DNA of 64,000 nt, taken from sequence record DRR378314_818. One strand, given 5' to 3'. The position numbers and the translations under genes are program-made. The notes beneath the pieces are model-generated. The model was not told where the DNA came from. It saw only the letters and a list, made by a program, of their open reading frames with translations, and ran no database searches. Of the stretch, positions 1 through 64,000 are shown piece after piece (the first letter of the stretch is position 1; the number at the start of each line of letters is the position of its first letter).

Positions 1-29
1 TGCAGGTTCGAATCCTGCCGGGGTCGCCA
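1..29 (+). tRNA. 3' part of a tRNA (T arm, acceptor stem, CCA); probably tRNA-Arg, truncated by the window edge
   Basis: GCAGG-TTCGAAT-CCTGC T-arm followed by CGGGGTCGCCA; the anticodon lies outside the window, so the isotype is only a resemblance. Confidence 0.8.
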
Positions 30-169
30 GACTTTGCGCGAGCTTTCTGGCAGTGGTGAGGCGAACAAATGCCTTGCCCTTAAGAAGGTCTCGCAATAGG
101 TGACGCAGATCGAACAGCGGCACCCTGTCTGGCCTGACAAGGGCATTACCAGAGACCCGCAATCGCGCG

Positions 170-1672
170 ATGGAACTGAAAAACAGCATGACCAGCAACG
201 CCTTGAACTGGAAAACTTCGCTTCCCTATTTCATCACTGCACTGGTGATTTTCGTCGTGTGGGCGTGGCATCTGAATGACCTCGGGGTCGGCCACATCTA
301 TCATTATGATGAATTCTACACCTATGACCGCAGCACAGGGTTCGCCAGAAATGACGATTGGCTGGCTGTGTATTCGAACAATGCGCCCAGCCTGAAGAAG
401 CCGCCCATGCAATATTGGATGTCGGCGCTGCTGATGGAATTCGGGGTTGCTGACATTCTGGCCTTGCGATTGCCATCGATGATTTTTGCGCTGGGTGTTC
501 TGTTGGCGACTGCGGTGCTGGCGCGGGTCATGATCCCGCTAAGCCCTTGGGCCATGTTGCCCCCGGTTCTGATGGTGGCCAGTTCGCTGCAGTTCTGGCA
601 ACACGCCACCTCTGCGATGCTGGATATGGGGGCTGTATTTTTCTCGACCCTCAGCATCGCGGCATTGATCGTGGCGTTTGAAAGGCCAAAATACTGGCCC
701 CTATTCGGCGCAACCATCGTTTTGGCTGCGTTACAGAAAAGCCCGACACCGCTGGCCTTTCTTGCGTTGGCCTTTCTGACACTGAAGATAACCCGAAAAT
801 GGCAACCCGAACCGCCGATCGAAATCTGGCGAAACAAAAAGTTTCGGCGGATGCTGGCGATATCGGTCCCGCTGGCCTTTGCCTGGCCAATACTGCAGGA
901 ACTCCGCTTTCTTTTTGATGGCTCACTGGATGGCAACATCAAGGGCGAGATGCTGGACCGTTTTCGCCCGTCGCTCAGCGACCGGGGCTTGGGAAAGCTC
1001 TATGATCTGATCCTGGCAGGTGAGCCGTGGCTCCGTTTGATCGGCTTTGTCGGCCTTGGCGCGCTTCCCTTCCTGCAGAAACGCCCCAAGCTGTACGTTA
1101 CGACCGGAATAGCGGTATTTTTTGTCATCATGATGTGGGCTGCGTCGGGCAAAGTGTATGCAAGATACACGCTGCTTATCCTCCCGATGTTGATGGTTGG
1201 GGCAACAGGCCTGCTGTTTTCCGTCAAACGCCTGCAATGGGTTGGAATGGGCGTTGCGCTGGTTTTGTGCTTCTTCGCGGGCGGGCCGCTCAAGGATCGT
1301 GTGGCCACGGATCTTGGCCAGGGGCGCGTGCGTCTGGGTGTGCCTGAATCAGAACTCCTGAAGCCGCTTGGAGACATGCTGCAGCCTGATGAAACACTGC
1401 TGATCTGTGCAAGTGACCGAAAAATGCGAGTCCCGCCTGGTGCGGCGTCGGTTTATGCCTCAAACGGTCAGCGCTTCATTTACCTGCGCAGGCTGGAATT
1501 GCAGCGGTATCTGGAAAAATTCGACTACACGACCGGCCCGCTGCGGGGTCTTTGCACAATAGCCGAGCTTGAGCAGCTTGCGCCCGAATTTGATGGGCTT
1601 TCGACAGAACCAACAGCGGTCGAAGGTCTTGTCTACTGGTCGGCAACCGGGGTCAAAGCCGTTTCGGAATAG
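170..1672 (+). CDS. ArnT/PMT-family (GT-C) membrane glycosyltransferase
   Basis: Multi-TM 500 aa; N-terminal DE motif (HYDEFY), KKPP..YW, LRLPS, AMLD motifs typical of ArnT-like enzymes. Confidence 0.8.
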   Translation: MELKNSMTSNALNWKTSLPYFITALVIFVVWAWHLNDLGVGHIYHYDEFYTYDRSTGFARNDDWLAVYSNNAPSLKKPPMQYWMSALLMEFGVADILALRLPSMIFALGVLLATAVLARVMIPLSPWAMLPPVLMVASSLQFWQHATSAMLDMGAVFFSTLSIAALIVAFERPKYWPLFGATIVLAALQKSPTPLAFLALAFLTLKITRKWQPEPPIEIWRNKKFRRMLAISVPLAFAWPILQELRFLFDGSLDGNIKGEMLDRFRPSLSDRGLGKLYDLILAGEPWLRLIGFVGLGALPFLQKRPKLYVTTGIAVFFVIMMWAASGKVYARYTLLILPMLMVGATGLLFSVKRLQWVGMGVALVLCFFAGGPLKDRVATDLGQGRVRLGVPESELLKPLGDMLQPDETLLICASDRKMRVPPGAASVYASNGQRFIYLRRLELQRYLEKFDYTTGPLRGLCTIAELEQLAPEFDGLSTEPTAVEGLVYWSATGVKAVSE

Positions 1673-1873
1673 ACAAGTCGGCGCAGGCTTTGGTGGACGG
1701 TTGATATCGATCCGCTTGTCACAGCCAATGCACGGCGTCCGAACCGGTTGCTAGGCTGCGCAGGGATTCCGCAAAGTTGCGCTGATCATTGGCTTTCCTT
1801 GCGGTCGCCACTTGAATTTTCACTGACGATCAATCAAAAGCCCATGTGACTGACTCAACAAGAGTTTATTTCA

Positions 1874-2635
1874 ATGCGTGCAGAATCCGATGCCAGTGCT
1901 GATAGCCGACCCGCTGTTTCGGTTGTGATTCCGATGCACAATGAACAAGGTGCGGTGCCCGATCTTGTGAAAGGGATCTGCGACGCGGCATCCGACCTGC
2001 CCGATTTCGAGATCATCGCGGTGGATGATGGGTCGACCGACGGAACCTATGAGGCGCTTAAGTCAATGCAGGCGGATTGCCCGCAGTTGCGCATTCTCCA
2101 GCATAAAACGGCCGGGGGTCAAAGCGCGGCGGTGCATTCTGGGGTCAAGGCTGCGCGGGCAGATATCTGCTGTACGCTTGACGGGGACGGTCAGAACCCT
2201 CCGGCAGAGCTGCCAAAGATTTGGGCCCCTCTGGTCTCGGGCGATGATGCGAGTGTTGGTCTTGTGGCGGGACAACGGGTTGGCCGGAAAGATACCGCGT
2301 CAAAAAAGCTCGCCTCGCGTTTTGCGAATGCCTTGCGCGGCTGGATGCTGAAGGACGGCACCCGTGATACGGGTTGCGGGTTCAAAGCGTTTCGAACGCA
2401 AGCTTTTCTTGATCTTCCATTTTTCAACCATATGCACCGATATCTGCCAGCGCTTTTCAAAGCCTACGGTTGGAATGTGGCGCTGGTTGACGTGGCGCAT
2501 CAGCAGCGTATGACAGGCCAGTCAAAATACACCAATTTCGGGCGGGCTATTGTTGGCATTTGGGATCTGTTCGGCGTCGTCTGGCTGACCCGACGCGCCA
2601 AATCCGTTTCGGCAACCGAGGCGAATCGGCCGTGA
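1874..2635 (+). CDS. GT2 polyprenyl-phosphate glycosyltransferase (ArnC/DPM-synthase-like)
   Basis: SVVIPMHNE, VDDGSTDGT, TLDGDGQNPP, DTGCGFKAF, HRYLPAL, G.SKY motifs. Confidence 0.9.
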   Translation: MRAESDASADSRPAVSVVIPMHNEQGAVPDLVKGICDAASDLPDFEIIAVDDGSTDGTYEALKSMQADCPQLRILQHKTAGGQSAAVHSGVKAARADICCTLDGDGQNPPAELPKIWAPLVSGDDASVGLVAGQRVGRKDTASKKLASRFANALRGWMLKDGTRDTGCGFKAFRTQAFLDLPFFNHMHRYLPALFKAYGWNVALVDVAHQQRMTGQSKYTNFGRAIVGIWDLFGVVWLTRRAKSVSATEANRP

Positions 2636-2931
2636 AAGAAACCATTCTCGAAATTCTGCACGTCGACAGCCCGACCGAGGCCCTGTGGGTATTCATCGGT
2701 TTGGCCGGGCAGCTGATGTTCAGCGCCCGCTTCATTGTTCAGTGGATCACGTCCGAACGCGCCAAGAAATCGGTCATACCGTTGGCGTTCTGGTATCTTT
2801 CCATAGGCGGTGGACTTATTTTGCTCAGCTACGCGATCTATCGCCGTGATCCGGTGTTTATTTTGGGTCAGTCGATGGGTTTGTCGATCTACCTGCGCAA
2901 CATCTTCCTGATCCGCGCCGAGAAGCGCTGA
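2632..2931 (+). CDS. Lipid A biosynthesis N-terminal domain (LAB_N) membrane protein
   Basis: GQLMFSARFIVQWITSERAKKSVIPLAFWYLS...DPVFILGQ; GTG start overlaps the GT2 stop (GTGA at 2632-2635). Confidence 0.85.
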   Translation: MKETILEILHVDSPTEALWVFIGLAGQLMFSARFIVQWITSERAKKSVIPLAFWYLSIGGGLILLSYAIYRRDPVFILGQSMGLSIYLRNIFLIRAEKR

Positions 2932-3103
2932 TCCGGTCCTAAAACGCCCAATTTGATCCTTCGCCAGACCAGGTCGACTGCCCCGTTCAGCGGGGCCACA
3001 GTTGACCGGTGGGTTGTGTGAATAACCCGTTCTTGTTTCTGAGATTTTTATGCTAGTATCGCGCGAATAGATTTTTGCATTTTGTTTTCGGAGGTCGTTT
3101 CCC

Positions 3104-3739
3104 TTGCCCGACACCTCACACCGGCAGTTCAAACTGCGCCCCATGGAAAAGGCGGATCTTGAGATTGTGGCCCGCTGGTTTCAGGATGTTCGTGATCTTG
3201 CCCTGTTCGACAGGACCACGCGTATTCCACAGAATTTGATGCAAACCGAACATGCGTGGGACGATGCCGTTGGTGTCTCGGGCAGAAATGAAAGATGTTG
3301 GTTCGTGATTGAAAGCGATGATCGCGAAACTGTCGGGGTGGTCGGGCTCGAATCAATATCGCCTTTCAACCGGGATGCGGTAATTCCGGTATTTGTTGAA
3401 AAATCGTTGCGACGTCAGGGTGTGGCCGTGCGGGCAGTCGCCCTGATGTTGGATTTTGCATTCCAGCAATTGGGGCTGAACCGGATCACGTCGTATTATC
3501 GGTCTGACAATCACGGCAGCCGTGATTTGATCAGTCGACTGGGCTGTCAGGTTGAAGGCACCTTAAGGCAGGCCTGGTTTGCTGACGGGCAGTTTCACGA
3601 CATGGTCGTCGTCGGGATACTGCAACAGGACTGGGCAGAACGACGGGAAGCGCTTGCACAGGAACTGGACCGTGAAATCGTAGTCAGCTTTGGCGCGACA
3701 GGCTGGTCCTGGCCGCCTGAAAGCAATGCTGACTCATGA
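3104..3739 (+). CDS. GNAT N-acetyltransferase, RimJ/RimL-like
   Basis: LRPMEKADL, RRQGVA acetyl-CoA motif, FQQLGLNRI, EGTLRQ, DMVVVGILQQDW. Confidence 0.85.
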   Translation: MPDTSHRQFKLRPMEKADLEIVARWFQDVRDLALFDRTTRIPQNLMQTEHAWDDAVGVSGRNERCWFVIESDDRETVGVVGLESISPFNRDAVIPVFVEKSLRRQGVAVRAVALMLDFAFQQLGLNRITSYYRSDNHGSRDLISRLGCQVEGTLRQAWFADGQFHDMVVVGILQQDWAERREALAQELDREIVVSFGATGWSWPPESNADS

Positions 3740-3808
3740 AATGACGCGAAATTTGTTTGAAACTTTGTTAAAACGCTCTCGTCGGCCTCGACGAGACCAC
3801 GCAATTGA

Positions 3809-5587
3809 GTGCTATCAGTGAAAACGACCGGTTCGGACCCATCAATTAAACAAAAGCTTGGGGCGGTGCTATTTGCCGATGTTGTCGGCTATTCCCGCCT
3901 GATGAGTGAAAATGAGATGGACACGTACAATGCGTTGAAATCTCTTCTGTCCCAACTTGAGGGCATCTGCATAAAATATCAGGGCAAGATCATCGAGGTG
4001 CGCGGTGACGGCATTCTTGCCCTGTTTGATACCGCCACCAGCGCGGTTGAATTCAGCATCGAACTGCACCGGATCGCGGCAGAGCATAATCAGACGCGGC
4101 TGGACGGTCAGCAGATCAAGTTCCGCGCAGGCGTGCACATGGGCGAAGTGCTGATGGATGAACGCGGTATCCACGGCGATAACGTCAACATCGCCGCCCG
4201 CCTGCAAGAGATTGCCGAGCCTGAGCGGGTGTATGTCAGCGCAGCCGTCTATGAGCAGATCCGCAATCGCCTGCGCTATGGCTATGAATTTCTTGGGCCA
4301 AAGCAGCTTAAAAATATCCTGTCCCCTGTAGCCACTTACTGTGTCCGAACCGAGGTTGAAGGTGCCACAATGGCCGCAACCTTGCGCCCCGAAATGCAGT
4401 TGGAGGTGCTGGAACGGCCCGATATCCCTTCGGTCGCTGTGCTGCCGTTCGCCAGCCAGGGCGGGGGTGAGGATGATAGTTGGGTTGCCGAAGGGTTGAC
4501 CGATGACATCATCATGAACCTGTCGAAATTCCGGAACCTGTTCATCATTGCCCGGAATTCATCCTTCTTCTTCAAGACCCAGTCGATGTCCCCGCAAGAG
4601 GCGGCCCGGCGTCTGAATGTGCGTTATATCGCGCGCGGCAGTGTTCGTCGTTCGTCCAGCCGGATCCGGATCACCGCCGAGCTGATCGATGCAAATTCTG
4701 AGCGTACAATCTGGGGCGAAAGGTTCGACCGCAAGCTCGACGATGTCTTCGACATTCTGGATGAAGTGACCGAATGTATCGTCGCGGCCACTGCGGTGAT
4801 GATCGAGTCGCACGAGAAACAGCGCATGGTGCAGTCGATCCCGTCAGACTTGCAGGCCTATGGCTCTGTCCTGCAGGGGCAGCATCATATCTTCAAATAC
4901 ACGCGCAATGATAACCGCAAGGCGCAGCATTGCTACGAATCTGCACTGGAACGTGACGGTGGATATGCAAGGGCTGCAGCGGCCTTGTCGCGCACGCTCA
5001 ACATCGATTGGCGCTATTCCTGGACCGAAGATCCGGGCAGCGCGCTGGACAAGGCGCTCTCGCTGGCCCAACGCGCCGTGGAGCTCGACCCCACAGATGC
5101 GCGCGGGTTTGGAGAGCTGGGCTATGTCCAACTGTACCGGAAAGAGCATGACGCGGCGATCGAATCCTACAAGCGCGCCTTGCAGTTGAACCCCAATGAC
5201 GCGGATATGCACTCTGACTACGCCGATGCGCTGGCCCATTGGGGCGACAACGAAACCGCGATTCAACACCTGCAACAGGCGATGCGCCTGAACCCTTATT
5301 TCCCCGATCAGTACCTCTGGCATCTGGGCGGGGCCTATTACAACCTCAAGCGCTATGACGATGTGATCTCTTGCGTGAACAAGATGAACAACCCCACCGA
5401 AGGGCAGCGGGTGCTGGCCGCCAGCTATGCCCATAAGGGCGAGTTGGATATGGCGCGTCAAATCGCCGACAAACATCGCGCGGTCCATCCGAATTTTTCC
5501 CTGTCGCGCTGGGCGAAGGTTCAACCGGATCGCCTGTCCGATGACACACAGCATTTTGTTGAGGGGTTGAAGAAAGCCGGGTTCTGA
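3809..5587 (+). CDS. Class III nucleotide cyclase with TolB-N-like and TPR domains
   Basis: FADVVGYS, GDG, FRAGVHMGEV, GDNVNIAARLQ; PSVAVLPF; C-terminal TPRs (ALQLNPNDAD, AMRLNPY). Confidence 0.9.
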   Translation: MLSVKTTGSDPSIKQKLGAVLFADVVGYSRLMSENEMDTYNALKSLLSQLEGICIKYQGKIIEVRGDGILALFDTATSAVEFSIELHRIAAEHNQTRLDGQQIKFRAGVHMGEVLMDERGIHGDNVNIAARLQEIAEPERVYVSAAVYEQIRNRLRYGYEFLGPKQLKNILSPVATYCVRTEVEGATMAATLRPEMQLEVLERPDIPSVAVLPFASQGGGEDDSWVAEGLTDDIIMNLSKFRNLFIIARNSSFFFKTQSMSPQEAARRLNVRYIARGSVRRSSSRIRITAELIDANSERTIWGERFDRKLDDVFDILDEVTECIVAATAVMIESHEKQRMVQSIPSDLQAYGSVLQGQHHIFKYTRNDNRKAQHCYESALERDGGYARAAAALSRTLNIDWRYSWTEDPGSALDKALSLAQRAVELDPTDARGFGELGYVQLYRKEHDAAIESYKRALQLNPNDADMHSDYADALAHWGDNETAIQHLQQAMRLNPYFPDQYLWHLGGAYYNLKRYDDVISCVNKMNNPTEGQRVLAASYAHKGELDMARQIADKHRAVHPNFSLSRWAKVQPDRLSDDTQHFVEGLKKAGF

Positions 5588-5972
5588 GAACAAGAACGGG
5601 AGTCGATTTCGCCGCAGCTTTTCATCTGTCGTCGTGTCCGGTGCAACGACGCGCGGTCTGGAGTTCAATATGATATGGCCACTAAGTTGCCGCTCGCTGC
5701 AAGTACAAAGCCATCTGCTAAAGCTCAAGTCGTCACTGAAACCCAATGCCAATGAACCCACCTATCGAGCCCCGATGCAGACATTCGGAAATACGAAGGG
5801 ATCCTATTTGTAGAAGTTCAGCGCTGCCTGCGACAAAGCGGACAACAACGCGAAGACCGCAGCGGCTTTGGAATAGTACTTCGCTCGGTTTGGCACTTCC
5901 ACAACCGACGAAGACAGCCAGCAAAATGCAGACATTATGGCCCAACCGGGCATAGCTGCTTTCAAGGTCAAT

Positions 5973-6206
5973 TCAATCACTTCTTGCACCCTTATTGTGA
6001 CGTCCTGAAACGAGCCACTTCTGGACTGACTGGGCAAGCGACCCCATGAATGGATCAGTGAACAACGGCTCTGAGGCTCCATCTGGGGTGAACTCGTAAA
6101 AGGCGTCTGACTCATCGGTATCCCATGTTCCGATGGTCTGACCTTCCTTAGTCACAACGTCACTGTTCTCCAAAAAATTGATCGGATACTTGTATTCGTC
6201 AGTCAT
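5973..6206 (-). CDS. Small acidic hypothetical protein (77 aa)
   Basis: ORF with a strong RBS (TAAGGAG) upstream of the ATG; low-GC block. Confidence 0.6.
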   Translation of the reverse strand: MTDEYKYPINFLENSDVVTKEGQTIGTWDTDESDAFYEFTPDGASEPLFTDPFMGSLAQSVQKWLVSGRHNKGARSD

Positions 6207-6228
6207 GCTTGCTCCTTATTGTGAATTT

Positions 6229-6501
6229 CTACCAATCCGATTTTCGGACCTTAGCATCGTGTAAAATTGCCCAGATATAGGAGGGTCCTCGAACGATGTT
6301 TCGCATAACACCAGGACCCTCTAGCGGCACTAATGCATAGACTTTAGCGAAGTCGCTCTTACCTAAACAGTAGTCGGTGCGGCTTGGGGTAAAAACGTCA
6401 CCAGAAATTGAGTAGGTAAATGGTTTGCCAGATTTGGTTCTGAATTCGCATCCCGCCAATGAGCGAAGCCGTTCCCAAACATCATCGAATTTTGGCTTCA
6501 T
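6229..6501 (-). CDS. Small hypothetical protein (90 aa)
   Basis: Globular-looking composition (EFRTKSGKPFTY...RGPSYIWAILHD); co-oriented and tightly spaced with its neighbours. Confidence 0.6.
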   Translation of the reverse strand: MKPKFDDVWERLRSLAGCEFRTKSGKPFTYSISGDVFTPSRTDYCLGKSDFAKVYALVPLEGPGVMRNIVRGPSYIWAILHDAKVRKSDW

Positions 6502-6504
6502 AGA

Positions 6505-6675
6505 CTACCATACACGCCATAAAATTAAGGTTAGCAGGCAAACTTTGACGATATCAAAAACCGTCTTGGCATTATCAGCACTCACCATCGTAGACGTTAT
6601 CGCGTCGCAGGAATTGGTCACGATCTGATTGATAATCGAGGTTTGTTGCTCTCTACTCAGGTCATCGTCACGCAT
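6505..6675 (-). CDS. Small 56-aa protein with a C-terminal hydrophobic segment (not in the ORF track)
   Basis: Read by hand: MRDDDLSREQQTSIINQIVTNSCDAITSTMVSADNAKTVFDIVKVCLLTLILWRVW*; very strong RBS AGGAGGAGGAG; stop 3 nt before the next ATG. Confidence 0.6.
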   Translation of the reverse strand: MRDDDLSREQQTSIINQIVTNSCDAITSTMVSADNAKTVFDIVKVCLLTLILWRVW

Positions 6676-7096
6676 GGCTCCTCCTCCTATTCCCAGTCTA
6701 CAGATTGAACAACTTGCGCCCCATTGACACAGTTGCCGCGGGCATCTTCATCGCTTTTTGACATTCTAGAGACCGGCTAATAACCTGTCGAATGAAGGTT
6801 TCTAAGTTGGAAATCACTTAGCTTTCATTCTCAATCAACAGTACACAACCTTTAAGTTAGTGGCGCCTCCACTCAAAGTCCTTTGAATAGAGGCTTTTCG
6901 AAGAGTTGTTGTTAAGTTTTTAGCAAATGATCTATTTTGTTAAATCACCTAATTCCTTAAATTTAGAGATATGATGAACGACGGCTCGGGGCTCAATGCA
7001 GGCATAAAGTCGCTGCTGTCCACACACTTGCACGTATGTGATCAGCAACACTTGTCATACGAGGCTTAGCTCAAAAGCGCCTTGTCTCAACGGGTC

Positions 7097-8005
7097 CTAT
7101 TCGCCGCGCGCCTTTGCACCGGACACTTTAGCCCCACTGACTTTGGCTCCGGACACCTTGGCGCCACTGACTTTCGCACCAGATACCTTGGCTCCGCTGA
7201 CCTTGGCCCCGGATACCTTGGCACCGCTGACCATCGGGGCGTCGTATTCGAAATAGACGTCCAACAGCACTTCTTCGATCTGGCCGGCCGCAATATCCAT
7301 GCGGAGGGTGTAATCAGCCTGATCGTAGTTCCAGACACGAATATCGCTGGCAATCTGGTAGTCCGCCGCAGCCACGCCCGAGACCGATGGGTTCATCGGT
7401 GCGCGCGCGGTTTGTTGCGTGGTATCCTCTCCGGCTTTGTCCAGCTTGAACCCGTAGGGCAGGTTGCCGCCGGTGGCACTTTCGCCGTGGCCGTGGACCA
7501 GAAAGATCGTCGGTTCGGGCATCTCGTAATAGGTGCCGTCGTAGGCGAAGCCGTAAATCCGAGCCAGCCGCGCATCGCCTCCGAGCTGGTCGCCGATAAA
7601 ATTATTTACGCCGCGACCCCTCCTGCGGTCATCCTGTTCGATGAACAGCTGATCTTTGTGGCTGTTTGCGGTCTGCTGCCAATAGGTATTTTTGAACTGG
7701 CGGCCCCGGCGAATGTAGACAAACGAGTCGTGTGAGACTTTCTTGCGCTTATCGAATTTGAACTCTCTACCGGATTTGACCACCTTGTAGATGCCTGAAT
7801 GCGCGTTGGCTGATGCGCCCACCTGAACGAGAACCCGGTCGTCTTCGCGGACAACAACACCGTCGATCTTCAGGAAGGTGTTATTCAGCTCAGCTTCGGT
7901 TGCAAGCTCTTCCGCCAAACGGACCGAACGCTGTTTCAGTTTAAGATCGCTTAACTCTCGCCCGAACAATAATACCTCGGAAAAACTGAGTAAGGACTCA
8001 GACAT
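7097..8005 (-). CDS. 302-aa protein with C-terminal (VSGAK)x8 tail; candidate YcaO/TfuA substrate or precursor
   Basis: RBS AGGGAGAAAG; last co-oriented gene after ycaO-tfuA-protease; the repeat varies only at synonymous positions. Confidence 0.8.
   Translation of the reverse strand: MSESLLSFSEVLLFGRELSDLKLKQRSVRLAEELATEAELNNTFLKIDGVVVREDDRVLVQVGASANAHSGIYKVVKSGREFKFDKRKKVSHDSFVYIRRGRQFKNTYWQQTANSHKDQLFIEQDDRRRGRGVNNFIGDQLGGDARLARIYGFAYDGTYYEMPEPTIFLVHGHGESATGGNLPYGFKLDKAGEDTTQQTARAPMNPSVSGVAAADYQIASDIRVWNYDQADYTLRMDIAAGQIEEVLLDVYFEYDAPMVSGAKVSGAKVSGAKVSGAKVSGAKVSGAKVSGAKVSGAKARGE
7112..7231 (-). repeat. Eight tandem 15-bp units encoding VSGAK
   Basis: Units on the + strand start at 7112, 7127, 7142, 7157, 7172, 7187, 7202 and 7217; all differences between units are synonymous. 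Confidence 0.97.
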
Positions 8006-8140
8006 ATCACTTTCTCCCTATCGGGGGCGGCGGAGCCTAGGGCAACGCCTGTCCCAGTTTGCGCATTCCTTGCGCTTCGATTGTCAAATTATCACCCCGT
8101 GTGCATAACCTGCCATAATAGCGGGGCAAAAACAAAGACT

Positions 8141-9451
8141 TTAAGGCTCTTTCGCTTCGGGCGCCAATGTACGAACCGACGCTGCATGGCTTGATCCGTC
8201 CGGCTTGGTCAGACGTGGGCCGGGCCGTGTCAGTCCGATGTCGCGCATTCGGAAATTGCCCTCAATGATCTGCCGGAATGCACCGCCGGTGATCTCGTGA
8301 TCGACCACGACCAAAGCGCGTTCGACCCCGAAATAGCTCAGCATATCGGCGTCCAGCATCTCCCACGCATCGGCAAGGTAGGTTCCCAGCAAATCCCGCG
8401 CCTCGATCAGCGCGACGCGGAACCCTTCGGGGTCGGCGGCGTAATGTTCGTCAAACAAATCCTGCATGATCGCATTGTATTCATTGGACCCCTCCAGCAC
8501 GTCCGACAATTCTTCCATTTCCGGATCGATCACATTATGGGCGACCAGCCGTTCATGGTAGATATCGACCAGAATATCGAACATGGCACCGGTCAGCGGC
8601 TCCGACAGGGCGTGTTCGCTTGACCACCCTTTTGAGAATTCAGAGAGCGTCCGGTCATTCGCGGCGATCCGGATTTGCGAGTTCTGCGACAGCTCAGCAA
8701 AGCGGCTGAGCCGGTTATAGGTATAGAGGTTCCCGCGCGTGTTCTTCAGCACCTCATCCACGACCGAGCCGAAATGCAGTGACGCCAAAAGCGCCACCAT
8801 ATCCGCCGCAGATTCATGGAACCCGTAATACTCGCCAGTTGCATCCTCTTCCGAGGGCAGGCCGATGACGCTGTAAATGATGGCATGCCCGATCTCATGC
8901 GCCACCACGTCAAAGTTCAGGCTGTAGGGGCGGTATTCATCGCCATGCTCGCGGGTGCCGCCGGTTTCCAGAAACCCCCAACCGATATGCGCATTGTCGA
9001 GACCGGGCAGCAATGACAGCTCTAGCCGGTCGAAGTCACGCTCGAAATGCCACGGGATCGACCGGCCGAAATATCCCTCCCACACATCCATGGTAAAATG
9101 GGCCGACCCGAACAGATGGGCGGCTTCAAAGCCGGGGTCTTCGGGATCGATATGGATGAAATTGCCGAACTCATCGGGTTCGGGTGGTGGCAGGATATAG
9201 CCGTCCCAGGCGGGCAGATACATCTCGGGGCCATCCTCACCCTCGATCATCGCGCCATAGGGGGTCGTCTTGTCGACCGGGTACATCGCGTACATGCGCG
9301 GCCCCGAGGGTCCGGGCCCGATACTGCCCTGCGGGGCCGAAATCTCGACCAGTTCAGGCTTCGAGTTCGGCTCAAGATAGGGCGATTGCGGGTACAGCAG
9401 AAACCGCGTGCCCGGAGTTTCACTTTCCGAGTAGTCGGGCCAGATCGTCAA
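8141..9451 (-). CDS. Zinc metalloprotease, gluzincin (M4/M36-like), no signal peptide
   Basis: DNAH, DVVAHEIGH (HExxH), downstream GFHESAAD (third Zn ligand E), SEHALS resembling the thermolysin xVHxxS motif. Confidence 0.8.
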   Translation of the reverse strand: MTIWPDYSESETPGTRFLLYPQSPYLEPNSKPELVEISAPQGSIGPGPSGPRMYAMYPVDKTTPYGAMIEGEDGPEMYLPAWDGYILPPPEPDEFGNFIHIDPEDPGFEAAHLFGSAHFTMDVWEGYFGRSIPWHFERDFDRLELSLLPGLDNAHIGWGFLETGGTREHGDEYRPYSLNFDVVAHEIGHAIIYSVIGLPSEEDATGEYYGFHESAADMVALLASLHFGSVVDEVLKNTRGNLYTYNRLSRFAELSQNSQIRIAANDRTLSEFSKGWSSEHALSEPLTGAMFDILVDIYHERLVAHNVIDPEMEELSDVLEGSNEYNAIMQDLFDEHYAADPEGFRVALIEARDLLGTYLADAWEMLDADMLSYFGVERALVVVDHEITGGAFRQIIEGNFRMRDIGLTRPGPRLTKPDGSSHAASVRTLAPEAKEP

Positions 9452-9474
9452 TGTCCCCTCCCGTTATCGTCCCG

Positions 9475-10827
9475 TCAGAGTTCAGCCCGCTTATCGGGCA
9501 CCTGGTCCTCGGGATCGCCACCGAGGTGGCAAAACATGAATTCGGCTTCAATCAAATCAACAAACGCCTCACGCCCTTCAAGTCCAAGCGCGATTGCATA
9601 GGATTCAAGATCATCCGGTATCGCTTGGTCAAGCCGTGTTTCAAAAAACCAGATCAGCGATTGCGTTCTGTTCGTGTCGCCAGCGGTGCCATTCACCCGA
9701 TGCAGCCCCTCGAGGTGATCAGCCTTGCGCCGCGCCCGGTCGCGTAACGTGCCATAGCTGCCATCGTGGCGAAGCTCGGCCAATAGGGCTGTGTCCAGAT
9801 CGTCCGCACGCGCGGAAACAATCGCATCCTTATGGGCACGGTCGGCCAGCATAGCTTCGTATTGTGTTAGGGTCAGGTCGTTGTCCTGAAGCCATTCCAT
9901 CAAATCGGCATGGCGGGGCAGACGTGCCACAAAACGGTGCGCGGTCATCTGTTGCCGCAGCGCATCACGGTCGGGCAAATGGTTGATCCGATGCGCCTCA
10001 TCCCGCGCCAGCAGGTGTAACGCGGCCCGGTCGCGCAGACGGGTATATAGCTCTGGATCCAGCCGCACCTCATCCACTAATGCCCGTGCCTCTGATTCTT
10101 GCGAGGCGCTCTCGGAATCGACCCGAGCCTGCAGTTCGCGCCAGACCAGAGTGCGTTCAACACGTGGCGCGGCCGGGCCCTCTTTGTCCGCCTTCAGATA
10201 CTGCGCCATTTGCGTCAACATCTCACGGGCGTCATCACCCTTGGCATCCACCTGCCCCTCGGGCAGCCAGTTGTGAAATTCTTCCAGACCCAAGGCGGTA
10301 TCTACCGCCGCAATCACCTTATCCCAAACTCGGTCGCGATAGTGCAGGCCCTTGGCCGCATCCAACAGGGTCTGGGCAACCTCTTCCGAAACCACTTTGG
10401 CCGCCACCGCTTCTGCAAGTGTAGCACGGATCGAGACCATCGGCTCGCTCAGCGGCATAAAGCCAAGCTCGGCTGGACCGTGCAGCACCGCGACCTCATC
10501 GTCGTCAGCAATCGCGCCGCTCAGATATTCCTCAAATACCCGTCCGACGCCAATCATCCCGAAATCGGCCAGTTCAGCCGCGCGCAGGGCACCCATACTG
10601 GCGCTGCCAAAAACAGGTATGCCCTGTTCCAGCGCCCACAGGATTTCCTTGTGCCAGACCGAGGGTACACCGTCGAAATACCCATCAACGATGCCAATGG
10701 CCCGCGGCTTGTCGCGCACCACGCGATACACATCACCCTGCTGCACCGGGGGCAGGATGGTCGCGTCCAGATGCTCTTGCACCGACTCAGCCCGCAGCGT
10801 GGGTCCAACGAAGACAACGATGCTCAT
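9475..10827 (-). CDS. tfuA: TfuA-like protein with C-terminal helical extension
   Basis: VVFVGPTL, PPVQQGD, IVDGYFDGVPSVWHKEIL, GSASMGALRAAEL, DDDEVAVLHGP; start overlaps the ycaO stop (ATGA). Confidence 0.93.
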   Translation of the reverse strand: MSIVVFVGPTLRAESVQEHLDATILPPVQQGDVYRVVRDKPRAIGIVDGYFDGVPSVWHKEILWALEQGIPVFGSASMGALRAAELADFGMIGVGRVFEEYLSGAIADDDEVAVLHGPAELGFMPLSEPMVSIRATLAEAVAAKVVSEEVAQTLLDAAKGLHYRDRVWDKVIAAVDTALGLEEFHNWLPEGQVDAKGDDAREMLTQMAQYLKADKEGPAAPRVERTLVWRELQARVDSESASQESEARALVDEVRLDPELYTRLRDRAALHLLARDEAHRINHLPDRDALRQQMTAHRFVARLPRHADLMEWLQDNDLTLTQYEAMLADRAHKDAIVSARADDLDTALLAELRHDGSYGTLRDRARRKADHLEGLHRVNGTAGDTNRTQSLIWFFETRLDQAIPDDLESYAIALGLEGREAFVDLIEAEFMFCHLGGDPEDQVPDKRAEL

Positions 10828-12017
10828 GCCGACACCGCCCCCGCCCTTGGGCCCGCGATGAAATCGGGATCGTCATGCGGTGCCTCCAACCCCGGAATAA
10901 CCGCGCGAATAACGGCGATATCGATCTCGGGCCGGGACAGATCAACTGTTACAACTTGATCGATCCCAGCTGCCGACAGCCGGGCCAACAGCAGATCAAG
11001 ATCTTCGGTGAAAGACCCGGTCAGATACGACGGGCAATCGGAAAAACGCCCTGTCGCCGCAGCGCCATCGATCAACTCGCGGATATACCGGCTGCGCCAA
11101 GTGCGGGCCTCGTCCGAGAACTCCTCGGGGTCCAGATCATCCCGCGCGCCCGAAATATAGGTCAGCCGCGTCTGTGCCGCCTCGGTCAGCGCGCGCAACA
11201 GCGCAATGGCGCGGTCTGGGTGGCAACCATCCCCGATGCCGATATGGCCCGTTGCCTCTCCGGCCTCGCAGATGACACAGCGAAAGCTGGCGATGCCGAT
11301 ATCCGAAGTTGTGTCCCAAATCCCCAGTTCCAGGCCCGCCGCAGTGATCCGATCCATCGCTTGCTGACAGCGCGGATCATCGACCGTCGCCGGATCAACG
11401 CGCGGCATGGCCCCTCCGTGGTGCCACAGCGTAGTGGCGTCGCGCTCGATCAGTTCACAGATCGCATGGCAGCTGGCCTCAACAGCATCATTGCCCGAGG
11501 CCAGACCATTTGTCGTGCGCGGAAACGCCCGCTGCCCGGCTACCGGTGAGGTGGTGTAATCCGTATCCACCATCTCATAAGGAACCCAACAGTCAGCATC
11601 GGCGGTCAGGTCGCGCCCCTGCACCCACAGCATCGCCCCATGCGGGTCGAACTGCCCGCCCGTCACACGGGGCAGGCGGTCGACATCAACCACGTCGTCC
11701 GGTTCCAGATCGGCATGGCTGCACAGCCGCAGCGGCAGCTCGATCCGTTCTGCATGCCACGCCTCGATCGCTTCCATTACGCCCGAGGCCTGCGCCGCGC
11801 TCAGCGACAATCCCTTACCCAGCGACACCGCGACCGAGCGCGAGTTGGGCCGCGTCACCATCACCGTGGGCAACCCGATCCGGTCCAACCCGGTTAGGTT
11901 GGCGATCCGAGTGATGCCCATCTGTTTGAGAAACGGTTTGACGATGGCAAGGGTCTGTTCCGGATCGCGCAGCCGGTGGGTATCCAGCACATAAGTCTTC
12001 TGCGAAATCCCGGGCAT
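10824..12017 (-). CDS. ycaO: YcaO-family protein (TfuA-associated, thioamide-forming type)
   Basis: GITRIANLTGLDRIG, SLGKG, MEAIEAWHAE, TTNGLASGN, ELIERDA, RALTEAAQTR, AVIPGLE; no C-terminal PxPxP of azoline-forming YcaOs. Confidence 0.95.
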   Translation of the reverse strand: MPGISQKTYVLDTHRLRDPEQTLAIVKPFLKQMGITRIANLTGLDRIGLPTVMVTRPNSRSVAVSLGKGLSLSAAQASGVMEAIEAWHAERIELPLRLCSHADLEPDDVVDVDRLPRVTGGQFDPHGAMLWVQGRDLTADADCWVPYEMVDTDYTTSPVAGQRAFPRTTNGLASGNDAVEASCHAICELIERDATTLWHHGGAMPRVDPATVDDPRCQQAMDRITAAGLELGIWDTTSDIGIASFRCVICEAGEATGHIGIGDGCHPDRAIALLRALTEAAQTRLTYISGARDDLDPEEFSDEARTWRSRYIRELIDGAAATGRFSDCPSYLTGSFTEDLDLLLARLSAAGIDQVVTVDLSRPEIDIAVIRAVIPGLEAPHDDPDFIAGPRAGAVSA

Positions 12018-12175
12018 TCAAATGGCCTTGTCAACTATCTGGTAAACCTGCCGAACCCGCCAAGCGGATCGCGTCGGCGTCAGGATGCGGGATGAATGCA
12101 GACGGGTCAACCGCCCGGCCCAAGCGATCCGCACTTGCAAGAACCGCGCCCTGCCGTTAAACGAGCTCGCGCATC

Positions 12176-12251
12176 GCCTCAATAGCTCAGCTGGTAGAGC
12201 AGGTCCTTCGTAAGGACAAGGTCGGGGGTTCGAGTCCCTCTTGAGGCACCA
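12176..12251 (+). tRNA. tRNA-Thr(CGT)
   Basis: 76 nt, GCCTCAA...TTGAGGC-ACCA acceptor stem; anticodon loop TT-CGT-AA; T loop GGTTCGAGTCC. Confidence 0.95.
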
Positions 12252-12278
12252 TCTCGTCTCGACATCAACTATCTGCGC

Positions 12279-13175
12279 TCAGATCAACATCTCAATTTGT
12301 GCGCTTGGGAACTGCGATACCAGCCCGTTGATTTTGGATTCTGGGGTCAAACACAGGGCGGTCGATAGACCGTCGGCCACTGCCGCCTGTGGGGCGGATA
12401 CCGATACCGCCCGAAACGTTACACCGATCCCCTTTGGGTTCAGGATATGGCCTTGATCGTCCTGCAGCATGGTGCCTTCGGGGGCTGAGGTTGCGACGGC
12501 TCGGTCTTGCAGCCTGACCCGTTTGGCGACCATGCCATCCGGTGTGGCCAACCCGATATGCCACTGCTCGCCGATCCGTCTTCGACCAAGGGCTGCAACC
12601 TCGCCCATATCCACCAGAACATTGTGCAGATTGAAAGACCGCAGCAACGCTGCAATCCGGTCCGTGATCGCGCCTTGCGCTATCCCGTTGAGCGTGATCG
12701 CTGATCGTCCGGGATGTGGCAGGCGAATTTCATCCGCGCCCACACGCACCATATCCCATCCGATTGTCTGCTGCGCGCGGTCCACTTTCGGCCGGGCCGC
12801 ACCGCTGGCAAGCGCTAGCCATAGGGGCTGGATTGTCGGATCAAACACCCCGCCCGAGGCGTCGTGAAGCGCAGAACACAGGCTGAGCACCTCCAGTAAC
12901 TCGGGCGCAGGGGCGCTCAGGTGACCCGTCCGGTTCAACTGGCTGATCTGCGAGTGTGTTCGATAAAGGCTGAAGATATCTTCAAGCCGGTTCAGCTCTG
13001 CCTCGACTGCGGCAAAGATCGGTGCAGCTTGCGTATCCGTCAGCCCCTCAAGCCGCAGGCCGGCAGGAGCGCCCAGTGCTACACCGCGCCAATGGGCCGA
13101 GGTGCCCGCCATCGCGGGAACCGCAGCGCAGGTGGCTGAGATGGTCAGGAAACGGCGGCGGGTCAGAACAGTCAT
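12279..13175 (-). CDS. nosX: FAD:protein FMN transferase NosX (ApbE family), Tat signal
   Basis: TRRRFL Tat motif, FDPTIQPLW, TLNGIAQG, ATSA, GHILNP, ADGLSTAL; last gene of the nos cluster. Confidence 0.9.
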   Translation of the reverse strand: MTVLTRRRFLTISATCAAVPAMAGTSAHWRGVALGAPAGLRLEGLTDTQAAPIFAAVEAELNRLEDIFSLYRTHSQISQLNRTGHLSAPAPELLEVLSLCSALHDASGGVFDPTIQPLWLALASGAARPKVDRAQQTIGWDMVRVGADEIRLPHPGRSAITLNGIAQGAITDRIAALLRSFNLHNVLVDMGEVAALGRRRIGEQWHIGLATPDGMVAKRVRLQDRAVATSAPEGTMLQDDQGHILNPKGIGVTFRAVSVSAPQAAVADGLSTALCLTPESKINGLVSQFPSAQIEMLI

Positions 13176-13687
13176 GCGGGGGTCTCCAGTGCGAGGTCCA
13201 GATCGACAGGTCCCAGCACCTCGGTATCGGGAATGTCCGACAACGGAAGCGCCGCGCCGCCATAATTCGCGATGAACGCCTCTGCCGCGGAGAGATCACC
13301 GAAGGGCACCACTTCGCGTGCGCCCATGCCGCCGGCGACATCGGCACCAACGACAAAGGTTGCACCATCAGCATCGATCCAATTCGATATCCCCGGGCTG
13401 CGCCAACTGGGCGCGACGCTCATATCGCTGACATAGACGGCGGTGATCTTGGCATCCCGCTCGGGGCTTTTCAGATACGCCACCATGTCACGCACCTGCG
13501 CGAAGAACAGGGGAGCAGGGTAACCCTCAAGATGGATCTGTCCCTTTGGCCCGCCATGTTCGGCGATGTTCATCTGGCAGAAAAAGCTAAGCGCATCCGG
13601 GGTGAGGTTGACCGGGTCGGGGGCCTCGACCACTTCTTCCTTGCAGGCCACCAGCGCGACCAATGCGATCAGGGCGAGATGTTTCAT
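13172..13687 (-). CDS. nosL: Copper chaperone lipoprotein NosL
   Basis: Lipobox LVAC; CQM, GPKGQI, GGMGA motifs; position after nosY. Confidence 0.9.
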   Translation of the reverse strand: MKHLALIALVALVACKEEVVEAPDPVNLTPDALSFFCQMNIAEHGGPKGQIHLEGYPAPLFFAQVRDMVAYLKSPERDAKITAVYVSDMSVAPSWRSPGISNWIDADGATFVVGADVAGGMGAREVVPFGDLSAAEAFIANYGGAALPLSDIPDTEVLGPVDLDLALETPA

Positions 13688-14505
13688 GGCTCAACCCTCC
13701 GGAATGCGAGCCGCGCAAGCGCAAAGCCCAGCACCGGCCAGATCAGCAGCGAGGCGGGCGCAGCCCAGACCGGCAGGGCCTGCGCAGCCCCGGTCATGCC
13801 CGAGGCCATGGCGACGCCCTCGGTCGCGGCGATGTTCCACAAACGGAATGCGTCGGCCGGGTTGGCCACCATCACCCATGGAAAGACGGATTGGGTGAAG
13901 ACGCCGCCCTTGTCCATGACGACGGCCCCCAACAGGCCCAGATCATAGAGGACGACAAAAACCAGCCAGAGCCCGGCCGACAAGCCTGCCGCCGCCGTGG
14001 CCCCCTTTGCCAGGGCAGACAGCAAGTATCCCAATGCCAGGAACACAGCGCCCAGCAGTATCGAAGTGAGGATCAAACGCGCCAGCGCCATCAGGCTTTC
14101 CGACCCCGCGCCACCGAACCAAGCGGCCACGGCACCAGCAGTGCCAAAACCGATGGTCATGGCAAAGGCCAATGCCGCAAGATGGGCGGTGAACTTACCA
14201 AGCAGGATTTCCCCGCGCCCGGCAGGGTAAGACAGCAACAGCGACAGGCTGCCCCGGTCCACGTCGCCTGCGATTGCATCAAAGGCGATCATCAGTGCCA
14301 GCAAAGGCGCAAGATAGACCGACAGCGTGGTCATCGAGGCGACTGAAACGGTCAGCATATCGACTCCCAACGTGCCGGTTGGCGCGCTGCCTGCGAAGGT
14401 CAGCGCCAGAGCGAACAGCACCATGATCAAGGTGGCGACCAGCAGCCAGCGATTGCGGCGCAGGATCAACATTTCGGTGCGGGTGATGGCGAGGAAGCGG
14501 GTCAT
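13684..14505 (-). CDS. nosY: ABC permease NosY
   Basis: Multi-TM; RRNRW, LLLSYP...GKF, NPADAFRL. Confidence 0.92.
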   Translation of the reverse strand: MTRFLAITRTEMLILRRNRWLLVATLIMVLFALALTFAGSAPTGTLGVDMLTVSVASMTTLSVYLAPLLALMIAFDAIAGDVDRGSLSLLLSYPAGRGEILLGKFTAHLAALAFAMTIGFGTAGAVAAWFGGAGSESLMALARLILTSILLGAVFLALGYLLSALAKGATAAAGLSAGLWLVFVVLYDLGLLGAVVMDKGGVFTQSVFPWVMVANPADAFRLWNIAATEGVAMASGMTGAAQALPVWAAPASLLIWPVLGFALARLAFRRVEP

Positions 14506-15395
14506 AACCTCTCCTCCTGTGCATAGTGGCGATAAAGATCCTCCAGCTTGGGCGGGGTCATTTCCACATCCGCGACCGCGTCGCCCAGTCCGGCGATCCG
14601 GCGCAGGGCCTCCATTTTGTCCTCGGGTGTGCAGAGCATTTCAATCGACGCGCCATTGATCCGGCTGCCGCCCAGTTCAGCGGCCAAGGCGTCGGGGTTC
14701 GCACTGGCGCGGACCTTCAGGCGGATTGGCAGACCGGCCAGCGCCGACAGGTTGGTCAGCGTGTCATCGGCAACCATCCGGCCTTTGCGCATGATGGCAA
14801 TGCGGTCGGTGCGGGCCTCAACCTCGGTCAGCGCGTGGGACGCGATCAGCACCGCCGTTCCTTGCCCTGCCAACTCATCAATGATGGCATAAAGATCTTG
14901 CCGCGAGATTGGGTCTAAACCGGATGTGGGCTCATCCAGCAGCGCCACTTTCGGCTGGCCCAACAGCACCTGCGCCAGACCCAGACGTTGCCGCATGCCT
15001 TTGGAATAGGCCCCGATCCGGCGGTCGAGCGCATCGCTCAGACCAACACGCTCCAACAGGCCGGGAACGTCGGCCTTGCCACCGGAAAGCTGCGCAAACA
15101 GGGTCAATTGTTCTCGCCCGGTCAAAGCGGGATGGAAGGAAACCGCCTCGGGCAAATAAGCCGTCTCGCGGCGCGCCTGCGCGCTGCCGGGGCTGGCGTC
15201 TCCGATCCAAATGGTGCCTCCTTCAATCGGGATCAGGCCAAGGATGGATTTGATCAGGGTCGACTTGCCCGCGCCGTTATGGCCCAGCAGCGCGACGCGC
15301 TGACCGGGGGCAAGGGACAGCGTGATATCGTCAAGAACGCGGGTTTTCCCTCGGTCCTTGCTGACTTGAGTAATCGTCAGGGCCTTATCCGTCAT
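14502..15395 (-). CDS. nosF: ABC ATPase NosF
   Basis: GHNGAGKST Walker A, YSKGMRQR signature, LLDEPTSGLDP. Confidence 0.93.
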   Translation of the reverse strand: MTDKALTITQVSKDRGKTRVLDDITLSLAPGQRVALLGHNGAGKSTLIKSILGLIPIEGGTIWIGDASPGSAQARRETAYLPEAVSFHPALTGREQLTLFAQLSGGKADVPGLLERVGLSDALDRRIGAYSKGMRQRLGLAQVLLGQPKVALLDEPTSGLDPISRQDLYAIIDELAGQGTAVLIASHALTEVEARTDRIAIMRKGRMVADDTLTNLSALAGLPIRLKVRASANPDALAAELGGSRINGASIEMLCTPEDKMEALRRIAGLGDAVADVEMTPPKLEDLYRHYAQEERL

Positions 15396-16641
15396 GAGGC
15401 ACCTTTTTCATAGCTGGGGGTTCAGGGGCTTGCATCAATGGGTTGCTGTCCATCACACCGCCCGGCAACAACGCCGGGAAAGCCGATTGCGACCAGCGCA
15501 CCAGTTGCACGGCGGGCGAGCCGAGCAGCAGCTTGGCTGCAGGTTGGGTCCAAAGCACATGGTCCATCGAGTCGTTGGGGCGATAGGGCGCATCGGCAAT
15601 GCCGTTGCCATCCACATCATAAGCGGCGAAATCGGACCAGTAGTTTCCGCGCCCGTCTTCAGACCACTCGACCCATTTGGTCGAGACGTATTTCACCTGC
15701 GTCCGGTTGCCGATGAATGAATTGCCAACGATGCGGTTGCGTTCGCTTCCAGCGGTAAAGTGGATACCGATGCCACATCCCTGGAACCAGTTGTCGGTGA
15801 ATTCGTTCTTGTTCGAGTTATAGAGGAAGGTGCATTTTTCCTTGGCACCTTTCACCACGTTTCCAGTGATGGTGCTTTTATTTGCGTAGTTCAGCATCAC
15901 GCCATGTTCGCGGTCGCCGATCGAGACATTGTTGGCCACAGTCACATTGGTCGTGAACATCACTGCATAGCCCAGATCGTTGCCGATCGAGACGTTATCG
16001 CTGACCATTGAATCGTCGGCATACATGTAGTGCACCGCAAAGCGCAGATCGCGGAACAGATTGCCGGTGAAGGTATTCTTCTTGGACGAGTTCACAAAGA
16101 TCCCATCGCGCCCGAAGCGGATGTCGTTGCCTTCAACCACCGCACCCGGCGCGTTCCAGACATAGACGCCATTGCCGCGCTCATTCATCCGCTGGTCTTG
16201 GCGGCCTTCGATCCGGTTGCCCCGGACAATGCTGTCCTTGGCACCATGAATGTCGATGCCATAGAGATTGCCCAGTAGCACATTATCTTCGACCACCGGC
16301 GCTGTGGCCGTCTTGGTCAACTGGATGCCACTATCGATCCCGTCATGGTCAGAGCCCGAGCCGATCACGGTCAACCCGCGTACGGTCACACCCGGTCCGG
16401 TCACGGTGATGACGCTGCCCTCACCTTGGCCATCAATCGTGGCCTGTCCCAACCCGTCGAGGGTAACGGGTCGGTCCAGCACAAGCGTTTCAGCGTAAAC
16501 GCCAGGGCTCAGGCGGAGTGTGTCTCCATCCGCCGCCTGCGCCAGTATCTCGTTGATGGCCCCCGCCCGATTGGGCACATCCCAATCCGCCGCCCAAAGG
16601 GGCGAGCCGAGCAGGAGCGGTATGAGCAGGGGCCAACGCAT
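15385..16641 (-). CDS. nosD: Periplasmic maturation protein NosD
   Basis: Start reassigned to MRWPLL (signal peptide); beta-helix repeats, RFAVHYMY, GNYWSD. Confidence 0.92.
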   Translation of the reverse strand: MRWPLLIPLLLGSPLWAADWDVPNRAGAINEILAQAADGDTLRLSPGVYAETLVLDRPVTLDGLGQATIDGQGEGSVITVTGPGVTVRGLTVIGSGSDHDGIDSGIQLTKTATAPVVEDNVLLGNLYGIDIHGAKDSIVRGNRIEGRQDQRMNERGNGVYVWNAPGAVVEGNDIRFGRDGIFVNSSKKNTFTGNLFRDLRFAVHYMYADDSMVSDNVSIGNDLGYAVMFTTNVTVANNVSIGDREHGVMLNYANKSTITGNVVKGAKEKCTFLYNSNKNEFTDNWFQGCGIGIHFTAGSERNRIVGNSFIGNRTQVKYVSTKWVEWSEDGRGNYWSDFAAYDVDGNGIADAPYRPNDSMDHVLWTQPAAKLLLGSPAVQLVRWSQSAFPALLPGGVMDSNPLMQAPEPPAMKKVPHDG

Positions 16642-16645
16642 GGGC

Positions 16646-18553
16646 TTACGCGCTCCGCGGTTCAACAAACATCCGGCCACGCATTTCCATGTGCAGCGCA
16701 TGGCAGAACCACTGGCAATAGAACCAGTGCACGCCCGGACGGTCGGCAATGAATGTGACCGAGGCGGTCGCCTGCGGTGCAACTTCCATCGCGATACCGA
16801 AGTTCGACAGGCACAGCCCGTGGGTCACATCGTCCACGTCGTCCAGGTTGGTGACGTAAAGTGTAACCTCATCTCCCTGTTTGACAGTGAACTTCTCAAG
16901 GCTGAAGATCGGCGCGGTCGAGGTCATGTAGACCCGCACCTTGTTGCCGTCGCGGATGGGCTCTTCGGCACCTTCTTCAAGATCGACACCGTCGGCTGCC
17001 GCCTGCTGGCGCGCCTCTTCCCACATCGGGTCATTGCGATCCCAGACGTTGACCGGGTTCACTTTCGACCGATGAACAAGGATCGAGTCATGCGGTTCCG
17101 CAAAGGTCGGGCCGTCATGGACCACCTTCATCTTGTCGCCCGAGATGTCGATCAACTGCTCGTTTTCCGGCTTCAGTGGCCCGACGTTCAGGAAGCGGTC
17201 TTTCGAGAACTTGTTCATCGAAATCAGCCACTTGCCGTCAGCCTCAGCCGTTTCACCCATCGAGGTCGAGTTGTGACCCGGCTGGTAATGCACATCCACC
17301 TTGTCGAGGATCGGGTCAACATCCGAACCACCATAAGCCTCAATCGCCTTGGCGATGTCCCATTTCACAACCTGACTGTCGAGGAACAGGGTGGTATAGG
17401 CATTGCCCTTGCCATCGAACGCGGTGTGAAGCGGGCCAAGACCCAGCTGCGGTTCTGCCACGATCGCCGAGCGCGGATCGGCATTGTCGGCAAACAGCGC
17501 ATCGACCTTCTCCACATCGATCACGGACACGGTCGGCGACAGCTTCCCGTTGATCATGATGTGCTTCTTGTCGGGTGCTGCGTTCACTCCGTGCGGTGAG
17601 TTCGGGATCGGAATGTAACGGGTCAGATCACCACCGGCCTCTTTGCGGCCGTCCACGACTTTGACACCGTTCAGTTCCTGATAATTCCCGGCGGCAACAG
17701 CGTCTTCGATGCCTTTAAGGTTGAACACGACCACATGGTCCAGCTCATTCTCGGTCATCTCGGCCAGGTTCATACCCATTTCAGAGTTGTACGAGGTCGA
17801 GAAGGCGTATTTACCCTGATAGTCACAGTCCGTGTTGTCGAGGTTGCCCGACACCATCACCTGCCATGCGATCTCCATCGTATCACCGTCGATCGCGGTG
17901 AAGATGTTCACGTATTGCGACGGATCGTCGAGGATTTCGCCATCATTGATCAGCGGTGCCTCGTGTTCGCCATTGGCGAAGATATAGCCGGTGCGCGGGT
18001 ATTTCTGCGGGCGCAGGCCGTGGATGTCATGCGCGTTCGGGATCTCGATGATCTTGTCGCATTTCATTACGTCGCAGCGCACACGGGCCACGCGGGTGTT
18101 GGCCTTGTCGTTCATGAACAGATAGCGACCGTCATAGGTACCATCGGTGAACGACATATGCGGGTGGTGCAGGTCGCCATTGTCATAGGTAACCTTGCCG
18201 TTGGCAGCCAGATACGCCTTGGTTTCCGGCAACAACCCTTCGGTCAGGATTTTCAGCGACTCGTTGGTCTGACCCCAACCGGTGGCCGAGCAGCGGTTGA
18301 AGACCGGAATGCGCATCAGTTCGCGCATCGAGGGCACGCCGAGGATACGTACCTCGCCAGTCTGACCCGAGGACCAGAAGCCATAATATTCGTCCAGCTC
18401 GCCAGGCTCCAGATGGGCATTGGCGGCGGCGCTGGCTTCGCGCGCGCTCATCAGGGTCGAGCCGAGGCCGGTCCCTGCAATCACGGCGCCGGTGGCAGTG
18501 GCCCCCAGCATCCCGCGGCGTGTGATGCTTAGTTTGTTTTCTTTGTCCGACAT
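16646..18553 (-). CDS. nosZ: Nitrous oxide reductase (clade I, Tat exported)
   Basis: TRRGMLG Tat signal; DLHHPH, EPHD CuZ motifs; CuA motif [12 protein letters not shown]. Confidence 0.98.
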
Positions 18554-18568
18554 GATCGTTCCTCCTTT

Positions 18569-20746
18569 TTAGGAAGCGGTTTGCGGTTTGGCGTTTGGAT
18601 GGTTCGCCGGTGGTTGTCCAAGGGGGGTCTTAAGATCGACCGACCCTGTCTTGGCCCGCCGTTTCAACTGGCGGATAACGACGGGACATTTGTCCTCGGA
18701 CTGGTAGAGCACCTGACAATGCAGGCAGGTGACGCACTCGTTCGGATTGATCTCACCGGTGGGGTGGATTGCCTGAACGGGGCATTCGTTGGCGCAGGTT
18801 TGACAGGGGGTGCCGCAATCCTTGTAGCGGCGCAGCCAGTCGAACATGCGAATACGGGCCGGGATCGCCAGCGCCCCACCCAGCGGGCAGAGATAGCGGC
18901 AATAAAACCGTTCGATGAACAGCCCGATCCCCAGCAGCAGCAGCGCAAAGACCACAAACGGCCAGTCGCGCATGAATTTCAGAATGATCGCGGTCTTGAA
19001 CGGCTCGATCTCGGCATATTTCTCGGCCAGCGGGATGGAGACAAAGCTGAGGCCGAAGAGACCAAGGAAGATCATGTATTTCGCGGGCCACAGCCGTTCA
19101 TTCAGACCCCAGGGCAGGGTCCATTGCGGCACTTTCAGTGCCCGTGCGATCTTGTTGGTTAGCTCCTGCAGGGCACCAAACGGGCACAACCAGCCGCAAT
19201 AGGCGCCGCGCCCCCAGAACAGCAAGGCGGCGGCCACGGCGAACCATTGGATGAAAACCAGCGGGTCCAGAAGGAAAGCATCCCAGCTGAAACCTGTTCG
19301 CACACTGCCCGCCAGCGCCATGAGGTTCACCACACTTAGCTGCGCGTTGGCGTACCAACCGATGAAGAACAGTGTCAGCGTCAGGTACCCGATGCGGAAC
19401 CAGTAAAAGACCCGGGCGTTCATCGTGGCGTGGAACTGGAAGAAGAACGTCGCAGTCAGTATCAGCAGCATGACGCCCAGACCGGCAATCTCGACCGTGC
19501 GATCCTTCCAGATGCGTTTCCACAGTGCGGCCTTGGCGGCGGCCTCGTCCGTGGCATCATCAACGACGGTAGGGGCCGCAACCGGCAGCAGGTATTGCTC
19601 GGGCAGTTTGTAGCCCAGATCGAAAGTCAGAAAGGTTTTCTCAACGGCACCCACCGCGCGCTGCACCAGCAATTGCAGGCGGAACGGCTCAGCCGGATCG
19701 AACTCGGCGTCGGCGGGGATTTTGAAGATGTCGAGCTCGGTAAAGCTGGGCGCATCGGTTGCGGCCACCTTACCCAACCGGCGTTGCTGCTTGTCGAAAA
19801 ACCGCACCGAGTTGTCGCCCTGAATCAGCTGAATCCGGTCGAAAATGCCACCCCGGACATAACCCGATCCCTTAAAGCTATAGGCCCCGCGCCCCAACAC
19901 CAGAATGGCCTGCTCGCCCTCGCCCAGCCAGTTCATGAGATTCTGGTATTCGGCTTCCCCCAGCAGCGATTTACCGATCGACGGGACTGAAACCAGCGCC
20001 ATATGCATGTCGATAAAGGTGTCATCCGGCTCACCCGGTTCAGGGCGTTTTGTGGCGCGCTGATCGCCGGTGGCCTCGAACGCGACATTGACCTGCCCGA
20101 TGTCCAGCGTCAGCCGCCGCACCGATCCGTCGCCCGACAACGTGGACCAGTCGTAAACCGCACTCTGCGCCATATCGACTTCGCGTTTGGGTCCATCGGC
20201 CAATACCGGAGACAGACCACCCAGCCCCAGTGCTCGCGCGACCTTGATCCCGCCACGCACAAGGCTGTCGTCGATCACCATGATCGTGACAGTGGCCCCC
20301 GAGATAATGTCGAGGTCATGCCCCTCACCCCCGGTCTCGGCCTCGCGCTTGAGGTCCAGACCGGTATAGCCTTCGGTCAGTTCGACCATGCGGGAATTGG
20401 GGATGCCGATCAGCACGATCGGTTCCGAGTGTTTGACCAGTTGCACGCCGGTCAGCACCGCATCGTCATCAATGGCGGCAACCACATGGATGGGTTTGCC
20501 GGAATAACCCGTCGTGCCCACGAAGTCAGAGGTCAGGAATGCCCAGGCAATGGTCTCACCCCCCTTCAGAACGGGGGCAACCTTGACGTCATCGCGGACC
20601 GGGCCAAAGCCATCGGCACCAGGTGCCAGATCGGCGGGTTCGATTTCAGGAAGGAAGCTGGCAAGACTGTCGGCATGGGCACTGATCGCCATCAGGCAGG
20701 ACAGTGTGAAAGCCAGCAGGAAATGGATTGCGCGACTTACGACCAC
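18569..20746 (-). CDS. nosR: NosR flavoprotein/Fe-S membrane protein
   Basis: DIISGAT flavinylation motif, YCGWLCPFG, YCRYLCPLG, two ferredoxin-type Cys clusters. Confidence 0.95.
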   Translation of the reverse strand: MVVSRAIHFLLAFTLSCLMAISAHADSLASFLPEIEPADLAPGADGFGPVRDDVKVAPVLKGGETIAWAFLTSDFVGTTGYSGKPIHVVAAIDDDAVLTGVQLVKHSEPIVLIGIPNSRMVELTEGYTGLDLKREAETGGEGHDLDIISGATVTIMVIDDSLVRGGIKVARALGLGGLSPVLADGPKREVDMAQSAVYDWSTLSGDGSVRRLTLDIGQVNVAFEATGDQRATKRPEPGEPDDTFIDMHMALVSVPSIGKSLLGEAEYQNLMNWLGEGEQAILVLGRGAYSFKGSGYVRGGIFDRIQLIQGDNSVRFFDKQQRRLGKVAATDAPSFTELDIFKIPADAEFDPAEPFRLQLLVQRAVGAVEKTFLTFDLGYKLPEQYLLPVAAPTVVDDATDEAAAKAALWKRIWKDRTVEIAGLGVMLLILTATFFFQFHATMNARVFYWFRIGYLTLTLFFIGWYANAQLSVVNLMALAGSVRTGFSWDAFLLDPLVFIQWFAVAAALLFWGRGAYCGWLCPFGALQELTNKIARALKVPQWTLPWGLNERLWPAKYMIFLGLFGLSFVSIPLAEKYAEIEPFKTAIILKFMRDWPFVVFALLLLGIGLFIERFYCRYLCPLGGALAIPARIRMFDWLRRYKDCGTPCQTCANECPVQAIHPTGEINPNECVTCLHCQVLYQSEDKCPVVIRQLKRRAKTGSVDLKTPLGQPPANHPNAKPQTAS

Positions 20747-21201
20747 GGCGCACCTCCGATAGTTTGGGTGGGCACCATGGACGCGCGCAGGGCGCGTTCA
20801 GTTATGTCTAGGGTCGGTTGCGGGGGGCCTCGGGTTTCGGGCCACCGCCAATTTGAGTTGTACAACTCGAAAGAAACGCTGTTCTGACCCTGTACAACAC
20901 GGACGAAATCCGAATACGCGACCGCCAGCACCTGCGGCACAGGTGCCGCGCTGGTGATCGCACACAATGCGCAATCGGCGCATTTCGGGCAATACGCGGT
21001 CGGGTCTTCGGCATCCTCCTCAAGATCAACCTCAACCCAGACCGCGCCGCCTTCCGAGCAGATCTCCACCCAGACACTTTCGCCAGTACTCGCCAATGCC
21101 GGCCCAAAGGTCTGCAACAACAGAAGAAATATGCCCGCCAACCCACAAACCGCGCGAAAGGCGCGTGCAGGGAGAATGTGCAGAGGGGTCAGCGCAGGCA
21201 T
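20737..21201 (-). CDS. nosC: NosC-like / DUF2946-like protein
   Basis: Signal-like N-terminus, EICS, CPKCADCALC, RGPP; directly upstream of and overlapping nosR. Confidence 0.65.
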   Translation of the reverse strand: MPALTPLHILPARAFRAVCGLAGIFLLLLQTFGPALASTGESVWVEICSEGGAVWVEVDLEEDAEDPTAYCPKCADCALCAITSAAPVPQVLAVAYSDFVRVVQGQNSVSFELYNSNWRWPETRGPPQPTLDITERALRASMVPTQTIGGAPWS

Positions 21202-21260
21202 GGAGACTCCGACTCGGGAAGCTACGCCTCGTGTTCTAAGGGATTCTCTCAGCGCGATAC

Positions 21261-21274
21261 TTGACTTAGGTTAG
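21261..21274. promoter_or_regulatory. Degenerate FNR/DNR-type box upstream of nosC
   Basis: TTGAC-TTAG-GTTAG. Confidence 0.5.
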
Positions 21275-21306
21275 GTGCGGCGGCGTTCTGATTTTATGAT
21301 TTAAAA

Positions 21307-21570
21307 TCAATCATCTGACTCATCCATAAGCCCACGCACCCATCGCCCGGCCAGCCAGGTCGCAGGGATGCCCAGAGGGATCGACCAAACCAACGCCGTT
21401 ACCGGCTCGATTATACCGAACCCCGCGCTATGGGCGATCAATCCAGCCAAAAACAGGTTGATGGCAACGGTCAACGCGGTGGCCGGATAAAGCAGGATGG
21501 CCAGCTTCCAGACCGGCCATTTACCCTCAGTGGCTGGTGCCTTCCGAGAAGGTGATTTTGTTCCAGACAT
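21307..21570 (-). CDS. nnrT: NnrT-like small membrane protein
   Basis: LLYP...AINLF...GIPATWLAGRWVRGLMDE pattern; the only in-frame ATG overlaps the nirN 3' end by 44 nt. Confidence 0.65.
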   Translation of the reverse strand: MSGTKSPSRKAPATEGKWPVWKLAILLYPATALTVAINLFLAGLIAHSAGFGIIEPVTALVWSIPLGIPATWLAGRWVRGLMDESDD

Positions 21571-23170
21571 TGTACTTTCCAGACGGTTTGCGCATCGGCA
21601 GGCGGCGCACTTCTTCAAGCGTCAGCGCGTCATAGACGATCACTGCACCGTCATCTTCCCAGATCGAAACCAACGCATGACTTCCGTCTTTCGTGAATTC
21701 GACATGGGCTACGGTCTTGCCCGGTGCAGGGCGCAAAGTTCTCACAATTTCAAGGCTTTGCTTGTCGATTACGTGCATCGCATCCTTGTTCGGACCAAAG
21801 AACACATCGGCCCAAACGTAAGGAGAATTCTCATGGCTGCGCATAAAGAACCCGGGCCCCTCGGTCTTGATCCGCTTGACGGTTTCCCATGTTTCCATGT
21901 CGATCACCGAGACCGTGCCATCGGTCAGGTGCGGCGTCGCCATCACCGTCGTATCACCATGTTTCCAGGTAATGCCAGACCCAAGATGCGGCATCCCCGG
22001 CAGATCCAGATCGGCCACCTTGTGTCCGATGACCAGATCGATCACCTGCCCGCCCTTACCATCGCGGGACGCCCCCATGACGTATTCATAGCTCTGGTCG
22101 AAAAAGAAATCGTCCAGATAGTCAGGCGTGGTGATTTTGCGCACAGGGAACGGATTGGGATTCTTGAACTGACCCTCAATACGGAAGTCGTGGCCAATGC
22201 CGGATTGCGGTGGGTTGTCCCCATAAAAGACCTCCCAAATCTCTGGCACATCTTTCAGCGCCAGTACAAAGCTTTCGCGCGGGGGGGCTTGATAGACGGC
22301 TGAAACCCGGCTTGGGTTTCCCTTTTTGCTTTTAATCTCAATGACTTTCGCGACTGACAAGTCCTCGGTTGAAAGCAATGTCAATGAGTTTGGTAAATAG
22401 TTCGCCACGGCAACCCATTTACCGTCGCCCGACATGGCGATGTTACGGCTGTTCAGGCCTGCGCGGACGCGCCCCACCTGCTTCAGCGCCCAGATGTCAT
22501 ATTTCTGAACCCAACCATCGCGGGACATGATGAAGACGTACCGCCCATCCGGGCTGAACTTCGGCCCCCCATGCACCGCAAAGGGCGTCTCGAACCGGTC
22601 CAGTACTTCAAAGGTATCACCGTCAAGAACGCTGACATGGTGATCGCCGGTCTCCACGGCCAGCGTGATATTCATCGGATCGCTGTCCCACACGGGGCCA
22701 TCCACTGGCGCATAGTCGTCGTCCAGAATACGGCTGGCCATGATATCGGCCTCATCCCATTCGGGGTTGCTCTCCAGCGGAGATTTCAGCCATCCCGCTA
22801 GCTCCTCGATCTGCAGCGCATCTAGTTCATGCGAAAACGCAGGCATCTGCGTGGCCGTACGCCCCTCGGCGATCACCGACGCTACGCGCGGCCCTCGCAT
22901 GCGTTTCAGTGTCTCGGGGATCAGCGCAGGGCCAACGCCGCCCAGACGGTTCTCGCCGTGGCAAGACGCACAATGCTCAGCATAATCCGTTGATGCATCC
23001 GCTTGCGCCATCGCCGCTGTCCCGGCAAGCGCTATGCTGGCTAGAAACAGACCAACCCTCTGCTTCTTCTTGTTCCGAATACGGCCGCCGGAGGCTCCTG
23101 CACACGCCACTCGCATATTGGCTGGGCGCACAGAGCCATCGGTTTCAAAAGAACTGATGCGCCGGATCAT
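21527..23170 (-). CDS. nirN: NirN, cytochrome c + d1-type propeller (dihydro-heme d1 dehydrogenase)
   Basis: [35 protein letters not shown]; start placed at MIRR (uncertain). Confidence 0.9.
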
Positions 23171-24359
23171 GGCGTTTCCCCCGGAACGGTGTGACTTGCA
23201 GACGCTCACCCGCATCCGTGACACCGATTTCTTGGTTGGATAGATAACAAGCAGGATCTTCGGCCCAGGGATCTCCGGTCAGTTGCAGCGCCCGAATGCG
23301 GGTGTTTCCACCGCAGACATCCTTCAGCTGACAGGCCCCACAGCGCCCTTTCAGTGGGCGCGGACGGGTACGCAGCATGGCAAGCATCGGGTCATCGCCG
23401 GTCCAAAGCTCTGAGAACGATTTGGTCTTCACGTTGCCGACCGTGTAATCCGACCAGTAGGTGTCGGGATGCACGCGGCCCAGATTGTCGATATTTGCCA
23501 CGCCCAACCCGCTGGAATTGCCACCCCATGCGGCCAGATGCTCGCGCACATGGCGGGCTTTATCTTCATCGAAGTGATCACTTACCCAGTTCAGGAAATA
23601 CCCGGCATCGGCATCGTTGTTGCCGGTTACAACGTCCAGTGGTCGCCCGCCCGAGGCGGCCTCCCATGCGCGCTCCAACAGCAGGTCCATGCCTTTGCGG
23701 GTCCGCAGGTGCTCGGCATCCTCGCCCCGGTTCTTGTCGCCGCGCCCGGCATAGACGAGGTGAGACAGGTAGAACTTATCGACACCTTCGTCGTCACATA
23801 GCTGCAACAGGTCGGGCAGGTGGTGCTGTGTGCCCTCGGTCAGGCAAAAGCGCAGTCCGACCTTGATGCCGCGCTTCTTGCATTCGCGCACGCCGCGCAG
23901 GGCGTCGGCAAAGGCACCTTCGACACCTCGGAACCAGTCATTCGTGGCCCCGATCCCGTCCAGCGAGATGCCAACATAGCTAAAGCCCACATCGGCAATC
24001 ATGTCAGCGGATTCGTCGTAAATCCGTGTACCATTGGTCGACAGCGCCAACATCGGCACCAGATCGCGGGCCCGTTTGGCGATGTCGTAGAAATCGAACC
24101 GGTCCAGCGGTTCCCCACCCGAGAGGATCAGGGCCGGGACGCGAAACTGGCCCAGATCCTCAAGGGTTACCATAGCTTGCTCATGGCTGAGCTCACCAGG
24201 GAATGCCACATCCGCCGAGACGGTATAGCAATGGCGACATTTCAGATTACACCGTCGCGTCAGGTTCCAGATCACCACAGGTTTCACGGGCCCGGGGCGG
24301 CGTTTGCGCACCGGAGTTGGATTGACGAGTTGGTGCATGTATTCAGTCAGGCGGAACAT
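23145..24359 (-). CDS. nirJ: Radical SAM heme d1 biosynthesis protein NirJ
   Basis: CNLKCRHC radical SAM motif; C-terminal SPASM cysteines; PVVIWNL. Confidence 0.95.
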
Positions 24360-24362
24360 GTC

Positions 24363-24845
24363 TCAGCCTTTCTTTTTCAGGCGCAGCCCGGTCTTTTTCA
24401 GGATACGTGTGGAATAAAGGATATCGTTCGCTCGATAGGCATCACCGAGAATCACAGAGATCTCAGCGCGCTTTTCCTCGACCTCTTGTCCGTCTGACCC
24501 ATGAACCATTGCAAACAGATTGTAAGGCCAGTCGGGCAGCGCCCGCGGGCGTTCGTAGCAATGGGTGACGAAGGGCAGGGCCCCGATCTGAGCGCCCAAT
24601 TCGGCGACACGATCGTCCTCGACATCCCAGACGGTCATGCCGTTCGAGGTCATTCCCAACTTAAAGTGGTTGGGGGCCGCCGCGATGCGCCGGATGACGC
24701 CGCGGGATTTCATGTCGGCCAGACGATACATCAGGGCTTCTTCGTTAAGTCCAAGCGTTTCGGCCACCTGCGCGAATGGTTTAGGCACAAGGGGCAGGCC
24801 GCTTTGCAACGCTTCGATAATCTCTCTGTCTTTCGTATCGATCAT
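24363..24845 (-). CDS. nirH: Siroheme decarboxylase subunit NirH
   Basis: Lrp-like; HCYERPRALPDWPYNLFAMVHG, ILKKTG; ATGA overlap with nirG. Confidence 0.9.
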   Translation of the reverse strand: MIDTKDREIIEALQSGLPLVPKPFAQVAETLGLNEEALMYRLADMKSRGVIRRIAAAPNHFKLGMTSNGMTVWDVEDDRVAELGAQIGALPFVTHCYERPRALPDWPYNLFAMVHGSDGQEVEEKRAEISVILGDAYRANDILYSTRILKKTGLRLKKKG

Positions 24846-25291
24846 GCTGCCACCCGGAAGCCGATGAAGAATTCCTGAAGTTTGGGGAATTGCAGGACCG
24901 CGATCCCGGTTTCCCGTTCGATTGCCTCGGCAGTGTTTGTGATCCCTTCGGGTGTTTCTGTCGCCAGAACAAACCACATGTTCAGCCGGTGCGTGCGTTC
25001 ATAATTGTGTGCAACCTCGGGGTGCGCATTGACTTTGGTCAGGACAGTTTCGAAATCCTCGGTCGGCACCGCCATGGCGCACAAGCAGAACGCTCCACCC
25101 AACGCGGCTGCATCGAAAAAGGGGCCAAAGCGGGTGATCACGCGCGCATCCTTCATCCGCGACATGCGGTCCAGCAGATCATCTTCGGTGAGACCCAGCT
25201 CCTTGGCCACTGCGGCATAGGGATGCGAAACCAAAGGCAGATCATCCTGCATCCGGTTCAGGATCGTACGGTCGGTCTTGTCCAGTTTCAT
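24842..25291 (-). CDS. nirG: Siroheme decarboxylase subunit NirG
   Basis: RFGPFFDA, AHNYER.H.LNMWFV. Confidence 0.9.
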   Translation of the reverse strand: MKLDKTDRTILNRMQDDLPLVSHPYAAVAKELGLTEDDLLDRMSRMKDARVITRFGPFFDAAALGGAFCLCAMAVPTEDFETVLTKVNAHPEVAHNYERTHRLNMWFVLATETPEGITNTAEAIERETGIAVLQFPKLQEFFIGFRVAA

Positions 25292-26277
25292 GCGGCAGCC
25301 TCTTTCGGTTGGATCAGCGCACCGGTCTGTTTGAAGCAGCGGGTCGAGAACAGCACTTTGTTGCGCACGCCTGCCAACTCCGGCAGGGCTTGTGCCTCAG
25401 CCAGCACCTCAAGCGCTTCGCTGCGCGACCGGGCATGGATCATGGAATACAGGCGATAGGGCCAGACATCTTCGACCGGGTTACGCTCATAGCACAGTGT
25501 CACGCCGGGATGTGCCGCAAGCGCAGGACCAGCGGTGCCAACCTGTTCGGCTGGCATGTCCCAGACCACCATTGCGTTGGCGGACCAGCCCAAAGCACGA
25601 TGGCGCACGATGACGCCGAGGCGAGAGATGATGCCAGATCGGTGCAAGATCTCAAGGCGCTCCATCACGTTGCCTGTGCTGCGGTTCAGTGTCTGGGCCA
25701 GAGCCGCATAAGGTTCAGCGACCAGCGACAGGCCGGAACTGAGCGCTTGCAACAAGGGCCGGTCGCCCTCGCGCATGGCCGAACAATCAACCCTTCGTGG
25801 GCGGGGAACAGTGCGGGTTTTGCCCGACATGCGGAACCCCAGATCGACATTGAATGGGCGCACCAACCGCAGGTCCAGAACCCGCAGTCCCGTGCGATGG
25901 CTAATCCGCGCAAGCGTGTCGTTCACATGTGCCCGGTCCGGTCCAGTGGCCACAAACCACAGGTTCCAGTCGTCCTCGCGCTGGTAGTTGTGGTTCACGC
26001 CGGGTTCCGCGTCGATCAGGGCGGCGACCTCTTCCAGCCGCTCAGTAGGTGCGGCGACGGCAGCCAAAGTGCTGGCTGCAACCGCGCCGGGTGCAATCGT
26101 CGCGCCAACCCGCGTGATGCGTCCGGTCTTGCGCATCCGTTCCAGCCGATCGAGCACTTCGGCCTCGTCCAGACCCAGCGCGTCGGCCAGAACCTGAAAC
26201 GGGCGCTCGGCGATGGGAAAGTCACGCTGGAATTCGTCCAGCAGGCGGCGGTCGATAGGGTCGGTTATATGCTGCAT
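25288..26277 (-). CDS. nirD: Fused siroheme decarboxylase NirD/L
   Basis: Two tandem Lrp-like units (NHNYQRE..WNLWFV; LCYER...WPYRLYSMIH); start at MQHITD. Confidence 0.88.
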   Translation of the reverse strand: MQHITDPIDRRLLDEFQRDFPIAERPFQVLADALGLDEAEVLDRLERMRKTGRITRVGATIAPGAVAASTLAAVAAPTERLEEVAALIDAEPGVNHNYQREDDWNLWFVATGPDRAHVNDTLARISHRTGLRVLDLRLVRPFNVDLGFRMSGKTRTVPRPRRVDCSAMREGDRPLLQALSSGLSLVAEPYAALAQTLNRSTGNVMERLEILHRSGIISRLGVIVRHRALGWSANAMVVWDMPAEQVGTAGPALAAHPGVTLCYERNPVEDVWPYRLYSMIHARSRSEALEVLAEAQALPELAGVRNKVLFSTRCFKQTGALIQPKEAAA

Positions 26278-26278
26278 A

Positions 26279-27424
26279 TCAAAGCCCCGTTCTATGTGCT
26301 CGGGCGGTGAAGAAGATGCCGGATGGGCTGTTCGCATCGATCTCGCGCAGCTTTTCGAAACTTTGCGTGTCGTAGACCATGACCTTGCCCGCGTCGCGTA
26401 CACTGATCCACACCTCATGACCGCGGGGTGTGAACTCCATATGCAGCACGGCTGGACCCGGTTTGAATTCGTGGATGATCTCTTTGCTGACACTGTCGAT
26501 GACCTGGATCGTATCGTTCAGTGGGTGGGCGAAGTTCACCCAAACCTGCCGCCCGTCGGGACGGGCCATGGCAAAGACCGGCTGGCCGTGGGTTTTGGTG
26601 CGTCCGGTCTCGGTCAGGGTATCGGCATCGATCCACAGAACCTCGTGATGGCCGACGGCAGGCAGAACGAACTCGCGACCCGTCAGCGCCCAGCCTTCGA
26701 GATGGGGCATCTTGTAGACCGGCATGTCTTCCTGCCCGCGCCCATAGTTGGGTAGCACGCGGATCGGTTCAGGTGTTTCGGCCCACAGGTCCAACGCGGT
26801 CAGGCCATCCTCGCCAAACAAACCGGTGATATAGGTGCGACCATTGGCAGTGATCAGCGCGTCATAGGGGTTTTTGCCCATGTCAGGGATTTTGGTGATC
26901 TTAGGATCACCCTTGGCGAAATCGGCAATCCAGGTTTCGCCCGTGTCCCACATGGTAAAGACGAACCGACGACCGGGCGCATCGACCAGACCGATAGTTT
27001 TGCTGCCGGTCGGGATATCCGCGACCATATCCAGCGCGTCTGCATCGAAGACCCGTACACCGCCGGGCTCATAATTCGATACAGCAACCAATTTGCCGTC
27101 ATCTGAAATGGCGCCGCCAATGGCGTTGCCCGCCTGTATCACGCGGTTCATGATCTGGCGGGTGACGATATCAACCTTGGTCAGCCCGCCATCGCGCCCA
27201 AAGACATAGGCAAAGCGTTCATCGGGCGAATAGACCAACGAGGCGTGGGACAGATCGCCCAACCCTTCGATCCGGGCCAGTGCGGCGCGGTCAGACTGAT
27301 CCACCAGCAGCACCGAGCCATTGGCCCTTTCAATCACAAGGCCGAGGTCTCCGGTTGCGGTAGGCTCGGCTTGGGCTGTGGTCATCAGCAGGGTAGTGGC
27401 AAGGGTGAGGATGAGGGTTTTCAT
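26279..27424 (-). CDS. nirF: Heme d1 biosynthesis protein NirF
   Basis: TGDLGLVIERA, GDLSHAS, YKMPHLEGW, PSGIFFTARA; signal peptide MKTLIL. Confidence 0.93.
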   Translation of the reverse strand: MKTLILTLATTLLMTTAQAEPTATGDLGLVIERANGSVLLVDQSDRAALARIEGLGDLSHASLVYSPDERFAYVFGRDGGLTKVDIVTRQIMNRVIQAGNAIGGAISDDGKLVAVSNYEPGGVRVFDADALDMVADIPTGSKTIGLVDAPGRRFVFTMWDTGETWIADFAKGDPKITKIPDMGKNPYDALITANGRTYITGLFGEDGLTALDLWAETPEPIRVLPNYGRGQEDMPVYKMPHLEGWALTGREFVLPAVGHHEVLWIDADTLTETGRTKTHGQPVFAMARPDGRQVWVNFAHPLNDTIQVIDSVSKEIIHEFKPGPAVLHMEFTPRGHEVWISVRDAGKVMVYDTQSFEKLREIDANSPSGIFFTARAHRTGL

Positions 27425-27819
27425 TGTGCCTCCTGTGCCAGCAGGTAACGGGCGATCCATTCTGCCTCTTCTTCGCTGATCAGGGGCCGCCACGGGGGCA
27501 TCGCGGTGTCGGGAATGCCATCGAGGATCACGCCGGTTAGAACGTCGGCGTCGTAGTGGTCCAGCGTCTCAGGCCGCAGATCGGGACCAAGGCCGCCCTT
27601 TAGCGATAGCCCGTGGCACGAGCCACAGTCCTGATGGACCAATCGCTTCAACGCGTTGGGGTCAAGCGTGTCGGCGGCAAAGGCCGTTGTGGCCACAAGC
27701 ACAGCCGTTGAAAGAACAGCGCGCCCGGTCCAGATCGAGCGCCCGGCAGAGATACCGGACGTTTCTTGCCCACCTTGTGTCGGGTGCGGCCCTGAATTCC
27801 TGCATCCGAGCCTAGCCAT
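27421..27819 (-). CDS. nirC: Monoheme cytochrome c NirC
   Basis: QDCGSCHG..LKGGLGP, TAMPPW; start uncertain (long N-terminal extension). Confidence 0.88.
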   Translation of the reverse strand: MARLGCRNSGPHPTQGGQETSGISAGRSIWTGRAVLSTAVLVATTAFAADTLDPNALKRLVHQDCGSCHGLSLKGGLGPDLRPETLDHYDADVLTGVILDGIPDTAMPPWRPLISEEEAEWIARYLLAQEAQ

Positions 27820-28573
27820 GGGCCTGCTCCAATAATTCGGCCACAGGCCGTTCGGCATAAAGTGACACCACCTTGCCGATGATGAAAAGCGTGGGCGCCT
27901 TCAAATCGGCCTCACGCACATCCGCTGCCAGCCGGTCCAATCGGGATACCATGCGGCGCTCATCCGGGGTGGTGGCTTTGGCAACCGCCAGAACTGGGGT
28001 TGAGCCGGGCAGGTTCTCGGACATAAGCCCCATGGCGATCTGACCGATATTGGCGACGCCCATATAAACGACGAGCGTCGAGTCGGGGTCAGCCAGACGT
28101 TTCCAATCCAGATCCAGCACCTTGTCGGCCTGCCGGTGCCCGGTGACATATTGCACCGAGGTCGCCAGTCCGCGATGGGTCAGCGGCACGCCTGTGGAAC
28201 AGGATGCGCCCTGCGCGGCAGTAATGCCCGGCGCGTATTCAACAGGGATGCCGTTTGCCATCAGATAGGCGGCCTCTTCCGAGCCACGACCAAAAATCAT
28301 CGGATCGCCCCCCTTTAGGCGCGCAACGGTGTGACCGGCGCGGGCTTCTTCAACAAGTATTTCGTTGATGCGATCTTGCGGCACCGTATGGCATTTAGGG
28401 GCTTTGCCAACCGGGATCAGCCGTGCGCCTTCTGCGTGCAGATTGAGGATATCGGCCGAGACCAGACGATCATAAACAACCACGTCCGCCCCTTGCAGCA
28501 TCCGCAGCGCGCGCAGGGTCATCAGTTCGGGGTCGCCGGGACCTGCGCCAATCAGATAAACCTTACCGCTCAT
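27812..28573 (-). CDS. nirE: Uroporphyrinogen-III C-methyltransferase NirE
   Basis: GAGPGDPELMT, RLKGGDP, PGITAA, PLTHRG; first gene of nirECFDGHJN. Confidence 0.93.
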   Translation of the reverse strand: MSGKVYLIGAGPGDPELMTLRALRMLQGADVVVYDRLVSADILNLHAEGARLIPVGKAPKCHTVPQDRINEILVEEARAGHTVARLKGGDPMIFGRGSEEAAYLMANGIPVEYAPGITAAQGASCSTGVPLTHRGLATSVQYVTGHRQADKVLDLDWKRLADPDSTLVVYMGVANIGQIAMGLMSENLPGSTPVLAVAKATTPDERRMVSRLDRLAADVREADLKAPTLFIIGKVVSLYAERPVAELLEQAHG

Positions 28574-28693
28574 GTATGAACTCGCTTGGTCTGAATGTCC
28601 TTTGAGCCCGAGGATCCAGCGCGGTCTGGTGACGTTGCTGGGTGAGCCGGGCGTGTCATGGCGACAGACTGGCGCAATCAAAAAGTAACCTCC

Positions 28694-28707
28694 TTGACAT
28701 AAGTTAA
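28694..28707. promoter_or_regulatory. NnrR/DNR box upstream of nirE
   Basis: TTGAC-ATAA-GTTAA. Confidence 0.7.
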
Positions 28708-28734
28708 GGAGCGCGGGAATTGGTCCCGCGCTCC
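28708..28734 (-). terminator. GC-rich hairpin after the cupredoxin gene
   Basis: GGAGCGCGGGA-ATTGG-TCCCGCGCTCC, 11-bp stem. Confidence 0.55.
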
Positions 28735-28762
28735 TCTCTCATGCCTGTATGGTTGCTTGCGC

Positions 28763-29164
28763 TCAGGGTTCGACGGTGATCATTCCGATCATGTTCTGCG
28801 TCTCCCAATGTGGCCCGCACAGGTAATCCTGCGGACCGGGCGTAAGGAAGGTCAGGTCAACTGATTCCTCAGGAAACAGCCGGTCGCTTTCGGGTTCGCT
28901 GCCATCTTTCAGCAAGACCGAATGGCTGGTGCGTTTGTCCACATTCACCCAGCGCACTGTCGTGCCTGCTTGTACTGTCAGTTCGACCGGGCAGAAGGTG
29001 TATTTGTACATCAGCACCACCTCGGCATCTTCAACTGCGGCGGAGGGCTGACCGAACAGCTCGACATAACGCTCTTCTGCTTCGGCACACAGCGCGGCGG
29101 TCTCATCCGCCAAGGCGGGCGCGGCCAGAAGCAGCAGCGCAGGAAGAAGGTGTTGGGGTTTCAT
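28763..29164 (-). CDS. Periplasmic cupredoxin (plastocyanin/amicyanin-like)
   Basis: Signal peptide; F.P..LTV..GTTVRWVN...HSV and YLCGPHWETQNM type-1 Cu ligand set. Confidence 0.85.
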   Translation of the reverse strand: MKPQHLLPALLLLAAPALADETAALCAEAEERYVELFGQPSAAVEDAEVVLMYKYTFCPVELTVQAGTTVRWVNVDKRTSHSVLLKDGSEPESDRLFPEESVDLTFLTPGPQDYLCGPHWETQNMIGMITVEP

Positions 29165-29218
29165 TGTCCAAGTCTCCTCTTCTAAGCGGAAAGGGCCGGA
29201 TCGCCCGGCCCCTGTCCT

Positions 29219-31006
29219 TTATTGTTTGACCACGTTGATGAAGGCGCCGTCGTCGTCCAGTGCAAGGCTGGTATCCAGCGTCACGTGGTGGAACCGTGCG
29301 GCAGCAAAGTCATCGTGGATGGCAAAGCCGACGGTATAGGTCTGACCAGCCTCAAGCGGGACATCGCCGGGTGCGCCCGAGTTCAGCGGGCGACTGAAGA
29401 CCACTGTCCACATACCACCATCAAGGCTGGCCGAGGCGGCGATTTCGCCGTCATTGACCACCCGCTGCTCCAGCAGATAGCCGTTAGTGGCGCTGCCGTC
29501 CGCATAGACGCGCATCAGGTCCAGATATGTTCCGTCGGCCAGATACTGCTCGATCTGGTCAGCGGCCTGCAGCTTGTCCCAGCCACCCAGTGCCTTGCCG
29601 CGGCGGCCTTTGACTTCGACCTCGGTCCGACTTTCGCTGATGTATTTTGTCACCGTGTCCTGAGCGGTCATGCGGCCCGCCACATCGGCGTTACCAGCGA
29701 TGGCGTCGGCTTCGGGTGCGAAGGGCATATAGGTGTTGTCGGCGTGGCACGAAGCCCAGCAACCCACCTGTTCACCCATCTCGATCCCGGTGCCGCTGAT
29801 CATCATGGCCACCTTGATCTGGTTGTCGGGGTCCATTTTACCACCATCAACAAAAGGTGCAGGATTGTGCCCCGCATCTGGCCATTGCATACGGATATAC
29901 AGGTTCTGATCATCATGTGCGGCCTGCACGGTTGCGTCGATCACGCCACGCTTGCCGGGGATTGGAGTGGGCTCCAACTCACCACCTGCAACGATCTTGT
30001 TGCCGATCGTGTCCAGCTCTTTGGCGTGGCAGGTCGTACACTGGTCTCCACCTTTGGTCAGAGGACGCGCGCCGCCGTGGAACTTACCGTTTTGGACCCA
30101 TTCAAACGAGGCTTGACCGGGGTAGAACAGTTTCAAATCGGTGCTGGCAACCGCGTTCCAGTCGATATCCGCGCCGACATCATCACCACCCCCGCTTGCG
30201 GGCGCTGCTGCTTCATCACCGTTGGATTTGGCGCGTTCTTCGGCCACGGCCGCATCCACCGCCGCAGCGATTTGAGCCTGCACGGCTTCATGTTGCGCCT
30301 GTTTGGCGGCTTTCTCGGTCTCGGCTTCTGCGGCTTCCTTGGCTTCGATCCGTTCAAGGCTCGCCATATATTCCGGCGGGATCTGACGGATAAAGTCCGG
30401 GTTCGGCGCTTCAAGCTCTTCCAGATACTCTTCGTCGGCCCGGTCGCGGGCGTCCGAGTGCGCAATCCCCTTGTGACAGTCGATACAGGTCTGGCCCACA
30501 GTCATCGCGTTCAGGTGCTGTTGACGCGCGCGGGGTTTCTGGAATTCAGGCATCATCGATTCAAAGTCGTGACAGTTGCGGCATTCACGCGAGTCGGTGG
30601 CCTTCATCCGTTCCCACTCATTCATCGCCAAATGCACGCGTTTGGCTTCGAACTTCTCACGCGTGTTGATGGTGCCAACCACCTTGCCGTACAGCTCTTT
30701 GGACGCCTTGATCTTGCGGATCATCTTGTGGGTCCAGTCCTTGGGCACGTGACAGTCGGAACAGACCGCACCGACACCGGACCGGTTCACGTCATGGATC
30801 GTGCCGGTGTATTCTTCATAGACAAAATCGCGCATCTCGTGACAAGAGATACAGAAATCTTTGGTGTTGGTGGCTTCCATGGCGGTGTTGAATCCGCCCC
30901 AGAAGATGATGCCGCCGACAAAGGCTGCGGCAATACCGGCCACGGGCATTCCCCACAGGAAATACCGGCGCCAGATCGGTTTTTTCTTTTCCGGTTCGGA
31001 AGTCAT
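29219..31006 (-). CDS. nirT: NapC/NirT tetraheme cytochrome fused to a NirB-like (c552) diheme domain
   Basis: Four CxxCH in the NapC/NirT domain, Ala/Glu-rich linker, then CTTCH and CWASCH. Confidence 0.8.
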
Positions 31007-31081
31007 ATCCGGGCTCCGTTTTGGCTGTCTTGTCTGGCCTTGTGTGGCAGGCCGGTGAGTTTGGCTTGGGGGTCAAACGAA

Positions 31082-31110
31082 GAAAGGGCGGGCGAGGGGC
31101 CCGCCCTTTC
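31082..31110 (-). terminator. Intrinsic terminator-like hairpin after nirS
   Basis: GAAAGGGCGGGC-loop-GCCCGCCCTTTC, followed by a T-rich tract on the minus strand. Confidence 0.65.
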
Positions 31111-31130
31111 CAGTGTTGGTCGCAAACCCG

Positions 31131-32807
31131 TCAGGTGACGTGGTTCGACCGGTTGTAGACGTTGAACTTTCCGGTCGGAGCAAACAGCCCTTCGATGCGG
31201 CCAATCTCTTCCAACGTCTTGGCGTCGAAGATGACAATCTGACCGTTGGGCTCGAGCGAATCCGACAGGTTCCACTTGGAGACCCAGACCTCGGTGCCAT
31301 CCGCATTGAATTCGAAGTGAACGGCAGCGCTGCCTTCGTCTTCGGTGATCTGGATGGTTTTCACGATCTCGCCGGTCTCTTTCGAGATAACTTGCACAGA
31401 TTGCTGCACTTCCGGTTCCGGATGCTTGGTCTGGTCAGCCCAGATGTAATCCGAGTTCGGATGGGTGCGGACAAACAGGCCGGGGCCGTCTGTTTCCACT
31501 TCGTAGCAGATTTTCCACGCGTCATCGGGACGGTTTTCTGGATCGTTACCCCAGACCGTCACAGTCCCGACACCAAGGTGCGTTGTACCAGCAACCGGGC
31601 CACAGTTCGGGTCAACCCAGTTAGCGCCCGGACCGGGATGCGGCAACGCAGCGGTGTCGATCATCGCTTCCAGCTTGTGGGTTTCTGTATCAACTACAAC
31701 CATCTTGTTCGACGCGTTTGCGGCGATTTGGAAGTACCGGCCTGTCGGGTCGAAGAATCCGTCATGCAGGAACTTGGCGCTGTCGATCTTGTCGATCCGA
31801 AGATTGTCCAGATCGGTATAGTCGACCTGCCAGAGCTGACCCAGTTCTTTCACAGCAACGATCCAGGTGGGTTCATTCGGGGTTGTGTAGATCGCGGCCA
31901 CGCGGGCCTCTTCCACATAATCCCCATCCACGTTCACACCACGGGTTGAGACGACCTTGACCGGCTCCATTGTCTGCGCATCAACGATTGCAAAGTGCGG
32001 CGGCCAGTAACCCCCGCCGATGACGTATTTACCATCGCCGGATACAGCAACGTCGCGCGCGTCGTATGCAATCTTTACTTCAGACACCAACATCTTGTCA
32101 GGCGTCTGCCAGAGGTCGATCTTGGTCATCTTGCCGTCGCGGCCCATCGTGTACCAGAAGCGACCGGGCTGTTCCGGCTCTTCCAGCGCGTGGTGTTCGG
32201 ATGCTTTCAGAACATGCACAGCATAGCCGGTCGGGATGTGTGTCAGCACCTCTTTCGTGTCGCCGTCGATCACGGCCACCTTGCCCACATCACGCTCGAT
32301 GACGACAAAGAAGTTTTCCCAGTTGCGGCCATGCAGCGGCTCGGTCGGGTAGTCCTCTTCTTCAACATAGACCTTGCGAGTCGCCATCATCTGTTCCAGC
32401 GACATTTCAGGTGGCTTGGGCGCATCCATCATGATGTATGTCGCCATGTCCTTAATTTCCTGCTCGGTCATGATGTCCGAGAAGTTGTTCATCCCGCCTT
32501 CGGTGCCCCAAGCGATGATCTTTTCAAGACGATCCTGGCCAAGTTGCAACGTGCCACCTTCGGTCACGGTGCCGTCGGCTGCGGTCTTTTTCCAGTGGGG
32601 TTCAAGGTTCTTGCCGGTTGCACCTTTGCGCAGAACACCGTGGCAACCTGCACATTGCTCAAAATAAAGCTGCTTGGACGATTCAAAGGCTTCGTCGCTT
32701 AATGTTGGCTCTTGGGCGAAGACCGGTGCGGCTGCCGAGCCCAGCAGCATCGCCAAACCAACACCAAGTGTGCGGCTGGCTTTCGTGTAGCTGATTCCAA
32801 GTGACAT
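31131..32807 (-). CDS. nirS: Cytochrome cd1 nitrite reductase
   Basis: CAGCHGVLRKGATG, TGYAVH, FLHDG, PHPGPGAN, PTGKFNVYN; RBS GGAGAG before ATG 32807. Confidence 0.93.
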   Translation of the reverse strand: MSLGISYTKASRTLGVGLAMLLGSAAAPVFAQEPTLSDEAFESSKQLYFEQCAGCHGVLRKGATGKNLEPHWKKTAADGTVTEGGTLQLGQDRLEKIIAWGTEGGMNNFSDIMTEQEIKDMATYIMMDAPKPPEMSLEQMMATRKVYVEEEDYPTEPLHGRNWENFFVVIERDVGKVAVIDGDTKEVLTHIPTGYAVHVLKASEHHALEEPEQPGRFWYTMGRDGKMTKIDLWQTPDKMLVSEVKIAYDARDVAVSGDGKYVIGGGYWPPHFAIVDAQTMEPVKVVSTRGVNVDGDYVEEARVAAIYTTPNEPTWIVAVKELGQLWQVDYTDLDNLRIDKIDSAKFLHDGFFDPTGRYFQIAANASNKMVVVDTETHKLEAMIDTAALPHPGPGANWVDPNCGPVAGTTHLGVGTVTVWGNDPENRPDDAWKICYEVETDGPGLFVRTHPNSDYIWADQTKHPEPEVQQSVQVISKETGEIVKTIQITEDEGSAAVHFEFNADGTEVWVSKWNLSDSLEPNGQIVIFDAKTLEEIGRIEGLFAPTGKFNVYNRSNHVT

Positions 32808-32869
32808 GATCACTCTCCATATGCGTGGTGAGGCAGGTCGCAGACTGAAACATCAGCGCCGAATTCGCC

Positions 32870-32883
32870 TTGACGAAAGTCAA
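32870..32883. promoter_or_regulatory. FNR/DNR box upstream of nirS
   Basis: TTGAC-GAAA-GTCAA, perfectly palindromic half-sites. Confidence 0.85.
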
Positions 32884-32973
32884 CGGAAAGCTTGCTAACT
32901 GGAAATTGACAGACTGGATTCGCGCGTAAATTAGGGAAAAAACCTGTGTTTTAGGGTCATGTTTATGCGACGC

Positions 32974-32987
32974 TTGATTTCGGTTAA
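32974..32987. promoter_or_regulatory. FNR/DNR box upstream of nnrS
   Basis: TTGAT-TTCG-GTTAA. Confidence 0.7.
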
Positions 32988-33050
32988 GTCCTCCACGAAC
33001 CGATGTTGCTAGACCGAATCCAGCAATCAATGAGGCCGAGGAGAGCAGGC

Positions 33051-34241
33051 ATGCCGGCAATGATCGCGCGGGTGTTGGGCGAGGGGTTTCGCGTCTTTTT
33101 CCTGTCAGCCGGGTTATTTGGCCTGTTTGCGGGCGGTGTCTGGGGTCTTTGGCTGGCGACGCAGACAGGGTTGATCGGTTACGAAGATCCCACCTATGCC
33201 ATGAGCCCGTCTATGTGGCACGCGCACGAGATGATCTTTGGGTACGCCACCGCAGCCCTTGGTGGATTTTTCCTGACAGCAGTACCGAACTGGACAGGCA
33301 CACCAGAGGCACGGGCGCAGTTCATAATGGCGGTTGCGGGTCTTTGGCTGGCCGGTCGGCTTGCGATGTGGTTCTCCGGTGCGCTGCCACCAACCCTGGT
33401 TGCTGTCGTCGATCTGGCGTTTGTCCCGGTTCTGGCTGCAAAGATCGCAAGCCAGCTGGTCCGACGCCCCAAACCGCAGAATATGATATTTCTGCTGTTG
33501 CTCAGCTATATCTGGATCTCCAACCTGTTGACCCATCTGGAATGGATCGGCGTGACAGGTGACACCCAGAACATCGGGCTGCGTGCCGGGCTGCTTACAC
33601 TTTGTAGCATGATCGCGATACTCGGCGGACGCATCACGCCGGCCTTTACCCGCAATGCTATGAAGCGCGCGGGAGAACCCGAAACCAACTGGCCCGTATC
33701 GGTAGGAGCCTTCGACAAGGCCGCGATGGTATTGGCATTACTATTGCCGCCGGGTGTGCTGATCTTCGGGATGGGTCCAATTACCGGCGGAATTGCCCTG
33801 ATGCTGGGTATTGCCCAGTTCCTGCGCATGATGCGTTGGCGTATGCGCTGGGCCTTGCGCCAGCCCATCCTGATCGCCCTGCATATTGGTTTGGTTATGT
33901 TGGCCTTGGGGCTGATCCTGTGGGGTCTGGCCGTGCTGGGTTTCGGTAGCGAGATTGGCGCGCTGCACTTGCTGGGAATCGGCTGCGTCGGGGGTATGAC
34001 CCTCGCCGTGATGAGTCGGGCCGCCCTTGGCCACAGTGGCCGCGCACTTGTGGCATCGCCGCCCATGGCAACCGCCTACGGGCTTATGGCCTCGGCCGCG
34101 ATTCTGCGCTGGGTTGGATCAGCCCTTGATCAGGGATATCTGATTGCGATGCTTGCCTCTGACGGCCTGTGGATCAGCGCAATCGTACTTTATCTGATCG
34201 CCATGTGGCCCGCACTAACCGGTCCGCGACTTGCATCCTGA
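33051..34241 (+). CDS. nnrS: NnrS heme-copper membrane protein
   Basis: GFRVFFL, WHAHEMIFG, GFFLTAVPNWT, GGRITPAFT, RAALGHSGR. Confidence 0.93.
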   Translation: MPAMIARVLGEGFRVFFLSAGLFGLFAGGVWGLWLATQTGLIGYEDPTYAMSPSMWHAHEMIFGYATAALGGFFLTAVPNWTGTPEARAQFIMAVAGLWLAGRLAMWFSGALPPTLVAVVDLAFVPVLAAKIASQLVRRPKPQNMIFLLLLSYIWISNLLTHLEWIGVTGDTQNIGLRAGLLTLCSMIAILGGRITPAFTRNAMKRAGEPETNWPVSVGAFDKAAMVLALLLPPGVLIFGMGPITGGIALMLGIAQFLRMMRWRMRWALRQPILIALHIGLVMLALGLILWGLAVLGFGSEIGALHLLGIGCVGGMTLAVMSRAALGHSGRALVASPPMATAYGLMASAAILRWVGSALDQGYLIAMLASDGLWISAIVLYLIAMWPALTGPRLAS

Positions 34242-34266
34242 GTGTCAGCACCCGCGCAAGACCAGT

Positions 34267-35373
34267 TCACGAAGGCCGGATCAACACCCTGTCATTCTTT
34301 TTGTGTCGCCGCAGCAAAGATTGGATCTTTTTTCCGTGTTTTGGAATTTGGCGTGCAGCTTCAGGATGATGATCGGCTGAGGTCAGTTCGGGGAAGAGGG
34401 CAACAATTTCAGCCAGCGCTTCTGGATGTATGGCTTTCAGGGCCTGCTGACCCGTGAACAGGCTTTCGGACGGTGCGCCTTCGGCTAGCACAATCTCGTG
34501 CCGATCAAACAGCATATGGTAATAGACGACGCTTTGAGCTGCCTCTTCGATGGTGATCCCGGGGATTCCCACGAGTTTATGAGCGGGCACCAGAACCTCT
34601 TCGCTGTCGAACATGCGGACTGCGATCGTTGAACGGATCATCATGCGATGTTGCGGCGAAACCAGCAGATCGCGGTGCGGCAGGCCGCTGCCTAAGCTTC
34701 CGGCGGCGATTCGGATCGGGCGCAATTTTGGTTTGCGCGCCAGTTCAACCTCATTAAGCGATCGCGCTCCGATCCATCGAATACGTTGTGGGCCATGATC
34801 AAGGGTCAGAACCTTATCCCCCGCCGACAGCAATTCGATAGCGACATCGCCTTTGGGTGTCGCAATAAGGGTGCCTGCAGCAAAACAGGGCACGTCAACA
34901 ATCGCACCCGGATCCGTCGTGTCGGGGGCATTGTCTGGGGTCACGTTTGACCTGACGAAGGTGTAGACAGTCCCGGGAGTCAACGGCTCGGACGTGATAT
35001 ACCCGACAAGGTTGCCTTCAACTTCGACCCGGAAAACATCGATGGTGCCACCGCTGGGATTGGCCAGGCTGTAGGATTCTTCCAGATAGATGGCGCCAGA
35101 ATCAATCGTGACCGAGCCATCCAGATTGGTCACCACGCCTGATTGGGTCAGATCATCTCCAACCTCATTGTTGAAACGGTCGCCATTGAAATCCGTGCCG
35201 TTGTCAGGATCGCCGTTTACAAGGGTTCCACCGGCGGCATCGGCCACATTGAAAACGCGGCGGTCAGTATCTGGGTCGTAGGCTGAGCTGAGCGTTATTG
35301 TTCCGGTCGAGAATGTGGCGAAGTTCACCGAAATGACCCCCGGCGCATAGCCGATATATGAATAGTTCGCCAT
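34267..35373 (-). CDS. Hint-domain (bacterial intein-like) protein
   Basis: VPCFAAGTLIATP.G, DLLVSPQHR, YYHMLFDRHEIV.AEGAPSESL. Confidence 0.88.
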   Translation of the reverse strand: MANYSYIGYAPGVISVNFATFSTGTITLSSAYDPDTDRRVFNVADAAGGTLVNGDPDNGTDFNGDRFNNEVGDDLTQSGVVTNLDGSVTIDSGAIYLEESYSLANPSGGTIDVFRVEVEGNLVGYITSEPLTPGTVYTFVRSNVTPDNAPDTTDPGAIVDVPCFAAGTLIATPKGDVAIELLSAGDKVLTLDHGPQRIRWIGARSLNEVELARKPKLRPIRIAAGSLGSGLPHRDLLVSPQHRMMIRSTIAVRMFDSEEVLVPAHKLVGIPGITIEEAAQSVVYYHMLFDRHEIVLAEGAPSESLFTGQQALKAIHPEALAEIVALFPELTSADHHPEAARQIPKHGKKIQSLLRRHKKNDRVLIRPS

Positions 35374-35535
35374 GCCTGACCCCTTCACTCGTCCCGATAC
35401 TTAGACGCGTCGTAACAGTTCCCAACAGCCTGAATATAAAATCACGCGTCGGTAGGATGATTTCAAGGCAATTTCAGGCCTTTTTTGCATTCCCATCAAG
35501 AATTTACCGACGCGTCCCAGCTAGGCTGTGCAGCC

Positions 35536-35549
35536 TTGACTTTCGTTAA
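35536..35549. promoter_or_regulatory. NnrR/DNR box upstream of norC
   Basis: TTGAC-TTTC-GTTAA. Confidence 0.75.
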
Positions 35550-35612
35550 GGCAGTTTCTGTGCACTGACGTCATTCTGCTCGCACAAACTAATCTGCGCA
35601 AAGGAGAGCGCA

Positions 35613-36062
35613 ATGCGAGAAGTCATGACAAAGAACATGGCTCGCAACATATTCTATGGCGGGTCATTGTTCTTCATTCTCATCTTTCTGGCCCTGTCGG
35701 CCCATTCGCACTGGTATATCGTCAACTCGGAAAACGCCGCGAATCTTGATGAAAGCGTGGTGCGGGGCAAACACGTCTGGGAAAAACACGCCTGCATCAA
35801 CTGCCATACCATCTTGGGCGAAGGCGCATACTTTGCCCCCGAGGTTGGTAACGTGATGACCCGTTGGGGTGTGCTGGACGACCCGGAATCAGCCTTTGAA
35901 GCGCTCAAGGGCTGGATGGAAGCACAGCCAACCGGCATTCCCGGTCGTCGGCAGATGCCCAATTTCAACCTCAGCGACGAAGAGATCCGTGATCTGGCGA
36001 ACTTCCTGATCTGGACAGACAACATCGACGCTCAGGGCTGGCCGCCCAACGAGGCAGGCTGA
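35613..36062 (+). CDS. norC: Nitric oxide reductase subunit C
   Basis: ARNIFYGG, CINCHTILGEGAYFAPE, RRQMPNF. Confidence 0.96.
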   Translation: MREVMTKNMARNIFYGGSLFFILIFLALSAHSHWYIVNSENAANLDESVVRGKHVWEKHACINCHTILGEGAYFAPEVGNVMTRWGVLDDPESAFEALKGWMEAQPTGIPGRRQMPNFNLSDEEIRDLANFLIWTDNIDAQGWPPNEAG

Positions 36063-36078
36063 GAAAGGGAACGGAGCA

Positions 36079-37479
36079 ATGAAATACGAATCCCAAAAAA
36101 TCGCCTATGCCTACTTTGCAGTAGCCATGGCCTTGTTTGCGATACAGGTGATCGGCGGCCTTCTGGCCGGTTTTATCTATGTATTCCCAAACTTCCTGAG
36201 TGAGCTTCTGCCGTTCAACATCGTGCGGATGCTGCATACCAATTCGCTGATCGTCTGGCTGATCCTTGGCTTCTTTGGTGCTGCCTATTTCCTGATACCG
36301 GAAGAGGCGGAACGCGAGATCCATTCGACCAAACTGGCCTATCTGCAGCTGATCATCCTTGTGGTCGGTACCTTGGGCGTGGTTGTGACCTATGTGTTCA
36401 ACCTATTCGAAGGCAACTGGCTGCTGGGCAAAGAGGGGCGAGAGTTCCTTGAGCAACCCAAATGGGTCAAGATGGGCATCGTCGTGGCCGCGCTGATCTT
36501 CCTTTACAACGTGTCGATGACCGTTCTGAAAGGCAAGAAAACTGCCATCACTAACATCCTTCTGTTGGGTTTGTGGGGTCTGGCGCTGCTGTTCCTGTTC
36601 GCCTTCTACAACCCGGGCAACCTGAGCCTTGATAAGCAATACTGGTGGTATGTTGTCCACCTGTGGGTCGAAGGTGTGTGGGAACTGATCATGGCCTCGA
36701 TCCTGGCCTACCTGATGCTGAAGCTGACCGGTGTTGACCGTGAGGTGGTCGAAAAATGGCTCTATGTCATCGTCGCTGCCGCGCTGTTCTCGGGCATCCT
36801 TGGCACTGGGCACCACTACTATTGGATCGGTACGCCTGCATACTGGCAGTGGATTGGTTCGATCTTCTCAAGCCTCGAGGTGATCCCGTTCTTCGCGATG
36901 ATGGCTTTTGCCTTCGTCATGGTCTGGAAGGGCCGTCGTGATCACCCCAACAAGGCTGCGCTACTATGGTCGCTGGGCTGTGCCACATTGGCCTTTTTCG
37001 GTGCCGGTGTCTGGGGCTTCCTGCATACGCTGCACGGGGTGAACTATTATACCCACGGTACGCAGATCACCGCGGCCCACGGTCACCTGGCCTTCTACGG
37101 TGCCTATGTCTGCCTCAATCTGGCGATCTTCAGCTATGCGATGCCGATCCTGAAGAACCGTGATCCCTATAATCAGGTTCTGAACATGGGTTCGTTCTGG
37201 TTAATGACCAGCGGCATGGTCTTCATGACCTTCGTGCTGACCTTCGGCGGTACCGTGCAGACACACATGCAACGTGTTGTCGGCGACTACTTCATGGACG
37301 TCCAGGACCAGATCGCGATCTTCTACTGGATGCGTCTTGGCTCTGGTGTGGTTGTGGTACTTGGTGCGCTGCTGTTCATCTACTCGATCTGGGTTCCCCG
37401 GAAAGAGGTGGTTGAACCCGGCCCGATCGAACGCGACCGGCTGGAGAGCGATCCTGACCACGTCGCAGCGGAGTCATGA
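36079..37479 (+). CDS. norB: Nitric oxide reductase subunit B (cNor)
   Basis: VHLWVEGVWE, GTGHHY, AHGHLAFYG. Confidence 0.97.
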   Translation: MKYESQKIAYAYFAVAMALFAIQVIGGLLAGFIYVFPNFLSELLPFNIVRMLHTNSLIVWLILGFFGAAYFLIPEEAEREIHSTKLAYLQLIILVVGTLGVVVTYVFNLFEGNWLLGKEGREFLEQPKWVKMGIVVAALIFLYNVSMTVLKGKKTAITNILLLGLWGLALLFLFAFYNPGNLSLDKQYWWYVVHLWVEGVWELIMASILAYLMLKLTGVDREVVEKWLYVIVAAALFSGILGTGHHYYWIGTPAYWQWIGSIFSSLEVIPFFAMMAFAFVMVWKGRRDHPNKAALLWSLGCATLAFFGAGVWGFLHTLHGVNYYTHGTQITAAHGHLAFYGAYVCLNLAIFSYAMPILKNRDPYNQVLNMGSFWLMTSGMVFMTFVLTFGGTVQTHMQRVVGDYFMDVQDQIAIFYWMRLGSGVVVVLGALLFIYSIWVPRKEVVEPGPIERDRLESDPDHVAAES

Positions 37480-38291
37480 AGATGGACGGCTCCATGAAAC
37501 TGAACGAGGGGGCGGCAAACGCCCCCTTTTACCTCGCCCAGGGTGATGAATGCGATGTGTTCACCGCTGCGTATGAAAATGACCTGCCAGCCCTGCTGAA
37601 AGGCCCGACAGGCTGCGGCAAAACCCGCTTTGTGGCCCATATGGCCGCCAGTCTAGGCCGCCCGCTTTATACCGTGGCCTGCCACGATGACCTTGCCGCC
37701 GCCGACCTGATCGGGCGCTATCTGCTGAAAGGCGGAGAAACCGTCTGGGTCGATGGCCCCCTGACCCGTGCGGTGCGCGAAGGCGCGATCTGCTACCTTG
37801 ATGAGGTGGTCGAGGCGCGCAAGGACGTCACCGTCGTTTTGCACCCGCTAACCGATGACCGGCGCATCCTGCCGATCGACCGCACGGGTGAAGAGCTTGA
37901 GGCCGCGCCCGGTTTCATGCTGGTCGCCTCGTACAACCCCGGATATCAGAATATCCTGAAAACCCTGAAACCTTCGACCCGGCAGCGGTTCATTTCGCTG
38001 GAATTCGACTTCCCATCGCCTCAGATGGAGGCCGAAGTTGTCGCCAAGGAAAGCGGCCTCCCGTTGGAGCGTTGCAAGCCGCTGGTGCGGTTGGCGGGCA
38101 AACTGCGCGGGCTCAAGGGTCAGGACCTTGAGGAAGGTGTTTCCACCCGTCTGGTCGTTTATGCGGCGACGTTGATCGCACAAGGCATGTCTACCGACCG
38201 CGCCATCCTCGCCGCCATGATCGAACCTCTGACTGATGACGAGGATATCAAACGCGGGCTCCTCGATCTTGTCACGGCTGTCTTTGGGTGA
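37476..38291 (+). CDS. norQ: NorQ AAA+ ATPase
   Basis: GPTGCGKT, YLDEVVEAR, SYNPGYQ, STRLVVY. Confidence 0.95.
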   Translation: MKMDGSMKLNEGAANAPFYLAQGDECDVFTAAYENDLPALLKGPTGCGKTRFVAHMAASLGRPLYTVACHDDLAAADLIGRYLLKGGETVWVDGPLTRAVREGAICYLDEVVEARKDVTVVLHPLTDDRRILPIDRTGEELEAAPGFMLVASYNPGYQNILKTLKPSTRQRFISLEFDFPSPQMEAEVVAKESGLPLERCKPLVRLAGKLRGLKGQDLEEGVSTRLVVYAATLIAQGMSTDRAILAAMIEPLTDDEDIKRGLLDLVTAVFG

Positions 38292-38300
38292 GGCCGGCCA

Positions 38301-40223
38301 ATGGTCAAGATCGATTTTGAGCCATGGGAACCCGAAGAAACGATCGGGAAACTGTGGCACACCCTTGCTAGCCGCCTCGATGCACCCCAGGTGCACGTTG
38401 GAGCCGCGGTCGACCTTTCTGAGGTCGCGGGGCGGCTGGCCGTCCTCTTCCGAGGGCTTGGGGGTAGTCCGGGCGTCGAATTGCGCCCGGTCTCGCCCGA
38501 GGTTTCACACCACCGTCTAAGCTGGCGCCGTCGTCTGGCGACCGAGATCGAGCTGATGCCGCGCGCTTCATTTGATGGTGAAGTATTACGTCTGCCGGAC
38601 CGGCTGGCCGTATTCCCTGCACGAGAAGCGAATGGTGCACTTTATGTCTGGCTGGCGGCAACAGCGGCTCATGCCGGAACCCGAGTTGACGAAGACGATC
38701 CACTGCGCGCCGATCTGAGTGCGCTGATCGCTGCCCGACACATGGTCGAGGCGACCTTGGACAACGCCCAAGGCTTGCGCCCGCTTTACACTGAGCTTTG
38801 CAAAGGTGTTCTGCATCACCGCGACATCCCCGGATTACCGCCCGCTGAAGCTGCGGTTGAAGAGCTCGTCCGCTCTATGCTAGGCGACCCCGCGCCGCTA
38901 TCTCCACAGGCCGAGCAGTTCTTAGCGCTGGACGATGACCTGACCGCCCCGCGCGGTTACCAGTCCTTCCGCCCGGTCCCGTTGTGGCCCGAATTGCGCG
39001 CGGTTGGATTTTCCGAACATAACGAGGTCGAGAACCCAGATACCGAAGGCCCCCCCGAAGAATCTGGTGAAAAAACCCATCGCGCCCGCCGCCGCAAATC
39101 GGATCAGGCATCCCGCAGCGACAGTTTCATCCTGCACAAGTTCGAAGCCATCCTCAGCTGGGCCGAGTTCCTGAATATAAACCGGCGTATCGATGACGAC
39201 GATCCTGATAACGCCAAGAAAGCTGCGGATGATCAGGAAGAGATTGGCCTTGGCCAGATCTCGAAGGCACCGCCAACCAAGCTGAAACTGCATCTGGATC
39301 TCGCGCCCGAAGATGTGAACCGCGAACGCCTTTCAGGGCGTATCCTTTATCCAGAATGGGACGTGCGCACCGGTCGATACCTGCCCGATCACGTCAACGT
39401 CCTGACCTCGGACGCCGAGATTCGCGAAGACGCTGCAGAGTTTGGCAAGGACCCCGCAACCGCCCGCCGCATTCGAGCCGTGAAACGCCAGTTCGAAGCG
39501 CTGCGCCCCGGCCGTGTGATGACCCGCGGCCATTTGGATGGCGATCAGCTGGATATCGAGGCAGCCGTTCGGGCACAGGTTGACCGCTGTGCAAATGGCG
39601 AAGGGACCGAGCGTATCTGGATGCAATCCCGCCCCGAGGCGCGTGATCTGGCGGTTTCGATCCTGCTGGATGTCAGCCGCTCGACCGAAAGCGCCGTTAC
39701 AGGCCGCGCTGTGATCGATATCGAGCGCGAGGCGCTGGCTGCGCTCGCCTGGGGTCTGAACGCTTGCGGTGACGATTTCGCAATCCATGCTTTCAGCTCG
39801 CTGAAACGTCAGCGCGTCTATGTGCAGCGGTGCAAGCGGTTTGATGAGCCGATGGGTGGATTGGTCGAACAACGTATCGCGTCGCTGCGACCCGGCCACT
39901 ACACAAGGCTTGGCGCGGCGATCCGGCATTGCTCGGCTGATCTGGCCAGCCAATCGCGCAAACGCCGGTTATTGCTGGTGATCACCGACGGCAAGCCCAA
40001 CGATCTGGACCATTATGAGGGCCGTCACGGTATCGAAGACACCTGCATGGCCGTCCGTGAAGCGCGCCGGGCCGGGCAATCGGTCTTCGGTGTCACCATC
40101 GACAAAACCGGCAAAAGCTGGTTCCCGAGGATGTTCGGACAGGGCGGTTTTGCAGTCATCCCGGACCCGCATCGCCTGACCATGGCCCTGCCGCAGATAT
40201 ACCGCCAATTGGTCGGCGCATGA
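38301..40223 (+). CDS. norD: NorD VWA protein
   Basis: EETIGKLWH, YPEWD, DVSRST MIDAS, TDGKPND. Confidence 0.94.
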   Translation: MVKIDFEPWEPEETIGKLWHTLASRLDAPQVHVGAAVDLSEVAGRLAVLFRGLGGSPGVELRPVSPEVSHHRLSWRRRLATEIELMPRASFDGEVLRLPDRLAVFPAREANGALYVWLAATAAHAGTRVDEDDPLRADLSALIAARHMVEATLDNAQGLRPLYTELCKGVLHHRDIPGLPPAEAAVEELVRSMLGDPAPLSPQAEQFLALDDDLTAPRGYQSFRPVPLWPELRAVGFSEHNEVENPDTEGPPEESGEKTHRARRRKSDQASRSDSFILHKFEAILSWAEFLNINRRIDDDDPDNAKKAADDQEEIGLGQISKAPPTKLKLHLDLAPEDVNRERLSGRILYPEWDVRTGRYLPDHVNVLTSDAEIREDAAEFGKDPATARRIRAVKRQFEALRPGRVMTRGHLDGDQLDIEAAVRAQVDRCANGEGTERIWMQSRPEARDLAVSILLDVSRSTESAVTGRAVIDIEREALAALAWGLNACGDDFAIHAFSSLKRQRVYVQRCKRFDEPMGGLVEQRIASLRPGHYTRLGAAIRHCSADLASQSRKRRLLLVITDGKPNDLDHYEGRHGIEDTCMAVREARRAGQSVFGVTIDKTGKSWFPRMFGQGGFAVIPDPHRLTMALPQIYRQLVGA

Positions 40224-40768
40224 CCGAGACCTCTTTGATCGACGAGCTTCCGGGCGAGTTGCTGATGTGGGTTCTGATCATCTCGGAACTGCTGGTGTTC
40301 GGCGCCGGCCTGATTGCCTTCATGGGCGTACGCCTGACCGACCCTGCTGGATTTGCCGAAGCCCAATCGCATCTCTATCGCACCGGTGCGGCGCTCAACA
40401 CAGTGGTGCTGGTCACCTCGGGCTACTTGGCCGCGCAGGCCTTGCATTGGCGGCGGACAGCGCGCCGAGGTTTGGCCCGACTGGCGTTGATCGCAGCGGC
40501 TGCGCTGGGCGTCGTGTTCCTGGTAATTAAGGGCGCAGAGTACGTAGGAAAAGCTGCGCAGGGGATCACGTTTGAGACCCACCCGTTTTTCCTGTTTTAC
40601 TACCTGCTCACCGGGTTTCACGCGGCACATGTGTTGGCCGGTGTGGGCATTCTACTGCTGGTCGCCTGGCGGGATGACCCCAACAACATCGAAGCAGGCG
40701 CACAGTTCTGGCATATGGTCGACCTGGTCTGGATCATGCTCTTCCCGGTAATCTACCTATTGGGATGA
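40220..40768 (+). CDS. norE: NorE (cytochrome oxidase subunit III-like)
   Basis: MWVLIISEL, LTGFHAAHV, FWHMVDLVW. Confidence 0.9.
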   Translation: MTETSLIDELPGELLMWVLIISELLVFGAGLIAFMGVRLTDPAGFAEAQSHLYRTGAALNTVVLVTSGYLAAQALHWRRTARRGLARLALIAAAALGVVFLVIKGAEYVGKAAQGITFETHPFFLFYYLLTGFHAAHVLAGVGILLLVAWRDDPNNIEAGAQFWHMVDLVWIMLFPVIYLLG

Positions 40769-41061
40769 TGATAATGCCCACCGCTTCTTCTTGTCCCAAA
40801 TACGGCCGCCGGAGGCACCTGAACACACTCACACGCGCTTGGTTCACTCTTCTGGTGCTCAGTATCGCGTCGGCGCTGTTGACCATGCTGCCCATCCCTC
40901 CCGCGTTTTTGGGCGGCGGCATCTTGATTCTCGCTTTGGCGAAATGTCGGATTATCCTCGCCCGATATCTGGACCTGGCAATCAGCCCAGCCTGGCTGCG
41001 GGGGTTCACCGTGGTTTTGACAGGTTTTGTGATTATCACCTTTGCGCTCTACCTGATCTAA
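40765..41061 (+). CDS. norF: NorF (COX IV-like small membrane protein)
   Basis: LTRAW, LAKCRIILARYLDL; ATGA overlap with norE. Confidence 0.75.
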   Translation: MMIMPTASSCPKYGRRRHLNTLTRAWFTLLVLSIASALLTMLPIPPAFLGGGILILALAKCRIILARYLDLAISPAWLRGFTVVLTGFVIITFALYLI

Positions 41062-41114
41062 AAACACCGCCTCCGAAGAGACGGCGAAGTTTCACGCAAG
41101 GGGGCGCTTCTTGA

Positions 41115-42338
41115 TTACTGTGCAGCCATCGGCATCCGTGCAATCTGGCACCGTTGCCACAAGGCGGAAAGCGCGCCAACCAGATGGTCGATATCCTCAT
41201 CCGTATGCACCGGGGACGGTGTGATCCGCAGACGCTCAGTCCCTTTCGGCACAGTGGGATAATTGATCGGCTGGATATAGATGCCGAACTCTTCCAGTAG
41301 TGTGTCCGAGATGAACTTACACTTTACCGGATCGCCGACCATCACCGGGATGATATGGCTGGGGTTGGGGATGTGCGGAATACCTTCCGCGTCCAGACGG
41401 GCACGTACCTGCGCCACACGCGCCTTTTGCAGGTTGCGCTCGGTATTGGATTGTTTCAGGTGCCGGATCGAAGCTGCTGCTCCGGCTGCGATTGCGGGTG
41501 GAAGAGCAGTGGTAAAGATGAACCCGCTGGCAAAGCTGCGCACGAAATCACACAGCGCGGCTGAGGCCGCGATGTAACCCCCAACGACACCAAATGCTTT
41601 GCCGAGGGTCCCTTCGATCACGGTCAGGCGATCCATCAGGCCCTCCCGTTCCGCGATACCACCGCCGCGTGGGCCATAGAGGCCAACGGCGTGAACCTCA
41701 TCCAGATAGGTCATCGCGCCATATTTGTCGGCCAGATCGCAAATCTCTTTGATGGGCGCGATATCACCGTCCATCGAATAGACCGATTCAAAGGCGATCA
41801 TCTTGGGCGCATCGGGGTCTGCGGCGGCCAGTTTCGCCTCAAGATCTGCCAGATCGTTATGCTTCCAGATAACCTTCTGAGCCCGCGAATGGCGGATGCC
41901 TTCGATCATCGAGGCATGGTTCAGCGCATCAGAGAACACGATTAGGCCGGGAATTTTCGCAGCGAGCGTTCCAAGCGCCGCCCAATTCGAAACATATCCG
42001 GACGTAAAAAGAAGTGCTGCTTCTTTTCCGTGCAGATCGGCCAGTTCAGTCTCAAGCAACACATGATCGTGGGTGGTGCCCGATATGTTCCGCGTACCCC
42101 CGGCCCCTGCACCGCAGCGGTCCAATGCATCATGCATCGCACCGATCACCGATGGATGCTGGCCCATGCCAAGATAGTCATTTGAACACCAGATCCGCAC
42201 ATCCCGCTGGACCGAGCCATCTGTTTGACGTGCGTTTGGGAAGGACCCGCAGCGACGTTGCAAGTCGATGAAAACACGATAATTTCCTTCGCCTCGAAGG
42301 TCATTGAGGCTCTGATCAAAAAAACGCTCGTAGTCCAT
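41115..42338 (-). CDS. hemA: 5-aminolevulinate synthase
   Basis: [35 protein letters not shown] (PLP lysine). Confidence 0.96.
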
Positions 42339-42400
42339 CTTGCGTGCTCCCCGGATTACTGGCTTTGGGCTGAGAATAAGGCAGCGCAGCATCCCACAAC

Positions 42401-42414
42401 ATGACAATTGTCAA
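42401..42414. promoter_or_regulatory. FNR/DNR-like box between divergent hemA and the Crp/Fnr gene
   Basis: ATGAC-AATT-GTCAA. Confidence 0.6.
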
Positions 42415-42524
42415 GTTGAGAACGCATCAAAAGGGTAGTGCACAAGCGCCGTGTTTGGCGTAGTTTGAGGTTGGGATGGATGGACGTCGTTTGACTTCGG
42501 CGAGAAAGGCACAGGGGTGATTTC

Positions 42525-43226
42525 ATGTCTCATGAGGCACAAAAGGCGATCGCCCGACAGTCGCTGCTGTTGCGCAGTTTGCCGGATCAGCATGTCGAGA
42601 CTTTACTGAGCCACGCAATCTGGCGTCAGTACGACCGGGGCGAGACGATTTTTCTGCAGGAAGAAAAGGCACAGGCCGTACATGTGGTTCTGGAAGGCTG
42701 GGTCAAACTGTTCCGCATGACACCCACCGGGGCCGAAGCCGTGGTAAGCGTCTTTACCCGTGGCGACAGTTTTGGCGAAGCCTTGGCGCTGCGCAACGTG
42801 CCTTATCCGGTCTCGGCCGAGGCGGTCTCGGCCTGTGATGTCATGCATATCCCCAGCCCGATCCTGATCTCGTTGATGAAAGAGGACCCCGAGATTGGGA
42901 TTTCGATTCTGGCCGCGACTTTTACCCATCTGCATTCGCTGGTGGCGCAATTGGAGCAGCTCAAGGCACAAACCGGTGCACAGCGTGTGGCCGAGTTTCT
43001 GCTGAACCTCTGCGACGACGAAACGGGCGGGTGCGATGTATCGTTGCCCTACGACAAGATGCTGATTGCGGGGCGTCTTGGAATGAAGCCCGAAAGCCTG
43101 AGCCGCGCGTTTTCACGGCTCAAGGCGGTTGGGGTAAAGGTCAACCGCAACCACGCCGAGATTTCGGATATCGCATTACTGCGGGAGTATGCCGAAAGCG
43201 ATCCGGCGGAAAATTGGAGCCGATAA
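42525..43226 (+). CDS. Crp/Fnr-family regulator (DNR/NnrR type, no N-terminal Cys cluster)
   Basis: cNMP-binding fold (GWVKLFR, GDSFGE, YPVSAEA) and HTH recognition helix PESLSR. Confidence 0.88.
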   Translation: MSHEAQKAIARQSLLLRSLPDQHVETLLSHAIWRQYDRGETIFLQEEKAQAVHVVLEGWVKLFRMTPTGAEAVVSVFTRGDSFGEALALRNVPYPVSAEAVSACDVMHIPSPILISLMKEDPEIGISILAATFTHLHSLVAQLEQLKAQTGAQRVAEFLLNLCDDETGGCDVSLPYDKMLIAGRLGMKPESLSRAFSRLKAVGVKVNRNHAEISDIALLREYAESDPAENWSR

Positions 43227-43253
43227 CCGGCAGTTCCGCCGGGCCGGTTTGTT

Positions 43254-43511
43254 TCAGACGGTTGTGCCCTTGCGGCGGATTGCGGTGCCCAGACTACCGG
43301 CGCAGACGCCAACAACGATTGCGATCACAAGCGCCACCGATCCAACATGGGAAAACTGCCACCCGGCAAAAAGCAGTGGCGCGATCAGGCCGACCAAACC
43401 GCCCAGAAGTGCGCCCAGCCACAATTGGCGGGTCATCATGCCCAGCGCCAGACCAAGAATGCCGGGCAAGCCCAATACGTTGCCGCCGATGGTTCCAAGT
43501 ATCTCTAACAT
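43254..43511 (-). CDS. Small hydrophobic membrane protein after napC
   Basis: 85 aa, about three Gly-rich TM segments, 13 nt after the napC stop. Confidence 0.6.
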   Translation of the reverse strand: MLEILGTIGGNVLGLPGILGLALGMMTRQLWLGALLGGLVGLIAPLLFAGWQFSHVGSVALVIAIVVGVCAGSLGTAIRRKGTTV

Positions 43512-43524
43512 CTCTGCCCCCGCC

Positions 43525-44217
43525 TTAGTCTGTGCTTTTGTTCAGGAACGAACGGATATCGTCGCCTGACGCGGCTGCGTGTTTCTGAAGAACCTCACCA
43601 TCCACGGCTTCCGAGATCTTCTGGTACGTTTCCAGATAGTCGGGCGGCAGGCTATGCGCGATACCCTGGTGGCAGTCTATACAGGTCATACCGGTGTCGA
43701 TCGCGCGCTGGTGTTCGCTGGCGGCACGGGTTTCCTGAAGGGTGAAATCCATATAGTCAAAGTTGTGACAGTTGCGGCATTCGCGACTGTCGGATTCCTT
43801 CATCTTCTTCCATACGGCGGATGCCATAGCGAGGCGATGATCCTCGTACTTTTCGGGGGTACTAATTGTGCCAGCAAGTTCGTGATAAACGTCCTTCACG
43901 GCCATGATCTTAGCTTTGATCTTGTGGTTCCATTCATCCGGAACGTGGCAGTCTGAACAGATCGCCCGTACGCCCGAGTGGTTGTTGTAGTGAATGGTCT
44001 CGCGGTATTCACCAAGGTTCGTTTCCATTGTGTGGCACGAGGTGCAGAACTCTTCTGTATTCGTCAGTTCCAGCGTCCAGTGGAACCCACCCCAGAACAG
44101 TATGCCCGCCAGAAATCCGGCCAGCAGGGTGAAACCAACGCTTAGGACGGCGATCGGGCTCCAGAACCAGGTCCAGAGGCGCCGGATGAGCCCTTGTTTT
44201 TCTTGGGAGTCGGACAT
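43525..44217 (-). CDS. napC: NapC tetraheme cytochrome
   Basis: CTSCH, CSDCH, CRNCH, CIDCH; in the nap operon. Confidence 0.94.
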   Translation of the reverse strand: MSDSQEKQGLIRRLWTWFWSPIAVLSVGFTLLAGFLAGILFWGGFHWTLELTNTEEFCTSCHTMETNLGEYRETIHYNNHSGVRAICSDCHVPDEWNHKIKAKIMAVKDVYHELAGTISTPEKYEDHRLAMASAVWKKMKESDSRECRNCHNFDYMDFTLQETRAASEHQRAIDTGMTCIDCHQGIAHSLPPDYLETYQKISEAVDGEVLQKHAAASGDDIRSFLNKSTD

Positions 44218-44243
44218 GTCGCGCTCTCCTTTTCGACCTGAGT

Positions 44244-44678
44244 TTAGTTCCCGGAGGAAGGTTCAAAAGTGTTATCGACCAGCGGCAGCGCATCAGCTTG
44301 CGGCACATGACACTGGTTGCAGAAATACCGAGTGCCGGCGATCTGATCCAGCTCTCGGCCTTCGCGGTCAAGATAGTGGGTCATCGACAGTGTCGGCGCA
44401 TTGCGCTCACCGGCCTTGGTCCAGTCATGGCACGACAGGCACTGGTTGGTGCGCAGGTCGATCTGGTATTGCTCGGTCGAGTGCGGGATCAGCGGTGGTT
44501 GCTGGCGATAGTTGCGCTGCATGCGGCCTTCGACGGTGCGATGAACCTGATCCAGAACAGCGGGCTCGTCCACTTCGGCACCTCGCAGGCTGTTGACCCC
44601 GGCAGATTGTGCAAGGGCCAGGCCACCGAGGAGCAGCGGCGGGATCAGGGCAAGGCCCACTAGGATCGGCTTTTTCAT
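44244..44678 (-). CDS. napB: NapB diheme cytochrome
   Basis: QPPLIPH, CLSCH, RYFCNQCHVPQ. Confidence 0.95.
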   Translation of the reverse strand: MKKPILVGLALIPPLLLGGLALAQSAGVNSLRGAEVDEPAVLDQVHRTVEGRMQRNYRQQPPLIPHSTEQYQIDLRTNQCLSCHDWTKAGERNAPTLSMTHYLDREGRELDQIAGTRYFCNQCHVPQADALPLVDNTFEPSSGN

Positions 44679-44690
44679 TGTCTCACTCCT

Positions 44691-45602
44691 TCAAAAAGGT
44701 CTTGAGGCGCGCGGCTGGGGCGCGGCGGTTGATTCCGGTGGCGCGACGGTCAGGGCGTCGAACCGATGGGTGAATTTGAAAACGTCTTCGGCGCAGATAT
44801 CGATGCAACGCCCGCAATTTGTACAATCGGGCGACAGGATCAGCGGGGTGTCTTTACCCTTCAGCGCCGGAGAGATGACGTGGTTTTCCGGGCAGACCGC
44901 GTAACAATCCATGCAATCGTCACATGCGGTTCGGTTGGTCGCACTGACCCGCAGCATCGCTTTGCTGCCCACCAGCCCGTAGAACGCGCCTACGGGGCAG
45001 ATGTGTCCGCACCATCCGTGGCGCGAGACAAACAGGTCGAACAGGAAGATCGCGGCGACCATTGCCCAGACAAACCCCATGCCAAAGATCAGCCCGCGAT
45101 GCAGCATGGTGATTGGGTTGACCAACTCCCACGCGATGGCACCGGTCAGGCCCGAGACGATCAGGACGGTGGCCATGATCCATAGACGCGTGCCGCGTTT
45201 GGGCTGCCAGCCTTTTTGCAGACCTAGCTTCCGGTGCAACCAGTGCGCGCTGTCGGTGACCGGATTGATCGGGCAGACCCAGGAACAATAGACACGACCA
45301 CCGATCAGCGCATAAGCGACCAGAACGATGATTGCGCCGATGGCGGCGGTCAGTGCGGGCCAGTGCCCGGCGATCAGGCTTTGCAGAAAAATAAATGGGT
45401 CAGTCAGGGGCAATACCCCCAGTGTCAATGATCCGGCCAAAGTGCCTTGTACGATCCAGATCTCGAACCACGGCCCCAGTAGAAACAGGACCAGAAAGAA
45501 CAGCTGACTGGTGCGGCGCAACAGCAGGTATTTATGGGCTCCCAGCCAGCCTTTGGCGGCGATGGCCTCTTGCCCCAGTGGCACATAAGTGCGGGCGGTC
45601 AT
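44691..45602 (-). CDS. napH: NapH ferredoxin-type membrane protein
   Basis: YCSWVCP, WCGHICP, two 4Fe-4S motifs. Confidence 0.93.
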
Positions 45603-46417
45603 TGGGTGACCTCCTGCAATTTGAAACTGGGTTCGAACCCGCCTGGGGCAACCAGGTTGTCTGTTCCCGGCCCCGGCAACCGGTCGGGCAGATCGATGAT
45701 GCCTTCAACGACGGGGGCACCCTTGGCTTCTTTTTCTTCCCAGCCGTTGCGGTAGTGGGCGGCGCTGCTGCCACGAGCCAGTCGGGCAGGCAAAACCTTG
45801 ATCGCGGCCTCGGGCAGAACGCAGCTTTTCTCACAAACGCCACAGCCGGTGCAGTGATCGGAATGAACCGTTGGGATGAAAATCGCGTGGTGACCCGAGC
45901 GGACGTTGTGCTCAACTTTCAGTGTAATGGCCTCGTCGATGACGGGGCAGACGCGATAGCAGACATCGCACCGCAGGCCGAGGAAGTTCAGGCAGTTCTC
46001 CTGATCGATAAGAACGGCCACACCCATCTTGGCGTCGTCGATGTTGTCCAATCCAGGATCCAGCGCCCCGGTTGGGCAGGCCGCGACGCAGGGGATGTCG
46101 TCACACATCTCACAGGGAATGTCGCGGGCGGTGAAATACGGCGTGCCGGTGGCCACCGCATCAACGCCCAGTTCAGCCAGTTTCAGCGTGTCATAGGGAC
46201 ACTCCCGCACACACAGACCGCAGCGGATGCAGGCGGATAGGAAGTCTTTTTCCGGCAAGGCACCGGGGGGCCGCAACGCCTCGGCTGGCAACGCCCGTGC
46301 GTCCCGCACCAGCCAGGCCAGCACCGAACCGGCTGCCACGCAGCCACCCGCAGCGCGCGCCGAGTCCTGCAGGAACCGACGCCGCTGCGGCGAGAGAGGA
46401 GAGCCAACACGAGACAT
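45599..46417 (-). CDS. napG: NapG ferredoxin-type protein
   Basis: RRRFL Tat motif, [18 protein letters not shown]. Confidence 0.93.
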
Positions 46418-46444
46418 GGGGACGACCTTTGCCTTGCTTGCCCT

Positions 46445-48937
46445 TTACGCCCGCTCGATCTTACAGGCGCATTTCTTGAAGTCGGTCTCTTTCGACAGCG
46501 GGCAGGTTGCGTCCAAAGTCAGCTTGTTGGTCAGCTGGCCTTCGTCGAACCATGGCATAAAGACCAGTCCGCGCGGCACCTTGTTGCGGCCCCGGGTCTC
46601 AACCCGGCTGTTGACCTCGCCACGGCGGGTGGAAATAACGATCTCTTGCCCGCGGCGCAGACCACGATCACGCGCGTCTTCGGGGTGCATGTAAATCACG
46701 GCTGCCGGATAGGCGCGGTGCAGTTCGGGCACCCGGCGGGTCATCGAACCCGAGTGCCAGTGTTCCAGCACACGACCGGTGCAGAGCCACAGATCAAATT
46801 CTTCATCCGGTTCCTCGGGTGCGGGTTCGTATGGGGCAAAGATGATCTTGGCCTTGCCGTCCTTGTGGCCATAGAACTTCACATCCGCGCCTTCAGGTAC
46901 ATAGGGGTCATAACCTTCGCGGAAGCGATAGAGTGTTTCTTTCCCGTCCACGACAGGCCAGCGCATGCCACGGGCCTGATGATACATCTCGAACGGTGCA
47001 AGGTCGTGTGCATGGCCGCGACCGAACTCGGCGTATTCCTCGAACAGGCCCTTTTGGACGTAGTAACCAAAGTGCTCGGATTCATCGTTGTCGAACCCTT
47101 CAGCGGTTTCCGACAGCGGGAATTTATCGATGGTGCCGTTGGCGAAGAGCACGTCATACATGGTCTTGCCGCGATGTTCGGGCATGGTGGCCAGCAACTC
47201 CTCACCCCAAACCTCTTCAACGGTGAAGCGTTTTGCGAATTCCATCAACTGCCAAAGGTCCGATTTCGCCTCGCCCGGGGCCTTGACCTGTTGCCGCCAG
47301 AATTGGGTGCGACGCTCGGCGTTACCATAGGCACCTTCTTTTTCGACCCACATGGCCGTCGGCAGGATCAGGTCGGCAGACAGCGCGGTCACGGTCGGAT
47401 AAGGATCGGATACGGCGATGAAGTTTTCCGGGTTGCGATAGCCGGGATAACCTTCTTCGTTAATGTTGGGTGCGGCTTGCATGTTGTTGTTGCACTGCAC
47501 CCAGTAGGCATTCAGATCACCGTCTTTCAGCTTGCGGTGCTGCAACACGGCGTGAAAGCCGGGCTTGGGCGGGATGGTGCCCGCAGGGATTTTCCACGCA
47601 GTCTCACAAATCTCGCGATGTTTGTCGTTTGCCACGACCATATCGGCGGGCAGACGGTGGGCAAATGTACCAACTTCGCGCGCCGTACCACAGGCCGAAG
47701 GCTGACCGGTCAACGAGAAGGGCGAGTTGCCAGGTTCCGAGATTTTACCCACCAGCAGGTGCACGTTGTACATCAGCGAGTTCGCCCATGAGCCGCGTGT
47801 GTGCTGATTGAAGCCCATGGTCCAAAGGCTCATCACCTTGCGGTTGGGGTCGGCATATTGCTGCGCCAAACGCTCAAGCTGAGCGGCGGGAACACCAGAC
47901 AGTTCAGATGTGTAGTCCAGCGTGTATTCCGATACCGCCTCGGCATATTCCTCGAAGCTGATCGGCTCCATCTTGCCCGAGTTCGGGTTTTCGGCCTCTT
48001 GCTGCAGCGGGTGGCTGTCGCGCAGGCCATAGCCGATATCGGTGGCGGTTTTAGTGATGTTGACGTGGTTCTTGACGAAGTCTTCGTTCACCGCGCCGTT
48101 CTGGATGATGTAATTGGCGATATAGTTCAGGATCGCCAGATCCGTCTGAGGTGCGAAAATGATACTGTTATCGGCCAGTTCGAACGAGCGGTGTTCATAG
48201 GTCGACAGCACGTGCACTTCGCAGCCCGGCTTGGTCAGGCGCGTATCGGTCAGGCGCGACCACAGGATCGGGTGCATCTCGGCCATGTTCGAGCCCCAGA
48301 GAACAAACGTATCTGCATGTTCCAGATCGTCATAACAGCCCATCGGCTCATCGATGCCGAAGGTACGCATGAAGCCGACAACCGCCGAGGCCATACAGTG
48401 CCGCGCGTTGGGATCGATATTGTTCGAGCGGAAGCCAGCCTTCATCAGTTTGGACGCAGCGTAGCCTTCCCAGACGGTCCACTGACCCGAACCGAACATG
48501 CCAACACTGGTTGGGCCTTTCTTGGCCAGCGCTTCTTTCCACTTGGCAGCCATCACGTCGAAAGCTTCGTCCCAGCTGACGGGTTCGAATTCACCGTTTT
48601 TGTCGTATTCGCCGTTGGTCTTGCGCAACATTGGCGTGGTCAGGCGGTCTTTGCCATACATGATCTTGGACAGGAAATAGCCTTTGATGCAGTTCAAGCC
48701 GCGGTTCACCGGCGCGTCCGGGTCGCCTTGGGTGGCGACGACACGTCCGTCTTTGGTGCCAATCAGGACCGAGCAGCCAGTGCCGCAGAACCGGCAGGCG
48801 GCTTTGTCCCAACGGATGTCCGGGTTTCCGACCTGAGCGCTGGCTTGCCCGGTTGCAAGTGGAATACCTGCGGCCGAGGCCGTCGCGACGGCAGCGGTTG
48901 ATTTCAAAAAGGTCCGGCGGGATTCAGAGATGGTCAT
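46445..48937 (-). CDS. napA: Periplasmic nitrate reductase catalytic subunit
   Basis: SRRTFLK Tat motif; [27 protein letters not shown]. Confidence 0.98.
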
Positions 48938-48954
48938 GACAGGGGTCTCCGGCT

Positions 48955-49227
48955 TTAGATCTGGCGAGAAGCGTGTAGGTGCGGACGGGATTCCGCAAGG
49001 TCTTCAAAATGGTGATATGTCAGGGTCAGAGAGATCACACCCGGGATCTGATGCAGATCCATGATCGTCTCGGACGCCAGTTTTTCCGGCGTATCCTCGA
49101 CCACAACAACAAGGCGGCCATCTTCGGCCGCCGCATGAACTTCGGCCCCGTCTGTGCGCGCAATCGCATCCTGCGCGCTTTGCGTGGTTTCGGGGGTCAC
49201 ATGAACGAGGCAACCACAGATGTTCAT
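48955..49227 (-). CDS. napD: NapD chaperone
   Basis: MNICGCLVH...GRLVVVVE...[15 protein letters not shown] overlap with napF. Confidence 0.88.
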
Positions 49228-49736
49228 AAGGCACCCTCCTGAATTGACGGCGTGTGGCGTTGAAAGCTTACTGACCCGGCGGGGCAGGCGCTGGCACAAG
49301 CGCCGCAGCCGGTGCAACTATTGATGTCGAGCACGGGCTCGGCGCGGCCACCGGTTTGCAGCTGAAAGCGGATCGCGCTGTGGTCGCAAACGTCCTGACA
49401 GATCCGGCAACTGACACCGTTCATCGACAGGCACGAGGCTGAGACTTTGGCGCGCCAGGGCCAGTCGGCTATGTGTTCGGGGTTCAGTGCCCCGGTTGGG
49501 CAAGCATTGGCGCAATCACCGCAGAAAGTGCAGGGACCTGAAGCCAACTGCACGACGGGCCAGCCTTCTGTATCAAAGTGGATGATATCTTCTGGGCAGG
49601 CTTCGCGGCATTCGTCGCATTGCGTACACAGATCAAGAAACTCGGCTGAATCTGCGCCGGGCGGGCGGATGGATGTCTGTTCATTGCGCAGCACTTTTCC
49701 CTTAAGAAATGCGCGGCGGCTGGCTAGCTTATTCAT
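49224..49736 (-). CDS. napF: NapF ferredoxin-type protein
   Basis: SRRAFL, IRPPG, four Cys clusters. Confidence 0.9.
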   Translation of the reverse strand: MNKLASRRAFLKGKVLRNEQTSIRPPGADSAEFLDLCTQCDECREACPEDIIHFDTEGWPVVQLASGPCTFCGDCANACPTGALNPEHIADWPWRAKVSASCLSMNGVSCRICQDVCDHSAIRFQLQTGGRAEPVLDINSCTGCGACASACPAGSVSFQRHTPSIQEGAL

Positions 49737-49815
49737 TCGCTTGCGACCTTATACAAAAGGGCAAGATTCAACCTGACCCTGAGTCGGGTTTTAGTGTACC
49801 CCGAACCTTGGGATA

Positions 49816-49829
49816 TTGACCTATGTCAT
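49816..49829. promoter_or_regulatory. FNR/DNR-like box upstream of napF
   Basis: TTGAC-CTAT-GTCAT. Confidence 0.6.
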
Positions 49830-49947
49830 TTTTTGACGGGTTTGGTTGATTGGTAACCGAAATTTATGCGCAGAAAATGCATCATTTCCGATTTCTTGAT
49901 TTCTTTTCATTCAAAGCCGCAAGATCGCACCAAACGAAATCGCCGTT

Positions 49948-51876
49948 TCAGGCGCGTTTCTCACCGATCGAAGTGACACCCAGAACAGACAACACTTTGG
50001 CCTCGATCTGTTCCGCGTTCATACCCGCCACAGCGTACATATCCGACGGGTTGGCCTGATCAATGAATACATCCGGCAGCACCATAGAGCGGTATTTTAG
50101 GCCGTGATCGAACACACCCTCATCCGCCAGCAGCTGCGCTACGTGACTGCCAAAACCCCCGATGGCCCCTTCTTCGATGGTAATCAATGCCTCGTGGTTC
50201 GTGGCCAGATCAAGGATCAGATCCCGGTCCAGTGGCTTGGCAAAGCGTGCGTCCGCGATGGTTGGCGTAATCCCCCGCGCGGTCAGTGCTTCTGCCGCCT
50301 TCTGCACTTCGGCCAGCCGCGTGCCAAATGACAACAGCGCCACACGGGCGCCTTTCTGGACCAGTCTGCCCTTGCCGATCTCCAGCACTTCGCCGCGTTC
50401 TGGAAGATCAACTCCGACACCTTCACCACGGGGATATCGGAACGCGATGGGACCATCGTCATATGCCACGGCGGTGGCGACCATGTGCATTAATTCAGCC
50501 TCATCCGCGGCGGCCATGACGACCATACCAGGCAGGTTGGCCATATACGCGATATCGTATGATCCTGCGTGGGTCGCGCCGTCAGCACCCACAAGACCTG
50601 CACGGTCGATGGCAAAGCGCACGGGCAGGCGCTGGATGGCGACATCATGGACCACCTGATCGTATCCACGCTGCAGAAAGGTGGAATATATCGCACAAAA
50701 TGGCTTCATCCCCCCCGCCGCCAGCGCGGCCGAGAAGGTTACGCCATGCTGTTCAGCAATCGCCACATCGAAGCAGCGAGACGGATAGCGTTCGGCAAAC
50801 AGGTTCAGACCGGTTCCATCTGGCATCGCGGCGGTAACCGCGACGATCTTGTCATCCCGCGCGGCTTCTTCGGCCAGAGTCTTGCCAAAGACCGAAGTGT
50901 ACGAGGGTGCGTTGGAGGGCGCTTTCTTTTGCTCGCCTGTGACCACGTCAAACTTTGCCGTCGCATGGCCCTTGTCACGGGCCTGCTCGGCTGGGGCATA
51001 ACCTTTGCCCTTTTTGGTCAGTACGTGGATCAAGATCGGGCCGGTCGCCTTGGCCTTGACCGCGCGCAATACCGGTAACAGCTGATCCAGATCATGCCCG
51101 TCGATCGGACCAAGATAGGAAAAGCCCAGCTCTTCGAACAGCGTTCCGCCCATGGCCATGCCTTTCAGCATCTCCTTGGCACGCTTTGCCCCTTCGCGGA
51201 AGGGTTCCGGCAGCAGCGATACCGCACCCTTGGCGGCGGCTTTCAGATCGTGGAACGGCTCTTCAGCATAAATGCGCGACAGGTAATTCGAAAGTGCGCC
51301 AACGGGCGGCGCAATGCTCATCTCATTGTCGTTGAGGATCACGATCAGACGTTTCTTTAGGTGGCCGGCGTTGTTCATCGCCTCAAAAGCCATACCTGCA
51401 GACATCGAGCCATCGCCGATCACCGCAATCGCATCCCCCAGACCTTCGGGCGTTACGCCACCCAGATCGCGCGCCACGGCAAATCCCAGCGCGGCACTGA
51501 TCGAAGTGCTGGAATGGGCCGCGCCAAACGGGTCATAGGGGCTTTCACTGCGTTTGGTGAAGCCGCTCAGGCCATCTTTCGTACGCAGGGTGCGAATGCG
51601 GTCACGGCGCTCGGTCAGGATTTTATGTGGATAACACTGGTGACCGACGTCCCAGACGATCTTGTCGCGCGGTGTATCGAACACGGCATGCAGCGCCGTG
51701 GTCAGTTCGACCACACCCAGACCTGCCCCCAGATGCCCGCCGGTAACCGAAACAGCCGAGATCGTCTCGGCCCGCAACTCGCCAGCCACCTGATGCAGCT
51801 GCGCGTCCGAGAATTGCTTGAGATCCGCAGGGCGGTTCACAAGGTCCAGCAGGGGCGTGTTCGGGCGGTCAGACAT
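49948..51876 (-). CDS. dxs: 1-deoxy-D-xylulose-5-phosphate synthase
   Basis: [28 protein letters not shown]...[16 protein letters not shown]. Confidence 0.97.
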
Positions 51877-51890
51877 TTGGCGTTCCTGGC

Positions 51891-52757
51891 TTAGCTATCC
51901 CGGGCAATAACGAAGCGGGCAGCCTGCTTCAAGGTTTCAGCTGCGGGGCCATATCCGTCCAACGTTGCGCAAGCCTGTTCAACAAGCTCGGCGGCGCGGG
52001 ATTTGGCAGCGTCCAGACCCAGTAGCGAGACAAAGGTCGCCTTGCCTGCATTCGCATCTTTCTGCAGCCGCTTTCCGGCCTTTTCGGCATCTCCTTCGAC
52101 ATCCAAGATGTCATCCGTGATTTGAAAAGCAAGGCCAAGGGCTTGGGCATATCGGCGCAGGGGCTCGGGGTCGGCCTGAGCCAACCGCGCGCCTGCGCAG
52201 GCGGACCATTCGATCAAAGCGCCGGTTTTACCAGCTTGCAGATGGGTGATTTCTTCAAGTGTCAACGGTGCGGCAGCTGTTTCCGCCGCAATATCCAGCG
52301 CCTGGCCTAGAACCATGCCTTGCGCCCCGCTGGCCTTAGCCAGCGTCAGAGCCAATTCTGCGCGTATTTTGGTGCTCCCAACCTCAGGCCGGGTGCAAAG
52401 CTCAAGAGCGAGTGCCTGTAGCGCGTCACCGGCCAGCACTGCAGTGCCTTCATCCCATTTTATATGTACCGTGGGACGACCACGCCGAAGATCATCATCG
52501 TCCATACATGGCAGGTCGTCATGAACCAGAGAATAGGCATGCAGTGCTTCAATCCCAGTCGCAGGCCAGATCGCCTGTGCTGAACCAACCCCATGCAAGC
52601 GCGCGCTTTCAAGCACCAGGAACCCGCGTAGACGCTTGCCGCCCCGCGTGGCATAGGCCATCGCCTGGGTCACATCCAGATCGTCAAGCGCCCCCAGAAC
52701 CAGATCGAATTGGTTCTGAATCCGCGCTGCATCCTGCGCCAGCTTTTCGCGAAACAT
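51891..52757 (-). CDS. ispA: Farnesyl diphosphate synthase
   Basis: [30 protein letters not shown]. Confidence 0.93.
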
Positions 52758-53000
52758 TTACTGACCTTCGACAGGCGTCGTCCCGGTTGGCTGGCCATCA
52801 GCGTCCAGCGTGATCGCGGCCACTTTCTCTTCAGCCCGCTTCAATTCATCCTCGCAGCGTTTCTTCAAAGCAGCGCCACGCTCGTACAGGGCAATCGACT
52901 GATCCAGCGCGACATCTCCGCGTTCCAGTTGGCCCACCACGGCCTCAAGCTCTTTCATCGCCTGTTCAAACGTCATCTGTTCTACTGGAGTATCGGTCAT
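52758..53000 (-). CDS. xseB: Exodeoxyribonuclease VII small subunit
   Basis: FEQAMKELE..V..LERG...L..S...YERG; xseB-ispA-dxs synteny. Confidence 0.93.
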   Translation of the reverse strand: MTDTPVEQMTFEQAMKELEAVVGQLERGDVALDQSIALYERGAALKKRCEDELKRAEEKVAAITLDADGQPTGTTPVEGQ

Positions 53001-53923
53001 CGTGCTGCTTTCATCAGTTCTTCCACATGCGCGCGTGTCGCTTCGGCCAGTGCGTTCAGATCATACCCACCTTCCAGAGTCGAGACGATACGGCCCTGAC
53101 ACAGCTCATTGGCGATCTTGCACAGCTCGGCCGTGATCCAGGCGAAATCGCCCGTGGACCAATTGAGATTGGCCAGCGGGTCATCCTGATGTGCATCAAA
53201 CCCGGCAGATATGATGATCAGTTCCGGCTTGAACGCCCGCAGGCGCGGAAAGGCCTGCGTTTCATAAGCCGTCCGCATCTCAGCCCCGCCTGTGCCGGGA
53301 GCCAGGGGTATGTTCAGCACCGTTTCATAAACGCCGGTTTCGTCCGAACGGCCAGAGCCGGGCCACAAAGGCATCTGCTGACTGGTAATCACCAATGCGC
53401 GCTTTTCGTCCCACAGCAGATCCTGCGTGCCATTGCCGTGATGCACGTCGAAATCCACAACCGCGACGCGGCTCAATCCGTGGTGATCCAGCGCATGCTT
53501 GGCAGCCAGCGCGGCATTGCCAAACAGGCAGAACCCCATGGCGGCTTCGGTCTCGGCATGGTGTCCCGGTGGTCGTATCGCGCAAAACGCGTTCGGTACC
53601 TCACCACCCAAGACCAGATCGACGGCCCGAACCACAGCACCCGCCGCGCGATAGGCCGCATCAACCGACCCCGGAGACATGAAGGTATCGCCATCAATCT
53701 GCTTGAACCCATCTAAGGGTCTGCTGTCGAGGATATTACTAATGTGACTTTGTGGATGAATGCGCAGCAGATCGTCATCCGCCGCCAGAGGCGCCGTCAC
53801 CCGCTGTAAATCCAGACCCTCCAGCGCATGTAGGACATGCTCCAATCGCGCCACACGTTCCGGGTGGCCTTGCGGCGTTACATGACCAAGACAATCAGCG
53901 TGGGTCAAAAGGGCGGTTTTCAT
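52997..53923 (-). CDS. Histone deacetylase-family amidohydrolase
   Basis: HPERVARL, RPPGHHA, DFDVHHGNGTQ, SAGFDAH, LEGGY. Confidence 0.93.
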   Translation of the reverse strand: MKTALLTHADCLGHVTPQGHPERVARLEHVLHALEGLDLQRVTAPLAADDDLLRIHPQSHISNILDSRPLDGFKQIDGDTFMSPGSVDAAYRAAGAVVRAVDLVLGGEVPNAFCAIRPPGHHAETEAAMGFCLFGNAALAAKHALDHHGLSRVAVVDFDVHHGNGTQDLLWDEKRALVITSQQMPLWPGSGRSDETGVYETVLNIPLAPGTGGAEMRTAYETQAFPRLRAFKPELIIISAGFDAHQDDPLANLNWSTGDFAWITAELCKIANELCQGRIVSTLEGGYDLNALAEATRAHVEELMKAAR

Positions 53924-53992
53924 CAGGATCCGATCTTCATCTGGCTAAAAATACCTTCGCCGAAGGCATAAAAACGCCGCGCAGCGGCTAAA

Positions 53993-54694
53993 TCAATCAG
54001 GGGCCAACATATAGCCCGCACCGCGCACGGTCTGCAGATAGCGCGGCTGTTTCGGATCCTGCTCCAGCTTTCGACGCAGGCGCGTGATCTGCACATCCAC
54101 GGCGCGTTCCTGCGCCTGTCCCTTGTCGCGTCCCAGATCCTCGACCAGTTTGGCGCGGCTGATCGCTTCACCGGGCTGGGCCGAAAATATCTTCATCAGC
54201 TGGCTTTCAGTTGCGGTCAGACGCACCGGGTCTTCCCCCTGCCACATCTCGCCCCGCTCGATATCATATCGAATTGGTCCAAGATTCAGGATCTTGGCCG
54301 CTGTGTCCTGCGCCGGTGTTTCCGGCATCCGGCGTAGAATCGCATTGATCCTCAGCAGCAGCTCTTTGGGCTCGAACGGCTTCGCCAGATAATCATCCGC
54401 GCCGGCCTCTAACCCGGCGATCCGATGCTCGGTTTCGCCTTTGGCTGTCAGCAGCAGGATCGGGGTTGAATGCGTTTCGCGCAAGGCCCGGGTCAGGCTG
54501 ACGCCGTCCTCGCCGGGCATCATCACGTCCAGCACGATCATATCGAAATCCAATCCTGACAGCACGCGCCGTGCATGGGCGGCATCGCGCGCGGACGTCA
54601 CCAGAAACCCGCTGCGCATCAGGAATTTCTTGAGCAGATCGCGAATGCGCTCGTCATCGTCGACGATCAGAAGATGGGCGTCCATTTCGCTCAT
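53993..54694 (-). CDS. petR: OmpR-family response regulator (PetR-like)
   Basis: Receiver domain (VDDD, LDVMMPG, KPF) plus winged helix (YLQTVRGAGY); coupled to a MarR gene. Confidence 0.85.
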   Translation of the reverse strand: MSEMDAHLLIVDDDERIRDLLKKFLMRSGFLVTSARDAAHARRVLSGLDFDMIVLDVMMPGEDGVSLTRALRETHSTPILLLTAKGETEHRIAGLEAGADDYLAKPFEPKELLLRINAILRRMPETPAQDTAAKILNLGPIRYDIERGEMWQGEDPVRLTATESQLMKIFSAQPGEAISRAKLVEDLGRDKGQAQERAVDVQITRLRRKLEQDPKQPRYLQTVRGAGYMLAPD

Positions 54695-55203
54695 AAAGTT
54701 GTATCCCGCAGTTTCGTATATGCACGACGCATATCAGCATCCATCATCGCTTCAAGCACTTTGCGAAATCCAGCGACAGCGTCGGGACCCGCATCCTTAT
54801 AGGCCGCGCGCATTCGGGCGCGCTGGGCGTCGGACAATTTAGCCTCTAACGCCTTACCTTTCTCAGTCAGAAATAGGTGGCGTTCGCGTTTGTCCACTGT
54901 TCCGACCCGGCTTTCAACCAGCCCATCTTCGATCAGGCTGCGCAAAACGCGGTTCAGAGACTGCTTTGTGACGCCCAATATGGCCAGCAGATTGTTGACG
55001 GTTGTGCCCGGAGCACGATTGATAAAGTGAATAGCACGGTGGTGCGCACGGCCATACGCCAACTCGGTCAGGATACGGTCGGGATCGGCGGTAAAGCCGC
55101 GATAGGCAAAAAACATGGCCTCGATGCCCTGCCTCAGTTGCTCATCTGTCAGAAACAACAGGCTTTCTCCGCCAAAGACCGGGGCGGGACGGATGTCGGA
55201 CAT
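54691..55203 (-). CDS. petP: MarR-family regulator (PetP-like)
   Basis: FFAYRGFTADPD, GRAHHRA, VTKQSLNRVL, DKRER; start uncertain. Confidence 0.8.
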   Translation of the reverse strand: MSDIRPAPVFGGESLLFLTDEQLRQGIEAMFFAYRGFTADPDRILTELAYGRAHHRAIHFINRAPGTTVNNLLAILGVTKQSLNRVLRSLIEDGLVESRVGTVDKRERHLFLTEKGKALEAKLSDAQRARMRAAYKDAGPDAVAGFRKVLEAMMDADMRRAYTKLRDTTL

Positions 55204-55361
55204 GTCGGGCCTCATTCGCAATGTGGTTCGACTTTATGTCAGCCTTATTGACATTCCAAGAGTGCACAGGTATCGAATCGCAGTTTTTGCGCAACAATAT
55301 GTCCGATGCGGACCTAATCGGCGCAACAATCGAAAATGTAACCCGGTTCAGGAGGTTTCGC

Positions 55362-56228
55362 ATGGCGGGATATGATGATCGTGACGGTGTCATCTGGATG
55401 GATGGCGAACTGGTGCCCTGGCGTGAGGCTAATGTGCACATCCTGTCCCACGCGATGCACTATGCGTCTTCGGTGTTTGAGGGTGAGCGCGCCTATAATG
55501 GCAAAATCTTCAAAAGCCGCGCGCATTCCGAGCGTCTGATCGCGTCGGCCGAGGCGTTGGATATGCCGATGCCTTACTCGGTCGACGATATCGAAGCCGC
55601 CAAGGAAGAGGCGTTGAAAGCCAGTGGTTTGCAGGATGCTTATGTCCGCGCGCTGGTCTGGCGCGGATCGGGCGAGGATATGGGTGTAGCCTCTGCCAAG
55701 AACCCGGTTCGGATGGCCATCGCAATCTGGCCTTGGGGTGCCTATTACGGCGACGCCAAGATGCAAGGTGCTAAGCTGGACATCGCCGAGTGGAAGCGCC
55801 CCAGCCCTGAAACCATTCCGGTGCATGCCAAGGCGGCGGGTCTTTATATGATCTGCACCATCTCAAAGCATAAGGCTGAGGCAAAGGGGTGCTCGGACGC
55901 GCTGTTCATGGACTACAAGGGCAATGTGGCCGAGGCGACCGGTGCAAACGTCTTTTTCGTCAAAGATGGTGAGGTGCATACCCCGCTGGCCGATTGCTTT
56001 CTGAACGGCATCACCCGTCAGACTGTGATCCAGATGTTGAAAGACAAGGGCGTCACCGTTCACGAACGCCGCATCAGACCCGAAGAGATGGCCGAATTCG
56101 AACAGTGCTGGCTGACCGGAACAGCGGCCGAAGTGACACCGGTCGGGCAAATCGGCGACTACACGTTTGAGGTCGGCGAACTGACCCGCCAGATCGCTGA
56201 AGACTACGAAAAGCTGGTCCGCGCATAA
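55362..56228 (+). CDS. ilvE: Branched-chain amino acid aminotransferase
   Basis: HYASSVFEG, AKAAGLY, EATGAN, LNGITR, GTAAEVTPV; RBS AGGAGG. Confidence 0.93.
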   Translation: MAGYDDRDGVIWMDGELVPWREANVHILSHAMHYASSVFEGERAYNGKIFKSRAHSERLIASAEALDMPMPYSVDDIEAAKEEALKASGLQDAYVRALVWRGSGEDMGVASAKNPVRMAIAIWPWGAYYGDAKMQGAKLDIAEWKRPSPETIPVHAKAAGLYMICTISKHKAEAKGCSDALFMDYKGNVAEATGANVFFVKDGEVHTPLADCFLNGITRQTVIQMLKDKGVTVHERRIRPEEMAEFEQCWLTGTAAEVTPVGQIGDYTFEVGELTRQIAEDYEKLVRA

Positions 56229-56240
56229 CCCAAACCCGCT

Positions 56241-56268
56241 TCGAACCCCCGCTCTGGCAGGGGTTCGA
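56241..56268 (+). terminator. Hairpin after ilvE
   Basis: TCGAACCCC-N10-GGGGTTCGA, without a clear U tract. Confidence 0.45.
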
Positions 56269-56344
56269 GACGCAGTTCGTGCATATTTCCATGCAGATCG
56301 TCCCAGGATATGGACGTTGCTGCGCTTGGCCGTATTCTTGAACC

Positions 56345-57295
56345 ATGTTGGATCTTCTCAGCGATATTCTCACCCGCTTGTCTTTGCGCGGCACGTTTTA
56401 CTTCCGCACATCCTTTACCCCACCCTTCGGGATACAGGTGCCGGGCTACGAAAACGTGGCCCGGTTTCACTTTGTCCAGCGCGGTGAGCTGAAGGTTCAT
56501 CTTTCAGTGACAGGTGAGACGTTAAGGCTGCGGCAAGGGGATCTGATCCTGATCCCTCATGGTGCGCCACATGCGTTGATGTGTAATGAGGTCAATCCGT
56601 TAGATGCACTGCCCCTGGAGCAGGTGTTGGAACAATCGGGCTACAAGGGCGATGGCGTTCTGGTCTATGGCGGCATCGAGGAAGAGCGCGATACGCAACT
56701 TATCTGCGGCCATTTCTCATTCACTGGCCCTGCCGGGCGAAACGGGGCCGGGCATATGCTAATTGACCGCCTGCCCCCCTACATTCTGATCCAGAATTAC
56801 GGGGAAGAAGCAGGTTCGTGGATCGAGGCCACGTTGCGCATGATCGGATCAGAAGTATCCGGTGCCCGAATTGGCGGCGATCTGATCGCGATGAAGCTGT
56901 CCGAAGTGCTGTTTGCGCAAGCAATCAGGGCCTATCTGGAACATCAAAGCCCCGATGATGCCGCGCTGTCTGGTTTTGCTGATCCGCGCATCTCGCGGGC
57001 GCTGACGGCGTTTCACCAATCTCCGGCGCAAGAGTGGAGCGTCGCGACGCTCGCGCGAGAGGCGGCGATGTCGCGCACCGCATTTGCGCAGCTCTTTGCC
57101 CAAAAAATGGGAACAACCCCAATGCAGTATCTGACGGATTGGCGGATGCAGATCGCCTGCCATGGGTTGACCGAAAGCCGTTGGAACGTGGCAGATGCCG
57201 CTGCCGAGGTTGGTTATGCGTCCGAGGCTGCATTTTCGCGCGTGTTCAAAAAACAAGTTGGCTTGTCGCCCGCTGCATATCGGGCGATGCACTAG
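56345..57295 (+). CDS. AraC-family regulator with cupin domain
   Basis: MDLLSDIL-type start, LICGHF, MSRTAFA, VGYASEAAFSRVFKK. Confidence 0.92.
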   Translation: MLDLLSDILTRLSLRGTFYFRTSFTPPFGIQVPGYENVARFHFVQRGELKVHLSVTGETLRLRQGDLILIPHGAPHALMCNEVNPLDALPLEQVLEQSGYKGDGVLVYGGIEEERDTQLICGHFSFTGPAGRNGAGHMLIDRLPPYILIQNYGEEAGSWIEATLRMIGSEVSGARIGGDLIAMKLSEVLFAQAIRAYLEHQSPDDAALSGFADPRISRALTAFHQSPAQEWSVATLAREAAMSRTAFAQLFAQKMGTTPMQYLTDWRMQIACHGLTESRWNVADAAAEVGYASEAAFSRVFKKQVGLSPAAYRAMH

Positions 57296-57406
57296 ACGTT
57301 CAAAATATTTGGACGATCTGCAATACTTAGCAAACGATCAGGGATACTACGTTCGAACTACCGGCCCTATTCTTTAGCCATCATTGATTGAAGAAAGGAA
57401 GTTCAC

Positions 57407-57772
57407 ATGTCTCTGCGTTTTGTCACCCGCTCTGTCCATGCGTATCTCGACTACCCGGTTGCGGTTGCGCTGATGGTGTTGCCTTTTGTTCTGGGGCTGG
57501 GTCAGTCCAACCCGATGGCGCTCTGGTTGTCCGTTGTTACGGGTATTGCTGCTTTTGTGCTGACCGTTCTGACAGATCACCATCTCGGCATTTGGCGCGT
57601 GTTGTCTTACAAGTTCCACCAAGCCGTTGATCTGCTGGTTGGCGTCACGTTCTTGCTGGCACCCAGCCTGTTTGGATTTTCGGGGCTTGATGCGCTGTTC
57701 TACTGGGTGAACGGTGCTGCGGTCGTTGTCGTCATTTCCCTCAGCGCACCAGAGCGGAGCGCTGTGGCCTGA
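57407..57772 (+). CDS. SPW-repeat-like small membrane protein
   Basis: HAYLDY...TDH.LG...H..VD..VG pattern, four TM segments. Confidence 0.7.
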   Translation: MSLRFVTRSVHAYLDYPVAVALMVLPFVLGLGQSNPMALWLSVVTGIAAFVLTVLTDHHLGIWRVLSYKFHQAVDLLVGVTFLLAPSLFGFSGLDALFYWVNGAAVVVVISLSAPERSAVA

Positions 57773-58037
57773 ACTAACATCAGCGTCGTGAAGCTTTGAT
57801 GGGCCATGCGGGTAACCGGGTGGCCCCATTCATATCAGGCTCTAATTAAGGGAATTTGACCAACAAGCTGGTAATCCGCAAAAATTTTCCTGCTTGAATT
57901 TTCCGATAAAAACTATCAGATATAACGCAACGCCAGATGATAACATCAAGCATTAAGTTCCGAGGCGATCTGTGGGCTCAGCTAATGCAGATGTGAAGGC
58001 CTGCCATCGCCCCGGGAACGACGGTAGGAGGCCGCGC

Positions 58038-58247
58038 ATGCGCGATCGATTTGAAGAATTGATGGACGATCCCTGCTGCGCGTCATGTGATTGTGATGCA
58101 CTGACATCGGATGTTGCTGCATATCTCGACCACAAGACATGCGATGCCGAACGCTGTCGAAAGCTTGAGGAAAACTCTGACGTAAAGCCGCAGCCTGTCA
58201 GGCGCGCATCATTGCGCGCGCTGAACGAAGGAGATTCGCGAGCTTAG
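58038..58247 (+). CDS. Small Cys-rich hypothetical protein (69 aa)
   Basis: RBS AGGAGG before ATG 58038; CCASCDC...C....C. Confidence 0.5.
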   Translation: MRDRFEELMDDPCCASCDCDALTSDVAAYLDHKTCDAERCRKLEENSDVKPQPVRRASLRALNEGDSRA

Positions 58248-58843
58248 AAGTCCACGCCGCGTTGGGCTTTGATACCGGCCTGAAACGGATGTTTTTCTTC
58301 GGTCATCTCAGTCACCAGATCCGCATAGTCACGCAAAGCCTGCGGGGCATCCCGGCCCGTCATGAACACACTGGTTTTGTCCGAACGGGCCTGAAGCCCT
58401 TCAATAACAGTGTCTACTGAAAGGTATTCGTAACGCAGGGCTATATTGATTTCGTCCAGAACAACCAGATCGTAGTCACCACTTTTCATCAGATCACAGG
58501 CTTTGTTGAAGGCCGAAGTCGCCGCTGCGATGTCGCGTTCGCGGTCCTGCGTATCCCAGGTAAAGCCTTCGCCCATTGTATGCCAGGTTACCAGATCGCG
58601 TTCTTCGAAGAACCTGCGCTCTCCGGTCTTCCATTTGCCCTTGATGAACTGGACCACCGCAACCTTTTGACTCCAGCCCAACGCCCGGATCACCACGCCA
58701 AAAGCGGCCGAAGACTTGCCTTTGCCTTTGCCGGTATTGATCAGAACCAGCCCTCGGCCGGGATCAACCGCCTCGGACACTTTCTTGCGGTGCTTGGCCT
58801 GCACCTCTTGCATCTTGTCTTTGTGGTTCTGTGCGTCGCTCAT
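58244..58843 (-). CDS. cobO: Cob(I)yrinic acid a,c-diamide adenosyltransferase
   Basis: NTGKGKGKSS, VQFIKG, GFTW, LDEIN, TGR, KHPF..G. Confidence 0.94.
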   Translation of the reverse strand: MSDAQNHKDKMQEVQAKHRKKVSEAVDPGRGLVLINTGKGKGKSSAAFGVVIRALGWSQKVAVVQFIKGKWKTGERRFFEERDLVTWHTMGEGFTWDTQDRERDIAAATSAFNKACDLMKSGDYDLVVLDEINIALRYEYLSVDTVIEGLQARSDKTSVFMTGRDAPQALRDYADLVTEMTEEKHPFQAGIKAQRGVDF

Positions 58844-58901
58844 TGGGAAACCTCATAGGTATATCGCGCCCCAAACTAGGGGAAGTTTGCGAAAGGTAAA
58901 G

Positions 58902-59837
58902 TCAGGCTTTGGGGTCGGTAACAGACCGCGCTTTGGTGCGGTCGAGCCCAAGTTGGTGTTCGCGAAGGATCACCACCACGTTACCGGCAATCACCAGCGC
59001 CGCGCCGCCCAGCATCACCAGTGTCGGCAGCTCATCAAACCAGATGTATCCGATGATGATGGCAAACAGCATTGTTGTGTAGTCATAAGGCGCCAGCATC
59101 GAAGCTTGGCCAAACTTGTAGGAAGAGGTCACCAGAATCTGTGCTACTCCGCCGATCACGCCCATGGTCACCAGCAATGCGGCTTGCTCCCAGCTTGGGA
59201 TCACCCAACCCCAGAACGCCGTCAGGCTCGAAAGCAAAGTCGCAGTGAGAGAGAAGTAGAACACGATCGCAGCCGGATGATCCACCTGCACCAGTTGGCG
59301 AATATGTATCTGCACAAACGCGCGCGCAACAGTGGCCGCTAAAACGCAGAGCGCACCAATTGTTGCCGCGGTTTCAGCAGTACCTGACCCCAGGCGGGGC
59401 CAGACCATGATCAGAACACCAAAAAGGCCAAGGGCAACCGCGCCAATGCGGATCATTCGTATCCGCTCACCCAACATGATCGCCGCCAGGATCAGCGTAA
59501 AAATCGGGGTGGCATAGCCAATGGCCGTGACCTCGGGCAGAGGCAGCAGGCTAAGGCCGGTAAAGGTCAATCCCATGGCCGACGTGCCCAAAACACCACG
59601 CCAGAAATGGCCCATGGGCTTTTTTACGATGAAACCTTGTGCCAATTCTCCACGCCAACTTAGCCAGACAATGATGACCGGAATGGCAAATAATGACCGG
59701 AAAAACACCATCTCACCCGGAGGAAAATCATCTGACAGCGCCTTGACCAAAGCAGACATCGACGTGAACAGCACCAGCGCACCGAGCTTTAGCGCCACGG
59801 CAAGTGCCGGACGATGCGATGTTAAGGATTCCGCCAT
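58902..59837 (-). CDS. DMT/EamA-family transporter
   Basis: About 10 TM segments, EamA repeats (FFRS, LGERI, APYDY). Confidence 0.88.
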   Translation of the reverse strand: MAESLTSHRPALAVALKLGALVLFTSMSALVKALSDDFPPGEMVFFRSLFAIPVIIVWLSWRGELAQGFIVKKPMGHFWRGVLGTSAMGLTFTGLSLLPLPEVTAIGYATPIFTLILAAIMLGERIRMIRIGAVALGLFGVLIMVWPRLGSGTAETAATIGALCVLAATVARAFVQIHIRQLVQVDHPAAIVFYFSLTATLLSSLTAFWGWVIPSWEQAALLVTMGVIGGVAQILVTSSYKFGQASMLAPYDYTTMLFAIIIGYIWFDELPTLVMLGGAALVIAGNVVVILREHQLGLDRTKARSVTDPKA

Positions 59838-59890
59838 GGCGCGACCCTGCGCTTTTGCGTAAAAAAGATCAACAGGCCGAAATGCCCGCG

Positions 59891-60544
59891 TCAGAGGTTT
59901 GCCCAATCAGAGGGAAGCGGAGCGTCGATTTCATCTGACAAGTCCTTCAGAAACCGCACCATTCGCGCCGCGCGTTCTTGCGCAAGAGCCCGGCCTTTTT
60001 CGGTCAGCATTTCGTTAGGCAACCTGAGCAACTTGACTTTCCAGTGATCAATCGAGAACCGAAGATCATCCATTGGTCGGCAGGTGCCGAACGGGTCTGT
60101 CGTATCATACAATGCCCGCCCCAGCGCCCCTGAAACCGAAAAGGTGCGGGCGATGCCAATCGCCCCCAACGCGTCGAGACGATCAGCATCCCGCAGGATT
60201 CGCGCTTCGGGCGTCTCAGGTGGGATGTTGGCGGAAAAGCTGTGTGCCGCAATAGCGTGCTGCGTTGCGTGAATTTCGGTGGTCGAAAAGCCAATATCGG
60301 CAAGAATAGGCTCTGATTCTGCCGCAGATTGTTTTGAGGCCAGATGCCGCTCGGGATCATCTTTGGGCAGGTTGATCAGATCGTGCAGATAACACGCCGC
60401 CAGCAACACGCGCTGATTGGTGTGTTCATCCGCGATGGCCTGCGCATTGACCCAAACCCGATCAAGGTGCGTCAGATCATGCGCTGGATCCGTCTGCATA
60501 CGCTGCGTGACGACTTCCCGAAGCCTGGCGCGCAGATCAGCCAA
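59891..60544 (-). CDS. HD-domain phosphohydrolase
   Basis: [32 protein letters not shown]; probable TTG start overlapping the aroC stop. Confidence 0.88.
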
Positions 60545-61637
60545 TCCGCCCACGGTTCTCGCCGATCTGACCACGATGCAGAAGCAGATGATCGAGGATT
60601 ACACAGGCCATCATCGCCTCACCCACTGGTACGGCCCGGATGCCTACGCAAGGGTCGTGACGTCCTTTGGTGATGATCTCGGTTTCTTCACCGGATTTGG
60701 TGATGGTCTTGCGGGTGGTCAGGATGGACGAGGTCGGCTTAACCGCAAAGCGGACCACAACGTCCTGTCCGGTCGAGATACCGCCCAGAATGCCGCCCGA
60801 GTGGTTGGAGCTGTATTGCGGGCCGTTCTGGCCCATGAATATCTCATCTGCGTTGGCTTCGCCGGTGAGTTCGGCGGCGGCCATACCTTCGCCAATCTCG
60901 ACCCCTTTGACGGCGTTGATCGACATCATCGCAGCGGCCAAATCAGTGTCTAATTTGGCATAAACCGGTGCGCCCAGCCCCGCCGGGACGCCGCGCGCCA
61001 CAACCTCGACAACCGCGCCCACTGAGTTCCCGGATTTGCGGAGGTCATCGAGATAAACCGCCCAGTCCTCGGCGGATTTGGCGTCAGGTGTCCAGAACGG
61101 GTTTTGTTCGATCTGTGACCAGTCAAAGTTAGAACGATCAATCTTGTGCGGGCCGATCTGGGTCATATAGCCGGTGATCTGCACATTCGGGGCGATCTGC
61201 TTGATCGCCTCGCGCGCCAGCCCGCCAGCGGCAACGCGCGAGGCGGTTTCCCGGGCCGAGCTGCGCCCGCCACCACGATAGTCGCGAATACCGTATTTCT
61301 GCCAATAGGTGATATCGGCGTGACCTGGACGAAACTTGTCCATGATGTCACCGTAGTCTTTCGAGCGCTGATCGGTGTTCTCGATCATCAACTGAACGGG
61401 GGTTCCGGTTGTTTGTCCCTCGAACACCCCAGACAGGATTTTCACCTGATCGGCTTCACGCCGCTGGGTGGTAAATTTGTTCTGGCCCGGTTTGCGCTTG
61501 TCCAGCCAGTGCTGGATCATCGCCTCATCGATCGCCACACCCGGAGGGCAGCCGTCGACAGTGGCCCCCAATGCGGGCCCGTGGCTTTCACCCCAGGTGG
61601 TGACGCGGAAAAGATGTCCAAAGCTGTTCATCGACAT
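60537..61637 (-). CDS. aroC: Chorismate synthase
   Basis: TWGESHG, RPGHAD, RSSARET, GRHDPCV. Confidence 0.97.
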
Positions 61638-61750
61638 GGGGCAAGCTCCTTTGAACGATGTGATTAGCGGGGAGTGCCTTGAGCCTCAAGCGGATTTGCG
61701 TTTGCGGTCGAGTAAGCGCCGCCCAGTGGGCGACGCGATTAGACAGAAAA

Positions 61751-62191
61751 TCAAGCGGCTTGAGCCACTGAGGCGCGGGTGGCGCTGATCTTGAGCGCAG
61801 CATGCGCTGCCTCACGCCCCTTCTCGACAAAATGCGCGCGGTAGATGGCATTGTGATGTTCGGTTTCCTGATACTGATGCGGTGTCAGCGAGACCGACAG
61901 CACAGGAACACCTGTATCAAGCCCGGCGCGCATCAACCCATCGACGACTGCTTGCGCGACAAAATCATGCCGGTAAATGCCGCCATCCACGACAAAGGCA
62001 GCGCAGGCTACAGCGGCGTAGCGCCCAGTCTGCGCCAAATCGCGGGCGAGCAAGGGCATTTCGAACGCGCCGGGGACGTCGAACACATCGACTTGATCCG
62101 CTGGAATCAGTGCGAGAAATCCATCCAGCGCGCGATCCACGATATCGGAATGCCAGTTAGCTTTAACAAAAGCATAGCGGGTGTGTGTCAT
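61751..62191 (-). CDS. ribH: 6,7-dimethyl-8-ribityllumazine synthase (RibH2 type)
   Basis: ANWHSDIV, VPGAFEMP, GGIYRHDFVA; downstream of an FMN riboswitch. Confidence 0.9.
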   Translation of the reverse strand: MTHTRYAFVKANWHSDIVDRALDGFLALIPADQVDVFDVPGAFEMPLLARDLAQTGRYAAVACAAFVVDGGIYRHDFVAQAVVDGLMRAGLDTGVPVLSVSLTPHQYQETEHHNAIYRAHFVEKGREAAHAALKISATRASVAQAA

Positions 62192-62322
62192 TATGATCTC
62201 CTTTCAGCTTGGTGGCCTGCTGGCGGTCGTGAAAACCGGTTTCCACTTTTCGTTGCCAGCCTGGCATGACACGTCACCCAAGGCGATCACGAGCAAACAC
62301 ATCGTAACACCGATGCGCTGCA

Positions 62323-62516
62323 CGTTCTCTTTCATCCGGACTGTAACCGTCGGCTCTGGCCTCTCACCAGATCTGCTTGTCACCTTTCCATGGTTCCACA
62401 ACTTATCCGAAAACCGGTTCCCACTTTTCGGATTGTGGAGACGGCGAGGCCGCTCGCGGGCTTACGGGTCATGCCCGCATACCGCCGGTGGGGAATTTCG
62501 CCCCGCCCTGAGAACG
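62323..62516 (-). ncRNA. FMN riboswitch (RFN element)
   Basis: Minus strand CTCAGGGCGGGGCGAAATTCCCCACCGGCGGT...AGCCCGCGAGCG...GCAGATCTGGTGAGAGGCCAGAGCCGACGGTTACAGTCCGGATGAAAGAGAAC. Confidence 0.95.
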
Positions 62517-62574
62517 AGGCAGACCTTGCCAAGGACACATCGCTTCTGCAAGAGAAATTAGTAGGAGGATCAAC

Positions 62575-63186
62575 ATGCACCCCAACCCAGCCTTTCGCGC
62601 CGAGGATCGCGCACGTCACATCAGTTTTGCCCGAGAGCGTGCCTTTGGCGTCTTGGCAGTGTCCAGTGAGGGTGCGCCGTTGATGAGCCATGTTCCGTTT
62701 TTGTTGTCCGAAGACGGCACGGTGGCTGAACTGCATCTGGTGCGGTCGAATCCGATAGTGCAGGCGTTGCGTGCAACGCAGGCGGCCAAGATCGCGGTAC
62801 AAGGGCCGGATGGCTATATCTCTCCTGACTGGTATGGGGTCGCGGATCTGGTTCCGACCTGGAACTATGTCGCGGTGCATCTGACCGGGCGCCTGGAATT
62901 GCGCCCGCAGGACGAGCTGTTGGATCTATTGAAGCGGCAGTCGGCGTTTTACGAAGCGCGTTTGCTACCCAAGCCGCCCTGGGTGACCGACAAGATGTCG
63001 GATGCGGCTTTAGCGCGGATGATGCGGATGATCGTGCCGTGTCGGATGCAGGTGGATGACATTCAAGGCACCTGGAAGCTGGGCCAGAACAAACCCGACG
63101 CCGCGCGGGAGGCGGCGGCAGAGCATGTACTGGACGGGATCGGCAGCGAGACCGCGCAATTGGCGGATCTGATGCGAGGTGTTTAG
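62575..63186 (+). CDS. PaiB-family FMN-binding protein
   Basis: SHVPF, H..RSNP, GPDGYISPDWY, VPTWNYVAVH, KLGQNK. Confidence 0.9.
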   Translation: MHPNPAFRAEDRARHISFARERAFGVLAVSSEGAPLMSHVPFLLSEDGTVAELHLVRSNPIVQALRATQAAKIAVQGPDGYISPDWYGVADLVPTWNYVAVHLTGRLELRPQDELLDLLKRQSAFYEARLLPKPPWVTDKMSDAALARMMRMIVPCRMQVDDIQGTWKLGQNKPDAAREAAAEHVLDGIGSETAQLADLMRGV

Positions 63187-63198
63187 GGCGCGCCGACT

Positions 63199-63651
63199 TT
63201 AAGATTCAGGGGCATTGAACGTGGCCAGATAGGCGGCAATATCCTCGGCGCCTTTGCGTAGCTTTACACTCATATTCGGGCGGGCGGTGTCGTCATCCAG
63301 GTATTCCTGGATGAAACTGATCGGGTCTTGAGAATAGGCTGCGATGTTTTCTTCGGTCCACACCAGCCCTTCTTGACCAGCGCGGATCATGTCATCGGTG
63401 AACATACCGATCGGCAGACGCTCGCTGCCGTTCAGATAGTCGTATTCGGTCCCGGCGACGCGGCCAACAACACCATAGAGATTCGGCCCGGTGATACCGC
63501 CTTTGACCAAAATCTCGCCATCTTTGATGATCGCATGGCAGGATGAGCACCGGTTATAGAGTTTCCCGCCTTTCGCCGGATCACCGGCTGCTATCGCTTG
63601 TAATGGGGACAGAAGCACCAGAAGAATCGTGGTTGCTGCAATCTTTGACAT
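63199..63651 (-). CDS. Class I cytochrome c (c2/c550-like)
   Basis: Signal peptide, GDPAKG, CSSCH, TGPNLYGVVGR, axial Met in PNMSVKL. Confidence 0.88.
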   Translation of the reverse strand: MSKIAATTILLVLLSPLQAIAAGDPAKGGKLYNRCSSCHAIIKDGEILVKGGITGPNLYGVVGRVAGTEYDYLNGSERLPIGMFTDDMIRAGQEGLVWTEENIAAYSQDPISFIQEYLDDDTARPNMSVKLRKGAEDIAAYLATFNAPES

Positions 63652-64000
63652 TGGAAATCTCCGGCTGGACGGTGGTTGCCCTTGGCCTGTCACGCATTCA
63701 TGCAAATAGTTCAATCAAATTCCCGTTGAAATGCATGATTATGAAATATCTATTTTATATTAATAATTTAAATGTGTCAGAGACGTGTTTAACAGGAAGA
63801 GATAGTGGCAAACCCAGGGCGGGATTCCGGGTAAGGCCAGCGGTTCCAACGGCACGTGAACTTGCTCCGGTTCGGGTATGATCGAGGGCGGGCAGATGGC
63901 GAATCACGCTTATCCAGCGCACACCAGACCGCTGCCACAAAAGTCAAAATCTGCATTTGATATTGAAATTTTGCCCTCTCACAGTGACATGAATGCTTAG

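Follow-up and report, generated by a model that had tools for sequence, protein, structure and literature searches.

YcaO-TfuA-dependent backbone thioamides are formed on ribosomal substrates in the thioamitides (thioviridamide, thioholgamide family), and in methanogens a YcaO/TfuA pair forms the thioglycine of McrA, where the substrate is a full-size protein and not a short peptide. Among RiPP precursors, long-leader types (NHLP/Nif11) combine a conserved, protein-like leader with a hypervariable core. For the thiovarsolin pathway (VarA/VarY/VarT) of Streptomyces varsoviensis, the published account describes a precursor, VarA, that carries one to five repeats and needs only YcaO and TfuA, and products that are N-acetylated Ala-Pro-Arg tripeptides with a Pro-Arg thioamide; it describes the var cluster as having no protease, host peptidases and a host acetyltransferase serving instead, and cites cyanobactins and phomopsin as multi-core comparisons (PMC6511847).

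A window of 64,000 nucleotides (the whole stretch of DNA that was analysed) from a marine Ruegeria bacterium carries a cassette of ycaO, tfuA and a gene for an HExxH protein, followed by a gene for a repeat-tailed protein, here called Rep (Table 1). We read this locus as a widely conserved and so far undescribed gene set, a variant of thioamidated multi-core RiPP systems, in which Rep most probably represents a novel type of precursor, one that would yield small peptides with thioamides. The closest known analogue is the thiovarsolin pathway, nearer than the thioamitides. Both systems pair YcaO and TfuA with a repeating-core precursor whose short units hold a basic residue, both precursor families span non-repeating to multi-repeat forms, and the N-acetylated products with a thioamide by Arg may find a parallel in the GNAT gene of 59 of 80 loci here. 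VarA is short with imperfect repeats, whereas the candidate precursors here are 190-310-aa proteins with a conserved folded leader and perfect units; a dedicated, conserved protease of predicted thermolysin fold stands here, where the var cluster has none; the heme-oxygenase-like, ATP-grasp, amidinotransferase and MFS genes of var lack counterparts in the conserved set, as does our cyclase-TPR protein in var; and the hosts are Actinobacteria there, Alphaproteobacteria here.

Resemblance to the remaining systems is partial. The conserved set lacks the short precursor and the AviMeCys, methylation and histidine-modification genes of thioamitides, as the original prediction had recognised in declaring a misfit to that architecture; its list of absent genes (short precursor, LanD, methyltransferase, ThiS/ThiF, exporter) also agrees with the genes kept across loci. 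Likeness to long-leader and multi-core precursors lies in the protein-like leader, the hypervariable core and the several core copies per precursor, but the leader here is without a Pfam family or clear fold match, and the perfect units abut without recognition spacers. Ruegeria TfuA clusters with Nif11-like precursors have been mentioned (PMC8120280); the present locus is not one of these, as Rep and two small neighbouring ORFs have no Pfam match (E<=0.01).

Gene layout and enzymes of the module

Table 1. Positions of the module's genes and of the parts of Rep within the window
Feature	Position	Strand	Description
GNAT acetyltransferase	3104-3739	+	211 aa; RimJ/RimL type; PF13302 E 1.5e-19
Cyclase-TPR	3809-5587	+	592 aa; class III adenylate/guanylate cyclase domain + TPR; convergent with Rep
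Rep	7097-8005	-	302 aa; repeat-tailed protein, candidate precursor/substrate
Rep C-terminal ARGE and stop codon	7097-7111	-	conserved acidic end
Rep residues 259-298	7112-7231	-	eight tandem VSGAK units, candidate cores
Rep residues 131-250	7256-7615	-	conserved leader-like C-domain
Rep residues 17-130	7616-7957	-	variable beta-rich insert domain
Rep residues 1-16	7958-8005	-	conserved N-terminal motif M-x-E-S/T-L-L ... L-F-G-R
HExxH protein	8141-9451	-	436 aa; TTG start; thermolysin-fold zinc metalloprotease (from model), unnamed family
tfuA	9475-10827	-	450 aa; PF07812 E 4.9e-47
ycaO	10824-12017	-	397 aa; PF02624 E 1.1e-80, 2-325 of 325 profile positions

The cassette is laid out as predicted: four co-oriented minus-strand genes, an ATGA shared by the ycaO stop and the tfuA start, a 23-nt gap (with the ribosome-binding stretch GGGAGGGG) separating tfuA from the TTG start of the protease, and a Rep that ends in M-(VSGAK)x8-ARGE. 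This overlap and the gaps of 23 nt and 135 nt leave no space in the cassette for a further precursor. The prediction fell short in extent, since the module reaches beyond these four genes to two conserved neighbours that had been missed, the cyclase-TPR gene and, directly upstream of it, the GNAT gene. No hydrophobic segment was found by hydropathy in any of the six proteins of the module, and neither the HExxH protein nor Rep matches a Pfam family at E<=0.01.

The curated NCBIfam families that score best for both enzymes are those of the McrA pair, namely TIGR03266 (McrA-glycine thioamidation YcaO) for YcaO with 229.8 bits (cutoff 365), and NF033432 for TfuA with 206.7 bits (cutoff 235.2). 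As both scores lie under the equivalog cutoffs, we infer the chemistry of the pair from family resemblance. Further unlike the McrA system, the substrate is unrelated, the host is bacterial, and the cassette includes a protease and a repeat tail. TfuA also differs in form: a TfuA core (about residues 1-230), of which residues 3-168 match the solved TfuA structure 6xp8 (E 5.2e-33), is followed by an extra C-terminal region of ~220 aa without an assigned fold, which matches solely clusters of long TfuA proteins (scores 0.75-0.76).

The HExxH protein has no sequence match in Pfam, NCBIfam, PHROG or the PDB. Its AlphaFold2 (AF2) model (pLDDT 82.2, pTM 0.87) assigns it a thermolysin fold, with Foldseek retrieving thermolysin 4tnl (E 7.9e-07, probability 1.00), and further M36 fungalysins, aureolysin and LasB. 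Residues H185, E186, H189, E213 and D217 are invariant among 35 sequences. The protein has no signal peptide or propeptide, and its highest 19-residue hydropathy mean is 1.29.

The cyclase-TPR protein is covered by PF00211 at residues 19-168 and by TPR families at 430-540, the TPR part being the best conserved. With a class III cyclase and TPR-type repeats beside a cassette, it resembles TIGR04510 ('putative peptide modification system cyclase') and TIGR03903 ('TOMM system kinase/cyclase fusion'), but belongs to neither, as its scores (50.2 and 31.6 bits) are far under the respective cutoffs of 400 and 705.75.

Architecture of Rep and selection on its tail

Rep has 188 homologues at E<=1e-3, and tandem units end all 120 of the matches listed. 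A profile of its C-domain retrieves 667 representative clusters at 50% identity, which constitute an unnamed family. Members share a layout in which a beta-rich domain, headed by an N-terminal motif, precedes a hypervariable tail, either a series of tandem units (4-9 residues) or a single tail. The single-tailed relatives are homologous in the domain; in hhalign, the Rep C-domain aligns to a non-repeat relative with a probability of 97% (E 1e-10), and a related N-motif occurs in remote non-repeat relatives. The N-motif is 100% identical in 16 orthologues, and over 54 sequences M1 and G15 are invariant, with E3, L5, L6, S9, L12, L13 and F14 at least 90% conserved. Among the same 16 orthologues, mean identity is 89% in the C-domain and 70.6% in the insert domain, which AF2 predicts with confidence (pLDDT >90), which has a phage baseplate protein as its best structural match at just Z 4.9, and which is absent from natural short forms of ~190 aa. 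The Rep family thus shows a leader/core layout, and the earlier idea of a large folded leader followed by cores fits it. The C-terminal residue is D or E in all 120 close homologues listed, and in 102 of 148 family representatives.

The tail itself is more conserved than the insert domain (the N-domain), with a mean identity of 95.9% among the 16 orthologues, vs 70.6%. Tandem Repeats Finder reports just 65-82% matching DNA over the repeat, and all eight 15-nt units are distinct, with 4.4 of 15 nt differing on average in the 28 pairwise comparisons; all of these changes are synonymous, and both TCN and AGY code for Ser. The repeat therefore exceeds what chance or recent slippage would leave. 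Arg and Ser codon families are likewise mixed in other lineages. The peptide sequence of the units is under selection.

Both unit number and unit sequence vary by lineage, as had been proposed as a check. Units such as VSGAK, VSGAR, VAGGR, ARGMN and ARGMS, among others, are uniform inside each protein and occur in 3-10 copies, and copy number ranges from 3 to 12 across relatives. At least three tandem copies are present in 100 of 148 family representatives, with a period of 5 in 63, 7 in 29, 4 in 3, 8 in 2, 6 in 2, and 9 in 1. Unit type follows the enzyme tree, with 9 changes against a minimum of 7 and a shuffled mean of 22.1; in a YcaO tree, YcaOs linked to repeat-type Reps lie on one side of a branch whose SH-aLRT of 81 is not strong support. 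Azoline formation is not the general chemistry, because many units (VAGGR, VGGGK, ARGAN, ARGMN) lack Ser, Thr and Cys, whereas backbone modification would fit every unit sequence.

Linkage across genomes

YcaO, TfuA and the protease lie directly upstream of Rep in 71 of 80 related loci, with the gene order of the window in 70 of those 71, the remaining one having the protease upstream of ycaO. Contig ends cut a further 6 of the 80, and in three Leisingera genomes a distance of ~19.5 kb on one contig separates TfuA and the protease from Rep. Among 401 evenly sampled alphaproteobacterial genomes, the three genes adjoin Rep in all nine carriers of Rep. Co-occurrence of the repeat-tailed protein with YcaO/TfuA, on which the earlier interpretation depended, came out favourably. 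A cyclase-TPR homologue adjoins Rep in 78 of 80 loci, both misses being contig ends. GNAT adjoins the cyclase gene in 59 and is missing from 21, the Mesorhizobium-type loci among those lacking it. Over the 80 loci, no further gene is conserved, and the conserved set holds no exporter, immunity gene, sulfur carrier or transporter. One locus retains mere fragments of YcaO, TfuA and the protease, and its repeat array is degenerate too, consistent with joint decay.

Two variants depart from this pattern. Forty-nine Rhizobium plasmid records have a Rep-domain match, and the four that we examined, all of one syntenic site, have the order cyclase-TPR, protease, Rep-like protein, with no YcaO/TfuA within 8-10 kb, and no TfuA anywhere on the 565-kb plasmid pRlvE. 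Tail, protease and cyclase can thus persist without thioamidation in cis. In Paracoccus denitrificans, cyclase, YcaO, TfuA and Rep are present, and the protease was not found on the 1.73-Mb replicon.

Function of the repeat tail

With about even confidence, we propose that these conserved genes form a cassette that modifies a ribosomal product, Rep, whose tail would be thioamidated and cut into short peptides. The N-terminal motif and beta-rich C-domain may act as a protein-sized leader, and the disordered tail of eight identical VSGAK units as the core region; it is linkage and architecture that point to the tail as the YcaO/TfuA substrate. YcaO would activate backbone amides with ATP, and TfuA would supply sulfide, so as to convert at least one amide of each unit to a thioamide. 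Within the cytoplasm, the protease would then cut the tail, most likely once per unit, to release short thioamide-bearing peptides with one basic residue each, which the neighbouring GNAT may N-acetylate. The cyclase-TPR protein belongs to the module too, where it would act as a regulator or product sensor. We favour the precursor reading because of the enzyme identities, their linkage to Rep, the leader/core layout, selection on the unit peptide, a chemistry compatible with all units, the dedicated protease, the thiovarsolin precedent, and joint decay. Against it stand the enzyme scores under the McrA-pair cutoffs, the abutting, spacer-free units, the Rhizobium variant without YcaO/TfuA, the protease-free P. 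denitrificans variant, the loci that lack GNAT, and a conserved set that lacks an exporter, immunity gene and sulfur carrier. The first interpretation is partly supported: linkage, unit variation and the leader/core layout stand, while its four-gene extent gives way to a bigger module, the Rhizobium lineage forms an exception, and thiovarsolins provide a closer analogue.

Alternatively, though we consider it unlikely, the tail may be retained, in which case YcaO/TfuA would thioamidate it in the way that a residue of McrA is modified, while Rep would function as a modified protein (e.g. in metal binding, or with a protease-resistant basic tail), the protease merely trimming it (e.g. at the acidic ARGE end) or controlling its turnover. 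The best family matches of both enzymes are indeed McrA protein-modifying enzymes, Rep is folded, with one domain predicted at high confidence, its C-terminal RG..D/E end is conserved, and both the lack of an exporter and the protease-free variant would find a ready place. Yet of all genes in the cassette that for the dedicated protease is conserved best (59% mean column identity), and 75 of 80 loci have it; the N-domain is dispensable, and thiovarsolin units are released. Period and copy number also vary freely with units kept uniform in each protein, and such variation between but not within proteins is easier to reconcile with a product made in many copies than with a single structure. We regard it as very improbable that the repeat is of an ordinary kind with a nucleic-acid-binding or structural role, whether as a pentapeptide-repeat beta-helix of two coils or as a disordered basic tail, with YcaO/TfuA acting on some other target and linked through shared regulation only. 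Several public records do call close homologues 'pentapeptide repeat-containing protein', weak NCBIfam matches to the HetL and Alr5209 pentapeptide models exist (E about 1e-3, 18 bits), and a basic residue in each unit, with R-G repeats in many relatives, would suit nucleic-acid binding. But the NCBIfam scores are far under the cutoffs of 125-260, the Pfam pentapeptide family is unmatched at E<=0.01, and a beta-helix is not predicted, given a tail pLDDT of about 36-43 and no strands in AF2 (54 sequences). Pentapeptide coils are moreover incompatible with relatives that have periods of 4, 6, 7, 8 or 9, or no repeat, the packed cassette leaves no space for a different precursor, and over the loci no other gene is conserved.

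A signalling core in place of a natural product, with Rep or its cut peptides as ligand or regulator of the TPR-cyclase, which would answer with cyclic nucleotide, and with thioamidation in a subsidiary role, to tune or stabilise that ligand, strikes us as rather improbable. Short peptides and acidic C-termini are typical ligands of TPR domains, and in RRNPP-type signalling of Firmicutes a TPR receptor binds a processed peptide of 5-8 residues. By functional analogy only, the present locus likewise sets a TPR protein beside genes for a short-peptide precursor and a processing protease, with units of 4-9 residues that would fit TPR ligands; unlike RRNPP systems, its output would be a nucleotide cyclase and not an HTH or phosphatase, the precursor lacks a signal peptide, and export/import genes are not conserved. 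The cyclase-TPR gene is Rep's tightest-linked neighbour, and stays beside it in the three Leisingera genomes with distant enzymes and in the Rhizobium lineage. However, cyclase-domain genes also flank two Rep-less YcaO-TfuA loci, which fits a general regulator of such clusters, and in the non-repeat subfamily a ~1000-aa protein that combines cyclase and AAA_16 domains takes the place of the 590-aa TPR form. When pairs of loci of equal protease identity are compared, those whose units differ have the lower TPR identity (e.g. 0.857 vs 0.921), with no such gap in the middle domain, a pattern that block recombination could mimic, since the TPR-coding 3' end adjoins the Rep tail in these convergent genes. 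Lys/Arg switches number just two independent events on supported branches and so carry no statistical power; the four near-fixed differences that set the Arg-type Ruegeria clade apart from its sisters of Lys type all fall in the TPR part, with Leu at position 535 in 10 of 10 Arg-type loci vs 3 of 36 Lys-type loci.

Conserved gene set and its linkage

Four co-oriented genes for YcaO, TfuA, a 436-aa HExxH protein (the protease) and a 302-aa repeat-tailed protein (Rep) made up the thioamidation system put forward in the original prediction, and our ORF calls on the minus strand recovered every detail of that layout, including the ATGA common to the ycaO stop and the tfuA start, the 23 nt between tfuA and the start of the protease gene (a stretch that includes GGGAGGGG), and the repeat ending of Rep. 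The four genes therefore stand, but two conserved neighbours had been missed, which emerged as the fifth and sixth conserved genes from ORF clustering over 80 related loci. The gene for a cyclase-TPR protein lies beside the Rep gene in 78 of the 80 loci, the two misses being contig ends, and is convergent with it in Rhodobacterales and co-directional in Mesorhizobium; an acetyltransferase gene (GNAT) adjoins the cyclase gene in 59/80.

Features of the cassette and its surroundings in the window
Feature	Position	Strand	Description
PMT_2-type gene	170-1672		glycosyltransferase-like membrane protein
GT2 gene	1874-2635		GT2 glycosyltransferase
GNAT gene	3104-3739	plus	RimJ/RimL-type, next to cyclase gene
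cyclase-TPR gene	3809-5587	plus	592 aa; class III cyclase domain and TPR repeats
convergent spacer	5588-7096		between cyclase and Rep genes
spacer ORF	5973-6206	minus	77 aa
spacer ORF	6229-6501	minus	90 aa
G+C minimum	6001-8000		G+C 0.505, lowest of the window
Rep gene	7097-8005	minus	302 aa, tail M-(VSGAK)x8-ARGE
hairpin	7986-8001	minus	terminator-scan flag
scan site	8116-8088	minus	between protease and Rep genes
protease gene	8141-9451	minus	436 aa, TTG start
tfuA	9475-10827	minus	450 aa; ORF call, Pfam TfuA
ycaO	10824-12017	minus	397 aa; ORF call, Pfam YcaO
ApbE	12279-13175	minus	
NosL	13172-13687	minus	
membrane protein	13684-14505	minus	
ABC ATPase	14502-15395	minus	

Of the 80 loci, 50 belong to Rhodobacterales and 21 to Hyphomicrobiales; they were collected by scanning a single genome of each species with the motif W-x-Y-D-K-A-D, an approach biased to close relatives. 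YcaO, TfuA and the protease are encoded directly beside the repeat gene in 71 of them, and in 70 of these the gene order is that of the window, one locus (L069) having the protease upstream. Contig ends cut six of the 80, four of which still show the protease or protease and TfuA; three Leisingera loci, in genomes with a single repeat gene each, have no enzymes within 10 kb of that gene, with TfuA and the protease about 19.5 kb off on the same contig. Because the motif-based scan favoured close relatives, the test was repeated with a profile of the conserved Rep domain on 401 evenly sampled alphaproteobacterial genomes, nine of which have this domain, in each case with YcaO, TfuA and the protease adjacent. 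The co-occurrence of repeat-tailed proteins with YcaO and TfuA that the original prediction had anticipated is thus borne out by both samples. TfuA itself was found in nine genomes of a one-genome-per-genus family sample (251 genomes): three loci are of the repeat type, three combine the protease with a single-tail, non-repeat Rep-like protein and three have neither, so that six of the nine belong to this system. Its hosts include marine roseobacters (Ruegeria, Leisingera, Roseovarius) and plant symbionts (Mesorhizobium, Rhizobium plasmids).

The repeat-tailed protein and the adjacent protease

The eight units of the Rep tail are identical as protein and encoded by eight different 15-nt strings, two of which differ on average at 4.4 of the 15 positions, always synonymously, with serine codons of both the TCN and AGY types; Tandem Repeats Finder accordingly reports only 65-82% matches in the repeat DNA. 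Similar codon scrambling is seen in the units of other lineages, including CGN/AGR for arginine. Selection therefore acts on the repeat at the peptide level. When 16 Ruegeria orthologues are compared with the protein of the window, mean identity is 100% in the N-terminal motif (residues 1-16), 70.6% in the N-domain (17-130), 89% in the C-domain (131-250) and 95.9% in the repeat tail (259-298). In AlphaFold2 modelling from 54 sequences, residues 11-125 form a beta-rich domain predicted with confidence, the C-domain is predicted with moderate confidence, and the tail has no secondary structure (pLDDT 36-43). Shorter versions that occur naturally (about 190 aa) are missing approximately residues 17-130, and keep the N-terminal motif, C-domain and tail.

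A word-indexed search returned 188 Rep homologues, with tandem-unit ends in all of the 120 matches listed, and a C-domain profile searched against 1.84 billion representatives reached 667 representative clusters (50% identity) at E<=1e-3, and 486 at 1e-10. Among the best 148 of the 667 representatives, 100 carry at least three tandem copies, the rest having two copies or a single tail, and 102 end in D or E; the period in those 100 is five residues in 63, seven in 29, four in 3, eight in 2, six in 2 and nine in 1. Units are uniform within a protein and different between lineages (VSGAK, VSGAR, VAGGR, VGGGK, ARGAN, ARGMN, ARGMS, SGQRARV, SGAHARV and SGADLR, for example), their usual common denominator being glycine and one basic residue, and unit type tracks the enzyme tree (9 changes, minimum 7). 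For the non-repeat relatives, hhalign shows homology over the domain (probability 97%, E 1e-10). Both the variation anticipated in the original prediction, here seen as lineage-specific unit sequence and period among the best 148 of 667 representatives, and its notion of a protein-sized leader with cores are upheld, the family combining a conserved N-terminal motif and C-domain with lineage-variable tail units. By its architecture, Rep is a leader/core protein of a large unnamed family.

Rep resembles no established family in the searches made. Neither Rep nor the protease has a Pfam family in a scan of the window proteins, a Foldseek search of the Rep model against the PDB gave nothing at E<=1e-3, and VIA-align in its wide mode gave no clear fold match (best Z 4.9, to a phage baseplate protein over residues 26-127; GroES-like rows at Z ~4). 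PHROG matches, among them a tail fibre at E 7e-4, were too weak to be used. The five-residue period would also suit a pentapeptide repeat protein (PF00805), a right-handed quadrilateral beta-helix; Rep has no Pfam match of this kind at E<=0.01 and scores 18 bits against NCBIfam pentapeptide models with cutoffs of 125-260, while the low-confidence, strandless tail and the periods of four to nine residues in homologues argue against a beta-helix. In one genome of the family sample, without TfuA (G225:C7:6125-6238), only the repeat part of the query was matched (residues 262-299, E 9.3e-6), probably by an unrelated Gly/Ala-rich repeat.

The 436-aa protein has no match in Pfam, NCBIfam, PHROG or PDB sequences, and is encoded by the most conserved gene of the set (59% mean column identity), with H185, E186, H189, E213 and D217 invariant in an alignment of 35 sequences. 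E213 is presumably the third zinc ligand, given the familiar motif and the fold match. Its AlphaFold2 model (pLDDT 82.2, pTM 0.87) gave 25 Foldseek matches in the PDB at E<=1e-3, all of them M4 or M36 enzymes, the best being thermolysin 4tnl (E 7.9e-07, probability 1.00, TM 0.60 on target), with M36 fungalysins, aureolysin and LasB also matching at probability 1.00. As Pfam gave no M4/M36 sequence match and the N-terminus is not hydrophobic, with neither a secretion signal nor a propeptide, it belongs to a separate, cytoplasmic family with the thermolysin fold, and we regard the protein as a thermolysin-fold protease of a new sequence family. The module as a whole is cytoplasmic, because none of its six proteins has a hydrophobic segment (top 19-residue hydropathy mean 1.43).

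Modification enzymes and readings of the module

YcaO matches Pfam PF02624 over profile positions 2-325 of 325 (E 1.1e-80, 271.9 bits, cutoff 25.7) and TfuA matches PF07812 (E 4.9e-47, 159.1 bits); a solved TfuA structure matches window TfuA residues 3-168, and an atlas search with its C-terminal extension gave only long-TfuA clusters at scores of 0.75-0.76, under the useful range. The best NCBIfam matches of both enzymes are to models for McrA-glycine thioamidation, TIGR03266 for YcaO (229.8 bits, cutoff 365) and NF033432 for TfuA (206.7 bits, cutoff 235.2), and we rejected equivalog status for the pair as both scores fall below the curated cutoffs. The genes are adjacent and translationally coupled through the ATGA overlap, an adjacency kept in 71/80 loci. 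A predicted complex of YcaO, TfuA 1-270 and Rep scored 0.00, which carries no weight either way. In a YcaO tree of 34 rows (18 of 59 complete loci and 16 others, omitting L097, whose ycaO frame is split), the 26 repeat-linked YcaOs and the Paracoccus YcaO are together to one side of a branch whose support is not strong (SH-aLRT 81).

The cyclase domain of the cyclase-TPR protein matches PF00211 at residues 19-168 (53.9 bits, cutoff 21.9), and its A-D and G-D positions are invariant among 59 orthologues. Weak, sub-cutoff matches link the protein to NCBIfam models named for peptide-modification-system cyclases; assignment to one of these, TIGR04510 (putative peptide modification system cyclase), was rejected at 50.2 bits against a cutoff of 400. 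PADLOC gave generic PycC matches for the cyclase domain only (E 9.6e-12 and weaker) and none for the other five proteins. A different neighbour, about 1000 aa long and with both cyclase and AAA_16 domains, takes its place in the non-repeat subfamily and at two YcaO-TfuA loci that have no Rep.

In our reading, the module is a RiPP-like system of the thioamidated multi-core type, in which a protein-sized leader is combined with a dedicated thermolysin-fold protease and with a cyclase as partner. From its parts we infer a route in which YcaO and TfuA would thioamidate the Rep tail, the protease would cut it, most likely once per unit, and GNAT may acetylate the amino group freed on the cut units. 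Thermolysin-type enzymes cleave before a hydrophobic residue, and most units contain one such residue. We rejected azoline or amidine chemistry as a general reaction, since Ser, Thr and Cys are missing from many units; a backbone modification alone can act on units of every type.

Thioamitide clusters encode a short precursor together with tailoring enzymes for AviMeCys formation and methylation, whereas the conserved set here comprises only YcaO, TfuA, protease, Rep, cyclase-TPR and GNAT, and Pfam scans of these six proteins found no AviMeCys-forming or methylation functions; with neither a short precursor nor thioamitide tailoring genes in that set, the misfit to thioamitide architecture perceived in the original prediction persists. 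The closest precedent by analogy is the thiovarsolin pathway, in which, according to its description, YcaO and TfuA suffice to act on the repeating core of VarA, and host enzymes release and acetylate the products, N-acetyl-Ala-Pro-Arg peptides with a Pro-Arg thioamide (PMC6511847). Judged by that description, the likeness lies in a repeating-core precursor beside YcaO and TfuA, here with eight perfect units. The cluster itself would, in contrast, supply the protease and acetyltransferase, and no gene of the heme-oxygenase-like VarO type is in the set conserved over 80 loci.

A second reading, which we consider improbable, casts the module as a peptide-signalling circuit. The protease would cut many identical short peptides from the protein-sized precursor, thioamidation by YcaO/TfuA would make them protease-resistant, and the adjacent TPR domain would read them and switch the nucleotide cyclase, such that the lineage-specific units (VSGAK, VSGAR, ARGMN, SGAHARV and others) would be 'dialects' matched to their own TPR receptors. 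Variant loci count against a simple form of the thioamidation reading and bear on this one. At one syntenic site in the four records examined of 49 Rhizobium plasmid records with a Rep-domain match, cyclase-TPR, protease, a Rep-like protein and a small ORF occur in that order, the protease being 48% identical to that of the window and the Rep-like tail consisting of imperfect seven-residue units; YcaO/TfuA are absent within 8-10 kb in those four records, and TfuA from the whole of plasmid pRlvE. Paracoccus denitrificans, in turn, has cyclase, YcaO, TfuA and Rep, with the protease absent from their replicon. The genes that are always paired are therefore those for Rep and a cyclase-type protein, and this constancy raises the signalling reading. 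Covariation between the TPR part and unit sequence is suggestive, but comprises two independent switches only, in regions that are physically linked. If true, such a circuit would be of a kind not described in Proteobacteria, with RRNPP-like logic, a cyclic-nucleotide output and a thioamide mark.

Should the thioamidated multi-core reading hold, it would establish a new class of RiPPs whose leader is unusual and provide a simple model in which to study how repeated sites are thioamidated; it might also tie peptide modification to signalling by cyclic nucleotides. Few protein modifications are as rare as the backbone thioamide and, to our knowledge, all characterised TfuA-dependent peptide products come from Actinobacteria. 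A large share of proteobacterial TfuA-YcaO clusters now gains a concrete, testable candidate substrate, namely a family of protein-sized precursors (667 clusters) whose tandem cores are perfect and which comes with a thermolysin-fold protease of its own and a cyclase as constant partner. The accessible part of one survey counts over a thousand such clusters without known products, some in Ruegeria, and names only Nif11-like or other short precursors for them (PMC8120280); these loci may appear in its supplementary cluster tables among TfuA-related clusters without a name. We found no account of this precursor, protease or cassette in the open full-text literature (subscription journals and supplements being outside the search), and neither the protease nor Rep is covered by a model in NCBIfam release 20.

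Local context and degenerate loci

The window derives from a Ruegeria. In the nearest genome compared (G001), which has one repeat gene and one ycaO, Rep and the protease are 100% identical to those of the window and YcaO and TfuA only 96% (locus L003). This uneven divergence within a 5-kb cassette may reflect recombination inside it. The convergent spacer between the cyclase and Rep genes, about 1.5 kb in the window versus roughly 50-100 bp in most related loci, overlaps the G+C minimum and contains two ORFs with neither a family match nor a counterpart in the 80 loci; the spacer has the look of an insertion specific to this strain. Promoter and terminator scans of the window showed no excess over shuffles (5 vs 4.6 and 10 vs 8.5), and the site between the protease and Rep genes is not relied on. 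Within the Rep gene, the stretch coding for the conserved N-terminal S-E-S-L-L-S makes a hairpin of 6 bp with a T run after it, which may be chance or a translational feature. The genes upstream of ycaO (12279-15395) are part of a nitrous-oxide reductase accessory cluster that does not accompany the cassette in other genera, and of the two glycosyltransferase-type genes upstream of GNAT, the GT2 gene has homologues in only 19/80 loci.

The small ORF just 3' of the Rep-like gene on the Rhizobium plasmids (L106, L116-L118; 110-124 aa, no Pfam family) is conserved, and could be a further component specific to this YcaO/TfuA-free variant. Decay is evident in an alphaproteobacterial MAG (L067, 6452-10720), where YcaO, TfuA and protease fragments of 117, 183 and 164 aa accompany a degenerate repeat array; elsewhere, Rep is frameshifted (L078) or the protease shortened (L043). 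In two of the Leisingera genomes with enzymes 19.5 kb from Rep (G252:C34 and G253:C2), the protease match contains one in-frame TAA, and the gene may be broken there.

Follow-up and report, generated by a model that had tools for sequence, protein, structure and literature searches.

NosC, a DUF2946-family leader overlapping nosR in a Ruegeria-type nos operon, as a candidate copper-released arrest leader

Denitrifiers are known to release N2O when copper is scarce. A gene genetically tied to this control is nosC, a small open reading frame which overlaps nosR and to which a 2021 review (PMC8139620) could assign no known function. The gene was found in the window, i.e. the whole analysed stretch of 64,000 nucleotides from sequence record DRR378314_818, on the minus strand, flanked by the nir cluster and by nosRZDFYLX. 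Judging from sequence comparison, we consider it reasonably probable that NosC is a cis-acting, copper-released arrest leader, the stall of which keeps nosR untranslated, while completed translation switches nosR on.

The nos locus and the NosC protein

The following features of the locus are relevant here:

20737..21201, minus strand: nosC, leader ORF of the DUF2946 (CruR/CutF) family, 154 aa (Pfam PF11162)
18569..20746, minus strand: nosR, FMN-binding and 4Fe-4S domains, the proposed gated gene (NF046105, 803 bits, below its 1000-bit cut-off)
16646..18553, minus strand: nosZ, Tat-dependent N2O reductase (TIGR04244, 1152 bits)
21261..21274, minus strand: FNR/NNR-like box CTAAC-N4-GTCAA, probable promoter element for transcription of the nos genes, 60 nt upstream of the nosC ATG

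Gene nosC is the first of a Ruegeria-type nos operon, and the nearest relatives of the encoded NosR are found in Ruegeria (95–99% identity). The spacing between nosR and nosZ is 15 nt, with nosD, F, Y, L and X located downstream of nosZ. The FNR-like box has two mismatches to the FNR/NNR consensus. A box with at most one mismatch is present upstream of nosC in 85 of 112 relatives, compared to 11 of 86 cases in a nosR coding control, and a perfect box precedes nosC in P. denitrificans. Directly before nosZ, an FNR-type box was detected in just 1 of 85 loci, so that nosZ was not found to have an FNR-type promoter of its own, and the nosR–nosZ gap does not exceed 23 nt in any of the 85. Neither a sigma-70 promoter nor an intrinsic terminator above chance was found at the nosC–nosR junction, and nosR does not surpass nosZ in strong Rho-loading bubbles (C>G). 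With the box upstream and nosRZDFYLX downstream, nosC is likely the first gene of a copper-related operon, a position expected of a CruR-type uORF.

Within NosC, four elements were distinguished:

21094..21168, minus strand: hydrophobic N-terminal helix, residues 12–36, putative signal or anchor (AlphaFold)
21025..21078, minus strand: predicted beta-hairpin, residues 42–59, with the invariant Cys48 (AlphaFold and alignment)
20962..20991, minus strand: CPKCADCALC, residues 71–80, two CxxC units, putative copper sensor
20821..20832, minus strand: RGPP, residues 124–127, putative arrest motif (conservation)

The original prediction had placed the ORF at 21201–20737 (minus strand) with RGPP at 20832–20821, followed by 27 codons and a stop within nosR, all of which is correct. 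Its assignment of NosC to a DUF2946-type family was confirmed by a match to PF11162 above the cut-off (E value 2.3e-7, 32 bits versus 23.7); Ruegeria relatives carry the RefSeq label DUF2946 family protein. The N-terminus is signal-like by prediction, as had been proposed, since AlphaFold models a helix at residues 12–36 (pLDDT >90 for residues 11–30) and a hydrophobic stretch is found in 113 of 113 relatives.

For comparison, 197 nosR or paralog loci were sampled in addition to the window. Together they contained 113 distinct nosC junctions and 12 duplicate ones; the remaining 73 loci had no leader with the motif. The claimed conservation of CxxC and RGPP holds in this sample: the motif reads RGPP in 109 and RAPP in 4 of the 113 junctions, and a CxxC is located 42–47 residues before the motif Arg in 111 of the 113 proteins. 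In the NosC of the window, the CxxC units lie 46 and 43 residues upstream of the RGPP Arg. C48, C74, R124, P126 and P127 are invariant in the 83 aligned NosC proteins (of 113), while C77 and C80 are at least 90% conserved. A motif-blind profile, comprising the part of nosC ending 30 residues before the motif and trained on the motif-bearing proteins, duplicates included, matched 124 of the 197 loci; the motif is R[AG]PP in 123 of these and RGSP in the other. L164, an ORF that does carry the motif, escaped this profile.

In a family-wide sample, nosC was present in 47 of 85 nosR loci and absent from 38. No nosC was detected among 27 nosR loci from other families of alphaproteobacteria, five NirI-like paralog loci and three named rhizobial or Roseibium loci. 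Of 38 phylum-wide loci, covered by motif search only and including one incomplete locus, 37 lack nosC and the single positive belongs to the family of the window. The nosC–nosR arrangement appears confined to Rhodobacterales relatives among those searched.

The export-like N-terminus and the Cys cluster would also suit a trans-acting periplasmic copper chaperone, sensor or heme protein, in which case overlap and hairpin would be ordinary stoichiometric coupling. One paper indeed calls NosC 'putative heme-containing', and two Paracoccus proteins (L200 and L201) read CxxCH. These are the only two in which CxxCH was seen; it is absent here and occurs in none of the 113 remaining NosC proteins, and a heme protein or c-type cytochrome was therefore rejected. 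A folded periplasmic domain is not supported either, because the AlphaFold model contains the signal-like helix, the beta-hairpin and little more, without a compact fold (pTM 0.32). A role in trans would moreover leave the invariant R-x-P-P, a motif avoided by bacterial proteomes, unexplained, and the related CutF is reported not to complement in trans. We regard a trans-acting NosC as very unlikely.

The nosC–nosR junction

Four further features define the junction:

20737..20739, minus strand: nosC stop codon TAA, inside nosR codons 3–4, 10-nt overlap (ORF map)
20772..20783, minus strand: 5' arm of the start-hiding helix, within the 27-codon nosC tail (folding and comparison)
20740..20751, minus strand: 3' arm, including the nosR GTG start at 20746–20744 (folding and comparison)
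20753..20757, minus strand: nosR Shine-Dalgarno (SD) GGAGG, partly paired in the weaker upper helix (pair probability 0.58–0.71)

The tail after the motif is 27 codons long here and ranges from 3 to 48 codons over the 113 junctions. In all 113, an in-frame nosR start is located within −10 to +5 nt of where the nosC stop ends; the starts were picked from a window around that stop with a chance of 0.38 per junction, and related junctions are not independent. Two checks were prompted by this choice of starts, namely this chance rate and a start-free comparison of distances. In the latter, which covered 25 of 27 diverse junctions, longer tails went with longer distances from RGPP to a NosR anchor (rho 0.78), but tail length did not follow the distance from the stop to the anchor (rho −0.39). 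A tree of 43 selected loci contains two independent tail shortenings nested within the clade with 25–27 codons (R. pomeroyi, 9 codons; L038, 12 codons; supports 1.0 and 0.99), both of which retain the overlap. RefSeq nosR starts match the chosen starts in three named loci; in R. pomeroyi, the RefSeq start is later than the chosen SD-bearing GTG. Stop/start overlaps are frequent in operons generally, which counts against a special meaning of the one between nosC and nosR. Stop/start coupling, rather than a hairpin, appears to be the universal feature, common to all nosC–nosR junctions.

The hairpin had been predicted to hide the ribosome-binding site of nosR. Its proposed core, in which CCAUGGUGC (20780–20772) pairs with GCGCCGUGG (20751–20743), was recovered in both the MFE and the centroid structure, and the 9-bp helix has pair probabilities of 0.99–1.0 when the region covered by the stalled ribosome is removed. 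The start codon and the spacer are thus firmly paired, whereas pairing of the SD (inner CCACC/GGAGG) is weaker (0.58–0.71) and less conserved, column pair 77–90 being unpaired in 49 of 86 sequences. The helix is predicted to hide mainly start codon and spacer and, to a lesser degree, the SD. For a lower GCGCG/CGCGC helix, which is not claimed, no excess was observed (16/60 versus about 15 expected).

The hairpin was found in a clade of 86 of the 113 junctions (Ruegeria/Shimia/Leisingera), in which the nosR start is located 74–86 nt from the stalled P-site. Opening the nosR start region costs a median of 18.0 kcal/mol in this clade (n = 86), compared to 10.2 kcal/mol for the nosZ starts of the same loci (n = 82) at equal SD strength (−10.9 versus −10.8) and to 10.2 kcal/mol for nosR starts without nosC (n = 65). 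Within the window, the nosR start ranks second of 46 long ORFs by opening cost. Other long tails (n = 14) gave 12.2 kcal/mol and short tails (n = 13) 5.7 kcal/mol. In P. denitrificans, the start opens at 8.8–10.5 kcal/mol and a start-hiding helix is absent. Given the low costs in short-tail forms and the lack of the helix in P. denitrificans, a universal hairpin was rejected.

Single-sequence stability does not stand out against shuffles (z = −0.99; 26 of 200 shuffles fold equally well), and 8 of 60 synonymous tail shuffles of L001, which has an identical junction, hide the start equally well. The beyond-chance evidence for the helix is comparative and does not come from the single sequence. 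In the 86-row alignment, 83.6% of the cells are paired, and both sides vary in 12 of the 19 pairs, with compensatory changes at 20776–20747 (GC 54, AU 15, GU 9 of 86) and 20780–20743 (CG 59, UA 13, UG 5 of 86). RNAalifold yields the same helix core, with only −3.4 kcal/mol. Along the NosR tree, 62 of 92 changes in the core end paired, compared to 30–45% for slid partners, and eight double changes contrast with 0–3. Synonymous shuffling was clearly beaten (≤3/60) by 10 of 39 junctions, and 33 of the 39 scored above the mean. The folding and covariation check thus found compensatory pairs conserved in one clade, while no pair was significant in the tree-aware test over 5050 column pairs (best E about 17). 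A test for pair-preserving substitutions over the whole structure was positive, but was discarded as non-discriminating because slid controls were positive too. Taken together, we regard the hairpin as a real feature of the Ruegeria/Shimia/Leisingera clade.

Stall geometry and comparison with known leaders

The leading edge of the ribosome was taken as 13 nt. By analogy with CruR, for which toeprinting placed the first Pro of the motif in the P-site (PMC12992588), the P-site codon of a stalled NosC ribosome would be Pro126 (20826–20824). A ribosome modelled in this position reaches to 20813, which leaves 33 nt to the helix, and the opening cost stays at 18–21 kcal/mol until P-site codon 136 and drops from codon 138, with the stall at codon 126. 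With the helix that far beyond the modelled edge, only release, not the stall, could melt it. In the 13 junctions with short tails (3–9 codons), the nosR start is only 17–32 nt from the stalled P-site, so that the stalled ribosome itself would cover or crowd the SD. Since stop/start coupling is the universal feature, stalling would mean OFF for nosR, inverse to CruR and CutF, and this would apply to all forms of nosC. The logic of the original prediction, that a stall leaves nosR occluded and read-through opens it, fits both comparison and geometry; its hairpin basis holds in one clade.

The following sequence of events is proposed. At low copper, the ribosome would stall with Pro126 in the P-site. 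Copper would bind to the CxxCxxC segment 43–46 residues upstream and release the ribosome as proposed for CruR, from which we infer the copper-dependent release of NosC. The released ribosome would read the tail, melt the helix after about 11–12 further codons and terminate on the nosR start, leading to coupled initiation. Until then, nosR would be kept silent by one of three locks: a start-hiding helix beyond the reach of the ribosome in the Ruegeria clade with its strong SD, the footprint of the stalled ribosome itself in forms with tails of 3–9 codons, or a weak SD dependent on coupling in Paracoccus. An untranslated nosR (2.2 kb) would in turn be polar on nosZ. If copper releases the arrest, it would turn nosR on, which suits a copper enzyme.

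Compared to known leaders, NosC most closely resembles CruR (Bp2923) of Bordetella pertussis, in which the CxxC-to-motif spacing is 45 and matters for regulation (PMC9426467). Both match PF11162, are encoded by the first gene of an operon and feature an export-like N-terminus and a RAPP-type motif preceded by a CxxC at a distance of about 45 residues. In CruR, however, the motif is located at the C-terminus with three codons following, and the 162-nt gap to the next gene was called incompatible with coupling by its authors (PMC9426467/PMC12992588). NosC instead has RGPP, a tail of 27 codons (3–48 in relatives) and a 10-nt overlap with nosR. Copper is proposed to release the CruR arrest, and CruR acts through Rho (PMC9426467/PMC12992588). 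Its output with copper is Rho termination, whereas that of nosC would be ON.

CutF of Rhodobacter capsulatus shares with NosC the DUF2946 leader before a copper enzyme, the Cu-ON output and an RNA stem-loop over the initiation site of the next gene. It is described to stall at PPP with copper, the stalled ribosome melting the stem (bioRxiv 10.1101/2025.02.05.636593). The stem of nosC differs in that it sits inside the leader ORF, out of reach of the stalled ribosome, and the CxxxC and C-terminal PPP of CutF are replaced by CxxCxxCxxC and RGPPQ.

The NosC of P. denitrificans (Pden_4221, L200) likewise lies directly before nosR and features CxxCxxC, RGPP and a stop/start overlap, but its tail has 41 codons, its overlap with nosR is of the ATGA type, its SD is weak and a start-hiding helix is lacking. 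In SecM-, ApdA- and ApdP-type leaders, prolonged arrest opens the SD and induces the downstream gene, while arrest of NosC would repress nosR. Common to these leaders and NosC are the RAPP-like motif, a localisation signal and the upstream position (PMC12992588).

On these comparisons, NosC is a genuine DUF2946 leader whose wiring appears to be new. Tentatively, and with less confidence than for the arrest leader as such, we suggest that it may represent a third way of wiring the copper sensor of the DUF2946 family, in which arrest silences and release activates via stop/start coupling, with hairpin, footprint and weak SD as interchangeable locks. The reported low-copper 'NosR repression' of nosZ may then be cis polarity of the untranslated 2.2-kb nosR and not an activity of the protein. 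If true, a single RGPP point mutation would uncouple N2O reductase synthesis from copper.

Published genetics and alternative readings

In P. denitrificans, deletion of nosC is reported to deregulate the copper response of nosZ and to lift its repression under copper limitation (Sullivan 2013, cited via PMC7660919, PMC5387054 and PMC8951191). According to citing papers, the same study found more nosZ transcript in a nosR mutant at low copper, read as repression by NosR, and a rise of the nosCR transcript at low copper. The cis model covers both mutants, because loss of nosC removes the stall and loss of nosR removes the untranslated tract. A rise of nosCR at low copper and the separate nosCR and nosZ transcripts cited in a review are not predicted by simple polarity. 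NosR as a low-copper repressor would need NosR protein at low copper, which counts against our explanation. The copper control of nos genes reported for Bradyrhizobium and P. stutzeri, the operons of which are described as starting with nosR, counts against it as well, as does the absence of nosC from 38 of the 85 nosR loci in the family-wide sample.

The direction of the copper effect is not fixed by the family, because CutF stalls with copper. The same cis arrest leader could thus work in the direction of CutF, with copper causing the stall and NosR being made at low copper, where it would repress nosZ. Both the higher nosCR mRNA at low copper and the nosR mutant would fit, although cis polarity accounts for the mutant data just as well and NosC has RGPP and a CruR-like spacing rather than the CxxxC and PPP of CutF. 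Such a direction would also be physiologically backwards, since NosR, which citing papers describe as required for N2O reduction, would be off at high copper. We consider it unlikely.

A leader could also act mainly on the transcript, the tail left naked after the stall being open to Rho-dependent termination or to decay, which would reduce the hairpin to a pause or coupling element. Besides the role of Rho in CruR action, the base composition would be in line with this, as 86 of 98 long-tail junctions have a tail richer in C than the nosC core (C/G 1.54 versus 1.03). This richness is partly due to the anti-SD arm, though, and tails of 3–9 codons are too short for a loading site. As the overlap is retained in 113 of 113 junctions and nosCR mRNA is reported to be up at low copper, control at the transcript level seems quite improbable.

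About equally doubtful is that the arrest leader responds not, or not only, to copper but to another thiophilic metal, the periplasmic thiol redox state or export force. Expression of nosC is reported to be 9.4-fold up in Zn-depleted medium and also up under iron limitation, a disulfide-driven release was proposed for CutF (bioRxiv 10.1101/2025.02.05.636593), and three or four Cys plus the invariant Cys48 exceed a simple CxxC. Against this stand the match of family and spacing to the copper sensor CruR, the target being a copper enzyme and the deregulated copper response upon nosC deletion.

Under the preferred reading of a copper-released arrest, NosC, which is genetically tied to copper control of nosZ, gains a concrete mechanism testable by four or five point mutants, and the nosC and nosR mutants of 2013 are offered a different interpretation. 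An architecture in which arrest means OFF would be added to the RAPP/RGPP family, the studied members of which induce the downstream gene on arrest. Its reach is limited to Rhodobacterales relatives among those searched, and the general idea of a copper-sensing leader before nosR or nosZ has already been hinted at in print (PMC9973294). A literature search, with subscription journals and theses outside its coverage, retrieved no proposal of RGPP arrest, hairpin or coupling for NosC, nor a cis-polarity reading of the published nosC and nosR mutants. The geometry was not found in print either, although nosC–nosR pairs may be included among the RGPP genes listed in the PMC12992588 supplement.

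Ozturk 2023 (PMC9973294) reports that CutF-like genes which overlap the next gene, or are separated from it by less than 10 nt, are mostly followed by nosZ or nosR, and suggests a different cotranslational copper-sensing mechanism for them. The same contrast is found in the Fujiwara 2025 supplement (PMC12992588): among the matches listed, the gap does not exceed 24 nt for any of the 10 RAPP leaders before nosZ and is 95–285 nt for all 13 located before NosL-annotated genes.

Leader and nosR start positions in relatives

On the megaplasmid of R. pomeroyi DSS-3, the GTG that carries a Shine-Dalgarno (SD) sequence overlaps the nosC stop codon, whereas the RefSeq start of nosR lies 63 nt later (1381 vs 1444). 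The annotated start of this nosR may be placed too late. In the two Paracoccus loci (L200 and L201), the nosC tail contains two further ATGs in the nosR frame, at distances of 28 and 67 nt from the inferred P-site of the stalled ribosome, both without an SD sequence.

Among the nosC genes found, a single case (L119, G274:C22) features RGSP instead of RGPP and represents a natural variant of the putative arrest motif. The nosR start still coincides with the nosC stop at this locus.

RAPP leaders preceding nosZ

In 10 genomes among those listed in supplementary file 8 of PMC12992588, nosZ itself is directly preceded by RAPP leaders, with leader-nosZ gaps given in that listing as -4 to +24 nt. 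These listed leaders possibly constitute the same proposed switch as at nosC-nosR, acting on another first gene.

Regions flanking the nos genes

Two features were observed upstream of nosC:

21307-21570, (-) strand: small ORF encoding a hydrophobic product of 87 aa; it lies directly before the nosC promoter and shares sequence with the terminal part of the nirN-like gene
21289-21309: perfect inverted repeat TGATTTTA / TAAAATCA, 8 bp arms, 5-nt spacer

The ORF yielded no match in an NCBIfam search, nor did its longer reading in a Pfam search; it may resemble NnrT. A distance of 15 nt separates the inverted repeat from the FNR-like box downstream of it; the repeat is possibly the site of a second regulator.

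Downstream of nosX, the following genes were found:

8141-12017, (-) strand: YcaO and TfuA genes, directly 3' of nosX, then a 436-aa ORF

Matches of the 436-aa ORF were to metallopeptidases, all of them weak. The nos genes, a copper-sulfur enzyme cluster, are adjoined by a thioamidation-type pair (YcaO/TfuA).
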